The translations under genes were made by a program, and so were the position numbers. Of a stretch of 64,000 nt of DNA, positions 1-64,000 are shown piece by piece. This DNA is from an uncultured Gammaproteobacteria bacterium (GTDB lineage: Bacteria > Patescibacteriota > Microgenomatia > UBA10105 > UBA927). The stretch is from contig CAZXHY010000002.1 of assembly GCA_964639945.1 (NCBI GenBank), forward strand, positions 183 through 64,182. The letters are read 5' to 3'. Position 1 is the stretch's first letter. Every line of letters begins with the position of its first letter. A model generated the notes under the pieces. That model saw nothing but the letters and a program-made list of their open reading frames with translations. It did no database searches and had not been told where the DNA came from.

Positions 1-2
1 CA

Positions 3-518
3 GAAGAGCTTGCGGATACTTGCACTCTTTCTGAAGCCAGCGCCAACACGGGTACAATTGCCCTCACAACGGCTGGAACCACGGTCATGACCGTATTATC
101 TGGGTCTGGTGGTACAGGAGTCACAGTGGTCGATGCAAAAACTATCACACTTGCAGCAAATACCTCCATAAGCACGAGCTGCACCAATTGCCAGATCACC
201 GTAACCGGAAAACAAATATGGATAGATGACAGCGAGGCAGATGGGTATTCTGGTATTGCACAATCATCGTGGCCTACATATTTAGCAGACAATACGGGCA
301 CATTTCGTAGTGCAACAGCCGCCGGATATCGTCGCCGTTGTCTTATGCGCGGTACTACTGTAGATTGTAACGACGCTGCATACTCAACAGCAAACTCATG
401 TTACGGGGCATTTTACCCAGCATTTTACCCAGCATTTTACCCAGCATTTTATCCAACCTTTAGTCCATATGGCGGATTTGGTCCATACGGGACATTTTAC
501 CCTGTGTTTAACCCGTAA
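3..518 (+). CDS. 5'-truncated CDS; Thr/Ala-rich hypothetical protein ending in an (AFYP)x4 tandem peptide repeat
   Basis: The frame of ORF 87..518 is open back to position 3 of the window, so the gene starts upstream. The C-terminus reads AFYPAFYPAFYPAFYPTFSPYGGFGPYGTFYPVFNP. Confidence 0.5.
   Translation, partial: EELADTCTLSEASANTGTIALTTAGTTVMTVLSGSGGTGVTVVDAKTITLAANTSISTSCTNCQITVTGKQIWIDDSEADGYSGIAQSSWPTYLADNTGTFRSATAAGYRRRCLMRGTTVDCNDAAYSTANSCYGAFYPAFYPAFYPAFYPTFSPYGGFGPYGTFYPVFNP
408..455 (+). repeat. Perfect tandem repeat, 4 copies of the 12-nt unit gcattttaccca (last copy has one substitution), encoding AFYP
   Basis: Read directly: gcattttaccca gcattttaccca gcattttaccca gcattttatcca. 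Confidence 0.9.
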
Positions 519-645
519 AGTCTATAGCTAAATCCACGTGATTTTACACATATTTTACAGAGCTTGTAAGGATCACCACAAAAAAATCCACACAGTAGCG
601 CGGTATATAAACACACAATAAACAAGAGCAAAACGCCACGTTGTC

Positions 646-1038
646 TTACGGAGTCACTGTAACTGCGCCGATTATATACGGAGCCAAATGATCATGGACA
701 CCCCATGTTCCAGACTTGGTGAGTGTTACTTCCCACGTAGTGCCGGGTTTTATAGGCTGTTTAGGATCTAACTCAGAATAAAATGTGTGAGAAGGGTGCG
801 GATCAGATGCCGGCCAGTGCCAATACGTATCGCTATTCACAAATTTTATGGTAGAACCTACTGCCACCGTTATAGACTCTGGAGTGAACCCATCTTCCGT
901 GATAACTATCGTTTTACCATCAAGCTTCACTTGAGGCATCTTTTGTGCTTTATTTCTCTGTGATAGGCCAAAAACTACGCCGCTTCCCACAAGGCACACA
1001 AGCACTACTCCCCCAATAGCTACTATAGATTTTTTCAT
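646..1038 (-). CDS. Small membrane-anchored His-rich protein, cupredoxin-like fold suspected; probable start at MKKSIV
   Basis: N-terminal TM segment (IVAIGGVVLVCLVGSGVVFGL). The pattern TIVITEDGFTPESITVAVGSTIKFVN...WHWPASDPHPSH...WGVHDHLAPYIIGAVTV resembles single-domain cupredoxin-like proteins. Its ATG overlaps the upstream stop (ATGA) with gene 1035..2327. Confidence 0.55.
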   Translation of the reverse strand: MKKSIVAIGGVVLVCLVGSGVVFGLSQRNKAQKMPQVKLDGKTIVITEDGFTPESITVAVGSTIKFVNSDTYWHWPASDPHPSHTFYSELDPKQPIKPGTTWEVTLTKSGTWGVHDHLAPYIIGAVTVTP

Positions 1039-2327
1039 TCTTCTCCTTTCTTGTCCCCGCTTGTCGCTGGATTTATATGAACACATGCATCGTAGTACCC
1101 AAATTCAGATTGCTCACAATACGATTTGAGAATGTCAAAAGATTTATAATTCTCATAATTTGCAAACCCAATCAGCGCATAACAGGCAGGCTTTGCTGAA
1201 ATCGGTGCAAGCTTGCACACCTCAAATGGAATGGGGTTATTTAGAAGAGGGTCACGTAAACCAGCATATCTAGCTGCCCCACCGAAACAGTATCCATAGT
1301 ATCGTGGAGTTGAGCTTTTTATACACTGATCTGCCACACCACGTGCCGTATACTGCCCATTGATAAGGAGGTTATTCCCTATAGATTCATAACATCCCCG
1401 TACATACATATCCTTCTTCGTAGGATCTGACTCTGGAATATTGTCACAATTATGCATCATAACGGCTACATCACCTGTGTGAGACCTCCCAACTACATGA
1501 CCAAAACAATGCCCGCGAAATCGTTCATCTATCTCTTCACAAGGAAAGTAAACATCCTCAGGATCATATAATCGACGCACATTTTCTAACATGGTCAAAT
1601 CTGTGGTTCCAGGCATAGCTCCTGCATGAAACACACCAGACAAACACAACTGTACCGGATCATCTCCGAAATTCGATGAAACACCCTCACACATAGCCAA
1701 GGTTTGCACGAGTGTTTGATCGGTAAATACAGCCATACCATGACCAAACCAGTGCATGCATTGGTTTACATAATACAATTTTGATGTAACAAGTGGGTTT
1801 TCTAAACATGCCTTTCGAACTACTCTGGCTCGATCTGCTGGTGCAATATGGGACATTCCAATCTCAATCACCCCATGATAACAACCAAACGATCCCCACC
1901 CATCGCAATCCACTATGGTCTTCCCTATTTGAGCAATCAATAACGCTTCGTCTTTTATCGCTCTCCCGCTCCGCATACCAGTTCCAGCGAAAAGTGCATT
2001 ATCACCTATGGTGTGAGACAGATCATGTCCCCAACCTTGTAACGTTGGATGCTTTTGACTAACAGGCTCAATGATATCTAACGCAATTCTTGCACCAAAC
2101 TTACTCGAAACTTCACGCATAACCTGATTGACACAATTAAACAACGCGATCCCATCTTGTTTGGTGAGGCATTGTTCTGTTTTATATGAATAATACTTCA
2201 CAAGCACAATGTCCTTGAGGCTTACCGTAGGTGATAGTGGATTATTCGCATTCGGAACGACTGCAGCCCGAAACATAAGACTAAGCACAAACCCTGTTAT
2301 AAATATTCCAATAATAGTTCGTTTCAT
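1035..2327 (-). CDS. Cys/His-rich paralog family member 1 (430 aa), N-terminal signal anchor
   Basis: N-terminal TM helix. Carries GHDLSHTIGD, GCYHGVIEIG, WFGHGMAV and CLSGVFHA, which are equivalents of the family signature. Confidence 0.8.
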   Translation of the reverse strand: MKRTIIGIFITGFVLSLMFRAAVVPNANNPLSPTVSLKDIVLVKYYSYKTEQCLTKQDGIALFNCVNQVMREVSSKFGARIALDIIEPVSQKHPTLQGWGHDLSHTIGDNALFAGTGMRSGRAIKDEALLIAQIGKTIVDCDGWGSFGCYHGVIEIGMSHIAPADRARVVRKACLENPLVTSKLYYVNQCMHWFGHGMAVFTDQTLVQTLAMCEGVSSNFGDDPVQLCLSGVFHAGAMPGTTDLTMLENVRRLYDPEDVYFPCEEIDERFRGHCFGHVVGRSHTGDVAVMMHNCDNIPESDPTKKDMYVRGCYESIGNNLLINGQYTARGVADQCIKSSTPRYYGYCFGGAARYAGLRDPLLNNPIPFEVCKLAPISAKPACYALIGFANYENYKSFDILKSYCEQSEFGYYDACVHINPATSGDKKGEE

Positions 2328-2387
2328 AAAATGATTATCGCGCTATGTATCTGATGAGTATACCACCGTTTATACACGGAATGGATC

Positions 2388-3302
2388 TCACCGCTGAAAT
2401 TCTTTGACACACAAATCTACATACTCGTTTGGCAACTGTCGACACTGCGACAAATCATGAGTATTTTGTTTTTTAGCGTCGTCAATAATTACATGCATCA
2501 AGGTTTTTATGCAGCTATTCCGAGTCTCATCATGCGTAAAATAAGAACAATATGTAGCTGATGATTTCGTATCATTATTATATTTACGCGCACGAATTGA
2601 AAGCATTTGCTCACGCACACAAGCTGGCTGATATAATAACGGAATCGAATCACAGGGATAATACACATTGTCGTTTGCCCAAGGAACCTCATGTAATCCA
2701 TGCAATATATCCCCCACTCTATTCACATTCTCGTGAGTCACCCCTATCCAACATTGATAGCGCTCATTTGTAGCACCAAATACCGCATCACAAAATTGTA
2801 GTGATTCTATATACCAATACTTGTTTAAAAGCATTATGGTATATCCAACTCCTTGTAAACATCGATCTTGAGAGCTGACCTGTGAGCTTTGCATACACTC
2901 ACTGGAGATCACGCGCATCGTGTCACTGGAGTATCCATGCACCTGCACAGCGCCCAACATGACTCCGTAATAACACGGAAGCGGATGGGTCAATGTATCG
3001 CAAAAACTATACGCCGCAGATCCAACGTGCTTGTAAGCACTCTCCCCTATGACAGGGATCAAATCGTGCAGAACTCCAATATCCTCTGAGCCCACGAGCC
3101 TACCCAATACTTCGTACGCGACACGTGGCGACATCTTCATCGAAATAAAATGAATTATTTGCCCTTTCACGGGTAAACGCATATCTAAAAAAACAGATGG
3201 TAATCGAAGCACATACAACGCTCCTATAAATCCTGCGGCAAATACACAAATCAACAGAATGACAATATATGGATATCGAGTTTTGTGTATATTTTTTTTC
3301 AT
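2388..3302 (-). CDS. Cys/His-rich paralog family member 2 (304 aa, short form)
   Basis: TM anchor. Carries IGESAYKHVG, CYYGVMLGAV, CLQGVGYTIM, CWIGVTHENV. Closest paralog is 5385..6431 (NVYYPCDSIPLLYQPACVREQ vs NVYAPCDTLPLAYQPACVREH). Confidence 0.8.
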   Translation of the reverse strand: MKKNIHKTRYPYIVILLICVFAAGFIGALYVLRLPSVFLDMRLPVKGQIIHFISMKMSPRVAYEVLGRLVGSEDIGVLHDLIPVIGESAYKHVGSAAYSFCDTLTHPLPCYYGVMLGAVQVHGYSSDTMRVISSECMQSSQVSSQDRCLQGVGYTIMLLNKYWYIESLQFCDAVFGATNERYQCWIGVTHENVNRVGDILHGLHEVPWANDNVYYPCDSIPLLYQPACVREQMLSIRARKYNNDTKSSATYCSYFTHDETRNSCIKTLMHVIIDDAKKQNTHDLSQCRQLPNEYVDLCVKEFQR

Positions 3303-3323
3303 AAAATAGTACGAACTATATGC

Positions 3324-4376
3324 TCATTTGGCATTAAAATCTGCTTTCATATTCTGCACTTCTTGCTCACATTGCACACGAAATTTCTCTTCTGTGACAC
3401 CGCATATGGCTAACGCTAATTTCCCACTTGGATCAATCACCAATGGCTGCACTATAGACCCAAGTAGACATGGCAGCTCTTGCTCGGTCACCATATGACA
3501 CACTGCAACGACTTGTTGTGGATCTGCTTGTACCTCTGCATACACCGCTCCACCCACCGCTTTTTCGCACTGTAGCTTCTCAAAATCAGGTAATGCCTGA
3601 CACACACGCATTCCTTTCTGAATAGATTTATGAAATGTATATGTCACCATCGCGCCATCATATATACATTTAAATCTAAACTGACTTGGGATCTTATTGC
3701 AGTAATCTATCACATCGTCTGGCAAAGAATTGGGTGTATGGGACATAGTCGGAGGACGAAATATCTCCATAAATACCCCACTTGCACAGTCACTCCGTGC
3801 GTCGTTTCCCGACAATTTTGTACAACGCAACAACGCATCCTCAACTCGATACCCAGCAAGTTCTGCAAATACATGTCCCAAGCCATGATGACATGCTATT
3901 TGCTGTATATGTGTTAATGTTTGGCCACCCGTTACCTCACACAACTCTGATACGTTATCCAATAATGATGGTTTTACCCTCACCCTACCAGCGATAACTC
4001 CATGTACGCATCCAAACTCACAACTTCGACCACACGCATTTACAAGGGTTGCCATCGAAGCATCTGTACGACTGGCAACTTCTCCGATTATATGTCCCAT
4101 ATCATGACACCCTAGAGAAAGTGGCATCGCAGAATCCTGATGATTTATATTTGTTGTTTCTATAACTCGCATGAGTCCCTGTACTACCATAGGCGATCGA
4201 ACATACGGGGAAAAAGAAAACTCTAAGCAAATTATACGTCGGCGCCCACTATGCTGGGCACACTGCGCGTACAAGGTTTCAATTCGCAAAACCGTCAGCG
4301 TTCTAGTATGTACCCCCCAAAATAAACCACAAAAAAATACAGCGCTGACAAAAAATGTCCCATATAATTGCCTCAT
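3324..4376 (-). CDS. Cys/His-rich paralog family member 3 (350 aa)
   Basis: TM anchor. Carries CHDMGHIIGE, FGCVHGVIAG, CHHGLGHVFAE, CASGVFMEIF. Overlaps the stop of 4373..5383 (ATGA). Confidence 0.85.
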   Translation of the reverse strand: MRQLYGTFFVSAVFFCGLFWGVHTRTLTVLRIETLYAQCAQHSGRRRIICLEFSFSPYVRSPMVVQGLMRVIETTNINHQDSAMPLSLGCHDMGHIIGEVASRTDASMATLVNACGRSCEFGCVHGVIAGRVRVKPSLLDNVSELCEVTGGQTLTHIQQIACHHGLGHVFAELAGYRVEDALLRCTKLSGNDARSDCASGVFMEIFRPPTMSHTPNSLPDDVIDYCNKIPSQFRFKCIYDGAMVTYTFHKSIQKGMRVCQALPDFEKLQCEKAVGGAVYAEVQADPQQVVAVCHMVTEQELPCLLGSIVQPLVIDPSGKLALAICGVTEEKFRVQCEQEVQNMKADFNAK

Positions 4377-5383
4377 AGATTCCGTGATGACTCGTCTAAA
4401 ATAATTTCACACGTCTTTTTAGAATCTTTTTCTTTTAACATAGAACACAGCGGTGCAACGCGCCAAGACTGATCAACGCTTTGATACGTTCTAAGTATTC
4501 CGATCATACATGAATCAGAGTAGTCTACGATTCCCGTGCACACAGGCACGGGATCTACACCATTGGATAGATACTGCTTTGCAGCAATTGCCCCAACTCC
4601 ATACAAACATCTCTCTAGCACAGTTGACTCGTTAAAATTTCTACAATACGCAACAAGCTCTGACATGGAAAAGGCATACTCATCTGTTATATATGTGAGA
4701 ACAAGCTCCACACACCCTGTTTTATAAATCGTAGGATACGAATCACACATTCGAATCAATGCACTATCATTACGCTCCGCGGGAAACAGAGAGGATCGAT
4801 AGGTATTGAAATATTCCATAAACACCCCAAGGCCACAATGCATTTGCTCGTTTGGTATGGGAAAAAATTTATCACACAACTTGAGAGCCTTTGGTATATC
4901 AAAATCTGCTAATGTTGCGCTGGCGTGCCCCAGTGGATCACTACAATTTGCACTACTTCGTGTCTGATGTATGCACGCATCGTATAATTTTTCTAAAAAT
5001 ACTGGATCTGGCCCATGAAGACGGGCCACATACTGAACAACTCCATGATAACAACCAAAATTATACTTCGTATCGCACATACCAATCGCCGAAAGTCCAT
5101 GTCTACGATAGGTTTCCTCGCCAATGTAGTGACCTATGATGTGCATCCATGGTAACTCCTGAGGAAACGCCTGTTTAAGTTCGATATTAACCAAAAACAT
5201 CGGCTGAGAGCGTACCATGGTATAAATAACTTCTTGCAATTCCTTTCCCTGCAACGAGCTCAAGACACTTGGAGTGATATGCGTTCGATAGAATGATACC
5301 CACCTATACATACCCACACCAACCCCTATGATCAGCACTATACAAAGGATGCGAATTGCCAGTGGTAATCGAATATGTTTCAT
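4373..5383 (-). CDS. Cys/His-rich paralog family member 4 (336 aa)
   Basis: TM anchor. Carries IGHYIGEETYRRHG, FGCYHGVVQY, GHASAT, CGLGVFMEYF. Closest paralog is 6507..7502. Confidence 0.85.
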   Translation of the reverse strand: MKHIRLPLAIRILCIVLIIGVGVGMYRWVSFYRTHITPSVLSSLQGKELQEVIYTMVRSQPMFLVNIELKQAFPQELPWMHIIGHYIGEETYRRHGLSAIGMCDTKYNFGCYHGVVQYVARLHGPDPVFLEKLYDACIHQTRSSANCSDPLGHASATLADFDIPKALKLCDKFFPIPNEQMHCGLGVFMEYFNTYRSSLFPAERNDSALIRMCDSYPTIYKTGCVELVLTYITDEYAFSMSELVAYCRNFNESTVLERCLYGVGAIAAKQYLSNGVDPVPVCTGIVDYSDSCMIGILRTYQSVDQSWRVAPLCSMLKEKDSKKTCEIILDESSRNL

Positions 5384-5384
5384 A

Positions 5385-6431
5385 TTATGGAACTCGCTGA
5401 TCCCCTATTGTATATAAACTATCCTTCGCTTCTTTAGCTCCTTTTTCACATGCACTCTGGTGTGCAGACGGGAGTACAGAACACAACTTATTGGCCATAT
5501 CAACACGACCAGAAAAAGCGTATTGGCGAGACGCCACTCCTATGCAATACGTGAAATACTGAGCAGGTACTTTCCCGCATTCTATAATTATTCTGTCGGG
5601 AGTCTGTGGATCATCTTGATACAGAGCCCCTCCAATAGCACCAAAACACTGCATTCGAATATCCTGATCATTGAAGTGCATACAATGCCCACTTGTTCGC
5701 ACGGTATCCCGATCATACAAAACGAGCCGTGCAAGAAACACATGTTCCCGCACGCAGGCCGGTTGATACGCGAGTGGCAGCGTGTCACAGGGAGCATACA
5801 CGTTTTTAGGATCTATAGGATTGGTTGCCAAGCCTGCTGGCAAATCCCCGCGACGAACGACGTTCTCCATAGAAACACCATCCCAACAAAAAAAACGCAA
5901 TTCGCGATCTTTCTCAAACACGCCGTCACATGCTTGATATGACTCAAGCAAATTATAATTTCGAACCCACATCAGGCCATGCCCAATTCCATGAGCACAA
6001 GAAATATCTGCTGTCCTATTTTTCCCTGCGTTCTCACACCCTTGTGCCAACTCTAGCAACACAGACTGTTGATATCCACGAGCACGTATTGCAGCAAGTA
6101 TCACTCCGTGATAACACGCAAACGTAAAAACAGAGTCACAATCACGAAAACCAGCAGTTCCGTAACGGGCGTATGCGGTCTCTCCAATCAAATGTGCAAG
6201 CTCATGCTCTTCGGCGGGTTGATCTGGATACGCTGCCAACAAAACATTTCGCAGACGCACAGGAGACACCTGCATTCCAATAGTGCGAAACATAGCCAAA
6301 CGTTTTTCTTTCGGCATCTCGCGGATTTGTCTCCCAAACAGACCGCTCATGTACCAATGCTGAGAGAAACCCACGCCTACCCCTAAGAAAAAAAATAATA
6401 CAATCAAAATAAATCGTTGCATATATCGCAC
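5385..6431 (-). CDS. Cys/His-rich paralog family member 5 (348 aa)
   Basis: TM anchor. Carries AHLIGETAYARYG, FACYHGVILAA, CAHGIGHGLMW, CWDGVSMENV. Confidence 0.85.
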   Translation of the reverse strand: MRYMQRFILIVLFFFLGVGVGFSQHWYMSGLFGRQIREMPKEKRLAMFRTIGMQVSPVRLRNVLLAAYPDQPAEEHELAHLIGETAYARYGTAGFRDCDSVFTFACYHGVILAAIRARGYQQSVLLELAQGCENAGKNRTADISCAHGIGHGLMWVRNYNLLESYQACDGVFEKDRELRFFCWDGVSMENVVRRGDLPAGLATNPIDPKNVYAPCDTLPLAYQPACVREHVFLARLVLYDRDTVRTSGHCMHFNDQDIRMQCFGAIGGALYQDDPQTPDRIIIECGKVPAQYFTYCIGVASRQYAFSGRVDMANKLCSVLPSAHQSACEKGAKEAKDSLYTIGDQRVP

Positions 6432-6506
6432 CTCTAGCCTATTCTACCTTCTTTGATCAATCCGTACGAAGTCCCACATCCCCTAGCCGCCCACTCGGAT
6501 CAATTA

Positions 6507-7502
6507 TTAATTCAGCTGGTCTGAAACCCGCGCTATCTTGATCTGGCACAACTCTTTATCTGCAAGAAGGGTTAATGCATCACAAACTATACGCGCATCG
6601 TGCAATTTATGTGCGGCAAGATATGGAACATTCACGCCAAAAGCACACCATGCAAAATCATTCCCTGCACCTTTACACACGGCAACTGCTTGCGCTGGAT
6701 CAGTAAAATACTTTTGCCCTATGATAGAGCCAGTCGCATCTACACAGTGTGTTCTGGTATCAAAACGATCGAACGTTTGACAATACCGTAAAACGCGGCC
6801 AAAATCTTCATTCCATATCGCCTTTAAATAAGAAATGTGCATACTCACGCATGAGCTTTCGTATTTACTAGGAAACGTATTACATGGAAAATACGGATTT
6901 TGAGTATTTCCATAATCAGTCCTTGGCGCGTTGGGGGCAGAACGATTTATATACTCCATCATGGCACCATTCCAACAAGAAAACGCTACCTTTGTGTCTG
7001 GATACATTTGGTCGCATAATTCAAACGCTTTGACGACATCATAAGAGGTGACGATCGCACTCGCGTGCCCTAATGGATGAATACAGGGGCTTGCATCAGC
7101 AAGGGTATCATCACAAGATTTTTTTAAATCAAACACCAATGTTTCATTCGGTCCAGCTATGCGTATTGCCATGTCCACCACGCCATGGTAACACCCATAA
7201 TTAAATAGTGGATCGCATAGACCAAATGCCTTGCTTCCATACCGCCTGTATACTTCTTCACCATATAAGTGTCCCACCCCATGCGAAATAGGCTCCTGCG
7301 CAGGATATACAACATCCAAAAAAGACCGCACTTCTGCAAGTGGCCTATTTGTGATTAACCATCCAAGGGTTGTGCGCATTTTGGCCCCATCCAACGCGCG
7401 AAATACATCAGGATTTGTATACTGTTGAAAACGTACGACAAAACTAGCAAAACCAACCAACAAGCCAAAACAGTAGGCTATCAAAATAACGTACCGATGC
7501 AT
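6507..7502 (-). CDS. Cys/His-rich paralog family member 6 (331 aa)
   Basis: TM anchor. Carries VGHLYGEEVYRRYG, YGCYHGVVDM, GHASAI, CWNGAMMEYI. Confidence 0.85.
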   Translation of the reverse strand: MHRYVILIAYCFGLLVGFASFVVRFQQYTNPDVFRALDGAKMRTTLGWLITNRPLAEVRSFLDVVYPAQEPISHGVGHLYGEEVYRRYGSKAFGLCDPLFNYGCYHGVVDMAIRIAGPNETLVFDLKKSCDDTLADASPCIHPLGHASAIVTSYDVVKAFELCDQMYPDTKVAFSCWNGAMMEYINRSAPNAPRTDYGNTQNPYFPCNTFPSKYESSCVSMHISYLKAIWNEDFGRVLRYCQTFDRFDTRTHCVDATGSIIGQKYFTDPAQAVAVCKGAGNDFAWCAFGVNVPYLAAHKLHDARIVCDALTLLADKELCQIKIARVSDQLN

Positions 7503-7505
7503 AAT

Positions 7506-8582
7506 CTACTTTACTCCTTTAATCTCACGAAGCCTTGCGAGAGCATACTTCATGCATGAGGGCTCTATATCTTGCCCTGTTTTTTTACATAATTGGACGG
7601 CCTGTACACCATCCCCATGGATAGATAACGATGACAAAACTGCTCCCTCAATGCATTTTTTTACGAACGGCCCAGCTAACAAACACTCATGTATGATGGC
7701 AGTGATATTCTCATGCTCCACAAAATACACATCTGACCCGATAGTTGAGATGCATTTGTCTTGGTCATCAGATAAATATGTACGACACAGGTCAAAGGCT
7801 GCCATTATATTATGTGTCCATCTATACTGTGTCGTGATCATCATTCGCATACAAAATGCGCGAGGTATATCTTCTAGCCCACCACAGTGTATAAAAAGAT
7901 CCTCTGGAATTGGCATTGGGTCATGCCCAAAATCAACCGGTGAATACACTTCCATAAATACACCCGTCCAACATTCTTGTTGCGCATCTACGGTACCCAG
8001 CCTATTACAATAGTCCATAGCATCACGAACTGAGTATCTTGCGTATTCTGCAAGACCGTGCCCAAGGCCATGGTAACAGGCAATTTTATCTGTTAAGTTT
8101 CTAGAATTCTTATTTGTTTCTTTACAAAAATTTTCAAGATTGTTTAACCCGTCATAATTCCGTTTTAATGCTCCCATTAGCACTCCATGTGTACATCCAT
8201 ATCCACACCTTGCACCACACGAGGAAATCAACTGGGAGGGATTTGCCTTTTCTGACGAACCAATCACCTCACCCACAAGATGAGAAAGCGCATGACAGTC
8301 ATATCCACTTTGTGTATCCGATGAACGGATAAGGGTATAATTTTTCTCCTCAAGCTCTTGCATTATGAGATTGAGATTTGACGAACCTACAATATGCCGA
8401 TACTCATCACGAAAACACGCTGAAGCTTCAACGCCAGAAACAGTTGCACATTTTTGTTGAACATGTTTCATTCGAAGCGATAACCCAAACTCAGTTCTAA
8501 ACACATATCCGTATATAAACCCCAGCAAAAAGCTAAAGAAAATAATCACTTCGAATATCCTTTTTGTGCTGATATACTTCAT
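7506..8582 (-). CDS. Cys/His-rich paralog family member 7 (358 aa), the clearest example of the fourfold signature
   Basis: TM anchor. Carries CHALSHLVGE, GCTHGVLMGA, CYHGLGHGLAE, CWTGVFMEVY. Confidence 0.85.
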   Translation of the reverse strand: MKYISTKRIFEVIIFFSFLLGFIYGYVFRTEFGLSLRMKHVQQKCATVSGVEASACFRDEYRHIVGSSNLNLIMQELEEKNYTLIRSSDTQSGYDCHALSHLVGEVIGSSEKANPSQLISSCGARCGYGCTHGVLMGALKRNYDGLNNLENFCKETNKNSRNLTDKIACYHGLGHGLAEYARYSVRDAMDYCNRLGTVDAQQECWTGVFMEVYSPVDFGHDPMPIPEDLFIHCGGLEDIPRAFCMRMMITTQYRWTHNIMAAFDLCRTYLSDDQDKCISTIGSDVYFVEHENITAIIHECLLAGPFVKKCIEGAVLSSLSIHGDGVQAVQLCKKTGQDIEPSCMKYALARLREIKGVK

Positions 8583-8585
8583 AAA

Positions 8586-9785
8586 CTACTGTGCAATACT
8601 CGTCATACAAGCATGCTTACTGGCAACACCAGAAACAGTTTGACACGCTTGTTTTCTGACAAAATCACCAAATCGCAAAAACAAAAACTCACCTGTCACC
8701 CTATAACAATGTTCTTGAAGAGACGAGGTGAGCATGGAGCATGCTGCTAAAGCGCGTTTTCCATACGTATCGTTTACGTTATCGATAATTGTACGTATAA
8801 AACCAGTGGTGCATTCTGGTGCATGAATATCCGGCAATTGATCACACTGCGAAATATCTTCAATCTTGTGGTGCCTGTTGTATATCGCCTCACCGACTCG
8901 ACTACGACACTTAGTACGTGCATCGAGCGGTGATGCATCGCAAATATCAAAAGCATGTATCGCTTGATTCGTAAGTCCGTACTGAGTAAATCCTATAAAC
9001 TCAAAACAAGAAAGCTCCACCTTCCCAGAAAGTGACGCGCAATACGCTAATAATTTTTCAGGCGTGATAGATATCTCACTGTTTTGCATGGGTTCCATAA
9101 AGATTGCGTGTGCACACTGATACCGAGCCTCATCATTTGGCATAACCAAACACTCTGATACAGCACGCTGAAAATCATTTCCATTCTTCTCACGCAAGCC
9201 ATGACCAATGCCATGATAGCAGCCCATACGCGCAGGTTCTGGTATAGAAGGAGTAGAACATTTAGCTGACGCCTCAGTAACATTTTGTGACATAAGCACC
9301 CATGTGTGACCCGCACCATTCATGCATCCCAAATCTATACCATCGATTGGTTCTCTCCCGTCTCCAAAGTCACACAATCCAATACACTGAGTCATAAGAA
9401 CATCTGAGGGTGTACCAAACCTTGCTGCTGCATTTCCTATTTCATGTGCGAGCGCATGACATCGCATACCCTGTAAGTAAGAACCATTTGATGTTCTCAT
9501 GTAGGAACGGAGCGCTGAAATCGTAGAGGCAATCCCATAAGATCTCACCATACCCACAACTTCCTTAAAATAACATCGCTGTCTTGGTGTTCCCTCAAAA
9601 AAATCGGCGCCTGCATACCTTTCACACGAAACAAACCGCGATCGAAGCACTGAAGCAAGCGAAGCGTGTCGCAGCACTGGAACGGAAATAAACCATCCAA
9701 GTCCCGACATCAATCCAAAAGAAAACATTACGGCCATAGCTAGCCTTCGCAACCGATGTATTTGTTGTGTTCTATTTTTTTGCAT
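8586..9785 (-). CDS. Cys/His-rich paralog family member 8 (399 aa)
   Basis: TM anchor. Carries CHALAHEIGN, GCMNGAGHTW, CYHGIGHGLRE, CAHAIFMEPM. Confidence 0.85.
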   Translation of the reverse strand: MQKNRTQQIHRLRRLAMAVMFSFGLMSGLGWFISVPVLRHASLASVLRSRFVSCERYAGADFFEGTPRQRCYFKEVVGMVRSYGIASTISALRSYMRTSNGSYLQGMRCHALAHEIGNAAARFGTPSDVLMTQCIGLCDFGDGREPIDGIDLGCMNGAGHTWVLMSQNVTEASAKCSTPSIPEPARMGCYHGIGHGLREKNGNDFQRAVSECLVMPNDEARYQCAHAIFMEPMQNSEISITPEKLLAYCASLSGKVELSCFEFIGFTQYGLTNQAIHAFDICDASPLDARTKCRSRVGEAIYNRHHKIEDISQCDQLPDIHAPECTTGFIRTIIDNVNDTYGKRALAACSMLTSSLQEHCYRVTGEFLFLRFGDFVRKQACQTVSGVASKHACMTSIAQ

Positions 9786-11424
9786 ATATCATTTGGTAAA
9801 CATTGTATCGCACGGTACTATCTACCAACTTGGCTTCTTTAGGCAAATCTCGCGACCCAACATACCTCTTGTCTACTACAAACATCTTTTGGCTCGCCTT
9901 TCTGCCCATGAGCGACTCGCCAGTACTTCCCCAAGTAGTGACGCCATTAAATGTTTCAGGCATCCTCGCAGGATATAATTCTATAAAATAAAGCATTTCA
10001 TACGTGTACGGGCTTTCATACGTTCCTTCGTGGTATTTATATACAACGAGATCATATGGGTCTTCCTTGGCATGGTGAGCGATCATCCACGACACCGTTT
10101 TTAAGTCTTTATACGCCCAGTCAACTTCGCTATGTTTCCATAAATAATCTCGTATCACCACCATGTTGAGAAAGGTAAATATATATATACACACGACCAC
10201 AACTACTCTCCATACAAATGTTCGCTGCTGCAGCGCTCGCACACAAAAATACGCAAAACAAAGCAAAAACATGGGCAACGCAAATACCATATTATTCATT
10301 CGTGAAAAATCATTAATCACCTGATCCACGTACAAGTACTCCACAAACATAGCTACCGGTAAACACATAAGCCACCATGAAATCACAAGCGGCCAGTATT
10401 TCCCATTCGCGACATGCTCAAGCTCCATCTTCTTTCTATTTAGAAAACGAGTGTTGAGCACATAGACTCCAGTGCCTACCCACGTAGTAAAAAGTGCTAA
10501 CGGCCATATGCGAGACCCCACATATTCCAATATCGCTTTTATATACAGTTCAGAAAGGATCGAAACACCTAGGGCAGATTTTACAAATCCCCACATACCA
10601 TCACCAATCGAGGATATAGTCGGGAGTGACGTGTATGCCACATGAGACAACGCCTTCACCATGCGAAAATTCTCAAACACTTCAGTAAGCACAGTTGGCG
10701 CGATTGGAACGAAAGCAAATATAGCAAGCAGCGCTAGCTGAAACCACCCACGTGGCAAACTAGGCTTATAAAAAAACAGTGCAGCTCCAAAAAATACTAA
10801 GGGCACAAATCCAGAGTCATGCACCTGTGAACCGAGAGACATCGATAAAATAAGCGGATACCACCAAATCACTTTTCCGCCAATAACTCGTAAAAAACTT
10901 ACGAGCGACAATAAAGAAAAAAATGGCACCATACTCGGCGTCCATATCCACCTACTGTACGCTGACAACCAAAACGATATTGCCCCAAAAAAAGCAGCGA
11001 CCACACCTACCGCCCTACTTCCAAACAGCAAAACTCCTGCATCATAGAGCATGTAGACAACACACAGACCCAAAAGTATCAAAAATAACACCACGCCATA
11101 CGGCTCAAACTGTGCAATCACAGCAGCTGGTAACAGTAAGTAATAGTACGCGATTCCGTGATAGATGGGATTAGACTCTTCAGGGGCTAAATATGAAGAT
11201 CTATACGTCCCCATTTGTCCTTTTATGGGTAAATTTTGTAGATTTCCTGACGACATATCTCTCCAGATTGTACGAACGGAAAGCATATCGTCGACCTGCT
11301 CTTTCCAAAACGGTATGTACACATTGGATTGATATAGTCGTATGAACGCAGATAGCAATAAAACACCTATCAATATCCACTGATATATCTGTATACCCCT
11401 CATTCGCCACATGTATTTGCGCAT
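9772..11424 (-). CDS. Polytopic membrane glycosyltransferase, GT-C fold (ArnT/PMT-like, lipid-carrier dependent), embedded in the Cys/His-rich array
   Basis: 550 aa with more than 10 predicted TM helices. The acidic DD motif (KEQVDDML) sits in the first extracytoplasmic loop after TM1, as in GT-C enzymes. The soluble C-terminal domain overlaps the downstream gene by 14 nt. Confidence 0.65.
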   Translation of the reverse strand: MRKYMWRMRGIQIYQWILIGVLLLSAFIRLYQSNVYIPFWKEQVDDMLSVRTIWRDMSSGNLQNLPIKGQMGTYRSSYLAPEESNPIYHGIAYYYLLLPAAVIAQFEPYGVVLFLILLGLCVVYMLYDAGVLLFGSRAVGVVAAFFGAISFWLSAYSRWIWTPSMVPFFSLLSLVSFLRVIGGKVIWWYPLILSMSLGSQVHDSGFVPLVFFGAALFFYKPSLPRGWFQLALLAIFAFVPIAPTVLTEVFENFRMVKALSHVAYTSLPTISSIGDGMWGFVKSALGVSILSELYIKAILEYVGSRIWPLALFTTWVGTGVYVLNTRFLNRKKMELEHVANGKYWPLVISWWLMCLPVAMFVEYLYVDQVINDFSRMNNMVFALPMFLLCFAYFCVRALQQRTFVWRVVVVVCIYIFTFLNMVVIRDYLWKHSEVDWAYKDLKTVSWMIAHHAKEDPYDLVVYKYHEGTYESPYTYEMLYFIELYPARMPETFNGVTTWGSTGESLMGRKASQKMFVVDKRYVGSRDLPKEAKLVDSTVRYNVYQMIYAKK

Positions 11425-11428
11425 AATG

Positions 11429-12697
11429 TTAGTATTTCAACGTTTTCCCATCCAAACAAGCATTTCTATATAGTACCGATACCTGCTCACAAATTTGATT
11501 CTTTTCATTTTTTGTTTTTCGCTCTTCCAAAACGCCTCCTATAATCGAAAAGCATCGAAGCTGCTCAGATACATCAAGGCTTTGACATAACTGTATACCT
11601 GTTTTTACGTTTGGCTCGACAAACACTGATGATCGTATAAGTCCAGCGATACAAGCGAAATACATATCTGGCTCTGCCAGCTTACAAAATGCTTGAATTT
11701 CTTGTAAATATTCTTCTTTATGTTGATACACATAAAATATATTCTGCCCTATACCACTTACACATGTCTCTCTATACAACTCGGGGACTTGTCTACAGAC
11801 GCTAAACGATTTTTGGTTATCTTGTGCCCTACTGTACTCATACGAACCCGCACGATCATAACAATATGCATCGTATGGAGACCATAACGCGCCACACCAC
11901 ATTGGATTGTTATTAGGAATTTGTTGCGGAGCTTGCGCAAACGTCGCCGCTTCATACATTTCCATAAAAACCCCAGCTGCACATCCAATACGCCCTTCTG
12001 GAATGATCTGATCACAAAGCTTAAGTGATTCAACCAAATTGTATGCTGACACGTCCGCAACTGCATGCCCCACCTCATGGAAACACCCTCCTTGTGCTTC
12101 ACGATTTCCTGCCCAATCGACACCATCTATGCATAGCGTTGTTATTGTGCTTTTTAAATCATTTCCCATTCCATACCATGCAGAAACCGCTCCGTGCTGA
12201 CAACCGGACACGCACGCATTGGTACACTGAGGTAAAGTTATTTGCACACGACGACTTGTCATAGTACCCGCCCAGCCAATCGCATGAGCAAGATCATGAC
12301 ATTGCGTAAAATTTCTACCTGTTGTTTGTGCGTCTAACCGACGCGTAAGCGCTTGCATAAACGTCCTCGTCCCCCACTTAGGCATATCTGCCAGAAGTTT
12401 TTTTTGTGCACAAATCATAAATTTTGTTCGGTCCGCATCATTACCCCTAAAGCACTGCTCTATCGCGTGTTGCAATGCTAGATCTGCTCCGATTACTCGC
12501 CACTCAATAGGGCGTGGTCCAAATCGATATGAGAAGTTATTAAATGCTACAAACCCACTCACAATTGAAAAAAGGCATACTACACCTATTAAAAATTTCG
12601 ATGGAAAAAAATTCATTCGTTTCATTATACTCGAGTGCCACGAGGGAATATGTATGCTACTGAATAAAATCCGTCTGCACTTCATACACACAAGCAT
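11429..12697 (-). CDS. Cys/His-rich paralog family member 9 (422 aa; true start possibly at internal MKRMNFF, nt 12625)
   Basis: Carries CHDLAHAIGW, SGCQHGAVSA, CFHEVGHAVAD, CAAGVFMEMY. The TM anchor FLIGVVCLFSIVSGFVAF follows the internal Met. Confidence 0.8.
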   Translation of the reverse strand: MLVCMKCRRILFSSIHIPSWHSSIMKRMNFFPSKFLIGVVCLFSIVSGFVAFNNFSYRFGPRPIEWRVIGADLALQHAIEQCFRGNDADRTKFMICAQKKLLADMPKWGTRTFMQALTRRLDAQTTGRNFTQCHDLAHAIGWAGTMTSRRVQITLPQCTNACVSGCQHGAVSAWYGMGNDLKSTITTLCIDGVDWAGNREAQGGCFHEVGHAVADVSAYNLVESLKLCDQIIPEGRIGCAAGVFMEMYEAATFAQAPQQIPNNNPMWCGALWSPYDAYCYDRAGSYEYSRAQDNQKSFSVCRQVPELYRETCVSGIGQNIFYVYQHKEEYLQEIQAFCKLAEPDMYFACIAGLIRSSVFVEPNVKTGIQLCQSLDVSEQLRCFSIIGGVLEERKTKNEKNQICEQVSVLYRNACLDGKTLKY

Positions 12698-13667
12698 CGT
12701 AACGCTCTGGAAGCACCTGACGACAATAATCTTGAATATTCACTCTTTGTGCTTGAGTGAGCGGGTACACAAAATATAGTCCGCGACCGATAAATGTTAA
12801 ACAATCAAATTGATATTCTTGTGGTTCCTTTCTGCATATAGCGATAGCAGCATCGAGATTTTGTGTTCGGGTATATTCAAAAAATCCTGACGCAGCATAA
12901 CAAACCTCATCATACGGCGCCTCAAACCGTGCGCACCAATTTGGTCTATCCTGTGGTAGCTCTCGAAGCACGCCGTTACTATACTCTGTCCCATCGTATA
13001 CCTCCATAAATACACCAGAACCGCAATTAGACCTATCCTTCATATCATATATATTGCAATACTCAAGCGAGCGCAGTACGTCATATGATCCCATGGGGGT
13101 AATAGCGTGCCCAATTCCATGAATGCAAGAATATTTCTTCTCTCCGGAAATACCAGGGGTCAAACAAATCGAAGTAAAATTCTTGCCTAATGATTCACCC
13201 TTGGTGACCCACCCTACCGAAGCACCATGGAAGCATCCTGACTGACAAAGATCAGTGCACGCCGTAAGTATCTCTTTCATACCGACACCCAACAACACCG
13301 CATTCTTTCCAAGTTGATGTGTGACATCATGACACCGAGTTACCGCTAGATCAGTCTTGGGCTGTGTAGCTCGCCTTTCCGTAGTAGCAATAACAAGGGG
13401 CTCCAATCCCCAACGAGGAATTTCCTTTGATATCTCATTGCTGAGGCATCGAACGATGGCAGATCTATGCTTAGGCAAATCACACACCGTAACGATTCGA
13501 GCCATTGCAGCGTTTGCTCCTGCTTGGCGTACGCGTGCGCTATGTGGTCCGATTCGAATAGAAAATGACCAAAATATCAGAAATCCTAACGAAAAAACAA
13601 TAATAGTAGCCACCACAAAAAATCCTACGCGCCGAACGTGCATTCGGCTATCCATGAAGTTGTGCAT
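12657..13667 (-). CDS. Cys/His-rich paralog family member 10 (336 aa)
   Basis: TM anchor. Carries CHDVTHQLGK, SGCFHGASVG, CIHGIGHAIT, CGSGVFMEVY. Sister of 11429..12697. Confidence 0.85.
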   Translation of the reverse strand: MHNFMDSRMHVRRVGFFVVATIIVFSLGFLIFWSFSIRIGPHSARVRQAGANAAMARIVTVCDLPKHRSAIVRCLSNEISKEIPRWGLEPLVIATTERRATQPKTDLAVTRCHDVTHQLGKNAVLLGVGMKEILTACTDLCQSGCFHGASVGWVTKGESLGKNFTSICLTPGISGEKKYSCIHGIGHAITPMGSYDVLRSLEYCNIYDMKDRSNCGSGVFMEVYDGTEYSNGVLRELPQDRPNWCARFEAPYDEVCYAASGFFEYTRTQNLDAAIAICRKEPQEYQFDCLTFIGRGLYFVYPLTQAQRVNIQDYCRQVLPERYDACVYEVQTDFIQ

Positions 13668-13693
13668 ATGGGAAGAAAAAAACAGAAACTACT

Positions 13694-14407
13694 TCAATAA
13701 ACACGATAAAATCCAACAATCGTTCCATCACAGGATATCGCATATGCACCCTGATTTTGGGAAAGTAGCACAGAAACCATTTGCTTTGGCGTCAGCGTTT
13801 TGGATACCTGATCAAACATAACCGTGTGTTCTCCTGTTGCAGTGCTTACGACAGACAAATTCTGTCCCTGCTTTACTCGAATAAACGGAGGGTTTATTTC
13901 ACAGGTATCGGCTACTGTGATACTTTTTACATTTACTGCCAACGTGTTGATTGCTTCAACAAATACTTTTTTTTCTTCATCTGTGGCTCCCTGCAACGGC
14001 ATACTTATGAAACTTCCTCGCACAACAACAAGCTTCGTGTTTGCTGCTGGGGCAACTGTTGTGTTCTTTTCATTGGTAAATGTTGGCCATTTCCAAACCA
14101 TGGACACTTTTGGCAATGCAATTGTCGGCATCAGGCTTCTTATTTTATCAGTGTTAATGGATATACGAGGCAAGGATGGTAAAATTGGCATATGGGCAGC
14201 GACATATTCACCGCTCAAATTCCCTAAATAAAATACAAATACATATACTATTCCCCATCCCAACCATTTTAAAATTCTGCGCCACATTGGAATACGGGTG
14301 GACACATCAGAAACATTTTTTGATAGAGCGCCTAACCGAGAAATATTATTCTTTCCTACAGCGAGATTAGAACGATTACGCATTTGTTTTTTTATCATAC
14401 ATTTCAC
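13694..14407 (-). CDS. Hypothetical membrane-anchored protein (237 aa)
   Basis: Long ORF with a single TM segment (WLGWGIVYVFVFYLGNL) and a C-terminal extracytoplasmic domain. No recognisable motifs. Confidence 0.6.
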   Translation of the reverse strand: MKCMIKKQMRNRSNLAVGKNNISRLGALSKNVSDVSTRIPMWRRILKWLGWGIVYVFVFYLGNLSGEYVAAHMPILPSLPRISINTDKIRSLMPTIALPKVSMVWKWPTFTNEKNTTVAPAANTKLVVVRGSFISMPLQGATDEEKKVFVEAINTLAVNVKSITVADTCEINPPFIRVKQGQNLSVVSTATGEHTVMFDQVSKTLTPKQMVSVLLSQNQGAYAISCDGTIVGFYRVY

Positions 14408-14442
14408 TCATTTACCACAACTTAATCCATAGTATATCACGA

Positions 14443-15057
14443 CTATTGTATAGTCAATTTTGTAATAATCGAGTGACCAAAATAATCACTTGCTAAAGCA
14501 TCTTTGGGACTATCGAGGCTAGTAATATTTAACTGCCCGTCTCCATTGTCATGGTACAGCGCCACATATAAAGAAGACCCACTGCGAAATGTTGACACAT
14601 CTTTGTATACCATGTGCGCATTGTCGGCTTTCAACTGAATATTGGTGTACACACCCGGAAGCAGCAAACCAGATGCTGCGACAGGGTCTCGCATACCAGA
14701 ATCATACTCTACACCCAAAAATAAAACGAGGTATCCTGACTTCTGTAACATAGCCTTCCCCACCACATACTGATTTCGGTCAAATTCCTTACTTGAGTAT
14801 GTGATATATTCTGACCGAAAAATATGTCTACTTATAAGCTGTCGCCAAGCAAACCATGTGTCGTTTGAGAGAAATAAGAAAAAAAGAAACACTGTTACGA
14901 GCGAAATGGTGCTAGAAATCAAAAAAATGACGAGCCATGACTTGGGCCCATCAGCCTTTAGCTGACTTACACGCTGCTTCTCAGGGGCGACTCCCCCACT
15001 CATGGCTGTTTGAGTGACGGGTGTTATCGGTGATACAACCGGTACAGGTTCAGGCAT
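14443..15057 (-). CDS. Membrane-anchored protein with a Pro/Val-rich N-terminal tail (204 aa); paralog of 15064..15675
   Basis: N-terminus MPEPVPVVSPITPVTQ, one TM helix, and a ~130-aa C-terminal domain. Architecture is shared with the adjacent gene. Confidence 0.6.
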   Translation of the reverse strand: MPEPVPVVSPITPVTQTAMSGGVAPEKQRVSQLKADGPKSWLVIFLISSTISLVTVFLFFLFLSNDTWFAWRQLISRHIFRSEYITYSSKEFDRNQYVVGKAMLQKSGYLVLFLGVEYDSGMRDPVAASGLLLPGVYTNIQLKADNAHMVYKDVSTFRSGSSLYVALYHDNGDGQLNITSLDSPKDALASDYFGHSIITKLTIQ

Positions 15058-15063
15058 ATAGCA

Positions 15064-15675
15064 TTATTTAGTAACTCCAATTACAGTTTTTGCAAAAATT
15101 CTATCTCCATTCTTATCGGTAACAAAAATTGGATTTTTAAATTCACCAGATCCATCAGTATCATATGCGATGGTAACTATGACCTGTGTTTTGGGAGGTA
15201 ACGCTGGTTGATCCGTCGTACCGTCAAGGTTAGTCATCGTAATGTTAGGTATCCGGATAGTTGCGTTTGACACAGTACCTTGGGGTAAATAATCAGAAAC
15301 ACCAAAAACCTCATTGCAGTTTTTATCATTGGGGAAATACACCGCAGAGACGACGATCCATCCAGGCTTTCGAAGTCGTGCTTTGTGCACGATAATATCA
15401 AAATAATCATCTCCCATCACCCCCGCATCAGCCACGATATATTCACGCCCCGTTATATATTGGGCCACAACGCCTTTCCACCAATACCACGGTTCCAAAG
15501 GCATAATGACCAAAATAGTCAAAAGCAAGATAATATTCACTAATCCAGAAACAATCCATGGCGTCAACCATCTCACAGTCACAGGGGGAGTATTTTTTGA
15601 AACAGCGCTAACTGCCGGTGAAGCATTTACCAAAGAAGAAGCAACTGGAACCACAGGAGTAGCGGGCGCGTCCAT
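15064..15675 (-). CDS. Membrane-anchored protein with a Pro/Ala/Val-rich N-terminal tail (203 aa); paralog of 14443..15057
   Basis: N-terminus MDAPATPVVPVASS...PPVTVRW, one TM helix, and a C-terminal beta-rich-looking domain. Confidence 0.6.
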   Translation of the reverse strand: MDAPATPVVPVASSLVNASPAVSAVSKNTPPVTVRWLTPWIVSGLVNIILLLTILVIMPLEPWYWWKGVVAQYITGREYIVADAGVMGDDYFDIIVHKARLRKPGWIVVSAVYFPNDKNCNEVFGVSDYLPQGTVSNATIRIPNITMTNLDGTTDQPALPPKTQVIVTIAYDTDGSGEFKNPIFVTDKNGDRIFAKTVIGVTK

Positions 15676-15758
15676 AGTGGATTCAATCGTACCTTGGTAA
15701 TCGTCGTATTGTCAATTTAGCCATCTACGATTTACACTCGAATTGGCTACGCTTTCCC
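15676..15758. promoter_or_regulatory. Divergent intergenic region. Likely holds promoters for the long minus-strand operon (15675 down to 646) and the plus-strand GT-C gene
   Basis: This is the only non-coding gap of more than 80 nt between divergently oriented gene starts in this part of the window. It contains ttgtca...tacact-like elements, and no hexamers were confidently assigned. Confidence 0.25.
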
Positions 15759-17354
15759 TTGCTCAACGACAACTCTATGAAACAACAAAAAAATACCACC
15801 CTTGTTCATTGGATTTTTTTTATACTTCTTATCTTTAGTATCGGATTTCACTTCTCATTTCTCTCTTCTCTGTACAGATTGGATGATGGAGACACCGCAC
15901 GAGATTATATGGTAGCCAGACATATAGCGCTGTATCAGCAATACCCCACAATAGGACCCAACAATGCTATATACGATTCTGCGCGAGCCAGCCCGCTCTA
16001 CTACTATCTCCTCTCAATCCCAATCCTTATAAATGACAGCATCTACAGTATAGGAGTGCTTAACATTTTATTACAGGCGCTCAGCATCCTCTTTCTTTAT
16101 GCATTAGCGTATATACTTTTTGGACCCACGACAGCGATCCTTACTGCCCTACTACTCTTGTTGAACCAAGAACTTTTCTCTCAATCATTCTATATGATAC
16201 AAGCCCATTTTGGTCATGTTTTTTTTAATGGAAGCTATGCATTTTTAGCATATAGTTACATACGAAAATCACGCATATCGCTCTATATATCTGCGATATT
16301 TTTTTCTTTAGGTTGCATTGTTTCCTTTCATGGTTTTCCGGCGCTGCTCGGATACCTCATTATCATTTATCTTATTTTACGATCACAAAAAGCATCATTA
16401 CAGCGCATCCTTTCTGTGTATGGAACCATGGCATTACTTGTATTATTCTTTTATACACCAACGCTCATAAATATAATCACCTCACGCAACGCATTGTTTC
16501 TAGTGAAAGAACCAGTATATATACAAACACTCAATGACTTCCCAATTCGCGTGATCAGTAATATACGTCTTGCCTTAAACGACTGGATGACATCACTCTG
16601 GCTTCTTCCTCAAATAAAAAATGCGTTGCTTGGGATACTCTGTGTCAGCCTCATACGATTCATGATCTGGGAAAAGACAAAATTAACCCGCATAATCACC
16701 ATTGTTATATTGGCGTATCTTTCCCAAGTTGGATTTTTTGCCGCGCTACTACGCACAGAAACCAACTCTTATCAATACGACGCAATAACGGGACTTGCCG
16801 TGATACTACTCGCATTCTCCGCAGGCTCTACTTGGCCAAAAAATCTTTTTGGTCGCATAGCAAGCATGCTATCAATCATCGGCCTCATGTTCTTGGTCAT
16901 ACCTACACATGGATATATACAATGGCAACAGTTACAAATGTCTCAACCTCAAAAATTAGAATCAAAGCTCGAACCATTGTTTCGCTATATAGATGAACAA
17001 AAAGTCATTCACCCAACCGACTGGAGCAAACGATTTCAAATTGCCATGTATAATGGTCGCGCGAACATGTATCACTGGAAAGAGTCGGTTATTTGGAATG
17101 CACTAGAACATCGATATACCACGCCGTTCGTTCGAGTAGTCAACACTGGCTACAATTACACGCCGCTTGCCACCAGTGAGACTCGGTATATTCTCATATG
17201 TGAAGAATATACATCTCTCCAAGACGCAACAAATCGATGTATCTCTTCATTCATGCAAAAGCGTGAGGATTCAACATACGTAATTCGCGTGATTTCTGAT
17301 AATAGCCCTCATGGATATATCATATATACAGCACAGCACGATCCCGCTAAATGA
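15759..17354 (+). CDS. Polytopic membrane glycosyltransferase, GT-C fold; paralog of 18597..20279
   Basis: 531 aa with about 12 TM helices. The DDGD motif (YRLDDGDTARDYMVARH) follows TM1. Confidence 0.65.
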   Translation: MLNDNSMKQQKNTTLVHWIFFILLIFSIGFHFSFLSSLYRLDDGDTARDYMVARHIALYQQYPTIGPNNAIYDSARASPLYYYLLSIPILINDSIYSIGVLNILLQALSILFLYALAYILFGPTTAILTALLLLLNQELFSQSFYMIQAHFGHVFFNGSYAFLAYSYIRKSRISLYISAIFFSLGCIVSFHGFPALLGYLIIIYLILRSQKASLQRILSVYGTMALLVLFFYTPTLINIITSRNALFLVKEPVYIQTLNDFPIRVISNIRLALNDWMTSLWLLPQIKNALLGILCVSLIRFMIWEKTKLTRIITIVILAYLSQVGFFAALLRTETNSYQYDAITGLAVILLAFSAGSTWPKNLFGRIASMLSIIGLMFLVIPTHGYIQWQQLQMSQPQKLESKLEPLFRYIDEQKVIHPTDWSKRFQIAMYNGRANMYHWKESVIWNALEHRYTTPFVRVVNTGYNYTPLATSETRYILICEEYTSLQDATNRCISSFMQKREDSTYVIRVISDNSPHGYIIYTAQHDPAK

Positions 17355-18588
17355 TTTCTTTTCTCAAAAAGAGAGACTTCCAAAGATATATAAGGCTTCC
17401 TAACGAAATAATCCCTGCCAACACTACTGTGCTATCTATCCCCTGTCTATGTTCTCCAAAAAACGGAATACCGGTAAATCCATAAAACACAACAAGATTT
17501 AAAATATTTATTGAATCTACAACACGAAGAATAAGATAATTTTTTCGCGTTGGATGGAAAAGGTATAGGAGCAACGCGACAATACTTCCAAGTATGAAGT
17601 GATTTTCATGAACACCAAAACTGAATAAGTAATACACGAGTGCCCCAAGCAGACAACTATGTAATAAATCCTCCTCTCGAGTTTTTTTGTGTGCATGTCT
17701 AAACACTTGCCAGCAGACCAACGCATAGCTCATCGAAAAAATGGTTAACTGCACCCAAGCCCAACTTTGTGTCGGTAACGCGTCGGTAGTGGCAACAACT
17801 CGAACAAAAGGTAAATTTTGTATTACCCACGAGATGTTTAACGCGTACGTTGCAGTATGCAACAGCACGTTTCTCAATGAGAGCAATAATCCCGCTCCCA
17901 CATCTTGGGTGAACGGATACAGCGACAAAACTGAGACCACTAATCCACTTATAAACTCAGCCACTCTCATAATTCGACCCTTTGGGTTTGGCCCAGAAAA
18001 CACATATGTCAACATGATCGGAAGCAATATGATAGGCTGCCACTTTACAAGACAGCTTAAGCCAAACAAATATCCGCTCCAAAAAAGTCTTTTTTTCACC
18101 AAAAACAAAACGCTTAATACCAAAAAAGGAAAAGCTAAAATATCAGTATATGCCAGCCCTTGCGTGCTCAAAACCAGAGAAAACATACTCAAATACAAAA
18201 CAGTATTCTGCCAAATTGTTCGCTTTGCATCCCCCACAGAACGACTAAACCATGAAACAGCAATCAACGTAATGATATAAAACAACAAAATCAAAAGCTT
18301 CATGGAAATGAGAGTTCCAATGACTTGTACAGGAAATACTAATGAAAAAAGATAAAAAATAAGCGCATGTCCAAGAGGAAACTTGGTAAGAATCATGTTG
18401 CTTGGACAAAGATAATTGAGGCAATCAGGAATAAACGAATTCCCACGAATCAAAATGTCTTGAAAAATTACTTCCCAATTTCTCGCATCTACGGTTCCAC
18501 GAGAGGAAAAGAGAGCTATATGTATAGCAATCACCACAAGCACAATCGCCCACATTCCAAATCTCTGTATTGTTGTGTGTAATCTCAT
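17347..18588 (-). CDS. Polytopic integral membrane protein (413 aa), GT-C/DUF2029-like mannosyltransferase suspected
   Basis: About 10 TM helices and an acidic motif after TM1 (VDARNWEV). Overlaps the 3' end of 15759..17354 by 8 nt in convergent orientation. Confidence 0.5.
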   Translation of the reverse strand: MRLHTTIQRFGMWAIVLVVIAIHIALFSSRGTVDARNWEVIFQDILIRGNSFIPDCLNYLCPSNMILTKFPLGHALIFYLFSLVFPVQVIGTLISMKLLILLFYIITLIAVSWFSRSVGDAKRTIWQNTVLYLSMFSLVLSTQGLAYTDILAFPFLVLSVLFLVKKRLFWSGYLFGLSCLVKWQPIILLPIMLTYVFSGPNPKGRIMRVAEFISGLVVSVLSLYPFTQDVGAGLLLSLRNVLLHTATYALNISWVIQNLPFVRVVATTDALPTQSWAWVQLTIFSMSYALVCWQVFRHAHKKTREEDLLHSCLLGALVYYLFSFGVHENHFILGSIVALLLYLFHPTRKNYLILRVVDSINILNLVVFYGFTGIPFFGEHRQGIDSTVVLAGIISLGSLIYLWKSLFLRKEII

Positions 18589-18596
18589 ATACCTGA

Positions 18597-20279
18597 TTGT
18601 TTCCTAGCATTAGAATACTTCCTATCTACCACAAAAAGAAGCTGATACAATACAATATTCATACCTTGATCTGTTGTATGCATTCTTCTCCCAAAAAAAC
18701 ACTTCAAATTTGGCACCACCCGTATTTTTTCCATGGAGTATTTATATTTTTTCTCTTCTTAGGATTTGTGATTCGATATGCTTTATTCTATCAAAACTTT
18801 AATATTGAAGACGGTGATATAACAAGCGTATACCATATTGCCAATCACATCATTACCTACCATGAACTTCCGATAATTGGTGAACCAAATAGTATATACA
18901 CACTTCTCCCACATAGTCCGCTCTACTTTTACCTCACTGCGCTAGGACTTTTGATTCACAATAGTATTTTTACACTTGGTGTTATGGGCATGCTACTTCA
19001 ATTTGTGTATATCGTATTACTATATGCATTGGCTTTCGTGCTGTTTAATAAATCTGTCGCGCTACTTACTGGTCTTATACTCGTAGGAAATCAGCAATTT
19101 ATTGCGCAAACACATGTCATGTATCAACGATGGTTTGAACAACCCTTTTTTGCTGCGAGCTATCTATTTCTCGCACTTGCATACACCAAAAAAAATTACG
19201 CATACACGCTCTATGCCGCGATATGCTTTACCATCGCATTGGGAATAGGCCTACATGGATATGCTGCGCTTCCGGTTTTTCTTTTTCTTATAGGTATTAC
19301 CCTACACAAAACACAAGCTTCACTGCGTAAATATATAACCGTTGGGATTATTATGATTGGAATTTGGTCATTATGCTATGCAACTGTGCTTGGATATTTA
19401 ACCAAAAACAATCATTTATTTTTTGCGTTTCAAGAATCTGTATACACCACCTCTATCACAGGCTATCTACGAGAGTTTATTTTAAACATTGGGCGCCTGT
19501 TTTACGGCACACTATATAGCGATCTGCTTCCTCCCATCATTCAAGGAGGGAGCATACTTCTTTTTTTGAGCATTGTTGGTATCGCTGCACTTAGAAAGAA
19601 ACTGCACTACTCACCATACCTTCTTAGTATCATTACCTACATTTTTTCGATCATTCTCATTGCATCATTTCTTCAAAAAGACACCAGAGACTATCACTTT
19701 GTCGCGGCCTTTGGTCCGTTTATCATTCTCCTCTCTGCACTCACACAATCATTTGTACAAAAAGCAAAATCAGATAAAATAAACACTATCATTTGCACAA
19801 TGCTTCTTTTGATCATTGGCGCACCTTCCACAAGATTTTTGCAACAAAATCAACAAAAACAAGATATATATATCGCGCAACTAAACGCAGCGAAATCAAC
19901 AACCCCATACATACAACAACTTCGACAAGAAAACGCGTCTTGGCCAAACCAAACAAGTATTGAGTTATATGGGAATACAATTATCGGTCCATACGACCCA
20001 ACAGATAACATATTTTGGCCCATTTTTGAGAAAATAGCGTACACCAAACTTTCACAAACAACCTCGGGAATAACCACCCCACTCACCCGTACTCCAGACA
20101 ATATTTTTGTCATATGTTCGGACTATAAATCAGTACAGCACGCTGAAGAACGCTGCAATAAAGCCTTTCTCACACGGCATCCAAACTTTGAATCAACTCT
20201 GATTTATACAGGAGACTCAGATGGGAAATATATCCTCTACATAGGGAAACGAAAAAAAGCTCCGACATCGACACAATAG
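18597..20279 (+). CDS. Polytopic membrane glycosyltransferase, GT-C fold (probable true start at MHSSPKK, nt 18678)
   Basis: The EDGD motif (FNIEDGDITSVYHIANH) aligns with the DDGD of 15759..17354. Both also share a C-terminal soluble domain ending in CxxxF..R. Confidence 0.65.
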   Translation: MFPSIRILPIYHKKKLIQYNIHTLICCMHSSPKKTLQIWHHPYFFHGVFIFFLFLGFVIRYALFYQNFNIEDGDITSVYHIANHIITYHELPIIGEPNSIYTLLPHSPLYFYLTALGLLIHNSIFTLGVMGMLLQFVYIVLLYALAFVLFNKSVALLTGLILVGNQQFIAQTHVMYQRWFEQPFFAASYLFLALAYTKKNYAYTLYAAICFTIALGIGLHGYAALPVFLFLIGITLHKTQASLRKYITVGIIMIGIWSLCYATVLGYLTKNNHLFFAFQESVYTTSITGYLREFILNIGRLFYGTLYSDLLPPIIQGGSILLFLSIVGIAALRKKLHYSPYLLSIITYIFSIILIASFLQKDTRDYHFVAAFGPFIILLSALTQSFVQKAKSDKINTIICTMLLLIIGAPSTRFLQQNQQKQDIYIAQLNAAKSTTPYIQQLRQENASWPNQTSIELYGNTIIGPYDPTDNIFWPIFEKIAYTKLSQTTSGITTPLTRTPDNIFVICSDYKSVQHAEERCNKAFLTRHPNFESTLIYTGDSDGKYILYIGKRKKAPTSTQ

Positions 20280-20303
20280 GTTTTACAAAAGGAAGGCGCC
20301 GAC

Positions 20304-21761
20304 CTAGCGAAGCTGAAACAAAACCATCTCCCCTTCTCTATCAAATTCTTGTAATTTTCCACGTACCCCCATGTTCATAATGGCACTTGCATATGCATCA
20401 AATGGGACTTGGTCATGAAACGATCGATTAGATGGCCACCGCACAAATAAAAATTGTGCATGTTCTCCAGTATCTAGCCACCAACAAGGAGTGTTGCACT
20501 GCGGAATATCAGTACGCGAAATCAATTCAGCGACATATATATATTTTCTATGAGAAATATGAGGTACCAAATTAGGCTGTGCGCTAAGTCGCATCTCGGA
20601 AGGTATTCGCTTGATAAAAATATCAGCATCTCTCATCCACTGCTCTTGTATCCAATATCGCTGAGTAAAAACTTCGTACAGAGGAAATCTATATCCAATA
20701 ATTATTCCAACATTAAGGAGTATCAACAGCCCAATAATCACGTCAATTCGTATCTGTATTTTTTTAAACCATTCAAGAGTTTGGAATAATCCAAGCAATA
20801 ATAATGGCGCAAGTACAATACGATGATGAGTAAACGGCTTATCTTTAAAATACGCAGCTGGCCCAGTATTGAAATACTGGGCCATATCCACAACCACCGC
20901 CATAACTGATCCCAAAGAAAATAATGGCAAAAATCCAAATGATATATAGCTATACCACCACGATGACAGTTTATCGTGATTATCAAACAACAATCGAATA
21001 TTTTCCACAGGACTCAATGAGATAACTGGAGTGTATTCATATCCAATAGGCGAAAATCTACCGACGATATACATGGATATGCCGGTAGCAAACACCCCAA
21101 ACGGAATAAACCACCATGCTCTTGCTCGGAATCGATTATCAAAAACATACACGAGTCCCAAACAGGAAAGAGCGATACCCATGTTTTCTTGTGTACCCAA
21201 CAACAAAATCAGGGAAATAACGAAGAAGACTGTCCTTTTAGCCTCAAAAAAATATGCAGTCCACAATAAAAATACCACGCCAATCACTACAGGATGAAAA
21301 TCAGAAAATATCGATTGTTGTATACCAAAAAATACACTGTATATCATCGCAACGCCTAAGGATTGCCAAGAAGAAAGCATTCGTAACCTTGCAAGCTTAT
21401 ACACTGGAATAATCGAAACGCAAATAACCACCGCCTGAAATATAAGTAATGCCCGAACATCATTCCAAATCCAATACAGGGGTGATAAAAGCGGCAATGT
21501 AAGGGTCAAGTGATCACCGAATATATGCCTGCGATACACGGTATTATACATGCCATAAAATCGAGAGTATAACCAAATTGCCTGATCGTATTGGCCCAGA
21601 TCCATTCCTCTTGGAGCGAATCGTCTATATTCACCTAGCGAAATACATGTATAAACCACAGAGAGAATTACTCCCCAAATACCCAATATTTTTAAAGCGA
21701 TATTCTCAGATATATTCGCTCTTGTTTTTTTCACCGACGAGTCGTATTTTTTACTAAACAT
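20304..21761 (-). CDS. Polytopic membrane protein (485 aa), GT-C-like (DUF2079-type) glycosyltransferase suspected
   Basis: About 12 TM helices. First-loop motif MDLGQYDQAIWLYSRF. Lies immediately downstream of a DegT-GT2 pair. Confidence 0.5.
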   Translation of the reverse strand: MFSKKYDSSVKKTRANISENIALKILGIWGVILSVVYTCISLGEYRRFAPRGMDLGQYDQAIWLYSRFYGMYNTVYRRHIFGDHLTLTLPLLSPLYWIWNDVRALLIFQAVVICVSIIPVYKLARLRMLSSWQSLGVAMIYSVFFGIQQSIFSDFHPVVIGVVFLLWTAYFFEAKRTVFFVISLILLLGTQENMGIALSCLGLVYVFDNRFRARAWWFIPFGVFATGISMYIVGRFSPIGYEYTPVISLSPVENIRLLFDNHDKLSSWWYSYISFGFLPLFSLGSVMAVVVDMAQYFNTGPAAYFKDKPFTHHRIVLAPLLLLGLFQTLEWFKKIQIRIDVIIGLLILLNVGIIIGYRFPLYEVFTQRYWIQEQWMRDADIFIKRIPSEMRLSAQPNLVPHISHRKYIYVAELISRTDIPQCNTPCWWLDTGEHAQFLFVRWPSNRSFHDQVPFDAYASAIMNMGVRGKLQEFDREGEMVLFQLR

Positions 21762-21766
21762 ATTTG

Positions 21767-22948
21767 CTAATCACGCTTTGACAGTATGCGTACTATTTTC
21801 ATAATTTCACCGTGCGTTAATATACCTGAAGAAGGTAAATACAATCCCTCACGCATCAACATATCCGATACGGGATACGATTCATTCGTCGTATACATCG
21901 CATACGCGGGCTGAAGATGTATGGGGATAAAAAATCCTCGTGTTTCTATACCATGCTTTGCCAAACGCAATCGCACCTGATCCCTCGTCATTCCATATGT
22001 GGACGCATCAACACGAAATCCAAACACCCAATGAGCATGCATGCTCTCAGGCGGAGTAATTGAAAATATAAACCCTCGTACTTCTTTAAGATATGTCTTA
22101 TACATAGCTGCTAATTTTTTGCGTTTCATAAAAAGCTCTCGAAATCGCTCTGTCTGACCCAGCCCTACAGCGGCCTGCAAGTTTGTCATGTTGTAACTAA
22201 ACCCAACATCGTTATGCCAAAAATGCGTTCTTTTACTAAATGCGTGGTCACGCAAATACGCTACTTTTTCAGCTAACGCCCGATCATTTGTCGTTACCAT
22301 GCCTCCCTCACCTGTCGTGATAATTTTATTGGCATACAAAGAAAATCCCGCAATATCACCAATTGAACCCACTCGTTTTCCTTTATATAAAGCACCATGT
22401 GCCTCAGCAGCATCCTCAATAACTCGAAGTCCGTGCTTCTTTGCTAACAAAAGCACAGGATCCATATCCACAGGGAGTCCATACACATGTACTACCATAA
22501 TAGCTTTTGTTTTCTTGGTTATTTTAGACTCGATCTTGGTCACATCCATATTCCATGTAAATGGATCTGCATCAATAAAGATTGGCTTGGCGCCACAATA
22601 CGTCACTGCATTTGCCGTAGCAATCATCGTGAATGTCGGGACAATAACCTCGTCGCCCTCCCCTATGTCACATGATAAAAGTGCCAAGTGAAGCGCTGAT
22701 GTGCCACTATTCACCGCTACTGCGTATCGGGTCTTTGACACAAGTTTTGCAAACGCCTTTTCAAACCGAGAAATATATGGCCCAGCCGACGATACCCATG
22801 TTGAACGGTATGCATCCAAAAGATAGACTTCTTCCAGTTTTGACAAGTCTGGCGCTGCTACTGAAATTTTATGGATACCTGCGAGTATAGGTTCTGGCAT
22901 CAGCGCAAATGAGTGCGCGTGAGCTACTGTATCAGTTCTATGTTTCAT
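21767..22948 (-). CDS. DegT/DnrJ/EryC1/StrS (ArnB-type) PLP-dependent sugar aminotransferase
   Basis: Has the Lys-containing motif FSLYANKIITTGEGGMVTTND, plus ...DAAEAHGA... and an N-terminal ...SGTSALHLAL... Confidence 0.85.
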   Translation of the reverse strand: MKHRTDTVAHAHSFALMPEPILAGIHKISVAAPDLSKLEEVYLLDAYRSTWVSSAGPYISRFEKAFAKLVSKTRYAVAVNSGTSALHLALLSCDIGEGDEVIVPTFTMIATANAVTYCGAKPIFIDADPFTWNMDVTKIESKITKKTKAIMVVHVYGLPVDMDPVLLLAKKHGLRVIEDAAEAHGALYKGKRVGSIGDIAGFSLYANKIITTGEGGMVTTNDRALAEKVAYLRDHAFSKRTHFWHNDVGFSYNMTNLQAAVGLGQTERFRELFMKRKKLAAMYKTYLKEVRGFIFSITPPESMHAHWVFGFRVDASTYGMTRDQVRLRLAKHGIETRGFFIPIHLQPAYAMYTTNESYPVSDMLMREGLYLPSSGILTHGEIMKIVRILSKRD

Positions 22949-23652
22949 ATCCGTTTCTTTGAAATACTATACGCTTCTTTTATATACGATATACACATCG
23001 ACAGTACACGCGACTTACTCTTTCCATACATTCGTCTTTTATAGTACACGGGCAACTCACATATATAAAATCCGCGTCGATGCGCATAATACACCAGACG
23101 AATATGGTAATCACCGTACCCAAAATATATCTGAGATAACCCAAAGTGAATAACTTCTTTTTTGAATATTGCGTAATATCCACTCGTACAATCTTTTACC
23201 GTAACACGAAGTATGTGGCGTAATACATAATTGATAAGCATGCTGAAATAGTACCTATATCTATCGTGCATACCACCACCCGCTACGAATCGTGAGGCTA
23301 TAACAAGAACGTGTGGTGCACTATACTCTATAAGACTTGGTAATAACAAAGGGTCATGATTTCCGTCGGCATCCATCCCAATGATCAATGTACCTCGCGC
23401 CCTTTCTATGCCAAATCCTATGGCTGTTCCCAGACCTTTTTTATCCACTCGCTCATATACATGAAGTTGTTCATATTTTTTTTGCAATGTAACAAATGTA
23501 TCACGAGAACCATCAGTGCTCATGTCATCGACCACGATGATTTCAAAACTACTATTTTTTAGGATAGTACATATTTGTGGGATCAGAATCTCCAAATTTC
23601 CTCGTTCATTAAACGTCGGCAAAATAATGGAGACGTATGGTTGCCGTTTCAT
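22945..23652 (-). CDS. GT2-family polyprenyl-phosphate sugar transferase (DPM1/GtrB/ArnC-like); start taken at MKRQPYV
   Basis: SIILPTFNERGNLE...VVDDMSTDGSRD...GMDADGNHDP. The ATG overlaps the stop of the upstream methyltransferase (ATGA at 23649-23652). Confidence 0.8.
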   Translation of the reverse strand: MKRQPYVSIILPTFNERGNLEILIPQICTILKNSSFEIIVVDDMSTDGSRDTFVTLQKKYEQLHVYERVDKKGLGTAIGFGIERARGTLIIGMDADGNHDPLLLPSLIEYSAPHVLVIASRFVAGGGMHDRYRYYFSMLINYVLRHILRVTVKDCTSGYYAIFKKEVIHFGLSQIYFGYGDYHIRLVYYAHRRGFYICELPVYYKRRMYGKSKSRVLSMCISYIKEAYSISKKRI

Positions 23653-24380
23653 TTTTTTGCAATCAAAAGAAGTGATGATCCCCAAGGAAATGACACGTAC
23701 GGTAAAAAGCGTGCTTCCAAACTGCACACAGCGTGCAGTATCGTATTTATCATCGGTGATATATGCTGTACGTCACTCACATGCTCCCTCTTATAAAAGA
23801 ATCGGTCATACAAACGTTTACCTATAAAAAATGGGAATGTAAAAAAGAACATATATCGTGAAAATAGCGGGGTCATATGTCCATTGTGTACTAGTGTTGC
23901 AAGTTTTGTAATAGTATATCGTTCACGTGCATGAAACAACCTGTCATGCGGTCCGTAAAGAAATGGCATAGCGCAATCCGTTATGACTAAAAATCCACCT
24001 TTTTTCAACACACGCCTCGCTTCTTTCAAAGCATTGGCGACATGTATATCTTTATGATAAAGCACATCGAAAAAACACACGATATCACATGATCCAGTGG
24101 CCAACCCGGTTCGCACCGCTGTGCCATATCGCAGAGTAATATGCCGCTTCTTAGCCAGCGTTCGACCAACAACATTTGGCTCTATTCCCGTGACCCTGCC
24201 GTATTGGCTCAAAAAATGCTCCATTCCACCCGTTCCAGCTCCAATATCAGCAATAATTGCACCATGCTTCTTCTTGATACCCATGATACAAAAGACAGCA
24301 CCTAAAAATTCTCTTCGCGCCAGAAACCACCAATGAGAAAATTCTACCGTAGACATAGTTACATATTCTTGCTTTTTCAT
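23649..24380 (-). CDS. Class I SAM-dependent methyltransferase (paralog of 25389..26120 and 40620..41387)
   Basis: Gly-rich SAM motif IADIGAGTGGM. Shared N-terminus HWWFLARREF and C-terminus FPWGSSLLLIAKK. Confidence 0.8.
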   Translation of the reverse strand: MKKQEYVTMSTVEFSHWWFLARREFLGAVFCIMGIKKKHGAIIADIGAGTGGMEHFLSQYGRVTGIEPNVVGRTLAKKRHITLRYGTAVRTGLATGSCDIVCFFDVLYHKDIHVANALKEARRVLKKGGFLVITDCAMPFLYGPHDRLFHARERYTITKLATLVHNGHMTPLFSRYMFFFTFPFFIGKRLYDRFFYKREHVSDVQHISPMINTILHAVCSLEARFLPYVSFPWGSSLLLIAKK

Positions 24381-24402
24381 ATAGGGAAAAACTATTCAAT
24401 CA

Positions 24403-25392
24403 CTAGTTATCATGTCTATTCTCTAAAATGATCTTCGCCTGATCATAGCAAATACCTTGATTTATTTGAGATAATGATTTGCATGCGACAGATGCTAGCC
24501 TTCCCACTCCATCTTCCGCAATTACCCCCTGTATAAACCCATACAAACAGCCTGTTGTCGCACGAACGTCTTCTCTCTGACAGGAAAGAATAGCATGTTG
24601 AAAGTCGACAGTACCAGCCAGATATATAGATTCTCCTATATGCGTATAACAACGAAACCGTAAGGACACGTCAGGAAGAGCAGAACACCCCATAAACTCT
24701 TGATCTAGTGTTCCGTATGACATATGCGAATCAAGTGTAGGAACAAAAAACTCCATAAAAACTCCGTCTAGACACTGAGCCTTATATTCCTCGGTGTAAA
24801 TTTTATCGCACAATTGCAGCGCATCAACCATAGATGGTGCTCCAACCTGCGCATACACATGTCCGAAAGCATGATAACAATTTATTGTTTCCATAGTGGA
24901 AGCAGATACGTCTGAAATCCCACATATTTGCTCAATCATAGAAATGGCAGACGGATTTGCCTTAATCTTTTCTAGGATAACTCCATGGACACACCCATCC
25001 CCACACGTTCGCCCTGTGCCGCACGACCTAATCAACGTTGGAATCGATGTCTCACTGCGAGCTACTATTTCGCCGATAATGTGACCTATCGTGTGACAGG
25101 TCGAGATACTACCATTTCTTGAAAAGAACTCTGGTGATTTTGCATGAGTCTCAAGATATTGCATAACAAACGGTAGTGTATGTGGCGATACAATAGGCCA
25201 AAGTCTTTGTCGCAAACAGCCTATGTATGCTTGATTTTGTATATTTTTTGCACACACAGCGAGTGTTTGTTGCAACGATCGAACGAGCACTTTCTCGCTG
25301 AATACATTTCCAAAAAATCCGATCCCTAACCCGATACAGAACACGCAAAGCGTCGTTCCCAACTTCCGAATATTTATTATATTTCTCATCAT
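24403..25392 (-). CDS. Cys/His-rich paralog family member 11 (start taken at MMRNIINI)
   Basis: TM anchor. Carries CHTIGHIIGE, DGCVHGVILE, CYHAFGHVYAQ, CLDGVFMEFF. The ATGATGA overlap with the stop of the upstream methyltransferase was checked in sequence at 25387-25392. Confidence 0.85.
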   Translation of the reverse strand: MMRNIINIRKLGTTLCVFCIGLGIGFFGNVFSEKVLVRSLQQTLAVCAKNIQNQAYIGCLRQRLWPIVSPHTLPFVMQYLETHAKSPEFFSRNGSISTCHTIGHIIGEIVARSETSIPTLIRSCGTGRTCGDGCVHGVILEKIKANPSAISMIEQICGISDVSASTMETINCYHAFGHVYAQVGAPSMVDALQLCDKIYTEEYKAQCLDGVFMEFFVPTLDSHMSYGTLDQEFMGCSALPDVSLRFRCYTHIGESIYLAGTVDFQHAILSCQREDVRATTGCLYGFIQGVIAEDGVGRLASVACKSLSQINQGICYDQAKIILENRHDN

Positions 25393-26120
25393 TTTTGTCC
25401 AATCAAAATAAGTGATGATCCCCATGGGAACCGCACAAACCGGAGTATAAACGCTTCCACAATACACACATATATAAGGACAACGTTTATCAACGAGTGA
25501 ACCATGCGTACATCAGACCGTTCTCGGTTACGCACGACGAGCTTACCACTGAGTCTTTTTGCAACAAATATCGGAAACAATAGGAAAAACAAATAACTAC
25601 TAAAGCGTATCGAAAAACCAGCTTTTTTTACTCGCGCTTCAAGCATGGAAATAGTGTATCGCTCACGACCACCAACAGCGTGGTCATTTGGTCCATACAA
25701 AAACGGCATGGCGCAATCAGTAATGACAACATGTCCTCCCTTTTTTACAACTCTATATGCTTCCCGAAGTGCCATATCATTATCAACCCCCTTATGGTAT
25801 AGCACATCAAATAGACAAACCACATCACACGATGCTGTGCGTAAACCCGTTTTTTCTGCGTTACCATTTCTCAACGTCACACCACGAGATTTTGCTAAAG
25901 AGCGCCCCACTATACTCGGCTCTACACCGATAACCGCTCCATATCGTTGCAAAAAAGCAATCATGCCACCGGTTCCCGCACCAATATCTGCGATTACTGA
26001 GGTACTTTTTGTGAATACACCCATCCTGTCAAAAGCTTGCGCAATAAAATTCCGTCTCGACACAAACCACCAATGAACATCCTCCACTTCAAACATAGCA
26101 ATATACTCATATTTTTTCAT
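25389..26120 (-). CDS. Class I SAM-dependent methyltransferase (tandem paralog of 23649..24380)
   Basis: IADIGAGTGGMIAF; HWWFVSRRNF; ends FPWGSSLILIGQK. About 60-65% identical to 23649..24380 by eye. Confidence 0.8.
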   Translation of the reverse strand: MKKYEYIAMFEVEDVHWWFVSRRNFIAQAFDRMGVFTKSTSVIADIGAGTGGMIAFLQRYGAVIGVEPSIVGRSLAKSRGVTLRNGNAEKTGLRTASCDVVCLFDVLYHKGVDNDMALREAYRVVKKGGHVVITDCAMPFLYGPNDHAVGGRERYTISMLEARVKKAGFSIRFSSYLFFLLFPIFVAKRLSGKLVVRNRERSDVRMVHSLINVVLIYVCIVEAFILRFVRFPWGSSLILIGQK

Positions 26121-26144
26121 ATCTAATTTATTAGCTGTGACTAA

Positions 26145-26870
26145 CTATCGATCTTTTGGCCCTGATTGAGCAATGTGAATCATAGCGAGCATATGTCGCC
26201 AAGCTATACTGGGTAAACGAGCCATAGCATACACTTTGGTGACACCATCACGACGGGCACGATGTCTAACCACGCATTCAGTTACCGTAAATCCATATTG
26301 TTTCACTCGAGCCATAAATTCCCACCAAAACCCTTCGTTGGTGAGTCCTAATATGGGTGTCAATTTCTCGGGTACGCGAGATCGCATAAGTATAAACGAA
26401 CAACTTGGATCATGGACACCCTTAGTAAATAGTGAATAAAAACTCAAATAAAATAGTCGAGAGAGAAATATACGAAGCGCTGAATCCACACGACGCTTCC
26501 TGTTCCCTATCACAACACTGCTTTGTGTACGCCTATTCCATAATTTCCAAAAATCTTTAGGATTGTATTGACCATCAGAATCTATACATAGCACATATGG
26601 AGCAGTAGTCTTTTTTAGAGCTTGTATCATCGCCTGAGAGTATCCCATGCGTCTAGCACCAGTAAGCAACTCTATCGGAAGTTTATGTCGTAAATCATAC
26701 AGTATGGCCTTCGTACGATCAGTGCTACCATCCTCACTTATGATAAATCGCATGGGTACTTTCGGTTGAATTTCGCGGTATAACTCCCATAGGACAATCT
26801 CCAGACATTTTTCTTCGTTATACACTGGAAGGACCACATCGAGCGCAACTACGTTATTCATAATTTTCAA
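26145..26870 (-). CDS. GT2-family glycosyltransferase (DPM1/ArnC-like)
   Basis: LDVVLPVYNEEKCLE...ISEDGSTDRT...IDSDGQYNP. Confidence 0.75.
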   Translation of the reverse strand: MKIMNNVVALDVVLPVYNEEKCLEIVLWELYREIQPKVPMRFIISEDGSTDRTKAILYDLRHKLPIELLTGARRMGYSQAMIQALKKTTAPYVLCIDSDGQYNPKDFWKLWNRRTQSSVVIGNRKRRVDSALRIFLSRLFYLSFYSLFTKGVHDPSCSFILMRSRVPEKLTPILGLTNEGFWWEFMARVKQYGFTVTECVVRHRARRDGVTKVYAMARLPSIAWRHMLAMIHIAQSGPKDR

Positions 26871-26942
26871 TATGGTACAAAACCAACAGCCCTGATTCCA
26901 TCACCCTCATGAGCGAGAACCACCAATGGGTATTTTCTATAT

Positions 26943-27989
26943 TTGCCATGGAGCTATATTCATCAACATTCATTGATTCTTGATATTGAAAAACAGTCAT
27001 ATCGATCTTACAATACGGTCATGATCAGTCTATCAAAATCATCGTTACCCCTACATCTTCTGGCGATACTTATGTTTCTGATAGGAATATACCACGGCAC
27101 CCGCGCAACAGAACAGACGCCATTGAATATATATAAAGCTGAAACAAAAATCATAACAAAATTAATAAAACAAAACGAAATAGAAAAAGCACTTTTCTAC
27201 ATCAATGAGGCAAGCAAAAAATACCCACTATCTATGACTTTGGCCTTGTCATCAAATGCCGGAAAACAAATATATCAAAAAGAAGGTGTACGGGGACTTT
27301 TGCATTGCATAAAAAATGACACACCATCAACGTTTGGTTGTGTGCGCAGTATACTTTTAACAGAAAACTCATCACATCTAGAAGCTCATAGAGAAATACA
27401 TGACATTTGCACCAACAGCATAATTGACCAAGAAAAATCTGGTATGTGTCTTCATATAAGTGGACACGCATTACTAGGATCAAAGGGGTACAAAAAAACC
27501 GATGTCATTCACGCAAGAAATGAGTGTCAAAAAATTATTCCCACTAGTCCAAAAGAAGAGTCTGCGTGCACATTTGGTGTCCTGATGGAATACTTTGTCG
27601 CACGACTTGGGCCCAACGGACTTGGATTACAAAATAACCTAACCAAAATTCCACCTCAGGGATATTCTGAAAATAATCCATACGATATATGTACAGGAGA
27701 ACTTGAAAACGAGGCTTGCTTTAGCATGATACCCTCATGGTGGATATTAACTATCAAGCTTACTCCTGAAAAAGCAATCCAACACTGTCTCCAAATCCCA
27801 TCAAATGATTTAATCCAAACATGCCTCTCCTCATTGACACGAAAATTATTCGAAATAACAAGGAAAGAACAAGGCGCCACACCCGCTACATTAGACGATT
27901 TTTTAAAAATTTGCCTTCTCTATCCGGCAGAACACCGACAACACACATGTACTGAATTTATGGCATCACTTTTACTCAATGAGTATTAG
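26943..27989 (+). CDS. Divergent, more distant member 12 of the Cys/His-rich family (start possibly at MISLSKSS, nt 27021)
   Basis: TM anchor LHLLAILMFLIGIY. Carries FGCVRSILL, CLHISGHALLG, CTFGVLMEYF. Lacks the first H..GE unit. Confidence 0.65.
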   Translation: MPWSYIHQHSLILDIEKQSYRSYNTVMISLSKSSLPLHLLAILMFLIGIYHGTRATEQTPLNIYKAETKIITKLIKQNEIEKALFYINEASKKYPLSMTLALSSNAGKQIYQKEGVRGLLHCIKNDTPSTFGCVRSILLTENSSHLEAHREIHDICTNSIIDQEKSGMCLHISGHALLGSKGYKKTDVIHARNECQKIIPTSPKEESACTFGVLMEYFVARLGPNGLGLQNNLTKIPPQGYSENNPYDICTGELENEACFSMIPSWWILTIKLTPEKAIQHCLQIPSNDLIQTCLSSLTRKLFEITRKEQGATPATLDDFLKICLLYPAEHRQHTCTEFMASLLLNEY

Positions 27990-28009
27990 TGATATATGCT
28001 TGTACACGA

Positions 28010-29059
28010 TTAATTCTTAAAACGAGAAAATACTCGCCCCCAAAGAGCACCAGTAAAGATAAAACAATATAACACTAATCCTACGCCAAACCCTTTTATA
28101 GCAAATAGAAGACCTTTTTCGTGATAAATAAATAGAAGAAATGTCCGCATGAGCACGCCATGAACAAATAATGTAATTGCTAATAATCCGAACACTCTCA
28201 ACACTGGTACAGTGAGCACGCCCATAGTAGCGATAACACTTACAAGGCTCATGGCCGCACTCACAACCACCGCTACTGCTGAAAGAGTCACAATCGCCTC
28301 CTGAAGTGTTGTAGCCACTGGATCGAATTTCTTACGCTTGGCATACAGCTTCGTCCAATAATACGCACGTAAAAAATATTTCCTAGCGATCGGCCAAAAA
28401 TGCTCAAACTCATGCCTCACGCGAACTTGTGGAGCAAAAATAATTGCGTATCGACGAGCTATTCTATACGTAAGCTCTATATCTTCAACCAGTGGTGCTG
28501 GGTACGTTTCGTCAAATCCACCAAGACGCAAGAATACACTTCGCTTTATAGACGCTATCCGCGTAGAAAAAAGGAAATAATATCCACTCTTATCTCGCTC
28601 ATTTATCCAATAACTCCAGTCTCGAAGCGCTTTAAAATTAGGAAAAAAATCTTTGCTTTTTTGTTCTTTCACCCATACTCCTGTAAGCGCTAATACATCA
28701 GGGTCATCACGAAATATTTTAGCAATCTGTGCAAAGGTATCGGGAAACACTTCCACATCACCATCCAAAAACACCACAAAGGTTCCTTTTGCCCTCTCTA
28801 CCCCTCGATTTCTAGCTATCGCTGGCCCCCTATTCGTCTGAAGACGAACAGTTCGTAGCTGAAAGTTTTTCGTTTGTAATTTATTTTTCTGATCCATAAA
28901 CCACAAACCATCAACCGCAAATTCTTTTTTGCTTCCATCATCTACAATCACCACCTCATACGATGGGGCGTTTACACTTTTTTTTATGGAACCCAACAGT
29001 CGCACCAAATGACTTGGACTATTGTAGTAAGGAATAATAATGGAAAGATATGGTTTCAT
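28010..29059 (-). CDS. GT2 polyprenyl-phosphate sugar transferase with a C-terminal double-TM tail (GtrB/ArnC-like)
   Basis: SIIIPYYNSPSHL...VIVDDGS...FLDGDV, then two C-terminal TM helices. There is a 4-nt overlap with the upstream DegT gene. Confidence 0.8.
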   Translation of the reverse strand: MKPYLSIIIPYYNSPSHLVRLLGSIKKSVNAPSYEVVIVDDGSKKEFAVDGLWFMDQKNKLQTKNFQLRTVRLQTNRGPAIARNRGVERAKGTFVVFLDGDVEVFPDTFAQIAKIFRDDPDVLALTGVWVKEQKSKDFFPNFKALRDWSYWINERDKSGYYFLFSTRIASIKRSVFLRLGGFDETYPAPLVEDIELTYRIARRYAIIFAPQVRVRHEFEHFWPIARKYFLRAYYWTKLYAKRKKFDPVATTLQEAIVTLSAVAVVVSAAMSLVSVIATMGVLTVPVLRVFGLLAITLFVHGVLMRTFLLFIYHEKGLLFAIKGFGVGLVLYCFIFTGALWGRVFSRFKN

Positions 29060-30213
29060 GGGTGTTTCAGTGATCGCAATATCTGCTCTGTTGTGCCTAC
29101 CACATAATGAATCTCGCGAGGCTTCATACCTGCGTATATAGGCATCCGCACAAGCGTATTTGCTACATCCTCAGTAACAGGAAGCGATTGACGTGTCGTA
29201 GAAATTTTTCTCCCCATCGGAGAGGTATGAAGCGGAACATAATGCGTAGACACCTCAATACCCTTGCTGCGCATTTTTGACACGAACGCTTTTCGCACTT
29301 CCATAGAATGAAACTTCAGGGCATATATATGCCAATTTGGTTTAGTCATACCTTTTGGCACCACAGGCAACTGAACAATATCTGAAAATTGTTTAAACTT
29401 TTTTGTATACGTCGACGCAATACCTTGCCTTGCTTTTGTAATCTTGTCTATTTGGGCCAATTGCACATTGGTCAGAGATGCAAGTAGGTCTGACAAAAAA
29501 TAACTACTTCCCTCGCCTACCCATTGATATATAGAGACTTTTCCAGCCAGATATGCTGCACGATCCGTACCGATCGCACGAAAAATTTCCATCTTCGCTG
29601 CAAGCCCAGCGAGATTAGTAACAACCGCTCCACCCTCTCCACATGCCACATTTTTCGTACCGTGAAACGAAAAGGCGCCGGCATGACCGTAGGTACCCAG
29701 ACTCTTACCCTTATACTCACTTCCAATACAATGTGCTGCATCCTCGACAAGCCAGAGCTTGTGTTTTTTGGCTATACGCATCAACGCATCAAACCCATCG
29801 CCTGCCATACCAGCGAAATGCACAGTCATAATACCGACTGTTTTTTTTGTTATTCTTCGCTCGACATCTACAGGATCTAAACAGTACGTCTGGCTATCTA
29901 TATCTGCAAACACAGGTATGCCACCACTTCGCAATACGGCAGTTGCAGTAGATGCAAGCGTAAAACTTGGGACTATTACTTCATCCCCTGCGCTTACCTC
30001 AAGGCATGCCACGGCTATTTCCATCGCATGTGTACAATTTGTGACAGGTAACGCATATCGAGCTCCTGTTATTTTCTGTAGCCTTTTTCTCATTTGTGCA
30101 CTCTGTGGTCCATCGGCCGTTCCGCTACCCTGCCGCATGGCAGTAATCACCGCGCGCTCAGCTTTTGGTCCCCACAATGGCTTGTGCAATGGAATTTTCA
30201 TTTTGCCTATCAT
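29056..30213 (-). CDS. DegT/DnrJ/EryC1/StrS (ArnB-type) sugar aminotransferase
   Basis: FSFHGTKNVACGEGGAVVTN; EDAAHCIGS; N-terminal TAMEIAVACL. Confidence 0.85.
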   Translation of the reverse strand: MIGKMKIPLHKPLWGPKAERAVITAMRQGSGTADGPQSAQMRKRLQKITGARYALPVTNCTHAMEIAVACLEVSAGDEVIVPSFTLASTATAVLRSGGIPVFADIDSQTYCLDPVDVERRITKKTVGIMTVHFAGMAGDGFDALMRIAKKHKLWLVEDAAHCIGSEYKGKSLGTYGHAGAFSFHGTKNVACGEGGAVVTNLAGLAAKMEIFRAIGTDRAAYLAGKVSIYQWVGEGSSYFLSDLLASLTNVQLAQIDKITKARQGIASTYTKKFKQFSDIVQLPVVPKGMTKPNWHIYALKFHSMEVRKAFVSKMRSKGIEVSTHYVPLHTSPMGRKISTTRQSLPVTEDVANTLVRMPIYAGMKPREIHYVVGTTEQILRSLKHP

Positions 30214-30362
30214 ACTCGAAGCATAAATGTATTTACAAGATAACTTCTATGGCCATACATAGGCACTCTCTATATCGTTGTATTTTCGTCCAGCGAGATG
30301 CACAACATTTGTGGATACAAACAGAACAAAAAAACTCATCATGTGAAAAACGATATGCCGTA

Positions 30363-30896
30363 TCAAATAGACTTCACGACTTTTGCAGGAACCCCCACAG
30401 ACACTACTCTCTCAGGAATATTTTTTGTGACGACAGCACCTGCGCCGATCACACTTTCACGACCTATCGTCACCCCAGCAAGGATTATTGCGGCAGTTCC
30501 AACGTATACTCCTTTTTGAATCACCACCTTGGATTCTTTCGTAGGAAAATATCGTTGCAATGGATGTTCGGGGTACCCAACATTGATATGCGAAACGACA
30601 CATACTCGATTTGAAAGCGTTACATCATCTTCAAGAAACACACCACCTCGAACATCAATCATGACACCATCCCCTATGTAGCATCGTTTACCAATGCGTA
30701 CTTTACTAAATCCATAGTGATATGCATTTATAAAAACAACATCAAGGATGATTGTGTCATAACCAATCTTCGCTCCAGCTAACCGCAAAAAAAATACTCG
30801 CAGTGGTGGAAGTGACACATGTAAAACCCATGAAAATAATGAGTACCAAAGAAATCGAAACGCGCGACCCAAACCAATAGTTTCAATTATTTTCAT
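30363..30896 (-). CDS. Left-handed beta-helix (hexapeptide-repeat) sugar N-acetyltransferase (PglD/WbpD/NeuD-like)
   Basis: Tandem [LIV]GxxxxI hexapeptides, ending ...IGAGAVVTKNIPERVVSVGVPAKVVKSI. Confidence 0.75.
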   Translation of the reverse strand: MKIIETIGLGRAFRFLWYSLFSWVLHVSLPPLRVFFLRLAGAKIGYDTIILDVVFINAYHYGFSKVRIGKRCYIGDGVMIDVRGGVFLEDDVTLSNRVCVVSHINVGYPEHPLQRYFPTKESKVVIQKGVYVGTAAIILAGVTIGRESVIGAGAVVTKNIPERVVSVGVPAKVVKSI

Positions 30897-30899
30897 ATA

Positions 30900-31622
30900 C
30901 TACCTCTCTTTCGCAAGCAGTGCACGAAAGCTCCATAAGTTTAGCAGATAGTCAGCAGTATCACGAATAATATTCACCGATGACTGTTTGTCAAAACGTC
31001 GCAAAAATAACACCGGCACTTCGCAAATCGTCAACCCTGCTCGTTTGGCGCGGATCATAATCTCCGTATCCCAAAACCATCCAGTATGTACGGTTTTTGC
31101 AAGCAGCGGCAGGATGCTACTGCGTCGGAAAAACTTATACCCCGTCTCAGTGTCCAACCCTCCCGTCCCGACAAGAATGTCGGATAACCATTGATATCCA
31201 CGACTTAATATTTCCCGAATCAATGATCCTGTACTGGAGCGATATATACGCTTCCCTATTGCTACATCTGCCTTTCGCTCAAGTATGAGAGAAACCAACT
31301 GCGGAATATATTCGGGACCAACTTCACAATCTATGTCGATAAACCCTATCACCTCTCCCTTGGCTCTCATAAACCCATCGGCTACCGTCTTCCCTCGACC
31401 ACAATTCGTACGATGAAATACTGCAGAAGTGTGAGGGTATTTTTTACATGCCTTTGCAATTAAATCACGAGTTGCATCGCGACTTTTATCGTCTACAAAT
31501 ATGATCTCATACGAACGCTTACTGTGACGCAAAGTTTCTACAATTCTTTCCACGCTAGAAGCAAAAACATCAACTTCATTAAAACATGCAAGTATGAGAG
31601 AAAAATCAAGACGCTTTGTCAT
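30900..31622 (-). CDS. GT2-family glycosyltransferase (DPM1/ArnC-like)
   Basis: SLILACFNEVD...FVDDKSRDATRD...IDIDCE. Confidence 0.75.
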   Translation of the reverse strand: MTKRLDFSLILACFNEVDVFASSVERIVETLRHSKRSYEIIFVDDKSRDATRDLIAKACKKYPHTSAVFHRTNCGRGKTVADGFMRAKGEVIGFIDIDCEVGPEYIPQLVSLILERKADVAIGKRIYRSSTGSLIREILSRGYQWLSDILVGTGGLDTETGYKFFRRSSILPLLAKTVHTGWFWDTEIMIRAKRAGLTICEVPVLFLRRFDKQSSVNIIRDTADYLLNLWSFRALLAKER

Positions 31623-31693
31623 TTGGAGTATAGTACGATGTTTACATCTTTTTCACAATTGTGGTTTCGCTTAGTGCGAAATAGAATACAACA

Positions 31694-32947
31694 ATGCAAG
31701 ATCATGTCACATCGCATACACAATGCATTCTTTGTGGAAGTACACATACAACTCCATACCTGTCACTTGGTAGAATGGCCCCTGCCAATAATTTTGTGAA
31801 ATTCAGTCGAGTCATAAAACCGCAAAAACGGTATCCATTAGGCCTCATGTATTGTCACGTATGCCACAGCTCCCAACTCACTCACACAATCTCACCCAAA
31901 ATTCTATTCGCACACTATGCGTATTTTTCTTCTACGTCACCCATGTTGGTTTCTCACTTTGCAAAATACGCAAAAACAATTAAAAAACGATTCCCCACCC
32001 TTTCCCAACACCTTGTTGTGGATATAGGAAGCAATGATGGTGTGCTTCTCAAACCATTACAACGTCTTGGTGCGCATGTGCTTGGTGTCGATCCTGCAAA
32101 AGAATGTAGCAACCTTGCAATACAATCTGGTATTCCTACTCTACAAACATACTTCACCCCAAAGGTAGCCAAACAAATACAAAAGCGATACGGCAACGCC
32201 TCAATCATCACAGCAAACAATGTATTAGCCCATACTCCCTATATTCACGAATTTATTCGAGGCGTGCACATGTTATTACAGCAGGATGGGATATTTGTAT
32301 TTGAAGTGAAGTATATGGGCGACATACTAGAAAAAAACGAGTTTGACATCATTTATCATGAGCATGTATTTTCCTATCTCCTACATCCATTAGTCAGTCT
32401 GCTTCTCACTCATAAACTCAAAGTTTTTGATGTACAACACGTAGACATTCATGGAGGATCTCTCAGAGTGTATGCTGCGCACAGTCATGCTTCCATGCCT
32501 ATACAGCAGTCTGTGAAGAAACTGCTCAAAGAAGAAAAGGTCAAAGGGTACACACAGATTTCGACATATAAAGCGTTTGCCAAAAAACCTGCACATGTTA
32601 AAAAAGCACTTCAAACATTGCTTCGCACACTTGTGAAAAAAGGAAAACGCATAGCAGGCTATGGAGCATCAGCAAAAGGAACAACCATGCTACAGTACTG
32701 CAACCTCAACACTCATACTATCGACTACATCGTGGATAGTGCTACATCAAAAATAGGAACATATACCCCCGCCACCCACATCCCAATCTTGGATCCCAAA
32801 GAATTAACAACGCGCACACCCGACTACATACTTCTACTTGCGTGGGATCACAAAGATTCAATCCTAAAAAAGGAACGGTGGTTTGCTGCCCGTGGTGGCA
32901 CATACATACTCCCTATCCCCACTCCCACACTCATCAAGCCATCCTAG
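31694..32947 (+). CDS. NDP-hexose C-methyltransferase-like enzyme (TylC3/NovU-type: Zn-ribbon, SAM MTase, C-methyltransferase C-terminal domain)
   Basis: N-terminal CxxC...CxxC (CILCGS...CHVCHS); SAM motif VVDIGSNDGVLL; C-terminal GYGASAKGTTMLQY...DYIVD...PDYILLLAWDHKDSI, typical of sugar C-methyltransferases. Confidence 0.7.
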   Translation: MQDHVTSHTQCILCGSTHTTPYLSLGRMAPANNFVKFSRVIKPQKRYPLGLMYCHVCHSSQLTHTISPKILFAHYAYFSSTSPMLVSHFAKYAKTIKKRFPTLSQHLVVDIGSNDGVLLKPLQRLGAHVLGVDPAKECSNLAIQSGIPTLQTYFTPKVAKQIQKRYGNASIITANNVLAHTPYIHEFIRGVHMLLQQDGIFVFEVKYMGDILEKNEFDIIYHEHVFSYLLHPLVSLLLTHKLKVFDVQHVDIHGGSLRVYAAHSHASMPIQQSVKKLLKEEKVKGYTQISTYKAFAKKPAHVKKALQTLLRTLVKKGKRIAGYGASAKGTTMLQYCNLNTHTIDYIVDSATSKIGTYTPATHIPILDPKELTTRTPDYILLLAWDHKDSILKKERWFAARGGTYILPIPTPTLIKPS

Positions 32948-33716
32948 GGATAAAACGCGCAAACGTTCGAACTCCCCATCTACTCAACACATATTCATAT
33001 AAAACAACAAATGTTTCTAACGCAAACACAGTCGAATGTCGCAAGCTTATAGATGTATGTTCTTTTCTATAATCGCACCGAACGGGAATTTGACCTATGC
33101 GTAAATTAAAATACTTTGCCTGAGCAATACTCTCAAAACTAAACAAGTGACTTTTTGAAGCAGTTGAAAGATTGACTATCTCTATAAACTGACGACTATA
33201 TATACGAAACCCAGAATGAAACTCAGAGACGGGAATACCCAGCACGATACGCTCGATAAAACTTAGCGCTATGTTTGCGACATACCTCACCCTAGGCATC
33301 CCAAGACGTAGCGGTTCAAAAATCGTATTAAATCGAGTACCCAATAGTAAATCATACGATCCAGCGACACTTTTTTTATAGGCTTCAGGAATTATCGTGG
33401 GATCATATTGCCCATCTCCGTGAATTTCAACAACGTATGATGCTCCCATAGCATGCGCCTGAGACAGTCCAAACGTCATATTTCCCCCGTACCCTAGATG
33501 AGCATGAGTAAAAAAAGGGACTCCCAGCTGCTTTGCCACATCTTTTATGTTATCGCGTGAACCATCATCAACTATGATAAGGACGTCGAGTGCGCCTTTA
33601 GGGATTCGAGATACGATATCTGCTACTAGTCGTGCACAATTATAGGTGAGAATAACGCCAATAACTTTACCCTTCTTCTTTTGGTTCATGATTTGTATTT
33701 TTTTGACTCGCTTCAT
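32934..33716 (-). CDS. GT2-family glycosyltransferase (start taken at MKRVKK)
   Basis: GVILTYNCARLV...IVDDGSRDNIKD...EIHGDGQYDP. Confidence 0.75.
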   Translation of the reverse strand: MKRVKKIQIMNQKKKGKVIGVILTYNCARLVADIVSRIPKGALDVLIIVDDGSRDNIKDVAKQLGVPFFTHAHLGYGGNMTFGLSQAHAMGASYVVEIHGDGQYDPTIIPEAYKKSVAGSYDLLLGTRFNTIFEPLRLGMPRVRYVANIALSFIERIVLGIPVSEFHSGFRIYSRQFIEIVNLSTASKSHLFSFESIAQAKYFNLRIGQIPVRCDYRKEHTSISLRHSTVFALETFVVLYEYVLSRWGVRTFARFIPRMA

Positions 33717-33735
33717 GATTGACTCATCTACATAT

Positions 33736-35349
33736 CTACTTTCGTATAAACCACGTCTTATCATTCGTAAGCGGCTGATAATACTCGTCTATGTATTGAC
33801 GATCAAGCGAAGATATATCATTGAGCCGATATAGCCTTCCCTGATAGATATATACCGGATGTTTGCGTCTCAATCCATCAGACAATGTATTCACTGGTCT
33901 TGAAAGAAACGGAGAATATTGCCCCAGCGGCAGACAGCACCCATATGCTGGATCTCGAAAATATATAGTTGCCCCAACTAGGTCTAACACATACGAATCT
34001 TTCGGTATGGTTTGCAGTGCAAACGCAAGCGTGCGCACATCTTCTGCATTCGTCCATAGTCGTTTGGGATTATTTACCCCTTCTGAAATCTGCCACAAGA
34101 AAACAATGCATACTGCATAGACTAAAACAAAAACACTTCTCCATATTCGAGTGCCTATCACAGTCCAAATCGACCAAATCACGTCTCCAACATACAGCGC
34201 GACAAATACCGCGATAGGAATCAAATATTGCGCATGTCGCAACGGATATCCATACATAAATGTCACAATATAGGCAAGAAACGATCCTCCCACAAGAAGC
34301 TCTACCCATGCACCTGTTTTATTCTTCCCACCAATCAACGGAGTTACTAATCTCCATACTCCAACCAACAATCCAACCATCCACACGGCATGATTAGCCA
34401 TCAATTCTCTACTCCACCCGCCGACTCCATAATAATTATTATTTGGATAAAAAAATAAATCTGGTTGCATAGGAAAAAGTTGCCCAATTTTATTTACCTC
34501 CAATGGAAGCTTCGTCAACGAATACATCACCAACTCCACATCACCGATACTCCGACTTGTGGCAAGGATCCATGCGCCAAATATACATAATGGCAATCCA
34601 ATTCCTAACATAAATACGACCAATCTAGAATATTTTTTGGACATGCCAAATGTAGCAAACACCCCGACAATTACCGCTATCGCTATTTGTGGCAAAGATT
34701 TCGGTAACAATAACAATGACGCCCCATACGCCAAACCAGACCACCATGCAAACGCCATTCGTTGGCTTTCGAGCCATCGAATCTGCAAATACAATCCAAC
34801 AAATGCGATAAGAGTTGCTATATTATCAGGACGTATCTCAAGCATTTTATCTGCAGGTAATGGCAAAAATGTGAGCACAGAAGCAGGAAGGAATAATATC
34901 CACCACGATTCCATCACGCCTGTTGGTTTACGGATTTGCTTCAAAACCAAGCCTGTCACTGCTCCAAGAAAAACAAACACCACAAAGGCAATTACTCGGC
35001 TGATCGATAAAATGGTCGTATCGTTGGTAAACAAAAACACTGGCGCCAAAAACCACAAAAATCCGGGAGGCACATAGAAGAAAAAATCAATATATGGTAA
35101 TTTTCCCGTAAACACATTATGTGCCCAATGCAGATACGCTAGTTCATCTGCATCAAAATATCGCACAAGACCCAATTCAAGACGTGTTGATAGTAACAGA
35201 AAGAGAAAAATTACTGTTACAATAATGAGTATGAATATGGGCGCTTTATAGAAAGAATGTTTCATTATTGTACTTATTATGCCAGTAACGGTTGCGATTA
35301 TCATAGCCCTGATTACCATCTCAAACTCATGGCACGTACTCACCGGCAT
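33736..35349 (-). CDS. Polytopic membrane glycosyltransferase, GT-C fold (ArnT/PMT-like); true start possibly at MKHSFYK (nt 35265)
   Basis: More than 12 TM helices. First-loop DADE motif (RYFDADELAYLHWAHN). Confidence 0.65.
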   Translation of the reverse strand: MPVSTCHEFEMVIRAMIIATVTGIISTIMKHSFYKAPIFILIIVTVIFLFLLLSTRLELGLVRYFDADELAYLHWAHNVFTGKLPYIDFFFYVPPGFLWFLAPVFLFTNDTTILSISRVIAFVVFVFLGAVTGLVLKQIRKPTGVMESWWILFLPASVLTFLPLPADKMLEIRPDNIATLIAFVGLYLQIRWLESQRMAFAWWSGLAYGASLLLLPKSLPQIAIAVIVGVFATFGMSKKYSRLVVFMLGIGLPLCIFGAWILATSRSIGDVELVMYSLTKLPLEVNKIGQLFPMQPDLFFYPNNNYYGVGGWSRELMANHAVWMVGLLVGVWRLVTPLIGGKNKTGAWVELLVGGSFLAYIVTFMYGYPLRHAQYLIPIAVFVALYVGDVIWSIWTVIGTRIWRSVFVLVYAVCIVFLWQISEGVNNPKRLWTNAEDVRTLAFALQTIPKDSYVLDLVGATIYFRDPAYGCCLPLGQYSPFLSRPVNTLSDGLRRKHPVYIYQGRLYRLNDISSLDRQYIDEYYQPLTNDKTWFIRK

Positions 35350-36871
35350 GATACAAAATCCACCTGAACACCTATTTACAGGAATAGCTCATTATTTCGC
35401 TGACTATTTCCTCTACGTATCAGCGATAGCACAAGCACAGAACTCTCCAAGCCTTTTTGTGGAACATCTATTCACCAATGAACCACTTATTCCTACATGG
35501 ATATACTGGTTTAATGCACTACTAGGAAAAATTCCTATTAGTCCATTTTTGTCATACAACATATCGCTTATATTGCTTGTTGCAGGTCTCCTCCTCCTTC
35601 TTTGGCACATCACCAAACGATCACTCAGCGATTCTACAACAATGTATGTAACATTCATCATAGCCGTTACCGCTTCAAATTTTTTTGATTTCACCACATT
35701 TTTTCGCTTCGGAACATTTAAACTGCTTGGAGATTTTTGGTTCTCTCCCACTCCAGCGCTCAATCGTTTAGGCGGAGTGCCACATCAAGTGCTCCAGACC
35801 ATATTGAGCTTATTGGTCATACTTTTATACACAAAGCTATCTGAATCTTCCAAAAAAAACCCATCACAATACGTGCTCCTCGGTGTAGTCTCGTTTCTTG
35901 CGGCCACGGCAAACCCCATACAAATGCTTCTGGTAGCACTTTCTATTCTTGCAATATTTATGTGGAAAAACTACAAACAAATCCCAAAATCCGCAGACAT
36001 TATCGTGGCTAGCATAGCACTCCTGCCCGCGCTACTGGGTGCTATGGTTACTAATTTTGAATTCTCCCATCAGCCTATACTCACTGCGGCAAAAACTTGG
36101 GAAAATAATCAACAATTTTCGCTATCTATTTTCCAATTTATTTGGGCGCTAGGGCCCATCGGGTTCTTTATCCCATTTGGGATCTTTGCGTTCATAAAAA
36201 AGCATACTCATCTCTACGCTTCCCTCGTGGTGTATACACTCCTTAGTCTTATATTCTTTTTTTCACCTCTACCGACATATCTAGGAACCTCTGCTGTTCG
36301 ATGGCTTTCTCCAGCATCCTACATAGGGCTAGCACTTCTTGCTGGATCTGGATATATGTGGTGTATTGCGATCATTGGCAAAAAACTAAAACACCCCCAA
36401 CTCACCATAGGTGTCGCACTTTCGCTCTACCTATTACTCACGATCCCCTCAATACTTACACAAATACAAACACGCACCACACCACTTACCACAGACGCAA
36501 AACTCATATCGCTAAACCATATTCCATTCGACGTGGTAGACGGACTTATACATATCCAAAACGCGAGAGAGGAAGGCGTGGTGCTGACCGACCCCACACT
36601 ATTTTATGATGTGGTAATCCCTGTAATGACGGGGAAAAAAAGCTTCACAGGCCACCCCATCCACACTCTATATCCAGAGACAAAAAAAGCGCTCCGCCAA
36701 GAAATATTTTCAGGAACTATGAACGATCAAGTAGCGGAAGTATTTATGAAAAATCATGCAATAACCTATATCATTTCTTCTCCACGTCATTCAAGAATCT
36801 TTAATGGTTATCCATTTTTGACCGTTCTTTTCTCAAACACATCAGTCGTCATTTACCAAAGGACACCATGA
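35279..36871 (+). CDS. Polytopic membrane protein (530 aa), GT-C-like; paralog of 47786..49408
   Basis: The shared N-terminal region HYFADYFLYVSAIAQAQ matches HHPSDYFYYVSQFAQGA in the paralog. Has more than 12 TM helices. Overlaps the downstream gene by 4 nt. Confidence 0.6.
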   Translation: MPVTVAIIIALITISNSWHVLTGMIQNPPEHLFTGIAHYFADYFLYVSAIAQAQNSPSLFVEHLFTNEPLIPTWIYWFNALLGKIPISPFLSYNISLILLVAGLLLLLWHITKRSLSDSTTMYVTFIIAVTASNFFDFTTFFRFGTFKLLGDFWFSPTPALNRLGGVPHQVLQTILSLLVILLYTKLSESSKKNPSQYVLLGVVSFLAATANPIQMLLVALSILAIFMWKNYKQIPKSADIIVASIALLPALLGAMVTNFEFSHQPILTAAKTWENNQQFSLSIFQFIWALGPIGFFIPFGIFAFIKKHTHLYASLVVYTLLSLIFFFSPLPTYLGTSAVRWLSPASYIGLALLAGSGYMWCIAIIGKKLKHPQLTIGVALSLYLLLTIPSILTQIQTRTTPLTTDAKLISLNHIPFDVVDGLIHIQNAREEGVVLTDPTLFYDVVIPVMTGKKSFTGHPIHTLYPETKKALRQEIFSGTMNDQVAEVFMKNHAITYIISSPRHSRIFNGYPFLTVLFSNTSVVIYQRTP

Positions 36872-38493
36872 AGTTTATAAAAAAACATGTCGCAACATTG
36901 CTCATTTCTGGATTCCTTGTACTTCATCTGGTCATCATGCCTTCCTATGGCTTTACGTGGGATTTTCACTTTCACTTCTTCGGAGGCGGACATCTTTTGG
37001 GGTATAGTTGGCAGCAACTAGAATCTCGCGACTTACCCTATACCGAACCAGACCCGAGGCTTGCGTGGAGCTTGCCGTATGGGCCTATTATGTCTATCCC
37101 ACCCATTGCATCATTTCTCGCCCTCCACAAATTATGGAACATTCTTCCTGCAGATAACGCGTATCACCTTCCAATCGTGCTATGGGGAGTACTCGGAATT
37201 GTTATCGTTTACTTGTTCCTTAAGGAGGCAGTAGGTCGCAATGTAGCAATCATCGCAGCAATATCTCTCGCGCTTACCCCTCGATACTTTGGCGACATGC
37301 ACAATAATATGAAAGATATCCCCTCTGCGGTAATATTTGCGCTGAACATGTGGCTCGTGTGGCGACTTGCGACCAAAAAACGCCCCATCGACCTTATACT
37401 GGCTGCGAGTGCCTTTGCTATGGCTTTCAGTGTCAAAATTAATAGCATTTTTGTACCAATTGTCTTTGCTACATGGTTTCTCCTCACTCAATTACCAATT
37501 CAGGCAATCACTAAGTTTTTCACTCGAAATACACTCATACTCTTGTATTGGTTGGTTGCGCCTATTTTTGCACTCTTGTTGTGGTGGGCGTTCTGGCCAA
37601 ACCCTCTCCTACAACTAGATCACGCATACCGAACATTCGGCATAGGAACAAATAATATAGAAGTTTTGCTCAATGGAACATGGTATTGCTCTGGAAGTAC
37701 TGTGCCGCGGTATTATCCTTACTGGTATTTGGCTATAACAACCCCACTTCCTATCTTGTTCTTTTGCATCATAAGCCTTATTCGCATTCTAAAATCCATA
37801 GTACAAAAAAGAGTAAAACACTTCGAACTACTCCTTGTTTGCTGGTTGTTTATACCACTCGCTCGTTATCTCCTTCCCCAAATTGGCGTCATAGATGGCG
37901 TTAGACATTTCGAGGAGACACTAATCCCTATAGCGATACTTGCAGCGCTTTCATTTTCCGACCTTGTGAGGGTGCTGGCGCAACAACAGAAATCTATGAG
38001 CGTAGCACTTATCGTAGCAATCACCTGCTGGCTCTCGTGGAACATTGTATCGTATCACCCTTACCAAATAACGTATTTCAATGAGCTTGTAGGCGGCATA
38101 CGAGGTGCGTACGGAAAATACGACCTCGATTATTGGGGCACATCACAAAAAGCAGCAGTCGAGTGGGTAAACAAAAACGCCCCACAAAACGCTAAAGTCC
38201 ACATTGTCATGGCTGCAAACGTAGCAGGCACGTATTTACGATCGGATCTACTTACCAATTTGAACAAGTTTGGATATGATGAATCTGATTTTGTTATATT
38301 TTTAAATCGTCAGTCATTCTTCTACCGATTCTTCTACGCATATGAATACCTACTTGCCCATACGCCTACTTACACGATAACCTCTCAAGGTGTTCCTCTC
38401 ACATGGATTTTTGATAACCGAACCAACAATCAAATCCCCCGTCAATCACCTTGGTGGCAAAAAGAAGATCCATGTATCCTCAAGTACTGGTAA
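36868..38493 (+). CDS. Polytopic membrane glycosyltransferase, GT-C fold (PMT/ArnT-like); paralog of 41359..42924
   Basis: About 12 TM helices. Shares a C-terminal YDLDYWGTSQKAAVEWVNKN motif with the paralog (FDFDYWGFSVGELVTKVNN). Confidence 0.65.
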   Translation: MKFIKKHVATLLISGFLVLHLVIMPSYGFTWDFHFHFFGGGHLLGYSWQQLESRDLPYTEPDPRLAWSLPYGPIMSIPPIASFLALHKLWNILPADNAYHLPIVLWGVLGIVIVYLFLKEAVGRNVAIIAAISLALTPRYFGDMHNNMKDIPSAVIFALNMWLVWRLATKKRPIDLILAASAFAMAFSVKINSIFVPIVFATWFLLTQLPIQAITKFFTRNTLILLYWLVAPIFALLLWWAFWPNPLLQLDHAYRTFGIGTNNIEVLLNGTWYCSGSTVPRYYPYWYLAITTPLPILFFCIISLIRILKSIVQKRVKHFELLLVCWLFIPLARYLLPQIGVIDGVRHFEETLIPIAILAALSFSDLVRVLAQQQKSMSVALIVAITCWLSWNIVSYHPYQITYFNELVGGIRGAYGKYDLDYWGTSQKAAVEWVNKNAPQNAKVHIVMAANVAGTYLRSDLLTNLNKFGYDESDFVIFLNRQSFFYRFFYAYEYLLAHTPTYTITSQGVPLTWIFDNRTNNQIPRQSPWWQKEDPCILKYW

Positions 38494-38505
38494 GTTACCA
38501 AAAAA

Positions 38506-40623
38506 TCAAAATTTCTTTGTTATCCAAAACAAAATTCCACAACTTAACAGTGAAATGATCCCTCCTATAAGGAATATAGTCGGTCGATACTCATAGACAA
38601 TCTCATGTTTTCCGCTAGGTACAAAAATTGTTCGAAATGCTATGTTTGATTCATATATATCGGTCTCTTTTCCGTCGATAGTTGCGCTCCATGAAGGGTA
38701 ATAAACCTCAGAACTAGACAAATACGCGTCACACGGTGTATCGACTAAAAGTGTCACTTTATTTGGGGTATACGATATCACCCTAACTGCACCAACCCCC
38801 TTCTCACATGGCAATTGCACTAATCCTTCGGGATGATTTAGATCGCGCAATAATACGATAGTAGAAAGGTCTACATCTTGTCGTAATCTTTCAAGTATTT
38901 GCTCTCTTGTTTTATAAAAGTACGCGTTAGAGACAAAGAAAAAACGCTCCGCAACCTTTGTATTTGTATATAATTCATATCCAGCCTCATTATCAGTGCG
39001 AGCCAAATCCCACATGCCACTTCCCCGCCCCGTATTTGGATTGTAAGCTCCATACGGAAGCATAAGATGCTTTATCCCTAAGAAAGAAATATACGGCGAG
39101 GTCACGTCCATATACGGAACCTGTACGTCATGATCTACTAAACTCGACCTCGTACTTTTATTTAATGCTTCCACAAAATCATAATAACTTTTTAAAATAG
39201 AAGGATCATACCCAGTCGCAGACTGTAGGTCATAGGCCATGACACCATCAAAATCCAACACATCTCGCTGTGGGAGCCAAACGCCAAAATTTTGAAGCAA
39301 ACGGTATGGAGCGACATCTTGTTTTAAATACGATACGAGCGTCGCATCATGCCTACGTTCTGGAATCTTCTGTAACGAGACAAATCCACGTCCAAACAAA
39401 AGCAATTCTATGGTCACAGCAACACCTGTGATATACAACAAGCGAGAATTTTTTATCATTCGAAGCCCAATCCCAGCTAGTCCAGACAGCCCAAATATCA
39501 CGAGAACCAAATGGCGGGGGGGTATACGTAGGTGGTGATACATAGGGACAAATTGCCAAAGTATTTTTTGCAAATCTATCGGAGCATTTGGACCCAACGA
39601 AACCCACAACCCAAAAAACACAAGCGCCACAAACACTATTCCCAAAACTCGCGCTTTCGCCTCAATATTTTTTCGAAATAACATGATTATTCCGATAAAA
39701 CTGAGTACTAATCCGAATAGTCCGATAAATGCACTATGCTCAACAAAATTTGGTGGCGGTCCACTGTAGGTGTATTGATTACCAAACTGAAAAGGGTTAA
39801 GAAACTGCAACAAGCTTCGAATTTCATATGACCCATACGCATGCCACGTATAGGGAAAAGAAAACAATCGTATACTACGACTGAAAAATTCCTGCTCGGG
39901 CAATATTTGAATTGCAGCAAGACAAAGGCCAGCAACTCCCGAAAGCACTGCATATATAATCGGTGTATATTTTCGTACGCTCAACGCATACACCACACTA
40001 AGCAACCCAATCACCAACACAGTAAAAAATGCCATTGTTTGATAGCCTGCAAACAATTGCATAGCAAAACAAAAACTCGCAAGTACCACATATCTACCTG
40101 TACCTTGGCGTTTTTCGGAGACGACGCGCATCAACTTCCAAAATGCGCCGACAACCCAAGGTATCCAACTTGCTGCTGCAATCACATCTACGTGACCCGC
40201 AAACGTGCGCGCCATAAAAAACCCAGACATCCCAAATATTACCCCACTAATCCAAGCGGCTATATCAAATTGCTGTTTGGTCCGCATGAGTAAATACATA
40301 CCTACCATGGCCCAAAGTATGTGAAGCGCTATATGCCAACTGTACATGAGGTTTAGGGGCAATATAAAAAATAACCAATTTGGCGGATACCAAATATTCA
40401 CGACAGGGTCTGCGATGAACGGCTGTCCACCAAATATACTGGGATTCCACCATGGAAACACACCTCGACTCATCCACTGATTAAAAAATTCACGAAAAAA
40501 GTAATATGCCCGATGAATGTCATCACCATACAACAACATCCCACTATCTGGCCACAGTGCCCATCCAAACAGCAAAACTATAAGAATGCTATACAGTAAA
40601 ATCGGCAAAACCAATCGTTTCAT
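38506..40623 (-). CDS. YfhO-family polytopic membrane protein (705 aa)
   Basis: The N-terminus HRAYYFFREFFNQWMSRGVFPWWNPSIFGGQPFIADP is typical of YfhO. It has a large extracytoplasmic C-terminal domain and a final TM helix. The C-terminal motif YYPSWSATIDGKETDIY is shared with 52092..54440. Confidence 0.7.
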   Translation of the reverse strand: MKRLVLPILLYSILIVLLFGWALWPDSGMLLYGDDIHRAYYFFREFFNQWMSRGVFPWWNPSIFGGQPFIADPVVNIWYPPNWLFFILPLNLMYSWHIALHILWAMVGMYLLMRTKQQFDIAAWISGVIFGMSGFFMARTFAGHVDVIAAASWIPWVVGAFWKLMRVVSEKRQGTGRYVVLASFCFAMQLFAGYQTMAFFTVLVIGLLSVVYALSVRKYTPIIYAVLSGVAGLCLAAIQILPEQEFFSRSIRLFSFPYTWHAYGSYEIRSLLQFLNPFQFGNQYTYSGPPPNFVEHSAFIGLFGLVLSFIGIIMLFRKNIEAKARVLGIVFVALVFFGLWVSLGPNAPIDLQKILWQFVPMYHHLRIPPRHLVLVIFGLSGLAGIGLRMIKNSRLLYITGVAVTIELLLFGRGFVSLQKIPERRHDATLVSYLKQDVAPYRLLQNFGVWLPQRDVLDFDGVMAYDLQSATGYDPSILKSYYDFVEALNKSTRSSLVDHDVQVPYMDVTSPYISFLGIKHLMLPYGAYNPNTGRGSGMWDLARTDNEAGYELYTNTKVAERFFFVSNAYFYKTREQILERLRQDVDLSTIVLLRDLNHPEGLVQLPCEKGVGAVRVISYTPNKVTLLVDTPCDAYLSSSEVYYPSWSATIDGKETDIYESNIAFRTIFVPSGKHEIVYEYRPTIFLIGGIISLLSCGILFWITKKF

Positions 40624-41387
40624 ATTTTTTTTGCGACTACTACGAGTGTGGCACCAAACGGAAGTCTATACCCCATAACATGCTCTAGCCTTAGTATAAA
40701 AAGAAGCATGGTATTTATCCAAGGCTTAGGCATAACCAGATATCTCTGCACAACATCTTCACCACCCCTCCCCACCAACACTCTCCACAACGAATACATA
40801 GGAAGTAATAAAGAATTCCAATATCCCATATGAACTATACGAAATCCTGAGTCTTTTAAGAGTTTCGTCATGCTCTGCTTGGTGTATCGGCGCTTATGAC
40901 CAGATGCAGTATCGACAGAGGACCAAAGATGAGTACCTGCCGGTACAGTCAAAAATACATATCCCCCGCGATGCACAAGTGCATAGCATTTTTTTATAAA
41001 CCGCATGTCATCATGTATGTGTTCCATCACATCAAACGCTCCCACTGCATCAAATATTTTCTTGGGACTAAATTGAAATATTGATGATCGCACAAGCATA
41101 CTTGTCGTTTGACGTTTCGCATACATGAGTGCGCGAGCGTTGACATCTAGCCCCGTCGTACTAAATCCTAGGCGCTGTAGCTCTGACAACATAACACCCG
41201 TACCACACCCTATATCTAGAAAAGTGCGACCTTTACTATTTGGGACAAAACGAGCGATCATCGTCCGAATCAGCTCACGTCTCCCCAGAAACCAAAAATG
41301 CTTTCTTTCTACCAAATGGACATGAGAGTAATGCTCCGCGTTATATGTTTTGCTCATATTATTTTTTTGTGGCAAAAAGGTACCCAA
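40620..41387 (-). CDS. Class I SAM-dependent methyltransferase (third paralog)
   Basis: FLDIGCGTGVMLSEL; HFWFLGRREL; ends TLVVVAKKI. Overlaps the downstream YfhO gene by 4 nt. Confidence 0.8.
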   Translation of the reverse strand: MGTFLPQKNNMSKTYNAEHYSHVHLVERKHFWFLGRRELIRTMIARFVPNSKGRTFLDIGCGTGVMLSELQRLGFSTTGLDVNARALMYAKRQTTSMLVRSSIFQFSPKKIFDAVGAFDVMEHIHDDMRFIKKCYALVHRGGYVFLTVPAGTHLWSSVDTASGHKRRYTKQSMTKLLKDSGFRIVHMGYWNSLLLPMYSLWRVLVGRGGEDVVQRYLVMPKPWINTMLLFILRLEHVMGYRLPFGATLVVVAKKI

Positions 41388-42924
41388 TTACCACATCATT
41401 TCGTGCCACCGTGGAGACCACTTTACCATGTGTGTTCCAATAGGCAATAGCCCCCTCAAAAAAATTCTGAGAGTTAGGTATGATGATGAAATCAGCACCT
41501 TCTGTTTCTGACTGCACAAATGCAAGTGTATTATCTGGAAAATACGCACTCGGAAAATTAAGCCACGCCACATATACAGTGGCATCAGTGCCTCTTGCTA
41601 CATTGTTTACTTTGGTCACCAACTCCCCAACGGAGAATCCCCAATAATCAAAATCAAACGTCTCAGATACTTTCTTGCTCTCTCCTGCAAATATATTGAA
41701 ATACATAGATTCATATGGGTGCATTCGCATAGCCACATACCCTAGTGCTACCACAAGAACTACCAGACATAGTGTTTTGACTGTCTGTATTGACACCCAG
41801 CGTGCACCAGTCTTTACCAACCATTCAACCCCAAACATAGCAAGCAGCGCAAGTGCTGGCAACACTTCCATCACGTGCCTTGCGCCGTTATATATGATCA
41901 TGTGAGGAACCATATACCGACCAAATACGACGCCAATCCAAATAAAAACTATAATTCGCTTGCGCGCAACACCAGCCTGCATTCCTAAAGCGCTAGCTAT
42001 AATACCCACAAATATAAACAAGAGAACGACTGGTGGAGTCTGTAATGCGATTACACTCGGTGCATACCACCATGGCACATCCACGCCAGCAATATAGAGA
42101 ATGCCATCAAACAACACGGGTAATCCACGCCCTACTTCACCGACGTACTGTACAATCATTCGAATGTTCCGAACTGGATCTGTCACAATCCATGGCCAAA
42201 AAACACACAACACCACCATCCCCACTATTCCATAGTGGGTAAAATATCCTATTTGTCTTACCGAAAGCCGATTCTTCTTTTGTACGATAAACCAAATACC
42301 TAAAATTATAGGAACAAACACTGCATTGAATTTGGTCGCCATTGCAAGTCCCCACACCACACCCGCAACTAAATATAAATGAAGTGTATTTGCTCGTATT
42401 GCACGCATACCTAACCATACAGAAAGCGTAAATAACGCGGCTTGTGGCACGTCTTTTATGTTTACCTGACTGTGCCCCAAAAATATGGGTGATAGTGCCA
42501 AAATAAGCGCGGCAATACCTCCCAAAAACACTGAACCAGTAAGCTCTAGTCCCATCGCGTATGTGGCATACACCGCTAGCGCCGAAAACAACACTACAAC
42601 CATGTGATGAGCAGAAACAGGATCAGTGAGATGAAGCCACTCAGACCAAACCAGAGATGAAAAGGAGGCAAGTGTGATAGCAAGCGGCGGATATCGTTCC
42701 CAATGTGTATCAGCCCGAAATGGCAACGCTTGAGGTATACGGAGGCTGGTTGGATTACGAAGTGGACCTAGTGACTGTGTCCAAAGGATATTCAAATATA
42801 TGCGCCCCACAAAATAATTTTCTGGTTCATCCCACGTTATAATGCCACGTGACATGGTAAACAAACCAAACAAAAACACAACAAAAAATATAATAATCCC
42901 TACTCGTCTTTGATGCATGCGCAA
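41359..42924 (-). CDS. Polytopic membrane glycosyltransferase, GT-C fold; paralog of 36868..38493
   Basis: First-loop acidic motif ITWDEPENYF. Carries the shared DYWG C-terminal motif. Confidence 0.65.
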   Translation of the reverse strand: MRMHQRRVGIIIFFVVFLFGLFTMSRGIITWDEPENYFVGRIYLNILWTQSLGPLRNPTSLRIPQALPFRADTHWERYPPLAITLASFSSLVWSEWLHLTDPVSAHHMVVVLFSALAVYATYAMGLELTGSVFLGGIAALILALSPIFLGHSQVNIKDVPQAALFTLSVWLGMRAIRANTLHLYLVAGVVWGLAMATKFNAVFVPIILGIWFIVQKKNRLSVRQIGYFTHYGIVGMVVLCVFWPWIVTDPVRNIRMIVQYVGEVGRGLPVLFDGILYIAGVDVPWWYAPSVIALQTPPVVLLFIFVGIIASALGMQAGVARKRIIVFIWIGVVFGRYMVPHMIIYNGARHVMEVLPALALLAMFGVEWLVKTGARWVSIQTVKTLCLVVLVVALGYVAMRMHPYESMYFNIFAGESKKVSETFDFDYWGFSVGELVTKVNNVARGTDATVYVAWLNFPSAYFPDNTLAFVQSETEGADFIIIPNSQNFFEGAIAYWNTHGKVVSTVARNDVVIGYLFATKK

Positions 42925-42940
42925 AAAAATGTTGTGGATC

Positions 42941-44617
42941 TTACAATATGCTATATATGGTCACATATGCATTGTGATATATAGACCGCAAAAATGGGTA
43001 TATGTGCGAAAGATCTGCGACCGCCCCATCTTCCCTCTCTTGAGGACCAAAAAATACATACGATGCTCCTGTCCCACGAACAAATTCACGTGCCACATTT
43101 GGTGGCATTTCTCCTGAAAAAAATTGTGATACATCAACTCGTTTTTGCTCGGCATTTACTGTATTGTCATGCCCCACAAATACACGATTACCGCTATACA
43201 CTGGGATATAATTTCCTGCGGTAGTCTCAGAAAGAACTATTTCATTCCTACCTGCGTTATTTTGTATGTATGATATTGCTGCGATAAAGTCACGCAACGG
43301 ATACATCACATAACTCCCCGTAGGCACCAATGGCACAGAAGCTCTAATTTTGTGATCCACGAAATCCTTTTGCCACATATAGGAAGAAAACATGTGAAAT
43401 AATCCCAGTAAAATCAGGCTCATGGCGACAAACAACGATAAAAACTGACCTATCCCTCGCAAATAACGGGTCTTGATAGATAAGGCAAACATGCTAAAAA
43501 AGACATATGCGGCGAGTATTCCAAGGCCAACATGGGGCACCATTTCTGAAAATCGCAGTGGACTCTGCGATGGGATAAATCGAAAAACACCGAGGAGTAT
43601 CATCCATGCTCCAACCCAAGAAACAACGGGAATAAAATAACGATCCCGCCTCCACAACACGATCCCTGCCCCCAGAAGCCCCAACGGAAGCATTGGGCCC
43701 AATGCTTGGATATACTCTATGTAGTCAAATGGTAATGGATGCAAAATATCAAGCTCGGCCAATCGTTTCCATGGATAAAACGAGGTCATGAGAAAGAGAT
43801 ACACGAGCGAAGGTGCGCTCACGCATATAAATCCAAACACGGGAATAAACCACTCCTTCATCCCCTGCAACATGCTCTTTTTCTCAAACCAAGTCTCCAA
43901 AAACACCATCACAACCAATGTTGTATAGACAAAAATAAGCCCCGGAGGAAACACCATCCCAAGCACAAATCCCAAAATCCCCAAAAATATATTGTTTACT
44001 TTACGCTTCATTCCAACTGATGCCGCGAAAATCAACACGATACTCAACATAAGCGCTTGACCTGCCAGAAGATGAGGGATAAACGTAATCCTTTGCAAAC
44101 TATCCATGACAGACCACCACGCCATATACCCACCCAATCTTGGAGCATCGGCAACTGTCACAAATTTGGGCCAAGAAGAAGCGGTCACAATCAGCAAAAA
44201 ACCCAGAATCGCCCATGTGGTTCTATTTGCTACATGTGCAAAGCTTCGCCTACACCACGAAGCTATAGCAAAAAGCAGCGCAAAAGCGAGCACGATACGA
44301 GCCACATGGTAGACATCTGCTGGTCTGTAGTCTGGCACTCTCGCCCAAGCTCCAACTTTTCCAAGAAGCAAATAAAATTCATGGATAAACGATCCTGCAT
44401 GCGTCTCAGTCGTATAAACCTCACGAACAGTCCATTTACCCTCCAGCCCCATGCGAATTCGCGAAAGATAAAAATTATAATCAGTTGGGAAATTGTGCAC
44501 GAGTTCAAATTGTCGATTAGACTGCAAATCTCCCGCACGAGACAACTCATACATAGAAGGTGCAAGAGAAAATAGAACAAATCCCAAAATAATATATGTC
44601 AGTATCCACTTTTTCAT
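42941..44617 (-). CDS. Polytopic integral membrane protein (558 aa), GT-C-like
   Basis: Has more than 12 TM helices and a C-terminal soluble domain. No diagnostic motif beyond topology. Confidence 0.5.
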   Translation of the reverse strand: MKKWILTYIILGFVLFSLAPSMYELSRAGDLQSNRQFELVHNFPTDYNFYLSRIRMGLEGKWTVREVYTTETHAGSFIHEFYLLLGKVGAWARVPDYRPADVYHVARIVLAFALLFAIASWCRRSFAHVANRTTWAILGFLLIVTASSWPKFVTVADAPRLGGYMAWWSVMDSLQRITFIPHLLAGQALMLSIVLIFAASVGMKRKVNNIFLGILGFVLGMVFPPGLIFVYTTLVVMVFLETWFEKKSMLQGMKEWFIPVFGFICVSAPSLVYLFLMTSFYPWKRLAELDILHPLPFDYIEYIQALGPMLPLGLLGAGIVLWRRDRYFIPVVSWVGAWMILLGVFRFIPSQSPLRFSEMVPHVGLGILAAYVFFSMFALSIKTRYLRGIGQFLSLFVAMSLILLGLFHMFSSYMWQKDFVDHKIRASVPLVPTGSYVMYPLRDFIAAISYIQNNAGRNEIVLSETTAGNYIPVYSGNRVFVGHDNTVNAEQKRVDVSQFFSGEMPPNVAREFVRGTGASYVFFGPQEREDGAVADLSHIYPFLRSIYHNAYVTIYSIL

Positions 44618-44670
44618 AGTCTTTCAAGAGTATAGCATCGCTTGACTTCGCCAGTATATTCCACAATAAT

Positions 44671-45231
44671 GTGCCTATGGCTACACCACTCTCCCTGACG
44701 GATATAGACGAAAAAACAAGTGCAAAAATCTATGTTCAAGACTACAAGTCTAAACCTACTATCGATGGCGTTACGATAATAACGCTCAAAAATATGTCTG
44801 GTGAAGACAGTGATTTTTCTGAACTTCTTCGCATCAATCCACAGGGTGAAGTAGAACAATTCCCAGGATTTCATATAGCACAAATAAACCGCAGCACCCA
44901 AATTCCGGGGTCTGTCAAAGCATGGCATATACATTTTGCACAGGATGAATTATGGTATGTCGCCGATGAGTCTCGACTCATGACGGGACTTTGGGATGTA
45001 CGAAAAAATTCTCCTACGTATGGCGCAACCATGCGTATACCCATGGGCGGAAGTACGCATCGCATGGTGTATATTCCTCGAGGCGTAGCTCACGGAGCAG
45101 TAAATTTTTCCACAAATATTGCCACCATAACGTACTTTATGAACGGTCAATTCAACATAAACGACCCTGACGAACGCAGAATCCCATGGGACACTCTCGG
45201 GAAAGAATTTTGGCAACCCCAACGCGACTAA
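44671..45231 (+). CDS. Cupin-fold NDP-sugar epimerase/isomerase (RmlC/FdtA-like). The annotated GTG start may really be the ATG at 44677
   Basis: 186 aa. KAWHIHFAQDELWYV and the beta-rich composition fit RmlC-like cupins. Immediately precedes a DegT aminotransferase. Confidence 0.55.
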   Translation: MPMATPLSLTDIDEKTSAKIYVQDYKSKPTIDGVTIITLKNMSGEDSDFSELLRINPQGEVEQFPGFHIAQINRSTQIPGSVKAWHIHFAQDELWYVADESRLMTGLWDVRKNSPTYGATMRIPMGGSTHRMVYIPRGVAHGAVNFSTNIATITYFMNGQFNINDPDERRIPWDTLGKEFWQPQRD

Positions 45232-45262
45232 GACATATTCCCTGCCTACACAAGTTTTTTCT

Positions 45263-46381
45263 ATGAGTCGGCCTACCTTTAACGCTCTGGCTATCACGAG
45301 CCCAAAACTCCAAAAGCAATATATCCAAGCATTTACCCATGTATTAAAACGTGGAATATTCCTCCATGGTCCCCAAAACAAAAAACTTACCAAACTACTA
45401 TCCCAAAAAATCGGCACACACGTTACTCTTGTGGCTTCTGGTCATGATGCGCTTCTTTTATCGATACAGTCGCTTCATCTAAAAAATACCGATGAAATCA
45501 TAGTTCCAGCAAACGCGTACCCCACTGCGTTTGCTGCAGCGCTTAGTGGGACCAAACTAGTACTGGCAGATGTAGATCAAAACGGACAATTATCCGTGCA
45601 TACTGTCGCTGCTGCCATAACCAAAAATACAAAAGCTGTCATCATGGTGCATTTATATGGCGCGACAGGAGACATAGATGCCGTGCGCCACTTCTGCAAG
45701 AAAAAACACATCACACTTATAGAAGATTGTGCGCAAGCATTTGGTACCACATACAAACATAAAAACGTCGGTACATTTGGAGCACTGGGATGTTTTTCGT
45801 TTTATCCGACCAAAAACATAGGAAGTTTTGGTGATGGAGGCGCTATTTGCTCACCATACGCATCTAAAATTACAGAACTGCGCATACGATCGTTTTATGG
45901 AGAAAAAACTCGATATAAAAGCACGTTTATAGCAGGTCACAGCAATTTACCCGAACTGCAGGCTGCAGGAGTACAAGTTGCACTAAAAAACTCCCAAAAA
46001 AACTTTGCAAACAGAAAACAAATTGCCATATGGTACAAAAATTCACTCAAACACCTCTTGGAATTTTTACAACCACTAGCATCAGATCCGTCGAGCGATG
46101 CTGTCCCACACCTTTTTGTAATTCTCGCCAAACACCGTCGGCAACTGCAACAATTCCTCACAAAACGAGGTATTCCTACGCATGTCCACTACCCTACCCC
46201 CATCCACCGTGTTCGTGCATTTTCATATCTTGGGTATACATCTGGATCATTCCCTATTGCAGAGTCGTTAGCCAAAAAAATTCTCAGTTTGCCATTTCAT
46301 CCATCTATGACAAAATCTGATGTTCAGAGCGTGGCACGCGCCATAACGAACTTCTATACTCAGTCTGATACCATGAGGTAA
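45263..46381 (+). CDS. DegT/DnrJ/EryC1/StrS (ArnB-type) sugar aminotransferase
   Basis: FSFYPTKNIGSFGDGGAICS; EDCAQAFGT. Confidence 0.85.
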   Translation: MSRPTFNALAITSPKLQKQYIQAFTHVLKRGIFLHGPQNKKLTKLLSQKIGTHVTLVASGHDALLLSIQSLHLKNTDEIIVPANAYPTAFAAALSGTKLVLADVDQNGQLSVHTVAAAITKNTKAVIMVHLYGATGDIDAVRHFCKKKHITLIEDCAQAFGTTYKHKNVGTFGALGCFSFYPTKNIGSFGDGGAICSPYASKITELRIRSFYGEKTRYKSTFIAGHSNLPELQAAGVQVALKNSQKNFANRKQIAIWYKNSLKHLLEFLQPLASDPSSDAVPHLFVILAKHRRQLQQFLTKRGIPTHVHYPTPIHRVRAFSYLGYTSGSFPIAESLAKKILSLPFHPSMTKSDVQSVARAITNFYTQSDTMR

Positions 46382-46385
46382 TCGC

Positions 46386-47075
46386 ATGAAAAAACTGCCG
46401 GAACTTTCTTTATTTTTCCCTTGCCTCAATGACGCGCAATCATTAGCACGCCTTATCTCAAGGGCAGATCAAATTGCAAAACAGGTTGCCATACGGTATG
46501 AAATATTGGTCATAAATGATGGCTCGACGGACAACACAAGTCGCGTACTTGCACGACTCCAAAAACGATACATCCACCTGCACACAATCACTCACCCCAA
46601 AAATATGGGGTACGGTGCAGCATTACAATCAGGATTTTCTAACGCTAGATATGACTGGGTTTTTTATACAGACGGAGACGGACAATATGACCCTTCTGAG
46701 CTAAAGAAACTAGTGGAACGTGTTACGCCATCTGTTGATGTGGTAAATGGGTACAAAATACACCGCGCAGATCATTGGACTCGCACAGTGCTAGGCGTGC
46801 TTTATAATCGTGTAGCTCATGTCATAACTCGGCTACCCATTCGTGATATAGATTGTGATTTTCGCCTTATTCGGCGTTTGGCACTACGCGATATCACCTT
46901 GCACAACGACTCTGGAGCCATCTGTATAGAACTTATTTCCAAACTACACACACATGGCGCAAAATTTGCAGAGGTCCCAGTTCATCATTATCCACGCCGT
47001 TTTGGTCGATCTGAATTTTTTCGCATCTCGCATCTTTCTACTATGCTACACTCACTAACGCGCCGTAGATTCTGA
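46386..47075 (+). CDS. GT2-family polyprenyl-phosphate sugar transferase (ArnC/DPM1-like)
   Basis: LSLFFPCLNDAQSL...VINDGSTDNTSRV...TDGDGQYDP. There is a GAGGT Shine-Dalgarno-like motif 7 nt upstream. Confidence 0.8.
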   Translation: MKKLPELSLFFPCLNDAQSLARLISRADQIAKQVAIRYEILVINDGSTDNTSRVLARLQKRYIHLHTITHPKNMGYGAALQSGFSNARYDWVFYTDGDGQYDPSELKKLVERVTPSVDVVNGYKIHRADHWTRTVLGVLYNRVAHVITRLPIRDIDCDFRLIRRLALRDITLHNDSGAICIELISKLHTHGAKFAEVPVHHYPRRFGRSEFFRISHLSTMLHSLTRRRF

Positions 47076-47100
47076 CACGCATATTCTTTATACTTTACCT

Positions 47101-47778
47101 ATGGAATCTGACAGTCAATCTGATATCAAAACACTACTTCCAGCCGTTGGTATCAGTATTTTTTTGATACTCATCATAGGGCTTGCTGTAACACGTGCCA
47201 AATCACAAAAAGGCACAATTGTCCTTCCGGGGGGTGTTACCTATTTAGGCCCCACGCCTACTCCAACACCTGCAAATGGTGCAAAATTTGACTCAGTCAT
47301 GGGTGGCCAAATCCCCATACCAGACAGTGCCCAATGGGTAGAACAAAAAGGGAAACTATTCCCATACAGTTTCGCATATCCCAACACCATCTCGCTCGGA
47401 GTATTCCCGAATGATCCATATGACTCCGTAACGGTTTTTTATAATGGCACTGATGCGCAAGGAAATCTTTTCTTTCGCATAGAAGATCTCACGCAATTAC
47501 AAAAAGTGTCGTTCATTACAAAGCCAAAAATCGAATATGTCAACCAATGGTGGAAAGACTATTCATGGAGTGGAGTCTCTAGTGTGACACCGTTTACCAA
47601 TAGCAAAGGGCTCAAAGGATACCGTGCAAAATACATAGACAGCAAAGGTCAAACTCCATATGACCATGTATTTTTTGAAGTACCAAATAATAAAAATCTG
47701 CTCATATGGATCAGTGGTAAATTATTTTCTCAAACCGTTTTCGACAAACTCGTTGACTCAGTGAGCTGGAGCAAATAA
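47101..47778 (+). CDS. Hypothetical membrane-anchored extracytoplasmic protein (225 aa)
   Basis: One TM segment (LLPAVGISIFLILIIGLAV), a TPTPTP linker and a beta-rich C-terminus. Confidence 0.55.
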   Translation: MESDSQSDIKTLLPAVGISIFLILIIGLAVTRAKSQKGTIVLPGGVTYLGPTPTPTPANGAKFDSVMGGQIPIPDSAQWVEQKGKLFPYSFAYPNTISLGVFPNDPYDSVTVFYNGTDAQGNLFFRIEDLTQLQKVSFITKPKIEYVNQWWKDYSWSGVSSVTPFTNSKGLKGYRAKYIDSKGQTPYDHVFFEVPNNKNLLIWISGKLFSQTVFDKLVDSVSWSK

Positions 47779-47785
47779 ACCGTCT

Positions 47786-49408
47786 ATGCCATTTATCGCA
47801 TGGATCATTACAATGGTTTTCACTGCAGAAAACCTTTACCCCTATTTCGTAGGTCTCTGGCAAACACCAAGCGGTGCAGTATTTTTGGGAACCGTGCATC
47901 ACCCAAGTGATTACTTTTACTATGTATCACAATTTGCCCAAGGCGCTACGAGATGGATTACTACACTTGATCTGTATACAGCAGAATCTATAGGACCAAC
48001 GTTTGTGGGCTGGAGCAATGTGTTTCTGGGGCACATTCTAGCACTTTTTGGCACAAATCCATTCCAAAGCTACCACATCTCAATAGCACTATTATGCATC
48101 GCGTTATTTTTTGCGGCATTTCACCTTTCCAAAGAAGTGCTTGGTAGCAACAGACTAGCGGTAATCAGCCTATTCCTATTCGGCATATATCATGCGTTCC
48201 CTATACTGCGCGATGGACTACCCTCATATGGTGACTATTTCAACAACTTCGCCGTCCCTCGTGTCCGATTTGGAGCTGTTCCACATCAGCTACTTCTTGC
48301 CGTAGCGTCTATCTCTCTATCTTTTATCATGCTTCGGTGGCACAGGCAGAAAAATCGCTCGATACGACTCCTTATGGGGATCGTCATATCCAGCATAATT
48401 CTTGCAAGCTTACAACCCGCTCTATGGATAGTAATCATAGGAATTTTTGGTGTTACATCAACTATGTATGCATTGTCAAAAAAGGATAAAAGCGAAATAT
48501 TGAACACATTTATTTTCCCTATATTTATCGCGGGATTAGCTGGTATTTTACCTATTCTTTATCTCTCAAATCTCTTTGACTCACTTCCGTTTATACAACT
48601 CAGAACTTGGGAGGCCTCTCAGCAAACACGTTTCACTATCGGACATTTTATAAGCGCGACGGGACCAATATTTATTGGCGCCATAGCATCAATACCGTGG
48701 TTTCTGGTACAACGCTCGTACACTCAAGTATATGTGGTGTTATTTACGATGATTTCGTATGTATTATTTCTCTCCCCTATCCCAGCTATGCTCAATCTTT
48801 CTCACGTACGATTTATGTCTACACTGGCGATTTTATATCTATGCATCATCACAACCGTTGGGATAGAAAAATTATCGGAAATATTGGCATACTACCTACA
48901 TAAAGCATTCCCTCAAACGCGCCGTTTTCAGGCTCGTCATGTGACGCTATTTACGGTAATTTTACTTACGATATACCTTATCCCAAATCACCTACTCACG
49001 ATAAAATTAGCTAGTGAATTTAGTCCAACCAACGCGTATCACTACCTCGCACGAAACGAATATGAATTTCTTCTCAAAACCTCTAACACAAGCGATCCTG
49101 CCGATATATTTCTTGTCATTTGGCCATACAACTCGGTATTCCCAGCTATCACCGGTAGAAAAAGTTTTCATGGACACTCACTTCTGACCATAAACACAAT
49201 TCAAAAAGATGCGCAGGCAATACAATTTTTTGATAACAAAATGAACGACGAACAAGCACGGGCTTTCTTGCGGGACAATCGTATAACACAAGTCATAGCC
49301 TACTCATGGACCACTCTACCAAAAGGCCTTATGATACATACGGCGACAGGTGGCTCACTTTCGCTTTTTGCCGTAAATCAAGAGCACTTGAAACCCTATA
49401 GTAAATAG
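47786..49408 (+). CDS. Polytopic membrane protein (540 aa), GT-C-like; paralog of 35279..36871
   Basis: See 35279..36871. More than 12 TM helices. Confidence 0.6.
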   Translation: MPFIAWIITMVFTAENLYPYFVGLWQTPSGAVFLGTVHHPSDYFYYVSQFAQGATRWITTLDLYTAESIGPTFVGWSNVFLGHILALFGTNPFQSYHISIALLCIALFFAAFHLSKEVLGSNRLAVISLFLFGIYHAFPILRDGLPSYGDYFNNFAVPRVRFGAVPHQLLLAVASISLSFIMLRWHRQKNRSIRLLMGIVISSIILASLQPALWIVIIGIFGVTSTMYALSKKDKSEILNTFIFPIFIAGLAGILPILYLSNLFDSLPFIQLRTWEASQQTRFTIGHFISATGPIFIGAIASIPWFLVQRSYTQVYVVLFTMISYVLFLSPIPAMLNLSHVRFMSTLAILYLCIITTVGIEKLSEILAYYLHKAFPQTRRFQARHVTLFTVILLTIYLIPNHLLTIKLASEFSPTNAYHYLARNEYEFLLKTSNTSDPADIFLVIWPYNSVFPAITGRKSFHGHSLLTINTIQKDAQAIQFFDNKMNDEQARAFLRDNRITQVIAYSWTTLPKGLMIHTATGGSLSLFAVNQEHLKPYSK

Positions 49409-49428
49409 TATATACTCATTTTATACGT

Positions 49429-50205
49429 ATGGCATCCGAACAAAGGCCACAAATTCCAAATCCATACAAAGAAGTCAATTACAATGTTCGTATTGGCGCG
49501 CTCACCACTTCGGAAAAAATGGATCTTCTGGCCAATCTCTTTCTCAAACTTGAACATAAGCATCTTCGCGAGCCTCACCGAGTACCACAGGCCAAACCTG
49601 AAGCGAAAATCATGTTTTTGATCGGTGGACCAAAAAACGATGTAACCGAGGCTCGAGACTTTGACGGCAACTTGATTCACACCCGACATTTAAATCACCC
49701 ACGACCAATGTTTGCAGAAATTCCTGAAGCGCTCAACTCTATCTCTCACTGGTTTGATATGTTGGCAATAAGCAAAGAACCAGAAGGTAAACTCCCCTCA
49801 CCCGTCGCACCCATTAGCGAAGTGTCGGATGTTGTCTACAATATATCTCATTTACTCACACTTGACCCTAATTTTTATGACAACTACACGGTGTATCTCG
49901 ATCGCATCGCAGACTCATTAGGATTTAGCCTCGACCAACTCCTAACCGTCGCACTCTACAAATACAACTTTAGACTGGGACAGGGCAAGTCACAAAAAAA
50001 TATCATTGTCGAAAACTCTATGATAGAAAACCTCATGAGACAAACTCAACCAGATGGAAAACCATTTGTCCCAACCCCAAATGAGACACAATTTCAACAG
50101 ACATTTCACACGCTGTCTGAGGTGCAATCCATGTTAAAGACTAGGCTAGATCAACTCAGGCAAGCTGATGAATGGCGAAAAAACGCCCTCAAATCCACAG
50201 ACTAA
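49429..50205 (+). CDS. Hypothetical soluble protein (258 aa)
   Basis: Long ORF with no TM segment and no recognisable motifs. Confidence 0.5.
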   Translation: MASEQRPQIPNPYKEVNYNVRIGALTTSEKMDLLANLFLKLEHKHLREPHRVPQAKPEAKIMFLIGGPKNDVTEARDFDGNLIHTRHLNHPRPMFAEIPEALNSISHWFDMLAISKEPEGKLPSPVAPISEVSDVVYNISHLLTLDPNFYDNYTVYLDRIADSLGFSLDQLLTVALYKYNFRLGQGKSQKNIIVENSMIENLMRQTQPDGKPFVPTPNETQFQQTFHTLSEVQSMLKTRLDQLRQADEWRKNALKSTD

Positions 50206-50253
50206 CTCGAAGATCCCCTCGCATCAAAATCAAAATTTCCGTATGATACACGC

Positions 50254-52119
50254 ATGCGGAAAAATTCACTGCTTTACTGGTGTTTTGGCATAGCGATAGT
50301 ACTTCGCTTACTGCTTATTCTAAATCCGGGATTTGAGGCAGATATATCATTTTGGAAATCATGGGGACTGGCTACATACGACAAAGGGATAGTCGAGGGA
50401 ATGAAGGTGACAAACAACAATTACCCCACCCCATTTGCTTACATTTTAGGCTTCATGGTCACGGTATATAGCAAATTTGCCGATCCTCATAATTTTAATG
50501 AGTTTTGGAACAACACCAACTTACTATTTCTCACCATCAGCAAACTCGTGCCTATACTTGCTGACTTCGGTATAGCAACTTTACTACTTTTTATAGGAAA
50601 AAATACGAAAAAATTAGGCTTTCCTGACATTTCTTTCAAAATTTTTACGCTAACATTCTATGAGTTGGCTGCGATAGTGTATCTACTCTCGCCTCTCGCA
50701 CTGATCGATGGCGCATGGTGGGGACAAGTGGATGCGCTAGGGGTATGTATTTTCCTTACTGCGCTAATCCTCGCTCTCAAGCGTCAACCATTTTGGGCAG
50801 GAGCCATATTCATGCTGGCCATGATGACGAAGCTACAAAACATGATTTATGGACCAGTGTTTTTTCTATTTATATGGCAAAGTCTAGGCTTTTCTGGACT
50901 TGTACGTGCCATTGGCGGTGCATTAGTCAGTTTTTTGGGATTAAATATAGAGTTTCTCTTGGCACGAAATGCAGACCGTGTATTTGCTAGCCTCACCGAA
51001 AATTATGACTATTTCCCATGGATGAGTCTAAACGCATACAACCTCTGGTGGATCACAACTGCCGGACGCGGCATGATAACTTCCGACAAATTGTCGATAA
51101 TTGGCATAGTCAATGCGAAAACAGTCGGACTACTTGTCTTCTCGTCTCTTTATCTCTTTGCGGCACTTCGACAGTTCATCGTAGGCCTCCAAAACCCCCC
51201 TTCGCAAAACACTTCGGCCGGACGAGTCAGTACGATAAACCTTCGCAACCTCATCGAGTCACTCATCATCGTAAACGCTGCTTTCTTTCTCTTCCAAACA
51301 CAATCTCACGATCGCTATGCATTCCCATTATCGGTATTTCTGCTTCTATGGGCACCATTTTATATAGCAAAACACAATAATCACATCCAACACAGGCTGA
51401 GAATTTTCTCTTGGATGTATGCGATATTTACCTTTTTTTATTTCTATAACTTACATACGGCACTCGTAGCCAACTACCCAAACAATGGTATACCTATCCT
51501 TTCTGGACTCGCTCAGCCCATGTTTACCATCCCAACGTCATTTGTGCTATTGGGGTTATTTGGAGTATTCGTCTTGCATCTCGTACGCGACTCGCATATA
51601 TCAAAATATGTAGCTGCACTTTCCTGTATATTTGTCATATCGGCTCTGAGTATGCTCAATCGTCCACTGATTAGCCGTCAACCCGTAAGCCTTACCAAGA
51701 TAGCACCATTTGTGTATGAGCAAGGATACGGACGCCGACAAGTAAACAAATCAGTAAATAGCTACCTCGGTGGGCCAAACAAATGGAACAGGTTATCTGT
51801 GCAATACGTATTTTATCCCACTGGAATAGGTACTCATGCCAATTCACGCGACGTCTATGACATAAATAAAAAATTTACAAAATTTACCACAGACTTTGGC
51901 ATAGACACGGAAGCAGGCGCCAAAGCATCGGCTATATTTGAAATTTATGGTGACGACAAACTCCTCTTTCGTTCAGAAAAAATGGGCAGATATACTATGC
52001 CCGCTCACGCTGAGGTAACAGTAAAAGGAGTGCGACATCTGAAATTAGTTACAACCGATGCGGGTGACGGTATTTTCGACGACCACACTGATTGGCTAAA
52101 TCCAACACTGTGGCCATAA
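50254..52119 (+). CDS. Polytopic GT-C-like membrane protein with a C-terminal NPCBM-like putative carbohydrate-binding domain
   Basis: N-terminus: about 12 TM helices with the acidic motif PGFEADISFW. C-terminus: GIDTEAGAKASAIFEIYGDDKLLFRS...VTTDAGDGIFDDHTDWLNPTL, matching the D-H-x-D-W ending of NPCBM/NEW2 domains. Confidence 0.6.
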   Translation: MRKNSLLYWCFGIAIVLRLLLILNPGFEADISFWKSWGLATYDKGIVEGMKVTNNNYPTPFAYILGFMVTVYSKFADPHNFNEFWNNTNLLFLTISKLVPILADFGIATLLLFIGKNTKKLGFPDISFKIFTLTFYELAAIVYLLSPLALIDGAWWGQVDALGVCIFLTALILALKRQPFWAGAIFMLAMMTKLQNMIYGPVFFLFIWQSLGFSGLVRAIGGALVSFLGLNIEFLLARNADRVFASLTENYDYFPWMSLNAYNLWWITTAGRGMITSDKLSIIGIVNAKTVGLLVFSSLYLFAALRQFIVGLQNPPSQNTSAGRVSTINLRNLIESLIIVNAAFFLFQTQSHDRYAFPLSVFLLLWAPFYIAKHNNHIQHRLRIFSWMYAIFTFFYFYNLHTALVANYPNNGIPILSGLAQPMFTIPTSFVLLGLFGVFVLHLVRDSHISKYVAALSCIFVISALSMLNRPLISRQPVSLTKIAPFVYEQGYGRRQVNKSVNSYLGGPNKWNRLSVQYVFYPTGIGTHANSRDVYDINKKFTKFTTDFGIDTEAGAKASAIFEIYGDDKLLFRSEKMGRYTMPAHAEVTVKGVRHLKLVTTDAGDGIFDDHTDWLNPTLWP

Positions 52120-54440
52120 TGCATATGAAACATATAGAAAAATATCTTGGTATTGCGCTCCTTATATTTGCGTTAGGGTTTAACTTCTGGACGTATCGAT
52201 CCGAGCCTTCTGCGAGGTTAGATCCCAACGACAACACCTTCCAATTTGCCCTCGTCGACCGAACCAACCAAATTTGGGACTATGCAAACACGCATTGCAA
52301 AAGCATTTTTCCAACAAACCTCTTCTGCAAAATTTCTCTGCTAACCGATCATTGGGTACCCAACTGGGCAGAGGGATATAACCTTCCCTATTACTACTCT
52401 CATATTCCACAAATTGCCATCGTCGCCTCATACAGACTTTTCCAAACTATTTTTCAAACACAACTATTACTATTTAGTTTCTATCACCTCAGCATATTTA
52501 CGCTGCTGTGCATATTTCCATTATCGCTATTTCTAGCATTACGAATTATTGGATTATCTTGGATAGCAAGTGGCATAGGGGCCACAATCGCCTCTCATCT
52601 TTCTACCGATGGTTTGTATGGACTAGATCCTGCGTCATTTTTATGGCGAGGATTCGGCCTCTCCAGCCAGCTTTTTGCCATGATATGGTTTCCACTGGCT
52701 ATCGCTACAGCTTGGAGATGCTTAAAAACACCTTCTGGTGATGTAAATGCCAAAGCTGTACTCGTGCCAATTTTGTTTCTAGCCGCAACAACAGCGGGTC
52801 ATTTGGGTATAGGCATCATCGCATTTATAACGATTGGCATGCTTTATCTGAGTCCACTACTGTTATCTTTCCTCACCCACTCCATCGACAAGACTATTCT
52901 AGATACCCTAAAAACCAACATGGTAAAACTGATCATAATGTTTACCGGAGTCGGATTACTTCTGGGGTACTGGATTGTTCCCATACTCAAGGACAGCAAC
53001 TATCACAACATATCTGTATGGGATCCAATATGGAAATTCGATTCATATGGATACCGCGAGGTGTTAAAAAACCTCTTTAATGGTGACATATTTGATTTTG
53101 GGCGCTTCCCAACGCTCTCCATACTCGTAGTAGTTGGAATATTTGTCGCCCTCCATAGTCCGCTATCAGGATTCTATCCATTCGCCTTTCTTTTGATCTT
53201 CTGGGTATTACTCTACTTTGGACGAACTACATGGGGTGGACTCATAGATATCATCCCAGGCATGAAAGAATTTCATATCTCTCGTTTCATCGTAGGAGTA
53301 CATATGAGTGGATTATTCCTCATTCCCCTTGTAGCAGAGTGGATAATCACAAAAACGCACAAAACAACCCGAGTCGCTGTCGGAATACTATGTAGCGTGA
53401 TCATCGTATTGGCGGTATACCCACAAACCCTCCGATACGCCAAACATAATGATTTTCTCATCGACCGAGCCAACACCAACTACAAACCCATAGCGTCAGA
53501 CAGTGACAATTTGATCCAGACACTCAAAAATAAACTCGTCACAAACTCTGGGCGTGTCTATTTTGGACGGGGTGGAAACTGGGGCAAGAACTTCCGAGTC
53601 GCAGAAACCCCCTACTATCTCTACGCATCGACTTTTGGCATCCCTACTGTACTTTGGCTACCTCAAACATGGTCACCAAACTCTGATACAGAACAATTTT
53701 TTAGCGATAACCGTGAGAGCGACTACACCCTCTACAACGTGCGATATGTCGTAACACCACCAGATCTAGGCAAAGCCGAAATCCAACCCTTCTGGAAGCC
53801 TCTGGCGGCAGGACATACATGGAAATTATATGAGGTGGAGACAGATGGATATATCACTAGTGGCATTCGTCCGGTAATCGTCAGCGTTGACAAAGAAACA
53901 TATATAAATCTAGTCCATCTTTGGATAACCTCTGACGCTCCTAAAATAGGATTATACCCTGAGCTTACTTTTGACAAAAACTATCCTAAAAAAACTGGTT
54001 TTCCTAATTTTCGAATGATCGACAACGTAACCTATACAACTCCTTCTGGAGGAACACAAAATCTTTTTGCAGATCAACCAATCTACGGAGCTTCACAAAA
54101 GTGCAACAAGATAGATAATGTAATCATACTTTCTCAAAAATCTACATCTGACATGATATTTGAGGCAAAAGTAAAGGCGGAACGAGATTGTCCAGATTCG
54201 CTTGTTGTATTACGTCAGACGTATCACCCATCATGGCATGCGACTATTGATGGAAAACCTGCAAAAACAATAAGTGTATTCCCTTTTTACACAGCTGTTG
54301 TTGTAGAAACTGCAGGAAATCACACCATTCAATTCGCCTATAAACCTTCAGTGATCAAACAGACACTGCTCATTCTCGCTTTTATATCTATAGGACTTCT
54401 TTTTGGATACCTCTTTTATAAAAAAGACTCGTCACAATAG
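52092..54440 (+). CDS. YfhO-family polytopic membrane protein (782 aa; start possibly at nt 52119, overlapping the upstream stop as TAATG)
   Basis: The C-terminal motif YHPSWHATIDGKPAKTISVF...FAYKP, followed by a final TM helix, matches the YfhO C-terminus. The same motif occurs in 38506..40623. Confidence 0.65.
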   Translation: MAKSNTVAIMHMKHIEKYLGIALLIFALGFNFWTYRSEPSARLDPNDNTFQFALVDRTNQIWDYANTHCKSIFPTNLFCKISLLTDHWVPNWAEGYNLPYYYSHIPQIAIVASYRLFQTIFQTQLLLFSFYHLSIFTLLCIFPLSLFLALRIIGLSWIASGIGATIASHLSTDGLYGLDPASFLWRGFGLSSQLFAMIWFPLAIATAWRCLKTPSGDVNAKAVLVPILFLAATTAGHLGIGIIAFITIGMLYLSPLLLSFLTHSIDKTILDTLKTNMVKLIIMFTGVGLLLGYWIVPILKDSNYHNISVWDPIWKFDSYGYREVLKNLFNGDIFDFGRFPTLSILVVVGIFVALHSPLSGFYPFAFLLIFWVLLYFGRTTWGGLIDIIPGMKEFHISRFIVGVHMSGLFLIPLVAEWIITKTHKTTRVAVGILCSVIIVLAVYPQTLRYAKHNDFLIDRANTNYKPIASDSDNLIQTLKNKLVTNSGRVYFGRGGNWGKNFRVAETPYYLYASTFGIPTVLWLPQTWSPNSDTEQFFSDNRESDYTLYNVRYVVTPPDLGKAEIQPFWKPLAAGHTWKLYEVETDGYITSGIRPVIVSVDKETYINLVHLWITSDAPKIGLYPELTFDKNYPKKTGFPNFRMIDNVTYTTPSGGTQNLFADQPIYGASQKCNKIDNVIILSQKSTSDMIFEAKVKAERDCPDSLVVLRQTYHPSWHATIDGKPAKTISVFPFYTAVVVETAGNHTIQFAYKPSVIKQTLLILAFISIGLLFGYLFYKKDSSQ

Positions 54441-54447
54441 CCCAAAA

Positions 54448-57400
54448 CTAATGAATCAAGACGAAATACTTCTCTTGATCTACGTATTTAAAAATACCTT
54501 CCCATGTCTCGTAATCAAGTGGCTGAGATGATGTTTGAAACGCATTTAACCCGTTTAGGTTCGCCATCCAATCATTTATTGGGTCTTTTATACCAATTTC
54601 AGAATCGATCCCTTGTGTAATCAATTGATCTTCTAATTGATCTTTCAAACTCACAGACCACAACATCTCAGGTGGAATGAGAATTTGCACCGCTTGACCA
54701 GTCTCGTTAGCACCCACAAGCCCCATATACATAAGCTTATTTGTTCCACCATATTGATTTGACCTCATAAAGTTTTTTGCCATAGACTCAGTGAGATTTG
54801 TATTTCCTTTATAGGAATACCCCACAAACGACGTGGTGTAATCGAACGGCCACAAGATACGCATAGCGTTCTCGTATTCACTTATTCCCTGATTTGGCGT
54901 TGTCATAAACCGCACCTCACCATTTTCTTCAACTAGCCACGGTGTTACCACTTGGCTATGTATCTGAGTTAGGAAATCAGGTTGCGCAACTCCATTTAGT
55001 TTGTTTAATTGGGCATCAGGAATATTGGTAGCGAGATATTGTATATACACAGGGTCATTTAATGATTTCCCCATTCGCGCGTAGGCAGCTAGTACTGCAT
55101 CCCAATCAGAAAAATCAACAATTGCGCCCTGTTCGATAGGATCTATAATTATCGCAGGAAGAATCTCTCCATCTTTCTCCAAATGAAGAAATGCAATTAA
55201 CTCTGGATCAGACGTAAAATACAGCAATCGTCCGTCCTCATCTTTACGAATTTCCCACTCAACATCACCTACTACAAACGAATAATGCATATTGTAATCC
55301 CATTTTCCTTGTAGCTGTTTACATGCTTCATCTCCTTGCATCAAGGCAGTGAGCGCTTCTTTGGCCATTTGTGGATTCACATCACCGCGATCTATATCAT
55401 GAAATGCAGCATATATTACTGGTTTACATGCCTCAGAGACATATTCATTCATAAGCTCTTTACCTAACACCGCAATCCATCGAGTATTCCAGTCACCCAA
55501 TACTAATTGAGATATCGCCACGTACAACAATGCCCTATCGACCCGAATACATTTTGGAAATTTACACCCTTCAGGACCCGCCCCCTTCTTCGACATCACA
55601 AACCGAACACCCGTGCGACGCGTTATTTCCTTTTGTATTCCTTCTCGAAAACTCACGTTATCTCGAATCTCCCTAGCAAGCGCATTGCGCGACATAAAAA
55701 TAGGTGCGCATGTAGGATCCCCACCCATTGCGTAGACCTTTTTAACAAATGGATTGAAAGAAAAACATCCATCATTTTTTATACTTTGAATTACAATCTG
55801 TATACCTGTGTGATTAGCCTCATTTTTTGTAGCTGAGGAAATAACTGGACGATTTCTTTGTAAGAGAATCTCAAATATATTCTCATCCGACGCATATCGA
55901 CTCGTCCACAAGTCTACCACCTCGTGGTATACGCTTTTCCAGATAAAAGAACTTAAGGTTTGTGCAAATTGACAGATACCACTCACACGATTTTGACCAC
56001 TAAGACTTTGGGCGTAAACTTTGGTAACAAAACCAACACTTCCTCCATCACACACTGCGCCTGTAACCCTATCTATAACCGATTTCGCCACTTCCTCTAA
56101 TTTATTTTCGGGTATTTCCTGCTCTCCTAGAGACTGTAGCAAGCTGTGTTCTTCTACATCCTGTGGTTTAAAAAACTCTGGATGACTCACGCGAATATCA
56201 GAAAGCTTACCCACAACGTGGACTCCCAATTGATCATTAGGAGTCAGATCCACAACGGTTGCATCAGAAAATCCATGCACACTCATGTAATACATAAGCA
56301 TCTGTATCCCCTGAGTTGTACCTCCGACGGTCCATATATTGTTTGTTCCATGAATAATTTTAGCGCTCGTCATAGGCTCAACGAGCCCAGATTTTTGCAG
56401 AAGCACGTTATGCGCATTGGTTTCTTTAGTCCAGAGCAACCTGCCGTCGTTCGTAATAATTCCAATAAATTGTTGACCTGAAACCCCTGCATACCGAACC
56501 TCAGTCACAGCAGCGTTCATGTAGGATAACTTTTGTTTTAGATCTAACGTCGTGTATGAAATTTCAGGTGTGGGTAAACCAAAACTATAGACCCCAGCTT
56601 TCAAATCGTCATTAAGGGTTTTACGATCAATAACAAACCGTGTTCCTTCATTTCTAACAAACACTAAACGACTTGCTGATACGGCACCTACTAACAAATC
56701 CTCGTCACCAATATCTAAATGTTGGATAAAAGTATCACCTACCAAATAGACAAAATCGTCCGAAGTTCCTGCTAGTTCGCCGAGCGTTGTGTTGGTTATC
56801 TTTTGGTTTGATCCTATACCCAATTCCAGCCGGACAATGGTTCCTGCTTCAAATTCCAAACGTATGAGCCGAGTAGCCAACTCTTGGGTATTCGTAAACG
56901 ATTCATCAGGAATGCTAACAGTGAGGCCTTCTCGAGAATTAAACAGATAAATATTCCCACGTATTTCATGCTGAGGTTGAGTAGATGTAAATTTTATTGG
57001 GTAGGAGAGGAATACCTGTGGAATTTGGGCGTACGGATTGACAATATCGTCTAACTTCCCCGCTGCTACATCAGCAAGTGTCAAATTTTCTTGTCGTTCA
57101 CGATCTCGGAAAGAGAATCTCCAATTAGGATAAGCTCCCTCTTGGAGAAGCACGCGAACAGCATAATCTGCCAGCGTGCGTCGCATTTTTGGTGTCATCC
57201 GCCCGTTATCCACTCTATCAATACCAAGCTCGCCCCTATCCACTATAACGGCTATATAATCACTCTCATTACCTCCTATAGAATTCACGATCGTTTGATG
57301 AGCCGTATTGAATGTCCTACCCAAAATAACGCCTTGGGTAGAATCATGCATATTGATTACTGCTCGAAATGTAGAAATAGGATCCTGCAGGAAATCTCGA

Positions 57401-60400
57401 GACGCAGCTCCCAGAATCACCCGCAGCAACTCACCCTGTGTCGTTCCATCTGCATTGATAAGATGATAGAGTGTCACAAATGCTTCCGCATTATCAGCAA
57501 AAATTCTATTTGACAGAGCTCTGGAGATTTCAGGTCTTTGTGCAACAAGATCAGTAATTTTTGGGTGATTTAACAAAGCAAATACATTTTCTGTTAAGTC
57601 TTCATGCTGAAGCATGAAGGATATAAGCGCCTGTTTATTATCATCATTCAACCACTCTGGTTTGTCTGTTTTTGCAATGTAGCTTTTTAAAATACTAACA
57701 ACTCTACCTCTGTTGATAAGTCCGGATTTAATAACTTGTGCAATTTGAGTACGGGCCATAACTGGTATATCAGAGTGGAAGATAACGGAAACAAGATCAG
57801 TTCCGAGATATGAGCCCAAAACCTCTTCAATAAGCGAAGGTTTTTGATGGTGTGTTCTGATAACCCTCTCTGCTACGGTTTGTCTTTTTTCCGATTCGAC
57901 CGTTTCGTCAAGTAAAAATGCGCGCACAGAACGAACAGGTTTAGACGAAATGGAAAAACTTTTAAAGTCGCTCTGGCTCATATCCTGCCAAAGGACAATA
58001 GCTGCACCCATACGGTTATCAGCATTATTGGTCGCATCAGACACAAAGGAACCTAAAATGTCATAAATGATAAGATAAAATTTTGGAATATATTTTCGGG
58101 ATAACACATTAATCATTTCATGCTCCAACTCCTCACTTTTTATACGTATGAAAATTTCATTAAGGAGCTCTCGCATGCCCTGCTGGCTAATATTATGAAC
58201 CCCAACAGATTCAAAATATTTCATCGTTTCAACAGGAAACTGACGAATATGTTGCTTCATTAGTTCAATAACTCGTACATCTGGATTCTTTATATTTGAC
58301 CAAAGTGATTGCACCAATGAACCATTTTCTACGTTAGTGATCCTAAGGGACGCAATTTTTTGAATAAATTGAAACGAAGCATCGTTTGGATTTTTGTAAA
58401 AATCTAAAAGCAAAATAAGCGCGTTGGTTCTAACTTCGACATCCACCTGATCATTAAACACAAGATCTGTATAGAGCTCTACAACATCATTATTAAGATG
58501 CTTTTCCCAAGAATTCATAAGTCGTAGTCGTATCGTTTCATTTACTTTTTTATTTTCTAAAATTTGTCGAGCGATAGTAACGGCTTGAGGATCACTCGGA
58601 TCCATAGACCAAACTTGTTCATAAAAAGCTGTCGTAGGACCCAAGGTTTCAAAAAAATCATCAGGTATAGTCTCTTCTCCTGCCAGTGGTTTTACTTCTG
58701 ATCTATTTTTAAGCAATAAGGGCCAAAGTGCTATCGGTTGATCTTTCAAAAAAGCATAAAATACACGGTCAATTTCTGGCCATTGTGCACTGTAGGCATC
58801 AAAGTATGAACGTGCATATTGCTTTGCATCGGGAAGATTATTTATTGCAAGGACAAAAGGTACAAACTCCGGCTGGAAATTTATATAATTCTCAAAATCT
58901 AATCGCAACACTGTGTCAGTAAAACGGCTCAGTGTGTGTATTGGCGGCAAAAAATCTGGCCTCAGAGACAGGAGGAATAGCTCTTGCTGATCGTCAGCTT
59001 GGTTCAGTATCATATTCCAAAACGCCTTTTCTCCTTCTGGAACGAGACCTGATGTAACAAACGCAGGGTCATGAAGCACTTCGTAATATATTGATTTTTT
59101 CCATTCATCCGGATGTTGCGCGTAATACACAAAAGTCGGATTCTTCTCATTAAACATTGGGAAAAATAACGTCGCAAAAAACGCAGAAGTGAAGTTCTGA
59201 CCGTTGTACGTGGGGTGAGCATTTATGTCTTTAAAAACTTGCGTTACGTTTAAAATAGTTTGTATACGAACCCCACCTACTAACGCGTCGCTTACGAATT
59301 GATTCAACCCTTTATCCTCTGACGATGCTGCCTTTAATAACTCATGAATCCTGTACAAATCAAATTTTGTTATACGTTCACCACCTCTAACTCGTTGAAG
59401 TATTTGTTCCCAAGGAAGAAGCTTGAAATGTTCTTCTTCTATACTGAATTGAAAATGCTCTAAGTTGACTTCCTCTTGCCTATACAAAAATCCCTCCTCA
59501 TGCGATTCGTCTGTGAGAAGCATATACACTTCTGCCTCAACTGGATAAATTTTGTAGAATTCCCAAAGCTTTTGTATATCCCCAACAGGAGAAGATGTGT
59601 CACGAATAAACCCTTGTCGTGCGGCCACTTTTTTAGCAAAAGGCCCCACTAATGCCATAAATGCATCAAGATCTTTTTTTAATTCGGGATTCTGGATAAA
59701 AATTTCATTATAAAATGAAGCGGTTATGCTAACTTGCGGTCGACCCTCACGAATATTTCTAAAAAATTGCTCAATCACATATTCTCGTTCGATCTGACTT
59801 CCGTTATATAATGCGCCGTAGTCAAATGCTTGATCGTAGACTTTATCTGGTACTCCATATCCTGGGGTTCCATCAGGTCGATCATAAAATTCTGGAGTTA
59901 TACTGAATGTCTTTGGAGCTAATGCGAAAACTTTCGCATTCTTCTCTAAAGGTTTCGTCGAACCATAGACAACATAGTGCTGGGCTTTATCTAGCAACCC
60001 TAAATACTCATAAAAATTATTGTATGCTCGCAACGATCCCCCAGTTATATATACCTCACTCAAAACCGAAATTGATTCACTATTTTCTAAATCAGCTAAA
60101 ACCTCGGGATAATAATATTGCATCAATGCCTTTCGGAGCGCCCCATCTACCACAGGTTCGGATGGTGCCAGAAGTCGCTGTAAATTCAACAGATCTTGAT
60201 TTGTAGGATCAGTTTCCAGCTTAAGCGCCACCTGATCTCTTGTTGTGTCTATCCATATTTCTGGTATCCCTTTGTATGCAATGGTGTTTGGTCCGATAAT
60301 ACCTTTTGGACCCTTTGTTGGCATAAGAACAAATTTTGGCATATTTGCCTCAGAAATACCAAGAATTTTACCAATGATTATTATCACTGCTTTCTGACGC

Positions 60401-63400
60401 ACACCACTATCCCCCGTCAAAATAATCGTCTGTGGACGCGACTGCAAAATGGCAGTAACTGCGCGTAAAAATGGCTCACCAGTCTCTGTTAATTGCGGCG
60501 TTATCGATACCTTGGTTTGATCTATAACTACACCACTCGACTCTTCTGAAGAATTCGCAGGATTCAATGAAAAATCAGTCGGCACTATCCCCAATCCCCC
60601 TTTATTCATCAAGAAATTCAAAATCCGATCTTGTAGAGATTTAGGCAACCAATCAAAGAATCTTCGCCATGCTACCTGCCACCAAGACGACCCGCCTATA
60701 GTTGATGGGGCTATAGTTGCATTTCTTGACGGCAACCATGCCCCAATTTGTGGCAAGATGTTAGGGTCGCTCATACCTCTATATAATAAAGACTGAATTG
60801 CTTGTAACTGAGCCACGGTCATTATCGTTTTCACATCTGGCAACACACCCAACGCCCAAGATTGTGCCTCAAGCTGAGAGAGAGCTCCAGTGGTATGCGT
60901 ATTTTCATCTAATATTTTTTGAATTTCTTCTACCATCCATGGATTTCGACGCAGTACCTCAGTAAGCCGAGATGAGTCTTGTATGTGTTCCGTGAATGAT
61001 TTGTTCGCTTGCTTTTGAGCATAGTAATCATTAAAAACTTGCGACCACGCATCAACTAACTGCTGTCTACGTGTGGATTGCTCCGCTGTCCGCTGCGCAA
61101 CCTCTGCTTGAAACCAATTATCGTTGGCACCTAAGGTGGTGCCAATTGTGTTTACAAAACGTTCAGTAAGTAGGGATAAATCCACTGCGTTCCCTTGCAC
61201 GCGGTTCATCAACAATGTAGCCAACAATCGCTCTACAAATTCCTCTGACTCCTTGCTCTCATATTCGTTTACAATCTCCTGCGCCATCTTTGTAACATCG
61301 GTATTTGGCTTGAGATAACTACGTAAAACTCCTGCAACATCAGTAACCGTCGGAGCACTTGCTTGATGAAGCGCCATAAGAATGTGTATAGCAATTATCT
61401 CTTCTATCCCAGTTTTGGTGCCCGTAGCATCGTTGGTGAGAGCACCATCCCCACCCAAGTCTGTTCGATATCGAAACTCAGCATCAACCGTCAAATCCTG
61501 TGATATTGCATAATTACCAAGTGACACAAGTGTTTTTGCTAACGCAAAATCCTCGTTTCGAGCAAAATGAGGTACGCCTCCTGCCAACCTCATACCAGCA
61601 ACTGTCGTAACAATTTGTGGCGACCCAATAGTAAGATTTCCCCCTGCGCGATTCGTAAAAATATTTTGTAGCATGTCATACACGGGATACAAATTTCGAT
61701 GAATAAGAAAATCATGAAAATTTGATGCAATAGCTTTAGAGCTTTCCGCAAAATGTTCGCTCATACCTAGGATAAGCGTCTGAAGTGAGGGTGAAGCATC
61801 ATATTGTGAAATAATGCCACTGATATACGATGTTGGAACCAACACGTCTGCATCCATCTGCGCAACTATACCTCTGTCCCCCCTTCCATTTTGAGCAAAT
61901 CTTCTCGCTGCCTCTCGAGATCCCACATCCCGCAACATTCCAAGATTTACACGCCTTTTACCATCTCTGCCATCCACATCATCAGGAACCCCTCGATAAT
62001 CTATCGTGTGTATGACTAATCCTTTGGCAAAAACCTTCTCGAGCACACTTCGTTGATATGACGTAAGACCTCTACCAGTTTGGGCAACTATACGTTTTTC
62101 AAAATCGTCAAACGCTATATGCCCCGCAAGATATTCAGCAAGTACCATGGTTTGTGCATTATCTTTTTCTATATCTGTACCTTTTGCCGACTCACCATGA
62201 TTGAGCAATAGCAACAATTCAAACCGAGAAGCATCAGCGCTTTGATTGGCAAAGCTTTCGAGGAACCGATAAATAGCATTGGTATCATATTCCTTCGCCA
62301 CAGGCACGACTACAGATATGCGAGCTTCTGGAGCCATAGGTTTTGAAATAATGCGCCTATTTGATAACGTATACGTCGTAATACGGTCTTTGATTCGCAT
62401 ACGAATTGATGGCCCTTTCTGAAGAGTTCCTGTGCTTTGATTCGAAGTGCCATTGTCAGAAAAGTTGAGTGGTACTATCCCCAACCCACCCCTATTCATC
62501 AAGAAGTTCAAAATCCTATCTTGCAAAGATTTAGGCAACCAATCAAAAAATCCTCGCCATACCCGCTGCCACCATGATGGCGCGGTATTAGTTTTTTGAT
62601 TGTCAGCAAGCAATTCAATTTTATGCCGTATCACCTCTGCTTTGTATCGATTCCCATCAGGAGTCACAAAATCCACAGTCCCGTCTGAAAGAAAATCTAA
62701 ACCTCCAGGAACTTTAAACTGATTCGGAACTTGATCTAGAAGCAATTCGTCTGCAGCAGAATCATCAACTTCGATAAGATCCTTAACTTCTTTTGGAAGT
62801 CGTATTTCTAACAATACTGGTGTTTTATCAAAGCCATTACTATCTGCGACACTTCTTACTGAATTTAACTCTACTGCATATCGCCCTGCAGATACTTCGG
62901 GCTCCTGCGAAAGATACATATACTCATCACCATCGGTTCGACCCCCAACAGTGTTTGCCTTTACAACACCTTCTACTGTTCCATGCCACAATGACAATGT
63001 CTTCGCCTGATCGAGCGCAATCTGCTCAGCCTCTTGAGAAATCTCTGCATTCTTTTTCCCTTTAATATCAACTTTACGTACTATATTTGGTTTACTCACG
63101 CCAACCACACGCCACCCATTTCCTTGTATACTTTGCACAGTTGTTTGAGGCTGAGAAATGGCAGGATCCAACACCCCAACAAGACTTTTGACCGTTTCTG
63201 TCCTATACGCAACACCTTCTATATCGATCAAATATATTTGATCTCCATCATCAGCCCAGTTGTCATATTTCATTCCGTCTTTTGTTATGAGACTTCCCCA
63301 TATCGCTTGGTCTGCAAAATCAGGATCTGCCTGTTTAGCATTTATATTAAACGTCGGAAAAAGCCTGCGCATCGGCTCATTTAATGCCTCAAGAGAAATA

Positions 63401-63924
63401 CGAGAATCAGGTTTTTTCAGTGATGCTGTTTGTTGTAAGAATGGCATTATTGCACCTATACTGTACTCCCCATTATCCATTTCGTAGTAAAACCATGTGG
63501 TATCGGGATGAAAAAATCCTTTTTGAGTGAGAAGCACCATAAGCCTCAACTGATTGATAGCTTCCTCCTCTAATTTAAAGTGGAAGGTGTTTGTTTTTTC
63601 TTGGTACACACGATCGCCTGACAATCTAAACACACGCCCTCGATCAGAATGTATTTCTATACCACTCTGCGCATACGCATCTCGCTCTGCCTTAGTTAGC
63701 TTTGGAATAGATACGCCGTATAATACCAGAGCATTTTCCTCTAAATTGCTCGACTGACCTCCATTATTGTTTAGATTCATCAATCTCGCCAAATTTGGGT
63801 CGACAATACGAGAAACCTGCTGATCTCCCCACCATTTTTTAGCTATACTCCAAGCTTTTTGTATAGGTGCAATCTGAATAAAACTCGTACTGGCTATCAT
63901 TCCAACAATAAACAAGGCTAGCAA
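54448..63924 (-). CDS. Giant (3158 aa) N-terminally membrane-anchored protein with an internal duplicated segment and an embedded GT-A-like motif pair
   Basis: A single 9.5-kb ORF with no stop and an N-terminal TM (MLALFIVGMIASTSFI). The duplicated block reads SWWQ(R/V)(V/A)WR(G/R)FFDWLPKSLQDRILNFLMN(R/K)GGLGIVP. It also carries RISVVVPVAKEYD ... QMDADVLVP. Confidence 0.8.
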   Translation of the reverse strand: MLALFIVGMIASTSFIQIAPIQKAWSIAKKWWGDQQVSRIVDPNLARLMNLNNNGGQSSNLEENALVLYGVSIPKLTKAERDAYAQSGIEIHSDRGRVFRLSGDRVYQEKTNTFHFKLEEEAINQLRLMVLLTQKGFFHPDTTWFYYEMDNGEYSIGAIMPFLQQTASLKKPDSRISLEALNEPMRRLFPTFNINAKQADPDFADQAIWGSLITKDGMKYDNWADDGDQIYLIDIEGVAYRTETVKSLVGVLDPAISQPQTTVQSIQGNGWRVVGVSKPNIVRKVDIKGKKNAEISQEAEQIALDQAKTLSLWHGTVEGVVKANTVGGRTDGDEYMYLSQEPEVSAGRYAVELNSVRSVADSNGFDKTPVLLEIRLPKEVKDLIEVDDSAADELLLDQVPNQFKVPGGLDFLSDGTVDFVTPDGNRYKAEVIRHKIELLADNQKTNTAPSWWQRVWRGFFDWLPKSLQDRILNFLMNRGGLGIVPLNFSDNGTSNQSTGTLQKGPSIRMRIKDRITTYTLSNRRIISKPMAPEARISVVVPVAKEYDTNAIYRFLESFANQSADASRFELLLLLNHGESAKGTDIEKDNAQTMVLAEYLAGHIAFDDFEKRIVAQTGRGLTSYQRSVLEKVFAKGLVIHTIDYRGVPDDVDGRDGKRRVNLGMLRDVGSREAARRFAQNGRGDRGIVAQMDADVLVPTSYISGIISQYDASPSLQTLILGMSEHFAESSKAIASNFHDFLIHRNLYPVYDMLQNIFTNRAGGNLTIGSPQIVTTVAGMRLAGGVPHFARNEDFALAKTLVSLGNYAISQDLTVDAEFRYRTDLGGDGALTNDATGTKTGIEEIIAIHILMALHQASAPTVTDVAGVLRSYLKPNTDVTKMAQEIVNEYESKESEEFVERLLATLLMNRVQGNAVDLSLLTERFVNTIGTTLGANDNWFQAEVAQRTAEQSTRRQQLVDAWSQVFNDYYAQKQANKSFTEHIQDSSRLTEVLRRNPWMVEEIQKILDENTHTTGALSQLEAQSWALGVLPDVKTIMTVAQLQAIQSLLYRGMSDPNILPQIGAWLPSRNATIAPSTIGGSSWWQVAWRRFFDWLPKSLQDRILNFLMNKGGLGIVPTDFSLNPANSSEESSGVVIDQTKVSITPQLTETGEPFLRAVTAILQSRPQTIILTGDSGVRQKAVIIIIGKILGISEANMPKFVLMPTKGPKGIIGPNTIAYKGIPEIWIDTTRDQVALKLETDPTNQDLLNLQRLLAPSEPVVDGALRKALMQYYYPEVLADLENSESISVLSEVYITGGSLRAYNNFYEYLGLLDKAQHYVVYGSTKPLEKNAKVFALAPKTFSITPEFYDRPDGTPGYGVPDKVYDQAFDYGALYNGSQIEREYVIEQFFRNIREGRPQVSITASFYNEIFIQNPELKKDLDAFMALVGPFAKKVAARQGFIRDTSSPVGDIQKLWEFYKIYPVEAEVYMLLTDESHEEGFLYRQEEVNLEHFQFSIEEEHFKLLPWEQILQRVRGGERITKFDLYRIHELLKAASSEDKGLNQFVSDALVGGVRIQTILNVTQVFKDINAHPTYNGQNFTSAFFATLFFPMFNEKNPTFVYYAQHPDEWKKSIYYEVLHDPAFVTSGLVPEGEKAFWNMILNQADDQQELFLLSLRPDFLPPIHTLSRFTDTVLRLDFENYINFQPEFVPFVLAINNLPDAKQYARSYFDAYSAQWPEIDRVFYAFLKDQPIALWPLLLKNRSEVKPLAGEETIPDDFFETLGPTTAFYEQVWSMDPSDPQAVTIARQILENKKVNETIRLRLMNSWEKHLNNDVVELYTDLVFNDQVDVEVRTNALILLLDFYKNPNDASFQFIQKIASLRITNVENGSLVQSLWSNIKNPDVRVIELMKQHIRQFPVETMKYFESVGVHNISQQGMRELLNEIFIRIKSEELEHEMINVLSRKYIPKFYLIIYDILGSFVSDATNNADNRMGAAIVLWQDMSQSDFKSFSISSKPVRSVRAFLLDETVESEKRQTVAERVIRTHHQKPSLIEEVLGSYLGTDLVSVIFHSDIPVMARTQIAQVIKSGLINRGRVVSILKSYIAKTDKPEWLNDDNKQALISFMLQHEDLTENVFALLNHPKITDLVAQRPEISRALSNRIFADNAEAFVTLYHLINADGTTQGELLRVILGAASRDFLQDPISTFRAVINMHDSTQGVILGRTFNTAHQTIVNSIGGNESDYIAVIVDRGELGIDRVDNGRMTPKMRRTLADYAVRVLLQEGAYPNWRFSFRDRERQENLTLADVAAGKLDDIVNPYAQIPQVFLSYPIKFTSTQPQHEIRGNIYLFNSREGLTVSIPDESFTNTQELATRLIRLEFEAGTIVRLELGIGSNQKITNTTLGELAGTSDDFVYLVGDTFIQHLDIGDEDLLVGAVSASRLVFVRNEGTRFVIDRKTLNDDLKAGVYSFGLPTPEISYTTLDLKQKLSYMNAAVTEVRYAGVSGQQFIGIITNDGRLLWTKETNAHNVLLQKSGLVEPMTSAKIIHGTNNIWTVGGTTQGIQMLMYYMSVHGFSDATVVDLTPNDQLGVHVVGKLSDIRVSHPEFFKPQDVEEHSLLQSLGEQEIPENKLEEVAKSVIDRVTGAVCDGGSVGFVTKVYAQSLSGQNRVSGICQFAQTLSSFIWKSVYHEVVDLWTSRYASDENIFEILLQRNRPVISSATKNEANHTGIQIVIQSIKNDGCFSFNPFVKKVYAMGGDPTCAPIFMSRNALAREIRDNVSFREGIQKEITRRTGVRFVMSKKGAGPEGCKFPKCIRVDRALLYVAISQLVLGDWNTRWIAVLGKELMNEYVSEACKPVIYAAFHDIDRGDVNPQMAKEALTALMQGDEACKQLQGKWDYNMHYSFVVGDVEWEIRKDEDGRLLYFTSDPELIAFLHLEKDGEILPAIIIDPIEQGAIVDFSDWDAVLAAYARMGKSLNDPVYIQYLATNIPDAQLNKLNGVAQPDFLTQIHSQVVTPWLVEENGEVRFMTTPNQGISEYENAMRILWPFDYTTSFVGYSYKGNTNLTESMAKNFMRSNQYGGTNKLMYMGLVGANETGQAVQILIPPEMLWSVSLKDQLEDQLITQGIDSEIGIKDPINDWMANLNGLNAFQTSSQPLDYETWEGIFKYVDQEKYFVLIH
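60581..60690. repeat. Copy A of a ~110-nt intragenic direct repeat (about 85% identical to copy B)
   Basis: ggcactatccccaatccccc...ttcatcaagaaattcaaaatccgatcttgtagagatttaggcaaccaatcaaagaatcttcgccat, compared with 62471..62580. Confidence 0.85.
62471..62580. repeat. Copy B of the intragenic direct repeat
   Basis: ggtactatccccaacccacc...ttcatcaagaagttcaaaatcctatcttgcaaagatttaggcaaccaatcaaaaaatcctcgccat. Confidence 0.85.
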
Positions 63925-64000
63925 TCCTGTTTTTAAACCCTTTCCTAATTGCGTTAACCATCGCCATAGCGCTTCAAATGACCAACCACGAGATTTTAAT

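Follow-up and report, generated by a model that had tools for sequence, protein, structure and literature searches.

Gene Content of the Locus

The window, that is, the whole stretch of 64,000 nucleotides analyzed here, derives from a Woesebacteria-like CPR (Patescibacteria) bacterium. All six ORFs described in the first-pass annotation were recovered on the coordinates and strands it gave, with domain assignments far above chance. Four of them lie side by side on the minus strand: a GT2 glycosyltransferase of 349 aa with GtrB/ArnC-like topology (GT2(349), 28010..29059), which overlaps by 4 bp the stop of a WecE-like DegT-family PLP aminotransferase of 385 aa (DegT, 29056..30213), a left-handed beta-helix (hexapeptide) acetyltransferase of 177 aa and WcaF/LacA type bearing a hydrophobic N-terminal segment (30363..30896), and a short soluble GT2 of 240 aa (GT2(240), 30900..31622). 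These are followed by an NDP-hexose C-methyltransferase of 417 aa on the plus strand (C-MT, 31694..32947) and by a convergent, short soluble GT2 of about 250–276 aa on the minus strand (GT2(276), 32934..33764), the two overlapping by 14 bp at 32934. The start of GT2(276) is the sole coordinate uncertainty among the six ORFs, being placed at 33716 previously, at 33764 in the longest ORF and at ~33689 in a 251-aa call from a near-identical contig. The Pfam Glycos_transf_2 domain was detected in GT2(349) at 2.5e-24, in GT2(276) at 1.4e-12 and in the remaining GT2 at 8.2e-25.

Adjoining GT2(276) on the minus strand is a polytopic membrane protein of 509–537 aa (GT-C(537), 33736..35349), the first gene of a conserved operon of which GT2(349) is the last. 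Divergent from this operon is a plus-strand pair of GT-C-type genes (35279..38493) encoding an unannotated protein of 530 aa and one of 541 aa with a PMT_2 domain (3.3e-12), with 8 transmembrane (TM) helices each. Across the window we observed about 14 polytopic GT-C-like proteins, with domains including PMT_2, GT87, DUF2079 and YfhO, as well as six GT2s, all of which lie next to a tailoring gene. Of the 47 ORFs counted as genes, 46 were scanned against Pfam (36 of these only at E<=1e-4 or 1e-5), and none matched a family of the SDR, nucleotidyltransferase, phosphoglycosyltransferase, Wzx/Wzy or ABC-transporter kind. No dehydratase, nucleotidyltransferase or ketoreductase was found within the window, in line with the earlier expectation that the dehydratase and nucleotidyltransferase are encoded away from the locus.

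A WecE-Like Aminotransferase and a WcaF-Like Acetyltransferase

DegT matches Pfam DegT_DnrJ_EryC1 (1.8e-93) and the NCBIfam model for dTDP-4-amino-4,6-dideoxygalactose transaminase at 358.9 bits against a cutoff of 375. Its closest solved relatives are WecE (4piw, 2.1e-64) and 6blg, then ArnB, and the context of the PLP-lysine, FSFHGTK, aligns with FSFHETK of WecE. On these grounds DegT is predicted to be a WecE-like NDP-4-keto-6-deoxyhexose 4-aminotransferase, and a PglE/WbpE-like assignment was rejected in favor of this 4-aminotransferase type.

The acetyltransferase carries the Pfam Hexapep domain (3e-10) and matches the NCBIfam WcaF family (4.8e-23) over residues 11–175, with invariant H103 and H111. 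WcaF/HpsU polysaccharide O-acetyltransferase families were the best full-length match for this protein and its 21 orthologues (22/22). In the window's own protein, matches to NCBIfam N-acetyltransferase families were confined to the final ~50 aa. A profile search of solved structures was likewise led by LacA (4.1e-19) and the maltose O-acetyltransferase MAT (4.9e-19). These matches favor O- over N-specificity, and an identity as PglD/WbpD was rejected given the WcaF-type match over the full length. The C-MT is indeed neighbored by a hexapeptide acyltransferase and a sugar aminotransferase; the PglE/PglD or WbpE/WbpD logic of di-N-acetylated sugars previously read into the pair fails, with DegT being WecE-like and the acetyltransferase WcaF/HpsU-like throughout the 22 orthologues.

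The Sugar C-Methyltransferase

The C-MT unites Methyltransf_13 (1.3e-15) and Methyltransf_14 (2.1e-55) with a SAM domain of class I. Matches to solved or characterized relatives were full length throughout, namely MtmC (2.8e-86; 293 bits, 35.7% identity), KijD1 (3.5e-70) and TcaB9 (1.2e-68), and all active-site residues probed are kept (C11/C14/C54/C57, Y75, H180, Y221, E223 and H224). The protein is thus a genuine TylC3-class sugar C-methyltransferase with the full TylC3/TcaB9/MtmC-type architecture, so that a generic SAM methyltransferase, the alternative raised at first, does not apply, and calling it divergent is not warranted at this level of identity and active-site retention. It shares its layout of three domains, its zinc cysteines and the residues of its active site with the NDP-hexose C-3-methyltransferases TylC3, EryBIII, MtmC, TcaB9 and KijD1 and with Coxiella burnetii CBU_0691. 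The last of these was proposed from in silico analysis as a candidate for LPS virenose, which gives this enzyme class a proposed cell-surface role (PMC3539893). With this precedent and with 3,920 clusters at 50% identity (E<=1e-30), many of them in CPR genomes, the view that such enzymes are unusual outside antibiotic pathways does not hold. In contrast to TylC3-class systems, the C-MT lacks an adjoining dehydratase, reductase or 2,3-dehydratase, and its constant partner is a short GT2 rather than a GT1 glycosyltransferase. A GDP-type nucleotidyltransferase accompanies one Levybacteria homologue.

GT2 Glycosyltransferases and Predicted GT-C Membrane Proteins

Seven of the eight solved relatives of GT2(240) at E<=1e-5 are DPMS (5mlz, 8.3e-12), three ArnC sequences and GtrB sequences, the weakest of the eight being GalT1, and GT2(240) is accordingly classed, by homology, as a putative polyprenyl-phosphate sugar synthase of the DPMS/ArnC/GtrB-like type. 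For GT2(276), a sequence search at 1e-5 gave no relative of solved structure; its best NCBIfam models are PpgS (62.5 bits), AglJ and Dol-P hexose transferase, and a Foldseek search with its AF2 model (pLDDT 91.5) returned GpgS, DPMS, ArnC and GtrB at TM about 0.6. It is probably a polyprenyl-phosphate sugar synthase, with the reservation that GpgS, an enzyme of soluble acceptors, scores equally with DPMS, ArnC and GtrB, which counts against a role in making lipid-linked donors. GT2(349) has 2–3 C-terminal TM helices at residues 255–335, which makes its earlier description as GtrB-like a fair one of its topology. Its solved relatives form a varied set (TarS, chondroitin synthase, GtrB and DPMS), and this blend of polymer-building GT2s with GtrB and DPMS similarly counts against lipid-linked donors.

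GT-C(537) contains about 10 TM helices, with R63/D66/D68/E69 invariant directly after TM1, and produced no Pfam match even at E=1. Its 217 homologues have unnamed or "hypothetical" products and come from CPR wherever a source is named. All 26 Foldseek PDB matches (E<=1e-3) of its AF2 model (pLDDT 93.3, pTM 0.91) are GT-C enzymes, including STT3, AglB, PglB, ALG9, ArnT, Pmt4, AftA and Emb. As judged from this model, GT-C(537) represents a family that had no annotation before, is confined to CPR and has a GT-C glycosyltransferase fold. The top structural matches are oligosaccharyltransferases, which use diphosphate-linked donors, a further point against monosaccharide donors of the lipid-linked kind.

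A Conserved Operon and an Inserted Cassette

Gene order was compared across 53 Gottesman-/Patescibacteria loci anchored on GT-C(537). The order GT-C(537), GT2(240), acetyltransferase was conserved in at least 23 of the 53, with DegT directly next in 17 of these. Orthologues of GT2(349) occur in 42/53 loci, of GT2(240) in 31/53, directly after GT-C(537), and of DegT in 21/53, and those of the divergent pair lie immediately upstream of GT-C(537) in 28/53 and 24/53; the C-MT is found in only 2/53. Hence, at least 23 related genomes hold the operon without the C-MT, as GT-C, GT2(240), acetyltransferase, usually DegT, and then GT2(349).

The C-MT and a convergent GT2 recur as a pair in the window and in six further loci (L007, L008, L010, L011, L068 and L069), and a co-directional GT2 is adjacent to the C-MT in L024. 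Among the best 120 homologues of the C-MT and of GT2(276), 13 share a longest contig of identical size. In L065, L066, L068 and L069, the gene immediately preceding the C-MT encodes a dehydratase-like SDR, and fusion proteins exist. The C-MT and GT2(276) are therefore a common, mobile two-gene cassette, found across CPR and inserted here. The six genes do not form one conserved pathway, as had been supposed: the operon occurs without the cassette, and the cassette occurs without the WecE-like DegT in L010 and L011.

Relation to Known Systems

The Arn pathway of lipid A aminoarabinose (aminotransferase ArnB, formyltransferase ArnA, Und-P glycosyltransferase ArnC, flippase ArnE/F and GT-C ArnT) similarly encodes an aminotransferase, an acyl-transfer step, a GT2 and a GT-C together. 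The 4-aminotransferase is shared, ArnB being the third-best solved relative of DegT, as is the acyl-transfer step; ArnC is among the solved relatives of GT2(240), and ArnT is a structural neighbor of GT-C(537) at TM about 0.5. In contrast to Arn, DegT resembles the 6-deoxyhexose enzyme WecE more than it does ArnB, a hexapeptide acyltransferase of WcaF-like type takes the place of the formyltransferase, two or three GT2s replace one, and neither a deacylase nor an ArnE/F-type flippase is present. Lipid A is not expected in CPR bacteria, and the acceptor must therefore differ. DegT is nearly an equivalog of the transaminase in the WecE/WecD route to dTDP-Fuc4NAc of enterobacterial common antigen; WecD, however, is a GNAT N-acetyltransferase where a WcaF-like hexapeptide protein stands here, and that route ends in WecF/WzyE whereas the downstream transferases here are of GT2 and GT-C types.

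A three-component paradigm has been defined for extracytoplasmic glycosylation (PMC11127046), comprising GtrA/GtrB/Gtr*, CsbB/GtcA/YfhO and mycobacterial PpgS/Rv3779 (PMC11127046, PMC8035078). As here, these systems place DPMS/GtrB/PpgS-like GT2s beside GT-C-fold membrane enzymes, and a YfhO-domain protein and PMT_2 proteins occur in this same island. They differ in scale, this one island carrying about 14 GT-C-like proteins along with six GT2s, and in that every GT2 here is paired with an enzyme tailoring nucleotide sugars, a C-methyltransferase among them, an arrangement for which we found no described three-component counterpart in the literature. They also differ in the flippase: no candidate of GtrA, SMR or MATE type was found in the window, where intergenic gaps are <=149 bp, and this counts against lipid-linked donors.

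Competing Interpretations

The C-MT, DegT and acetyltransferase could act in series, with an NDP-4-keto-6-deoxyhexose being C-3 methylated, 4-transaminated and N-acetylated into one donor, a kansosamine-like 4-acetamido-4,6-dideoxy-3-C-methylhexose then used by the neighboring GT2s; we consider this rather unlikely. The C-MT and the WecE-like DegT presumably share a substrate class, NDP-4-keto-6-deoxyhexose, their genes lie 1.5 kb apart in an arrangement kept at 73% identity in L007 and L008, and DegT adjoins the acetyltransferase in 21 of the 30 loci having the latter. Once the sugar is C-methylated, its 4-keto group has to undergo reduction or amination. Neither a 4-ketoreductase nor any other SDR that could dispose of it is present in the window, where the cassette also lacks its usual SDR partner, so that aminotransferases are the only nearby 4-keto consumers, which favors a single sugar. 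Against this stand the separate occurrence of operon and cassette, the dedicated GT2 that the C-MT keeps across CPR and the acetyltransferase, which falls with the O-acetyl clade of WcaF and LacA rather than with PglD, WbpD or WecD and persists where DegT is absent (L014, L015, L017, L027, L048 and L011). Identities to orthologues in C-MT-free genomes are 48–71% for DegT, 54–70% for GT2(349), 52–65% for GT2(240) and 49–67% for the acetyltransferase; since DegT has diverged no more than its neighbors in C-MT-bearing lineages, its substrate is perhaps unchanged, although this is weak evidence. The N-acetylated, C-methylated amino-deoxyhexose originally proposed is chemically possible, yet it is not required and not favored.

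A conventional surface-polysaccharide locus of O-antigen, capsule or EPS type, building a repeat unit on undecaprenyl diphosphate from tailored nucleotide sugars, is improbable. WcaF-type acetyltransferases are typical of such loci and the similarity of GT2(349) to EpsD, TarS and chondroitin-synthase-type polymer GT2s is as great as that to GtrB, yet the Pfam scans of the 64-kb window (46/47 ORFs) yielded no Wzz either, besides lacking the phosphoglycosyltransferase, Wzx, Wzy and ABC-transporter families, the abundant GT-C-type proteins stand in their place and nearly all matches of GT2(240) are to polyprenyl-monophosphate sugar synthases. We regard as highly implausible an antibiotic-type deoxysugar cassette decorating a small-molecule aglycone: MtmC, KijD1 and TcaB9, the best-characterized C-MT homologues, do come from antibiotic pathways, but the window contains no PKS, NRPS, GT1-family glycosyltransferase, 2,3-dehydratase or ketoreductase, the host belongs to the CPR and its locus is embedded among membrane GT-C enzymes, and the C-MT clusters extend far beyond known antibiotic producers.

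A Glycosylation Island with Proposed Lipid-Linked Donors

We favor, at somewhat better than even confidence, the interpretation that 28010–35349 belongs to a glycosylation island, at least 40 kb long, that uses lipid-linked monosaccharide donors in this Woesebacteria-like CPR bacterium. The ancestral unit would be the co-directional operon of GT-C(537), GT2(240), the WcaF-like acetyltransferase, the WecE-like 4-aminotransferase and the membrane-anchored GT2(349). At the cytoplasmic face, DegT would turn an NDP-4-keto-6-deoxyhexose, made elsewhere in the genome and on a presumed nucleotide carrier, into NDP-4-amino-4,6-dideoxyhexose, and the DPMS/ArnC/GtrB-like GT2s would then put sugars onto polyprenyl phosphate, the likely lipid carrier. 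The acetyltransferase would modify one of the sugars, with O-acetylation the likelier outcome, perhaps at the membrane. In the order of steps that we infer, the lipid-linked donors would next be flipped by a further protein and passed by GT-C enzymes to a putative extracytoplasmic acceptor. The C-MT and the convergent GT2(276) have been inserted between GT-C(537) and GT2(240) in this lineage. In other CPR genomes a 4,6-dehydratase-like SDR and a large membrane protein accompany this cassette, which would therefore supply a donor of its own, a C-methyl-branched 6-deoxyhexose that is most likely 3-C-methyl. The six genes look like three pairs feeding membrane GT-C glycosyltransferases, rather than one pathway to a single exotic sugar.

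Gene Organization and the Insertion of a C-Methyltransferase Cassette

The DNA comes from a CPR bacterium of the Microgenomates group, whose nearest named relative is a Woesebacteria MAG (73% identity). All six ORFs placed by the first-pass annotation between 28010 and 33716 were recovered with the same coordinates and strands, and their Pfam assignments were unambiguous. On the reverse strand, the 349-aa GT2 (28010-29059) shares 4 bp with the DegT aminotransferase located upstream (29056-30213, 385 aa), and a gap of 3 bp separates the end of the acetyltransferase (30363-30896, 177 aa) from the stop codon of the 240-aa GT2 (30900-31622). The sugar C-methyltransferase (C-MT; 31694-32947, 417 aa) is encoded on the forward strand, convergent and with a 14-bp overlap with the 276-aa GT2 on the reverse strand (32934-33764), whose start is the sole coordinate in doubt (33689, 33716 or 33764). 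Counts from scanning 27800-35500 for promoters and terminators were at or near expectation (18 observed against 20.0 ± 4.1 after shuffling, and 10 against 5.4 ± 2.3), and the scan supplied no operon boundaries; the tRNA and Rfam scans of the whole window returned no matches.

A search anchored on the family of the 537-aa membrane protein encoded at 33736-35349 (reverse strand) yielded 53 loci from reference genomes, the ORFs of which were labelled by their best match to the window proteins. In at least 23 of the 53 loci, the genes for this protein, the 240-aa GT2 and the acetyltransferase occurred in that order, co-directional and contiguous, and in 17 of those a WecE-like DegT came next, followed by the 349-aa GT2. 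Across all 53, the 240-aa GT2 was present in 31, the acetyltransferase in 30, DegT in 21 and the 349-aa GT2 in 42, with C-MT in only two. One of these, L012, comes from the Woesebacteria contig that also appears as L007; in the other, L024, a distant C-MT/GT2 pair is found elsewhere in the locus. Because the operon order is so widely kept and C-MT is so rarely part of it, C-MT and the 276-aa GT2 are an insertion between the genes for the 537-aa protein and the 240-aa GT2 in the window lineage (the window, L007, L008 and L011).

The inserted pair behaves as a cassette. C-MT with a convergent, overlapping GT2 of ~250 aa was also found in L010, L011, L068 and L069 (Doudnabacteria), contigs of identical size underlie 13 of the best 120 homologues of each of the two proteins, and in L010 and L011 the cassette is present with the WecE-like DegT absent at the syntenic site. 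In other CPR genomes, an SDR directly precedes C-MT, being weakly most similar to NDP-sugar 4,6-dehydratases, or is fused to it; the window lineage has C-MT without that SDR. Many C-MT homologues measure 690-960 aa (P0014, P0078, P0361, P0367, P0371 and others). The homologues P0014 and P0078 carry RmlD/epimerase-type SDR domains and are therefore fusion proteins, which supports a tight functional link of C-MT to a dehydratase or reductase, a partner missing from the window. A C-MT locus of Levybacteria encodes a GDP-type nucleotidyltransferase as well, so that dTDP is not to be assumed as the carrier.

A dedicated triad of C-MT, the 276-aa GT2 and the 537-aa protein was considered and dropped, because in the 53 loci the family of the 537-aa protein is chiefly linked to the 240-aa GT2, the acetyltransferase and DegT, without C-MT. 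The operon is also plastic among relatives: in L008/L009, DegT and the acetyltransferase are separated by a gene (7059-8678 in L008) whose 539-aa product weakly matches exosortase (EpsH), and a carbamoyltransferase gene, hinting at O-carbamoylated sugars, stands between the C-MT cassette and the GT-C gene in L011 (12207-13871). Many TPA assemblies titled "uncultured Gammaproteobacteria bacterium" (L014, L016, L017, L021-L023, L026, L028 and others) carry the CPR-type operon at 40-50% identity, and these titles seem to be placeholder or erroneous taxonomy.

Sugar-Tailoring Enzymes

The first-pass annotation had described C-MT as divergent and had singled out loss of its C-terminal C-methyltransferase domain as the observation that would make it a generic methyltransferase. 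This domain was retained nearly in full (PF08484, Methyltransf_14, 2.1e-55, profile positions 2-160 of 160), together with the N-terminal zinc-binding domain Methyltransf_13 (PF08421, 1.3e-15) and the central class I SAM-binding domain (PF13489, 9.5e-12). Over its full length C-MT aligned with three solved sugar C-methyltransferases, all of them C-3 enzymes (MtmC, 2.8e-86; KijD1, 3.5e-70; TcaB9, 1.2e-68), with 35.7% identity to MtmC over 409 ungapped positions. The four zinc cysteines, C11, C14, C54 and C57, align to those of KijD1/MtmC. In TcaB9, the active-site residues probed by Bruender and Holden in 2012 were reportedly Y76, H181, Y222, E224 and H225, and Y75, H180, Y221, E223 and H224 of C-MT align to these with the same offset for all five. 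Since full-length similarity to solved enzymes, zinc cysteines and active-site residues are all retained, the enzyme is not divergent; its sequence identifies it as a TylC3/TcaB9-type NDP-hexose C-methyltransferase, with predicted SAM-dependent activity on an NDP-4-keto sugar.

Nor is this type of enzyme unusual outside antibiotic pathways, as had been supposed. A search of 1.84 billion representatives returned 3,920 clusters at 50% identity (E ≤ 1e-30), among which MtmC, at 293 bits, would stand only at about the 95th place, and the nearest relatives with names belong to CPR phyla (Woese-, Levy-, Davies-, Magasanik- and Doudnabacteria). A homologue in Coxiella, CBU_0691, has been proposed in silico to make the LPS sugar virenose (PMC3539893). 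The sugar C-MT is thus a common, ordinary enzyme in these CPR genomes and a member of a very large family, and we give next to no credence to an antibiotic-type deoxysugar cassette.

The aminotransferase and the acetyltransferase had been read in terms of the PglE/PglD or WbpE/WbpD logic, which the sequences of both proteins argue against. DegT scored just under the membership cutoff of its closest family, the WecE type (358.9 bits against the 375-bit equivalog cutoff of NF008687, dTDP-4-amino-4,6-dideoxygalactose transaminase), and reached 313.6 bits with TIGR02379 (cutoff 434.85). Its best solved relative was WecE (4piw, 2.1e-64), with ArnB third, and the fold and the PLP lysine with its context are conserved. 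These features point to a 4-amino-4,6-dideoxyhexose as the probable product rather than to PglE/WbpE chemistry.

The acetyltransferase has a hydrophobic N-terminal segment and the conserved motifs LLRxAGAxIG and THINVGYxDHPLQ. Full-length family matches were limited to the WcaF and HpsU polysaccharide O-acetyltransferases; the WcaF-family match spans residues 11-175 and was the best in 22 of 22 orthologues (best 2.2e-27), at 81.7 bits, under the cutoff of 192. N-acetyltransferase families, in turn, cover only ~50 residues consisting of generic hexapeptide turns (residues 123-172 for TIGR03570), the PglD and PerB structures likewise align to only ~50 residues, and no full-length PglD/WbpD/NeuD match including the N-terminal nucleotide-sugar-binding domain was found. 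In the single-sequence PDB search, N- and O-acetyltransferases were intermingled at ~50 bits and were separated only by the orthologue profile, which placed LacA and the maltose O-acetyltransferases (MAT) on top. H103 and H111 are invariant, with the alignment to the catalytic His of LacA/MAT shifted by 2-4 residues. The enzyme therefore appears O-acetyltransferase-like in character, with N-acetylation possible.

Short GT2s and a GT-C Family

Of the eight solved relatives that the sequence search gave for the 240-aa GT2 at E ≤ 1e-5, the weakest is GalT1 and the other seven are DPMS, ArnC and GtrB sequences, all polyprenyl-phosphate sugar synthases. For the 276-aa GT2, the top-scoring families were PpgS, AglJ and Dol-P hexose transferase; the sequence search against solved structures gave no match at 1e-5, and the predicted model (pLDDT 91.5) resembles GpgS, DPMS, ArnC and GtrB about equally. 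This GT2 is consistent with the polyprenyl-phosphate sugar synthase type, less specifically than the 240-aa GT2, and we infer polyprenyl phosphate as the acceptor of both the 276-aa and the 349-aa enzymes.

The 537-aa protein had no Pfam match; its family comprises 217 unnamed proteins, found in CPR genomes wherever these are named. All 26 significant PDB matches of its model (pLDDT 93.3, pTM 0.91) were GT-C glycosyltransferases. In GT-C enzymes, the catalytic acidic residues are located just past the first transmembrane helix; here, an invariant R63/D66/D68/E69 motif, of which D66, D68 and E69 are acidic, directly follows that helix. On the basis of the model, the protein is a predicted GT-C-fold glycosyltransferase encoded beside the GT2s, and represents a previously unannotated, CPR-restricted family.

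The Surrounding Glycosylation Island

Of the 64 kb in the window, taken from a source contig of 64,202 bp, at least 40 kb are given over to extracytoplasmic glycosylation, with six GT2s, three DegT aminotransferases, four class I methyltransferases and one cupin, and a tailoring gene adjoins every one of the six GT2s. Around 14 polytopic membrane proteins of 410-780 aa are also encoded, several with PMT_2, GT87, DUF2079 or YfhO and several unannotated. These proteins, of GT-C-like topology, lie at 9772-11424 and 15759-54440, a density unusually high for a likely ~1-Mb genome, and the unannotated GT-C-like members at 35279-36871, 42941-44617 and 47786-49408 form one paralogue family of their own. 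Neither an SDR nor a nucleotidyltransferase was detected in Pfam scans that covered 46 of the 47 presumed genes (most at E ≤ 1e-4 or 1e-5 only).

A second tailoring module (44671-47075, forward strand) encodes an RmlC/cupin-like protein of 186 aa, a DegT of 372 aa (the third in the window) and an ArnC-like short GT2 of 229 aa (95 bits with the ArnC family); the gene for a GT-C-like protein of 540 aa comes next. The module resembles a further pathway to a lipid-linked amino sugar, by way of an isomerase/epimerase and an aminotransferase. At 21767-23727 (reverse strand), a LegC/PseC-like DegT of 393 aa and a short GT2 of 260 aa overlap by 4 bp, and at 23649-26120 (reverse strand) a cysteine-repeat gene is flanked by a tandem pair of class I methyltransferase paralogues that share 54% identity. 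The forward-strand gene at 50254-52119 specifies a membrane protein with 8 TM helices and, at its C-terminus, an NPCBM carbohydrate-binding domain (6.3e-32); the layout of this protein is reminiscent of CBM-bearing GT-C enzymes, and a protein of this type beside a 782-aa membrane protein is conserved in the Gottesmanbacteria loci L042, L043, L050, L058 and L061.

Two kinds of possible surface protein accompany these genes. About 13 paralogous cysteine-repeat ORFs (300-430 aa), none of which matches a Pfam family, are distributed over 1035-13667 (reverse strand), 24403-25467 (reverse strand) and 26943-27989 (forward strand), two copies sitting within the glycosylation island. All of them combine 12-23 cysteines with a single hydrophobic anchor at the N-terminus; in the five ORFs examined, cysteine pairs 10-12 residues apart recur with a period of ~33-34 residues, a spacing that looks like a disulfide-type repeat. 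These could be surface proteins, or even glycosylation acceptors. The giant 3158-aa ORF next to the island (54448-63924, reverse strand) has a hydrophobic segment at its N-terminus, matches no Pfam family, and is possibly a surface protein too.

A Proposed Modular Route to Lipid-Linked Sugars

On balance, we favor a modular model of extracytoplasmic glycosylation by way of lipid-linked monosaccharides, in which the ancestral operon and the inserted cassette probably supply separate sugars. Nucleotide sugars would be tailored in the cytoplasm, transferred to polyprenyl phosphate by the DPMS/ArnC/GtrB-like GT2s, flipped across the membrane as lipid-linked donors and then transferred outside the membrane by GT-C enzymes. 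The ancestral operon would be the source of a 4-amino-4,6-dideoxyhexose and of an acetylation step, and the cassette, with its own GT2, that of a C-methyl-branched 6-deoxyhexose. The same logic operates in the Arn, Gtr, CsbB/YfhO and PpgS/Rv3779 systems (PMC11127046; PMC8035078). As in three-component extracytoplasmic glycosylation systems, a DPMS/GtrB/ArnC-type GT2 is present (the 240-aa GT2 and, less specifically, the 276-aa one) and a GT-C-fold protein is encoded alongside (the 537-aa protein), but no dedicated flippase of a GtrA, SMR or MATE Pfam family was found among the scanned window ORFs, where intergenic gaps are at most 149 bp. The flippase gene could lie elsewhere in the genome or among the unannotated membrane proteins. 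An 84-aa ORF between the 276-aa GT2 and the GT-C gene in L007 and L008 was rejected for this role because its product is soluble and it is absent from the window.

The first-pass annotation had instead assigned the tailoring genes to one sugar, C-methylated, then 4-aminated and then N-acetylated. This sequence of steps is chemically attractive, since C-MT and DegT both use NDP-4-keto-6-deoxyhexoses, and no ketoreductase is encoded nearby to dispose of the 4-keto group. MtmC, which among solved enzymes is nearest to C-MT, is a bifunctional 4-ketoreductase/3-C-methyltransferase (PMC10269268), which provides another possible way out for that group. The phyletic patterns of cassette and operon are separable, the cassette has a dedicated GT2, the acyltransferase is O-acetyltransferase-like, and the DegT of C-MT-bearing lineages shows no extra divergence, all of which makes the exotic single sugar the less supported of the two readings and, in our judgment, a rather unlikely one. 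A conventional polysaccharide locus, dependent on Wzx/Wzy or an ABC transporter, is more doubtful still: the Pfam scans, which covered 46 of the 47 presumed genes of the window (most at E ≤ 1e-4 or 1e-5 only), found no initiating phosphoglycosyltransferase, no Wzx/Wzy flippase or polymerase and no ABC exporter.

Extending the modular model beyond the window, we tentatively propose that Microgenomates CPR may supply their surface with C-methyl-branched deoxysugars and, independently of these, with 4-amino-4,6-dideoxy sugars, both as polyprenyl-phosphate-linked monosaccharides, using modular pairs of a tailoring enzyme and a short GT2 together with a large GT-C battery that includes at least one unannotated GT-C family. 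The C-MT/GT2 cassette would then be a mobile unit by which a surface glycan already in place gains a branched sugar, with the co-encoded cysteine-repeat proteins or the 3158-aa protein as possible acceptors.

The catalytic families involved are all known already. The novelty is one of degree, and lies in a conserved CPR cassette that couples a sugar C-methyltransferase with a GT2 of polyprenyl-phosphate type, in the unannotated CPR-restricted GT-C family, and in the scale of the glycosylation island. Our literature search on CPR/Patescibacteria glycosylation with GT-C enzymes found nothing relevant, and no paper describing the cassette, the GT-C family or the island. CPR bacteria have genomes of ~1 Mb (four related contigs measure 1.0-1.2 Mb) and a lifestyle thought to involve attachment to host cells, which makes their surface chemistry, of which almost nothing is known so far, central to their biology. 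If confirmed, the family of the 537-aa protein would be a new GT-C family, and a C-methyl-branched sugar delivered by the polyprenyl-phosphate/GT-C route would widen the known substrate range of three-component systems.

Follow-up and report, generated by a model that had tools for sequence, protein, structure and literature searches.

PimE, a mycobacterial GT87 enzyme, has 12 transmembrane helices (TMHs), both termini in the cytoplasm and no soluble domain, and the roles of its residues D58, K195 and H321/H322, including binding of the donor phosphate, have been described (PMC12041525). EmbC and AftD are earlier examples of GT-C enzymes coupled to a carbohydrate-binding module (CBM), and how GT-C enzymes recognize polysaccharide acceptors is at present investigated only in Emb and AftD, which are very large proteins. 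CBM51 modules, the NPCBM/NEW2 family, have so far been characterized on secreted glycan-degrading enzymes and mucinases, and those characterized bind galactose, blood-group A/B or GlcNAc epitopes. A further point of reference is the three-component concept of extracytoplasmic glycosylation, in which a GtrB-like GT2, a GtrA-like flippase and a GT-C enzyme act together (PMC11127046), with CsbB/YfhO in Firmicutes. Here we analyze a gene in a 64-kb stretch of DNA, hereafter the window, from an uncultured, groundwater-type member of the Patescibacteria.

Results

A CBM51 domain at the end of a polytopic protein

The gene and its C-terminal domain are located as follows:

50254-52119, + strand: whole gene, predicted GT-C (PimE/GT87-like) membrane glycosyltransferase with C-terminal NPCBM/CBM51, 621 aa
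51709-52110, + strand: NPCBM/NEW2 (CBM51) domain, aa 486-619, ~134 aa, from Pfam, PDB sequence matches, Foldseek and hallmark residues
52081-52095, + strand: D-H-T-D-W motif of the NPCBM domain, D610-H611-T612-D613-W614

Translation of the open reading frame (ORF) at 50254-52119 gives a C-terminal end of DAGDGIFDDHTDWLNPTLWP, which matches the sequence quoted in the initial annotation, where an NPCBM/NEW2 domain of ~80 residues had been proposed and PF08305 named as the profile to search with. That profile (NPCBM) matches residues 486-619 over profile positions 11-136 of 137, with 110.9 bits and an E value of 6.3e-32; since the gathering cut-off is 23.9 bits, the match lies far above chance. 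A PDB sequence search with the target returned the CBM51 structures 7js4, 2vmg, 2vmh and 8pvs. In Foldseek, the AlphaFold (AF2) model of the target (pLDDT 87.4, pTM 0.88) matches 2vmh, 2vmg and 2vmi with E values of 3-5e-9 (2vmh, 3.4e-9) and TM-scores of 0.80-0.81 on the target, and further CBM51 matches are 7js4, 7jrl, 8pvs, 2vng and 2ygm; the ligands associated with 2vmg, 2vng and 7jrl are methyl-galactose, a blood-group antigen and GlcNAc, respectively. The proposed identity is thus borne out by both the profile score and the fold, but not the proposed extent: the domain comprises ~134 residues, and the region originally flagged (51874-52119, aa 541-621) covers only its C-terminal ~60%.

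The D-H-x-D-W terminus, which had been read as characteristic of the family, is invariant as D610-H611-T612-D613-W614 across 58 family members, and it is strongly conserved elsewhere: among 405 NPCBM domains of 137 unrelated proteins, the four defined positions are retained at 97% (D), 90% (H), 82% (D) and 97% (W). All of the NPCBM signatures (GxGxH, GxD, D..S, DxGDG and DHxDW) are invariant in the fusion family, the residues concerned being G524, G526, H528, G549, D551, D567, S574, D602, D605, D610, H611, D613 and W614, and in the 405 domains from other proteins these hallmark positions are conserved at 59-100%. Five additional residues, Q517, Y518, F520, T552 and H585, are invariant within the family and absent from other NPCBMs; of these, Y518 takes the place of a Gly and T552 that of an Asp. 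Substitutions of this kind might change the binding of the canonical ligand or do away with it. Some NPCBM domains, those of actinobacterial immune proteins, function intracellularly in immune systems. The C-terminus of the target is a genuine NPCBM/CBM51 domain.

Conservation of the fusion

The two domains occur together in all 79 of 79 complete loci from species-representative genomes, mostly Gottesmanbacteria/Microgenomates, which rules out misassembly or an artefactual gene fusion. The fusion family comprises more than 120 sequence clusters, and its mean identity is 66% in the NPCBM domain versus 63% in the core, so that the two parts are equally well conserved. This pattern suggests that the fusion is under selection. 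Of ~4,400 cluster representatives that contain an NPCBM domain, the 150 closest were compared, and polytopic proteins are found among these only in this family, and the arrangement is therefore unusual, as the initial annotation had it, relative to other NPCBM proteins, but within one Patescibacteria lineage it is fixed and widespread. Public databases already list family members, under the names 'NPCBM/NEW2 domain-containing protein' and 'Gpi18-like mannosyltransferase', and no description of the architecture was found in the literature on NPCBM together with glycosyltransferase, mannosyltransferase or Patescibacteria/Gottesmanbacteria. The domain combination is accordingly conserved across a Patescibacteria lineage and undescribed in the literature searched.

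A divergent GT87-like core

The analysis of the N-terminal part draws on two features of the window:

50260-51594, + strand: predicted GT87-like 12-helix GT-C core, aa 3-447, from hhalign, Foldseek and a weak Pfam GT87 match
17347-18588, - strand: stand-alone GT87 paralog, 413 aa, without NPCBM, assigned by Pfam GT87 and serving as reference for core topology

The description of this part as GT-C-like and polytopic agrees with both fold and profile comparisons. Foldseek matches the target model to EmbA/B (1.9e-6, 7bvc_B), ALG6 (2.5e-5), GPI-MT-I (5.7e-5) and PimE (6.9e-3), as well as to ALG3 and to PIG-U (8imx_U and 7w72_U, E ~8e-4). When the core family is compared with the family of the GT87 paralog in the window, hhalign returns 97.2% with an E value of 4e-11 over 366 columns, aligning target residues 3-447 to residues 8-409 of 413 in the paralog. 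The homology is convincing only because the family alignment of the paralog was built: the single-sequence comparison of the core with the GT87 gene is weak, at 9.6%. A paralogous relationship of the core to the PMT_2-like, YfhO-like and other polytopic neighbors in the window was ruled out (hhalign below 7%).

The Pfam GT87 profile (PF09594) scores 20.1 bits on the target, under its cut-off of 25, and 5 of 14 relatives match it at E<=1, the best with 3.9e-6. The paralog scores 30.5 bits, above the same cut-off of 25; its AF2 model contains 12 TMHs and 4 juxtamembrane helices, and its Foldseek matches include ALG6 (6.4e-4) and PimE (6.6e-4, TM-score 0.61). PDB profile searches with the core and with the GT87 paralog family gave no match at E<=10, and NCBIfam holds no model for the target protein. 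In the AF2 model of the target, juxtamembrane helices 28-51 and 59-73 lie between TMH1 and TMH2, an arrangement that, together with the conserved seven-helix module, marks the GT-C_A type (PglB, ArnT, ALG6, PimE). From the profile alignment and the model, the N-terminal 447 residues are best described as a divergent PimE/GT87-like GT-C core.

Three sites in the core carry candidate catalytic residues:

50335-50343, + strand: E28-A29-D30 acidic motif opening the first juxtamembrane helix, invariant in 58 sequences
50830-50832, + strand: K193 in the MTKLQN motif, putative donor-phosphate ligand, invariant in 58 sequences
51307-51309, + strand: H352 in the SHDRY motif, putative donor-phosphate ligand, invariant in 58 sequences

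GT-C enzymes of this type have a conserved acidic catalytic residue in their first extracytoplasmic loop. D30 aligns with the invariant D34 of the GT87 paralog family, takes the same type of position as D58 in PimE (PMC12041525), and is the putative catalytic base. K193 aligns with the invariant K182 (VKWQP) of the GT87 paralogs and is analogous to PimE K195, and H352 aligns with H327 (VHENH) of the paralogs and is analogous to PimE H321/H322. The residue equivalence to PimE D58, K195 and H322 is indirect, since neither profile finds PimE in the PDB.

Topology of the CBM51 domain

One helix separates the core from the CBM51 domain:

51595-51657, + strand: extra transmembrane helix 13, aa 448-468, seen as a helix in the AF2 model and missing from the GT87 paralog

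The paralog stops 4 residues past the helix that aligns to target residues 422-446, and in the target a K/R-rich loop (445-451) directly precedes helix 448-468. Simple hydropathy counting on the target does not fix the helix number. A naive count gives 12 and not 13 helices because the AF2 model shows residues 194-230 as one continuous helix, where the GT87 paralog has two.

We analyzed the distribution of positive charge for models with the C-terminus on either side of the membrane. With the C-terminus outside, Lys plus Arg (K+R) per residue amounts to 0.21-0.23 inside versus 0.06-0.07 outside; with the C-terminus inside, the values are 0.108 versus 0.108, and the positive-inside bias is gone. 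Only the former orientation thus gives a 3-4 fold higher K+R density on the predicted cytoplasmic loops. Across the family, conserved loops of fixed length alternate with variable, K/R-rich loops. Based on the extra helix following the 12-helix core, whose family prototype PimE has both termini in the cytoplasm, and on the positive-inside statistics, we infer that the NPCBM domain is extracytoplasmic and lies on the active-site face. A cytoplasmic location had been named in the initial annotation as what would speak against its reading; the helix after residue 447 and the K+R bias instead favor the outside. The protein therefore departs from the 12 helices and cytoplasmic termini that mark GT87, and its extra helix and predicted outer domain represent a variant architecture.

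Operon and window context

The target is embedded in a set of tightly packed operon genes, which are followed by a convergent giant ORF:

44671-45231, + strand: RmlC-like dTDP-sugar isomerase/epimerase, upstream operon gene
45263-46381, + strand: DegT sugar aminotransferase, upstream operon gene
46386-47075, + strand: small GT2 resembling polyprenyl-phosphate sugar synthases, upstream operon gene
47101-47778, + strand: single-pass 225-aa protein, upstream operon gene
47786-49408, + strand: PMT_2-related GT-C paralog, 540 aa, upstream operon gene
49429-50205, + strand: 258-aa soluble protein without assigned role, upstream operon gene
52119-54440, + strand: YfhO-like GT-C gene, 773 aa, downstream, its ATG overlapping the target stop codon (TAATG)
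54448-64000, - strand: giant ORF in convergent orientation, >3183 aa, running off the end of the window

The overlap of stop and start codons indicates that the target and the YfhO-like gene are translationally coupled in the window, and a YfhO-like GT-C gene lies directly downstream of the target in 75 of 83 loci. The downstream protein aligns to the YfhO protein of the window with an hhalign value of 96.6%, and about one third of its homologues among the matches listed carry PF09586. The small GT2, which has no transmembrane segments, is co-located in 34 of 83 loci; its best NCBIfam similarities, all far below the cut-offs, are to ArnC, PgfS, AglJ, PpgS and Dol-P-hexose transferases. This GT2 context points to a putative lipid-phosphate-linked sugar donor, which would be used on the extracytoplasmic face.

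At least 13 GT-C-type genes are present in the window, together with several small GT2s, amino-sugar enzymes and the giant ORF. The latter has no Pfam match; it may be a surface protein, and a role as target of glycosylation is no more than speculation. A GtrA-type flippase was not found: no ORF of 80-260 aa with at least 3 hydrophobic segments lies near the target, and Pfam gave no match for the one candidate elsewhere in the window (13812-14228). Sites resembling promoters or terminators are no more frequent than expected by chance, and the 64-kb window contains no tRNA genes.

Discussion

Proposed function and alternatives

We propose, with moderate confidence, that the target is an extracytoplasmic, polyprenyl-phosphate-sugar-dependent GT-C enzyme whose CBM51 domain holds the glycan acceptor. 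The RmlC-like isomerase/epimerase and the DegT aminotransferase would supply an amino/deoxy nucleotide sugar, which the small GT2 would load onto polyprenyl phosphate. The role of catalytic base would fall to D30, at the tip of the first juxtamembrane helix, and K193 and H352 would be ligands of the phosphate on the lipid-linked donor. Helix 13 would bring the chain back outside and place the CBM51 domain on the outer face, beside the active-site loops. Its ligand would be the acceptor, which could be an envelope polysaccharide or lipoglycan under construction or else a glycan carried by a surface glycoprotein. By keeping this acceptor near the catalytic cavity, the domain may confer acceptor specificity and/or processivity, a role that others have proposed for the CBMs in EmbC and AftD. 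Since the operon adds sugar enzymes, a GT2 and PMT_2-like and YfhO-like GT-Cs, the target would represent one step in an assembly line of several enzymes at the outer face of the membrane.

The alternatives differ in what they assign to the CBM51 domain and to the core. The domain might be mainly a structural cap, closing the acceptor cavity or docking the YfhO-like partner without lectin activity. PimE/ALG6-type GT-Cs lack the soluble domain present in PglB, ArnT and PMT, the two-domain model, with its pTM of 0.88, suggests that the NPCBM domain packs against the core in a fixed manner, and the target is translationally coupled to its partner GT-C; the domain being as conserved as the core, and the family-specific invariants Q517, Y518, F520, T552 and H585 not being found in other NPCBMs, would also fit such a role. 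A scaffold alone would, however, not need the hallmark NPCBM residues, all of which are invariant, and we regard this explanation as unlikely. The partner gene, which nearly always adjoins the target, could also encode the actual enzyme if the polytopic part were a non-catalytic GT-C fold like PIG-U of the GPI transamidase, which would bind a lipid-linked glycan and, together with the NPCBM domain, present it to another enzyme such as the YfhO-like protein. Despite the Foldseek matches to PIG-U (8imx_U and 7w72_U, E ~8e-4), this is quite improbable, as catalytic GT-Cs rank highest among the fold matches and E28/D30, K193 and H352 are invariant and align to invariant residues of the GT87 family.

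Two further explanations concern the location and ligand of the domain. With 12 helices and the C-terminus inside, the NPCBM domain would sense or bind an intracellular ligand, like the actinobacterial NPCBM immune proteins, which establish that intracellular NPCBM domains exist; the AF2 secondary structure shows 12 long hydrophobic helices, and the linker past the last helix carries ~2.4 K+R. We consider this very improbable: the positive-inside bias vanishes (0.108 versus 0.108), the conserved loops homologous to periplasmic PL2, the TM9-10 loop and PL3 of PimE would face the cytoplasm, and the GT87 core is already complete at residue 447, to be followed by one more helix. Finally, one study (10.1101/2024.11.25.624915) describes cultivated Patescibacteria as episymbionts, and with CBM51s binding galactose, blood-group and GlcNAc epitopes, the domain might be a membrane-anchored lectin for glycans on the host-cell surface. 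This is hardly credible for a 134-aa domain on a 17-residue linker to a 13-helix core, which would sit at the membrane, under the wall; the core moreover keeps catalytic-type residues, and the gene lies within a glycan-biosynthesis operon.

Implications

If the CBM51 domain holds the acceptor, as we propose, this would be the first case found of this lectin family on a biosynthetic membrane enzyme, and the protein would provide a compact, PimE-sized model for the recognition of polysaccharide acceptors by GT-C enzymes. Being small and soluble, the isolated NPCBM domain should lend itself to direct determination of its ligand, which would reveal an envelope component. The finding also points to extensive, uncharacterized extracytoplasmic glycan assembly in the uncultured Patescibacteria, a group with almost uncharted envelope chemistry. 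A broader scenario, which we put forward tentatively and consider rather doubtful, is that Gottesmanbacteria-type Patescibacteria, with genomes of ~1 Mb, build a complex glycan or glycoprotein coat outside the membrane using a mycobacterium-like battery of lipid-donor GT-Cs; the target family would then form a previously unrecognized GT-C class, in which a CBM51 'reader' selects the acceptor, possibly on the giant protein, as the specificity-determining step.

Comparison with known systems

In fold, the target resembles PimE (GT87, Mycobacterium; 9dm5/9dm7) and ALG6/GPI-MT-I, as judged by Foldseek, and its family shows profile-profile homology to the GT87 family. As in PimE, the first juxtamembrane helix has an acidic residue at its tip, and the invariant Lys and His of the family are of the kinds that bind the donor phosphate in PimE. 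Both proteins also have a long outer loop that follows the seven-helix module and is in part disordered (low pLDDT at 251-257 in the target, disorder at 246-250 in PimE). It differs in scoring below the Pfam GT87 cut-off without a PDB sequence match in this region, in having an extra C-terminal TMH and a CBM51 domain, neither of which is present in PimE, and in an operon that suggests an amino/deoxy sugar donor rather than mannose.

EmbC/EmbA/EmbB and AftD likewise join a GT-C core to one or more lectin-like beta-sandwich CBMs on the outer face, which in Emb/AftD bind the polysaccharide acceptor, and their host genomes too encode many GT-C enzymes for glycan synthesis outside the membrane. These Actinomycetota proteins have GT53/GT-C cores with large periplasmic domains and two or three CBMs of another family, whereas the target, from Patescibacteria, has a compact PimE-like core and a single CBM51/NPCBM module. 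That module belongs to the same Pfam family, and has the same fold and hallmarks, as the CBM51s of secreted glycoside hydrolases and mucinases (C. perfringens GH95/GH98 and ZmpB; GH110), but the latter sit on soluble degradative proteins, while that of the target is tethered to a polytopic, apparently biosynthetic enzyme. Like the three-component systems, the operon combines GT-Cs, one of them YfhO-like, with a small GT2, here one that resembles polyprenyl-phosphate sugar synthases; it differs from them in containing several GT-Cs, a GT2 without membrane segments and, within the window, no GtrA-like flippase that we could find.

The C-terminal domain and its fusion to a membrane protein

The C-terminal part of the 621-residue protein encoded at 50254–52119 (+) matches the Pfam family PF08305 (NPCBM/NEW2) over residues 486–619, with 110.9 bits (E 6.3e-32; cut-off 23.9) and profile positions 11–136 of 137 covered. 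The initial annotation had placed an NPCBM-like domain at 51874–52119 (residues 541–621) and proposed this search; the family was correctly recognized, but the segment is merely the C-terminal part of a larger domain:

51709–52110, +, NPCBM/NEW2 domain (Pfam, ~134 residues)

A sequence search of the PDB returned CBM51 modules only (Clostridium perfringens ZmpB, 7js4; a GH95 CBM51, 2vmg/2vmh; and a GH110 enzyme, 8pvs), and the C-terminal domain of an AlphaFold2 model built from 58 homologues (pLDDT 87.4, pTM 0.88) matched solved CBM51s in a fold search (E 3e-9, TM-score 0.80). Among these homologues, G524, G526, H528, G549, D551, D567, S574, D602, G604-D605-G606, D610, H611, D613 and W614 are invariant, and the signature residues are 59–100% conserved across 405 NPCBM domains from 137 unrelated proteins. 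By every criterion that could be tested, the domain is a member of NPCBM/CBM51.

An identical protein is already deposited in NCBI and ENA, and a protein search returned more than 120 full-length clusters with 54–83% identity, all containing PF08305 and named either "NPCBM/NEW2 domain-containing protein" (Woesebacteria, Gottesmanbacteria, Patescibacteria) or "Gpi18-like mannosyltransferase". In contigs sampled at one genome per species, 79 loci encode such a protein, nearly all from Gottesmanbacteria/Microgenomates; core and NPCBM HMMs occur together in all 79 complete copies, and the five core-only hits are each truncated by a contig end. The NPCBM domain is conserved as well as the core (mean identity 66% versus 63%). 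When 1.84 billion cluster representatives were searched with the NPCBM domain alone, 4,421 matches were obtained; among the best 150, the polytopic ones form 13 clusters, all from this family, and the remainder are soluble, often multi-repeat proteins. The architecture, initially described as unusual, is indeed rare among NPCBM proteins as judged by these best 150 matches, yet it is fixed within one lineage. A full-text literature search found no paper describing a GT-C protein fused to NPCBM; the architecture is present in databases but uncharacterized, and absent from the searchable literature.

Many related contigs (L008, L011, L013, L015 and others, from binchicken TPA assemblies) are titled "uncultured Gammaproteobacteria bacterium". 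These titles look like placeholders or mislabels, because the contigs carry the gene at 50–65% identity, as do Gottesmanbacteria contigs.

The membrane core

Against Pfam GT87 the protein scores 20.1 bits, which is sub-threshold; NCBIfam gave no match, and no solved structure was found among PDB sequences with a profile built from residues 1–478. By fold, the model matches EmbA/B (E 1.9e-6), ALG6 (2.5e-5), GPI mannosyltransferase I (5.7e-5), PIG-U, ALG3 and PimE (6.9e-3; TM-score 0.60 on the query), all of which share the GT-C fold. The window also contains a stand-alone GT87 paralogue:

17347–18588, −, GT87 protein, 413 residues (Pfam GT87, 30.5 bits, above cut-off)

The family of this paralogue was collected and compared with the core by profile-profile alignment (hhalign), which paired residues 3–447 with paralogue residues 8–409 of 413 over 366 columns (97.2% probability, E 4e-11). 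Aligned invariant residues are D30/D34, K97/K97, D160/D149, K193 (MTKLQN)/K182 (VKWQP), N263/N251, W266/W254 and H352 (SHDRY)/H327 (VHENH). In PimE, the GT87 prototype, the catalytic base is D58 at the tip of the first juxtamembrane helix, and the donor phosphate is bound by K195, W319 and H322 (PMC12041525); D30, K193 and H352 are of like kinds at comparable chain positions, the alignment itself being to the paralogue family only. With hhalign, no relationship was detected between the core and its PMT_2-like and YfhO-like neighbours in the window. Together, the fold matches and the GT87-family profile match bear out the initial description of the polytopic part as GT-C-like, and the core is a GT-C superfamily member homologous to GT87. 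We do not file the protein under GT87 itself, because it scores under the Pfam cut-off and its architecture is not the 12-helix one.

Topology

In PimE, both ends of the chain are cytoplasmic and twelve transmembrane helices lie between them; TM6 is short, and the first loop and the TM7–TM8 loop each contain juxtamembrane helices (PMC12041525). The AlphaFold model of the GT87 paralogue, which matches ALG6 and PimE by fold, reproduces this layout: it has four juxtamembrane helices besides twelve TM helices, of which TM6 spans 14 residues. The paralogue chain ends four residues past the helix aligned to residues 422–446 of the fusion protein. Beyond the aligned core, the model of the fusion protein continues through a short K/R-rich loop, a hydrophobic helix (448–468) and a 17-residue linker into the NPCBM domain. 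A 12-helix core ending in the cytoplasm and followed by one helix therefore places NPCBM outside.

Across the 58 homologues, well-conserved loops of fixed length (25–89, 153–160, 191–199, 231–287, 348–356, 408–421 and the linker) alternate along the chain with poorly conserved, K/R-rich segments of variable length (the N-terminus, 117–134, 176–179, 314–326, 373–383 and 445–451). In models with the C-terminus outside, the K+R density per residue is 0.21–0.23 on the cytoplasmic face versus 0.06–0.07 outside, and in the model with the C-terminus inside it is 0.108 versus 0.108. These two independent sequence statistics agree with a predicted outside location, and the NPCBM domain is very probably extracytoplasmic.

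Residues 194–230 (50833–50943) form one continuous, confident 37-residue helix in the model, where the aligned positions of the paralogue form the short TM6 and TM7; in the paralogue family, six extra residues are inserted where the turn would be expected. The single modelled helix may be a product of the modelling or may reflect a genuine local difference.

Genomic neighbourhood

Genes across 44671–54440 are closely packed on one strand. In order, those around the fusion gene are:

First gene, +, RmlC-like dTDP-sugar isomerase/epimerase
Second gene, +, DegT aminotransferase
Third gene, +, small GT2, closest (sub-threshold) NCBIfam relatives polyprenyl-phosphate sugar synthases (ArnC, PgfS, AglJ, PpgS, Dol-P-hexose transferase)
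47101–47778, +, single-pass 225-residue protein, no family match
47786–49408, +, 540-residue polytopic protein, PMT_2-related
Between the latter and the fusion gene, +, 258-residue soluble protein
52119–54440, +, YfhO-like protein, 773 residues (Pfam of homologues, hhalign)

The fusion gene's stop codon overlaps the ATG of the YfhO-like gene (TAATG, 52117–52121), which suggests that the two are translationally coupled. With synteny scored over all loci together, the YfhO-like gene lies directly 3′ in 75 of 83; about a third of its listed homologues carry the YfhO Pfam domain, and hhalign relates it to the window's YfhO protein at 96.6%. The 225-residue protein, in which a PTPTPTP linker joins an N-terminal membrane anchor to an outer domain of unrecognized kind, is kept just upstream in 58 of the 83 and may be an additional component of the system. 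A window search found no GtrA-like flippase.

Glycan genes are exceptionally crowded in the region 15759–54440: counting the fusion gene, this island has 13 or more genes for membrane glycosyltransferases of GT-C type. Besides those listed above, its members are:

15759–17354, PMT_2
18597–20279, PMT_2
20304–21761, −, DUF2079
33736–35349, −, PMT_2-related
35279–36871, +, PMT_2-related, 530 residues
36868–38493, PMT_2
38506–40623, −, YfhO
41359–42924, −, PMT_2
42941–44617, −, PMT_2-related, 558 residues

About seven small GT2s, three DegT aminotransferases, methyltransferases and a hexapeptide acyltransferase are also present. By hhalign, the polytopic 558-, 540- and 530-residue proteins are paralogues of each other (100%) and distant relatives of PMT_2 (90–96%); none has a Pfam match, and they therefore form an unmodelled GT-C subfamily. 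Two 243-residue methyltransferase ORFs (23649–24380 and 25389–26120, both −) have near-identical Pfam match coordinates, flank a 354-residue ORF without Pfam match, and may stem from local tandem duplication. Every 2-kb bin of the window has a negative GC skew (−0.08 to −0.24) irrespective of gene orientation, which suggests that a strong replication-strand bias persists without a switch throughout the 64 kb. Convergent to the operon lies:

54448–64000, −, giant ORF without Pfam match, >3183 residues, still open where the window ends

Its single hydrophobic segment is at the listed TTG start. Of 52 loci with sufficient flanking sequence, 30 have a comparable convergent ORF (≥1000 residues) at this position, and a product of 13,555 residues is called in locus L003; the mutual similarity of these giant ORFs is low, with BLAST matches in 5 loci only.

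Proposed mechanism and comparison with known systems

We propose that the protein would act on the outer face of the membrane as a GT-C transferase using a lipid-phosphate-sugar donor, and that the tethered CBM51 would serve as a lectin, binding a glycan acceptor and keeping it at the catalytic cavity. To our knowledge, enzymes of the PimE/ALG6 type as a rule have no soluble domain, and the extra helix and CBM51 thus look like a minimal route to acceptor recognition on such a core. Domain identities, the fusion with its conservation, and the gene neighbourhood are shown by the data above, and we infer donor, acceptor and lectin function; an acceptor-holding transferase is the best-supported reading, and we consider it somewhat probable.

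The NPCBM domain could instead be purely a structural cap or docking domain, which we regard as unlikely. It is improbable that the protein is a non-catalytic scaffold resembling PIG-U, which is among its fold matches. The initial annotation had named a predicted cytoplasmic location as an observation that would count against it; the helix added after the 12-helix core and the K+R bias point outside, and a role of the domain as a cytoplasmic sensor is accordingly very improbable. A host-binding lectin seems the most far-fetched of the alternatives. An acceptor-holding GT-C transferase remains our preferred reading.

The same task of binding and holding the acceptor has been ascribed to a lectin-like domain at the C-terminus of EmbC and to the three CBMs in AftD, GT-C enzymes with long polysaccharides as acceptors. 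The combination of GT-C and CBM is a functional resemblance, whereas core family, CBM family and phylum differ. Three-component/YfhO-type extracytoplasmic glycosylation is also functionally similar, but no flippase was found here. Although the GT-C plus CBM principle is known, the protein is a useful, testable lead for its CBM51 on a transferase, its compact core and its setting in a dense GT-C island of a reduced genome.

Follow-up and report, generated by a model that had tools for sequence, protein, structure and literature searches.

A giant open reading frame of a CPR bacterium may encode a membrane-anchored array of glycan-modifying enzymes and probably belongs to an undescribed megaprotein family

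The window, the whole stretch of 64,000 nucleotides analysed here, is made up almost entirely of glycan-biosynthesis genes. On the minus strand, positions 54448-63924 form an uninterrupted ORF of 3158 aa counted from a TTG start (Table 1), in agreement with a preliminary description of this DNA that had reported a single 9.5-kb ORF. The length of 3158 aa that was given there cannot be asserted, since the 25 codons between the TTG and the window edge contain neither a stop nor a start. The frame is open through that edge (position 64000), so that translation starts at the TTG at 63924 or else beyond the window, and both the 3158 aa and the 'N-terminal' position of the membrane anchor should be read as lower bounds imposed by the window. 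Searches of sequence collections turned up no DNA extending past this edge. No second TM segment was found: ORF aa 1-22 are the only TM-like stretch of the 3,183 visible residues. The previously noted anchor is thus present, but the open frame makes its N-terminal placement unassertable. Shine-Dalgarno support for the TTG start was considered and dropped, the genes of the window being generally without a clear Shine-Dalgarno sequence. The giant ORF, with at least 3,183 codons, is probably the C-terminal part of a larger gene. For annotation practice, this suggests that a giant ORF reaching a window or contig edge should be given neither a length nor an N-terminus.

The giant ORF converges with a plus-strand ORF at 52092-54440, leaving the 7-nt gap described previously, and no terminator-like hairpin was found at the convergent end. 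The naming of this neighbour as YfhO drew weak support: it had no Pfam match at 1e-3, and its last 80 residues matched the window's Pfam-positive YfhO protein (E = 4e-7). Exact-product look-ups of the giant protein and of this YfhO-like neighbour gave no match. The giant gene had also been said to terminate the island, which holds by position only. It is convergent with the glycan island rather than co-transcribed with it, and a functional linkage is therefore not implied.

Table 1. Features of the giant ORF, in order along the protein (window positions; residues numbered from the TTG)
Feature	Position	Strand	Residues and remarks
Upstream in-frame codons	63925..63999	-	25 codons (LKSRGWSFEALWRWLTQLGKGLKTG), without stop and without ATG/GTG/TTG; codon-by-codon reading and translation of 54451-63999
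TM-like segment	63859..63924	-	ORF aa 1-22, LLALFIVGMIASTSFIQIAPIQ; mean Kyte-Doolittle hydropathy up to 2.1
W-rich junction motif	63769..63861	-	aa 22-52, KKWWGDQQVSRIVDPNLARLMNLN; 74% identity to internal aa 4076-4108 of the 7662-aa Woesebacteria protein
Module M1	62581..63768	-	aa 53-448; searches gave no homologue, family or fold
Junction repeat J1	62471..62593	-	SWWQRVWRGFFDWLPKSLQDRILNFLMNRGGLGIVP; 5' copy of 123-nt direct repeat
GT-A (GT2-like) glycosyltransferase domain (predicted)	61435..62367	-	aa 520-830; DxD = D691-A-D693
Helical-bundle extension of GT module	60805..61434	-	aa 831-1040; homologous to C-terminal half of ~550-aa stand-alone proteins
Junction repeat J2	60581..60703	-	3' copy of 123-nt direct repeat
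Module M3	59716..60525	-	aa 1134-1403; alpha/beta domain common to all five family sequences
Module block M4-5	56110..59715	-	aa 1404-2605; collinear with aa 4585-5774 of L008 giant ORF, 53% identity, 1393 bits
Cys-loop 1	55972..56052	-	aa 2625-2651, CDGGSVGFVTKVYAQSLSGQNRVSGIC
Cys-loop 2	55708..55767	-	aa 2720-2739, CFSFNPFVKKVYAMGGDPTC
C-terminal module M7	54451..55707	-	aa 2740-3158; two more Cys pairs; 73-87% identity to the Woesebacteria giant's C-terminus
Stop codon	54448..54450	-	7 nt from end of convergent YfhO-like ORF

Searched as a whole, the giant protein had no match in Pfam (0 at E<=1), NCBIfam, PADLOC, PHROGs or the PDB (phmmer), and about 70% of it (M1, M4-5, M6 and M7) has no assigned fold. 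A PDB profile search with M4-5 likewise gave no match, and no family could be assigned to this block. A kinase-like fold entertained for M1 was dropped, the motif having been seen by eye only and no search supporting it. The repeat prediction that had been called for returned 0 tandem arrays in the giant ORF (TRF), and chunked self-BLASTP detected a sole internal repeat of 31-40 aa, the J1/J2 pair. Its two copies are 81% identical in DNA and 87% identical in protein, and are spaced 1890 nt (630 codons) apart, in frame. J1 is followed by an S/N/T-rich linker carrying three N-x-S/T sequons. The idea that J1 and J2 are TM helices that put the GT module in the cytoplasm was rejected (mean hydropathy -0.15, many charges).

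These in-frame direct repeats bound, on both sides, the cassette with the GT domain (aa 520-830), which AF2 modelled (pLDDT 78.6, pTM 0.80) as a GT-A Rossmann-like alpha/beta/alpha fold. Foldseek matched the model to TarP, TarS, RmlT, hyaluronan synthase and AvpGT with a probability of 1.0 and E ~1e-8. An exhaustive sequence search gave 155 matches, mostly to the N-termini of ~550-aa proteins. The giant protein's own sequence scores below every Pfam GT2 model (PF00535), and its GT2 membership is transitive, via the homologues P0005, P0006, P0008, P0011 and P0017, which reach the PF00535 gathering score. A profile of the GT family matched the PDB GT2 enzymes 6p61, TarS and RmlT. In an alignment of 46 homologues, D691 and D693 fall in the nearly invariant D193/D195 columns, and E293/D294 (GED) are kept. 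Based on the alignment and the model, aa 520-830 are a predicted GT-A (GT2) glycosyltransferase with intact catalytic residues.

The fold and the DxD are shared with TarS, TarP, RmlT, hyaluronan synthase, AvpGT and 6p61, but sequence identity to TarS, TarP, RmlT and other GT-A enzymes is only 9-15%. Where these enzymes carry trimerisation or TM domains, the giant protein's GT has a 210-aa helical-bundle extension; unlike them, it also sits inside a megaprotein and is Cys-free. A signal peptide would not fit in the stand-alone homologues, whose neighbours are envelope genes (SLT and PMT_2 among them). Other large proteins also contain this GT module, and one of them, P0010 (4,267 aa), begins with a signal-peptide-like N-terminus.

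Of the remaining modules, M3 is the most widely shared, with E-values of 1e-55 to 1e-146 against the relatives P0001, P0002, L008p and L009p (introduced below) and the invariant motifs ETG, GxSG, GPNTIAYK and EVxIxGGS. AF2 modelled it as an alpha/beta three-layer domain, not a beta-sandwich. Foldseek found no significant match among solved structures (top match 8a0m, best E = 0.12), and PDB profile searches gave none. An assignment as SGNH hydrolase, with GDSG after strand 1 and GPN as possible block III, was dropped: L008p has Asn in place of the Asp, a conserved His is missing, and no structural match was obtained. A tblastn search of phages and plasmids returned nothing, nor did scanning IMG/VR with M3, leaving a phage or plasmid origin unsupported. 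The domain-wise AlphaFold modelling that had been proposed thus yielded the GT module and an alpha/beta M3; the model of M7, obtained with M3 and M7 concatenated, was unusable (pLDDT below 50).

The giant protein had been described as compositionally distinct, with long helical-looking segments rich in L, E and K. We found otherwise. The GC content of the giant ORF is 0.411, compared to 0.420 in the other ORFs of the window, and codon frequencies correlate with r = 0.83. Leucine (9.4% vs 10.4% in the other ORFs) and lysine (4.7% vs 4.6%) are ordinary, the enrichment being confined to E, D, N and Q. L, E and K together average 20%, with one window at 35%, and the chain is not notably coiled-coil. 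The true compositional oddity is a depletion of cysteine combined with a net charge of -86. Cysteine makes up 0.25% of the giant protein, compared to 1.8% in the window's other ORFs. Its 8 Cys in 3,183 residues are all paired, and the first 2,649 residues are Cys-free, which has a probability of ~2e-21 at the window's own Cys frequency. Two of the pairs form a recurring "C...VYA...C" loop, which is placed at module boundaries family-wide; 2 such C-x(7-12)-V-[YH]-A-x(4-12)-C loops occur in the giant protein and 13 in its relatives. All five family sequences contain 0.10-0.29% Cys, with the same pairing in all relatives. This pattern suggests that the Cys pairs may form disulfides.

One reading of such a protein, put forward in the preliminary description, is a giant surface adhesin for cell-cell attachment; the enzyme-like domain would then be incidental or degenerate. 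Its size, its single membrane anchor, its acidic and Cys-poor composition and its CPR origin all agree with an adhesin, and the ~70% of the chain that has no assigned fold could hide binding domains. However, there are no tandem or internal domain repeats, no adhesin-type Pfam domain and no LPXTG or LPx[TSA]G sortase motif anywhere in the protein. The one assignable module is a GT-A domain whose catalytic residues are conserved, M3 is not a beta-sandwich but the alpha/beta domain described above, and the relatives are enriched in enzymes (LCP, SGNH, GNAT, methyltransferase-like and a weak alpha/beta hydrolase). Rather than a repeat or coiled-coil adhesin, the giant protein is a string of modules unrelated to one another, and we consider attachment as its main function very improbable.

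The relatives in question range from 6,783 to 7,662 aa or longer, besides a 1,357-aa fragment (P0002). The nearest, MBP6993646.1 (P0001; 7,662 aa), fills the 23,033-nt contig JAGOLU010000003.1 of Candidatus Woesebacteria bacterium Gw_Eff_bin_148, a MAG, which supports a CPR-type origin of the giant gene. Its database name, 'GNAT family N-acetyltransferase', reflects one domain of its 7,662 residues. The ORF of L008 (ERZ761592 NODE-21) encodes more than 6,939 aa and spans its whole locus with 0 stops in 20,819 nt; that of L009 (Ga0082335_1000353) encodes at least 6,783 aa and is open at the locus edge. Word-indexed homologue searches with the whole protein, the C-terminal 600 aa and the M3 alignment gave no match; these negatives weigh little because P0001 and P0002, which are present in the collection, were also missed. 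A metagenome scan with two overly specific patterns gave no match either. CPR bacterial genomes are ~1 Mb in size, so that a gene of 20 kb or more would take up ~2% of the genome.

Homology to these relatives comes in blocks. The giant protein matches MBP6993646.1 only at aa 22-52, 1120-1403 and 2705-3043, where the two have in common the KKWWGDQQV junction (74% identity), M3 (78%, core 92%), a Cys-loop and M7 (73-87%), and where Cys is depleted and paired in the same way in both proteins. For about 75% of either protein there is no counterpart in the other: MBP6993646.1 carries a GNAT domain, a weak alpha/beta-hydrolase match (20.4 bits, below the Pfam cutoff of 26.3) and a multi-TM block, and lacks the GT-A cassette, M1 and M4-5. 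L008, L009 and P0002 share M3 with the giant protein at 36-41% identity, preceded directly by Cys-loops, with a WWQ/WWK motif upstream of M3. Only with L008p is M4-5 shared, at 53% identity over 1,200 aa (giant protein aa 1399-2605). This set also contains LCP, SGNH and methyltransferase-like modules and an intein with an NYN insert, and all three lack the GT-A cassette and M7. LCP was found in P0002 and L008p, and GDSL/SGNH in L008p; in both proteins M3 lies downstream of a TM segment and LCP (plus SGNH in L008p), with no intervening TM. The boundaries of the homology blocks fall at J2, at ~aa 1400 and at both Cys-loops.

These comparisons also bear on whether the ORF is an artefact, whether through chimeric assembly or because a decaying pseudogene was taken for one frame. 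The window comes from a metagenome-type assembly, and same-species ENA contigs break just ahead of the giant gene. Against this stand a stop-free stretch of 9.5 kb at 41% GC, a codon usage that fits the neighbouring genes, and blocks whose order and frame agree with those of three independent giant ORFs from other assemblies (1,200 aa with L008p; M3 and M7 with P0001). Family ORFs of 20 kb or more are present in three independent assemblies. The giant ORF is neither a chance nor an assembly product, and we give the artefact next to no credence.

Collectively, these results suggest that the giant protein probably belongs to a small, undescribed megaprotein family of Woesebacteria-like CPR bacteria, of ~7,000 aa or more. 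The marks of the family are M3, W-rich junctions and C...V[Y/H]A...C loops, near-zero unpaired Cys, and sizes of ~7,000 aa; with only five members, claims about its architecture are thin. The family is almost wholly unannotated, 'GNAT family N-acetyltransferase' being its sole database name. M3, the Cys-loop punctuation, the Cys depletion and the repeat-flanked enzyme cassette are testable features and could explain its evolution by cassette exchange.

We propose, with a probability of roughly 0.55, that the giant protein is a membrane-anchored, probably surface-exposed, cassette-swapping array of glycan-modifying enzymes. One TM segment would tether the chain, its acidic, Cys-free length would lie on the outer face, and disulfide hairpins at the module boundaries would stabilise it. 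The chain would be a tethered array of enzymes that modify a glycan or cell-wall polymer. Recombination at the punctuation elements may add, remove and swap cassettes, as the sharp homology boundaries suggest, so that enzyme sets would differ among related strains. The surface location suggested earlier is plausible in light of the extreme Cys depletion, the pairing of the remaining Cys, and the LCP and SGNH modules of the collinear relatives, from which we infer an outer-face topology. Enzymatic activity of the array is predicted, and the label 'enzyme array' rests on one domain in the giant protein together with domains in the relatives. The target could be the cell's own envelope or, with slightly greater probability, a partner or competitor cell.

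The donor of a GT-A enzyme is a nucleotide sugar, and none is available extracellularly. The relatives' GNAT (acetyl-CoA) and methyltransferase-like modules (SAM) face the same problem. As no TM segment separates these enzymes from the 'outside' markers, placing the whole chain on the outer face is a paradox, except if the enzymes act within another cell. An alternative is a scaffold on the cytoplasmic face: the protein would be TM-anchored with its bulk in the cytoplasm, where the GT-A module, and GNAT or methyltransferase modules in the relatives, would use cytoplasmic donors to build or decorate a wall polymer or glycoprotein of the cell itself, working together with the adjacent 54-kb glycan island. 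TarS, TarP and RmlT are cytoplasmic decorators of wall teichoic acid, and their place as the nearest structural neighbours of a GT-A domain with an intact DxD agrees with such a scaffold. So do the stand-alone GT homologues, which sit among envelope genes (SLT, PMT_2) without room for a signal peptide, the glycan-island context, and the precedent of multi-enzyme glycopolymer machines such as 8a0m, the top, non-significant match of M3. However, 0 Cys in 2,649 residues, compared to 1.8% in the neighbours, with strict pairing elsewhere, is hard to explain in a cytoplasmic protein. LCP and SGNH are extracytoplasmic enzyme types, and in P0002 and L008p M3 follows a TM segment and LCP (and SGNH in L008p) without an intervening TM. 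The mosaic architecture would be unusual in housekeeping biosynthesis, and the giant gene runs towards the island without being co-transcribed with it. We therefore regard a cytoplasmic scaffold as rather unlikely, though worth weighing.

The topology paradox would be resolved if the protein were an exported multi-effector toxin or host-manipulation protein, a functional analogue of MARTX, large glycosylating toxins and lymphostatin: an episymbiont would secrete the chain or display it on its surface and deliver cofactor-dependent cassettes into the partner's cytoplasm, perhaps freed at the C...VYA...C loops. 'Cytoplasmic' enzymes would then be no surprise in a chain poor in Cys and interrupted by putative disulfide loops, the cassette mosaicism and the repeats flanking the GT recall polymorphic conflict proteins, and P0010 joins the same GT module to its signal-peptide-like N-terminus. 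Effector roles have been proposed for very large multi-enzyme proteins found in ultra-small predatory bacteria (10.1101/2023.11.21.568195; 10.1101/2025.01.14.632903). Against such a role, no translocation, autoprotease (C80/C58), RHS, RTX or PT-HINT domain was detected in the visible protein (Pfam, NCBIfam, PADLOC), the C-terminus is conserved (the block common with P0001) rather than variable, and the gene downstream is not immunity-like but the convergent membrane protein. In addition, the structural neighbours of the GT are wall-polymer enzymes and not GT44/GT88 toxin glycosyltransferases, and the LCP and SGNH of the relatives are ordinary cell-wall enzymes. Delivery into a partner appears unlikely on this balance, and cleavage at the C...VYA...C loops is pure conjecture. 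The idea may be extended to the whole undescribed class of CPR megaproteins (7,000 aa or more), which would serve as effector arrays launched from the cell surface, with exchangeable cassettes and with the C...V[Y/H]A...C hairpins as processing or release sites; this is a shade more doubtful still. The apparent clash of 'cytoplasmic' enzyme types with 'extracellular' sequence signatures poses a sharp, experimentally answerable question. The features of the family also raise the question of whether CPR cells display or deliver glycan-modifying enzymes.

Among known giant proteins, adhesins of the SiiE, LapA and Ebh types are built of tens of tandem Ig-like or other repeats. They are alike, by description only, in size, acidity, surface tethering and low Cys, but the giant protein is without tandem repeats and without internal domain repeats. 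Its C-terminus is a conserved globular module without the sorting motif LPx[TSA]G; a T1SS signal may still be present.

A second point of comparison is the giant proteins of Omnitrophota, described as having numerous TM regions, SecA/DEAD-like domains and 30,000-85,000 aa (West-Roberts et al. 2023, 10.1101/2023.11.21.568195). According to that paper and the Lipocone preprint (10.1101/2025.01.14.632903), these and other giants of ultra-small bacteria are likewise very large, mostly unannotated and TM-bearing, with polysaccharide-related enzymes, methylases and peptidases mixed; their reported features are not known to include M3, Cys-loop punctuation or a depletion of Cys. The 3,183 visible residues of the giant protein show one TM segment and no SecA/DEAD match, but its N-terminal part may lie beyond the window. 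We found no sequence relationship to Omnitrophota-type giants, and the lineage differs (Woesebacteria-like).

MARTX, the large clostridial glycosylating toxins and lymphostatin/LifA are huge single chains with GT-A and/or swappable effector cassettes destined for another cell's cytoplasm. In contrast to these toxins, no CPD/C80, C58, RTX, translocation region or GT44-type domain was detected in the visible part of the giant protein. The plan of a single chain with GT-A and/or a string of cassettes nevertheless resembles that of the giant protein, by description only. If the effector-array reading were true, these megaproteins would be the CPR counterpart of MARTX and the large glycosylating toxins, and would provide a molecular handle on host manipulation.

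The ORF listing of the window confirmed an uninterrupted giant ORF at 54448-63924 on the minus strand, encoding 3158 aa when counted from a TTG codon and without low-complexity character in its translation; that it is an artefact is scarcely credible. As first described, it converges with a plus-strand neighbour ORF that ends at 54440, and no terminator-like hairpin was found in the 7 nt between them. Elsewhere in the window, glycan genes predominate: two DegT aminotransferases, several GT2 enzymes, four PMT_2-type and two YfhO-like membrane transferases, a GT87-like/NPCBM fusion, a C-methyltransferase, a hexapeptide acyltransferase and a dTDP-sugar epimerase-like protein. Since the giant gene converges on the last gene of this island, it adjoins the island without being a member of its operon, and only in that sense does it terminate it, as the preliminary description had put it. 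The fusion (50254-52119, plus strand, 621 aa) is unusual in joining a GT87-like membrane glycosyltransferase region, weakly matched (E = 6e-4), to a C-terminal NPCBM/NEW2 carbohydrate-binding domain with a strong match (E = 6e-32). The island at 1035-12697 and 24403-25467 is largely unannotated, with seven large minus-strand ORFs lacking a Pfam match at E<=1e-5; ORFs 3324-4376, 11429-12697 and 24403-25467 have 5.4-5.7% Cys. No tRNAs were found in the 64-kb window. AT skew passes from positive to slightly negative past ~46 kb, and the GC skew of the plus strand is strongly negative throughout, between -0.08 and -0.24 in each 2-kb bin regardless of gene strand, which suggests a single replichore for the entire window or a strand-specific mutational bias.

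The claim that the giant ORF is compositionally distinct did not hold for its GC content (0.411 vs 0.420 in the 44 other window ORFs) or codon frequencies (correlation 0.83). Of the supposed richness in L, E and K, only that in E was seen, with D, N and Q also raised and a net charge of -86; L (9.4% vs 10.4% in other ORFs) and K (4.7% vs 4.6%) are not elevated. A check for tandem repeats found none. The true compositional anomaly is cysteine. The 3,183 residues include only 8, and the first 2,649 lack it altogether, an absence with P ~2e-21 at the 1.8% of neighbouring ORFs and ~1e-7 even at 0.6%. All 8 are paired (2650/2676, 2745/2764, 2812/2817 and 2858/2893, counted from the window edge; ORF numbering is lower by 25).

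Searches of family libraries and the PDB with the whole giant protein as query gave no match. For three queries, a word-indexed search for homologues came back empty, although its collection holds P0001, which is 78-92% identical to the giant protein over hundreds of residues, and P0002, a 1,357-aa fragment; these negatives were therefore discounted and not taken as absence of homologues. A scan of GTDB species representatives gave a single locus, from a MAG of Candidatus Woesebacteria, where the matching ORF fills a 23,033-nt contig; its protein is P0001 (MBP6993646.1, 'GNAT family N-acetyltransferase', 7,662 aa). An exhaustive phmmer search with residues 441-1640 yielded 155 matches. A second metagenome scan, seeded by a three-sequence alignment of module M3, added two loci: L008, whose ORF exceeds 6,939 aa because one frame runs without a stop over all 20,819 nt, and L009 (Ga0082335_1000353), whose ORF, at least 6,783 aa long, stays open to the edge of the locus. 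No relatives were found among phages, plasmids or IMG/VR. The window's species is present at 99.7-100% identity in assemblies from ENA and Logan, on contigs that end before the giant gene; none of those recovered reaches it. In a same-species contig (L001, 99.73% identity over 17 kb), amino-acid differences build up at the start of the YfhO-like gene next to the giant gene (L001 16862-17017, window 52125-52280), where the contig ends; the break and the differences hint at strain heterogeneity in the region.

The 25 codons 5' of the TTG, read codon by codon over the last 76 window bases, contain neither a stop nor an ATG, GTG or TTG, so the start is either the TTG or beyond the window; the ORF finder takes the first start codon past an edge, here as at L009. 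Such an open run has an estimated chance of ~0.3 at local GC and is not significant alone, and Shine-Dalgarno evidence is uninformative because most window genes lack a clear SD sequence. The gene probably continues upstream, since the peptide encoded by these codons, LKSRGWSFEALWRWLTQLGKGLKTG, resembles the W-rich junction motifs inside the giant protein, the homologous junction in its closest relative is internal (residues 4,076-4,108 of 7,662), and all long-contig relatives have at least 6,783 aa. A single TM-like segment was found where an N-terminal anchor had been described; the start, and with it the 3158-aa length, may not be the true one.

Local phmmer and BLASTP comparisons resolved the protein into a mosaic (see the table). 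The junction repeats J1 and J2, on either side of the glycosyltransferase (GT) module, share the pattern SWWQ..W...FFDWLPKSLQDRILNFLMN.GGLGIVP, are 123 nt each with 81% DNA identity, and lie 1,890 nt or 630 codons apart, hence in frame. As TM helices they were ruled out, being too polar. An S/N/T-rich linker follows each; the linkers carry four N-x-S/T sequons (NFS, NGT and NQS after J1, NSS after J2), and their gene lies beside an island with many PMT_2- and YfhO-type transferases. Sequon density over the whole protein (22 vs ~20 expected) is not above expectation. Homology blocks stop sharply at J2, at ~residue 1400 and at the Cys-loops, and the L008 protein has ~950 additional residues between M3 and M4-5, among them another Cys-loop. 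Such boundaries and such an insert would be expected from cassette exchange at short conserved 'punctuation' elements, the mechanism that we infer.

Modules and junction elements of the giant protein (ORF numbering)
Feature	Residues	Window (nt)	Matches
TM-like segment (the only one)	1-22		
KKWWGDQQV junction	22-52		P0001 4076-4108
M1	53-448		no match
J1 and J2	449-490 and 1079-1120		each other (87% protein identity)
Sequon-bearing linkers	487-497 and 1124-1126	~62434-62466 and 60547-60555	
GT module	520-1040		~550-aa stand-alone proteins; also inside the large proteins P0003, P0010, P0067, P0120, P0143
M3	1134-1403		P0001 (78%); P0002, L008 and L009 proteins (36-41%)
M4-5	1399-2605		L008 protein 4585-5774 (53%, 1393 bits)
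Cys-loops	2625-2651 and 2720-2739		motif recurs across family
Part of M7	2705-3043		P0001 C-terminus

Residues 499-1040 were aligned with 45 stand-alone homologues; one stand-alone homologue adjoins SLT and PMT_2 genes. The giant protein retains every invariant column, including D691 and D693, of an alignment with the motifs VVVPxYxE...Q, FE.I.VVNN, N.G.AR..G, DAD and GGVP....GED. Several homologues exceed the Pfam GT2 gathering score, the giant-protein sequence alone falling below it, and the profile matches the PDB GT2 enzymes 6p61, TarS and RmlT. In the AF2 model (pLDDT 78.6, pTM 0.80) a helical bundle that includes one ~58-residue helix comes after an alpha/beta domain, and GT-A enzymes were the only Foldseek matches in the PDB at probability 1.0 (hyaluronan synthases, AvpGT, RmlT, TarP, TarS and 6p61). 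We take the GT-A fold to be settled and consider it likely that the module is enzymatically active. M3, which has the invariant motifs ETG, GxSG, GPNTIAYK and EVxIxGGS, was modelled as a three-layer alpha/beta domain (pLDDT ~80), with nothing significant in the PDB (best Foldseek E = 0.12, capsule multienzyme 8a0m) and no match in sequence-profile searches; an SGNH-like assignment was rejected, as the Asp is not invariant and no His is conserved. M7 gave no usable model (pLDDT < 50), and M1, M4-5 and M6 gained no assignment from family-library and PDB searches. The giant protein strings together globular modules that differ from one another, at least one of them an enzyme. Its build is not that of an adhesin, and the proposed role in attachment is very improbable.

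Among the relatives, P0001 has a GNAT domain, a weak, sub-threshold alpha/beta-hydrolase match and a multi-TM block; the L008 protein a TM segment, LCP (LytR-CpsA-Psr), GDSL/SGNH, M3, M4-5 and a methyltransferase-like domain; P0002 a TM segment, LCP, a Cys-loop and M3; and the L009 protein six Cys-loops and an intein with an NYN insert. This intein-type Hint domain (L009 176-20353, aa 236-555; Intein_splicing, E = 5e-14) carries the NYN ribonuclease-like domain in the usual homing-endonuclease position. P0010 (L010 1-22804, GCA_964640155.1, CAZXEQ010000003.1; 4,267 aa) combines the same GT module with a signal-peptide-like N-terminus and four copies, seen by eye, of a kinase-like repeat DHHTGN...DFEAF; directly upstream, a second giant gene encodes AprA_N, Methyltransf_36 and HD_4 domains in a product of at least 6,580 aa. 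Cysteine makes up 0.10-0.29% of all five family proteins, nearly always in pairs spaced 18-26 residues; the Cys-loop consensus, C-x(7-12)-V-[Y/H]-A-x(4-12)-C, often stands directly upstream of M3. The recognisable part of the family's repertoire (GT-A, LCP, SGNH, GNAT, methyltransferase, hydrolase) is that of cell-envelope glycopolymer synthesis and tailoring.

Cysteine depletion with strict pairing of the remainder, strong acidity, and the position of M3 in relatives downstream of TM and LCP with no further TM all argue for a chain outside the membrane. LCP catalytic domains are extracytoplasmic, and GT-A, GNAT and methyltransferase domains require cytoplasmic donors; enzymes of the latter kind on an outside chain pose a topology paradox. 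We favour, at a probability of about 55%, a surface-tethered enzyme array whose cassettes would be swapped, and are divided on whether it would act on the cell's own envelope or on a partner cell. A cytoplasmic scaffold would resolve the paradox but leave the Cys pattern to another cause, and is rather unlikely. Injection as a multi-effector would also resolve it, the enzymes acting in another cell's cytoplasm, and is more doubtful. An unrecognised membrane crossing within the chain is a possible third resolution. By analogy, the protein might be a CPR counterpart of MARTX or glycosylating toxins, with Cys-loops as release sites, a proposal carrying slightly longer odds than the effector.

In Omnitrophota, giant proteins that combine several enzymes with TM segments and mostly lack annotation are read as predation machinery in the available text of two reports (10.1101/2023.11.21.568195; 10.1101/2025.01.14.632903), and the M3/Cys-loop family resembles them in theme, as giant multi-enzyme proteins. 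In contrast, its hallmarks (M3, W-junctions, Cys-loops and Cys depletion) are unmentioned for the Omnitrophota giants in that text. Since no sequence relation to the Omnitrophota giants was detected, and the family belongs to another lineage, has no published description in the literature searched and bears hallmarks of its own, we rate it as a new form of an already known giant-protein theme.
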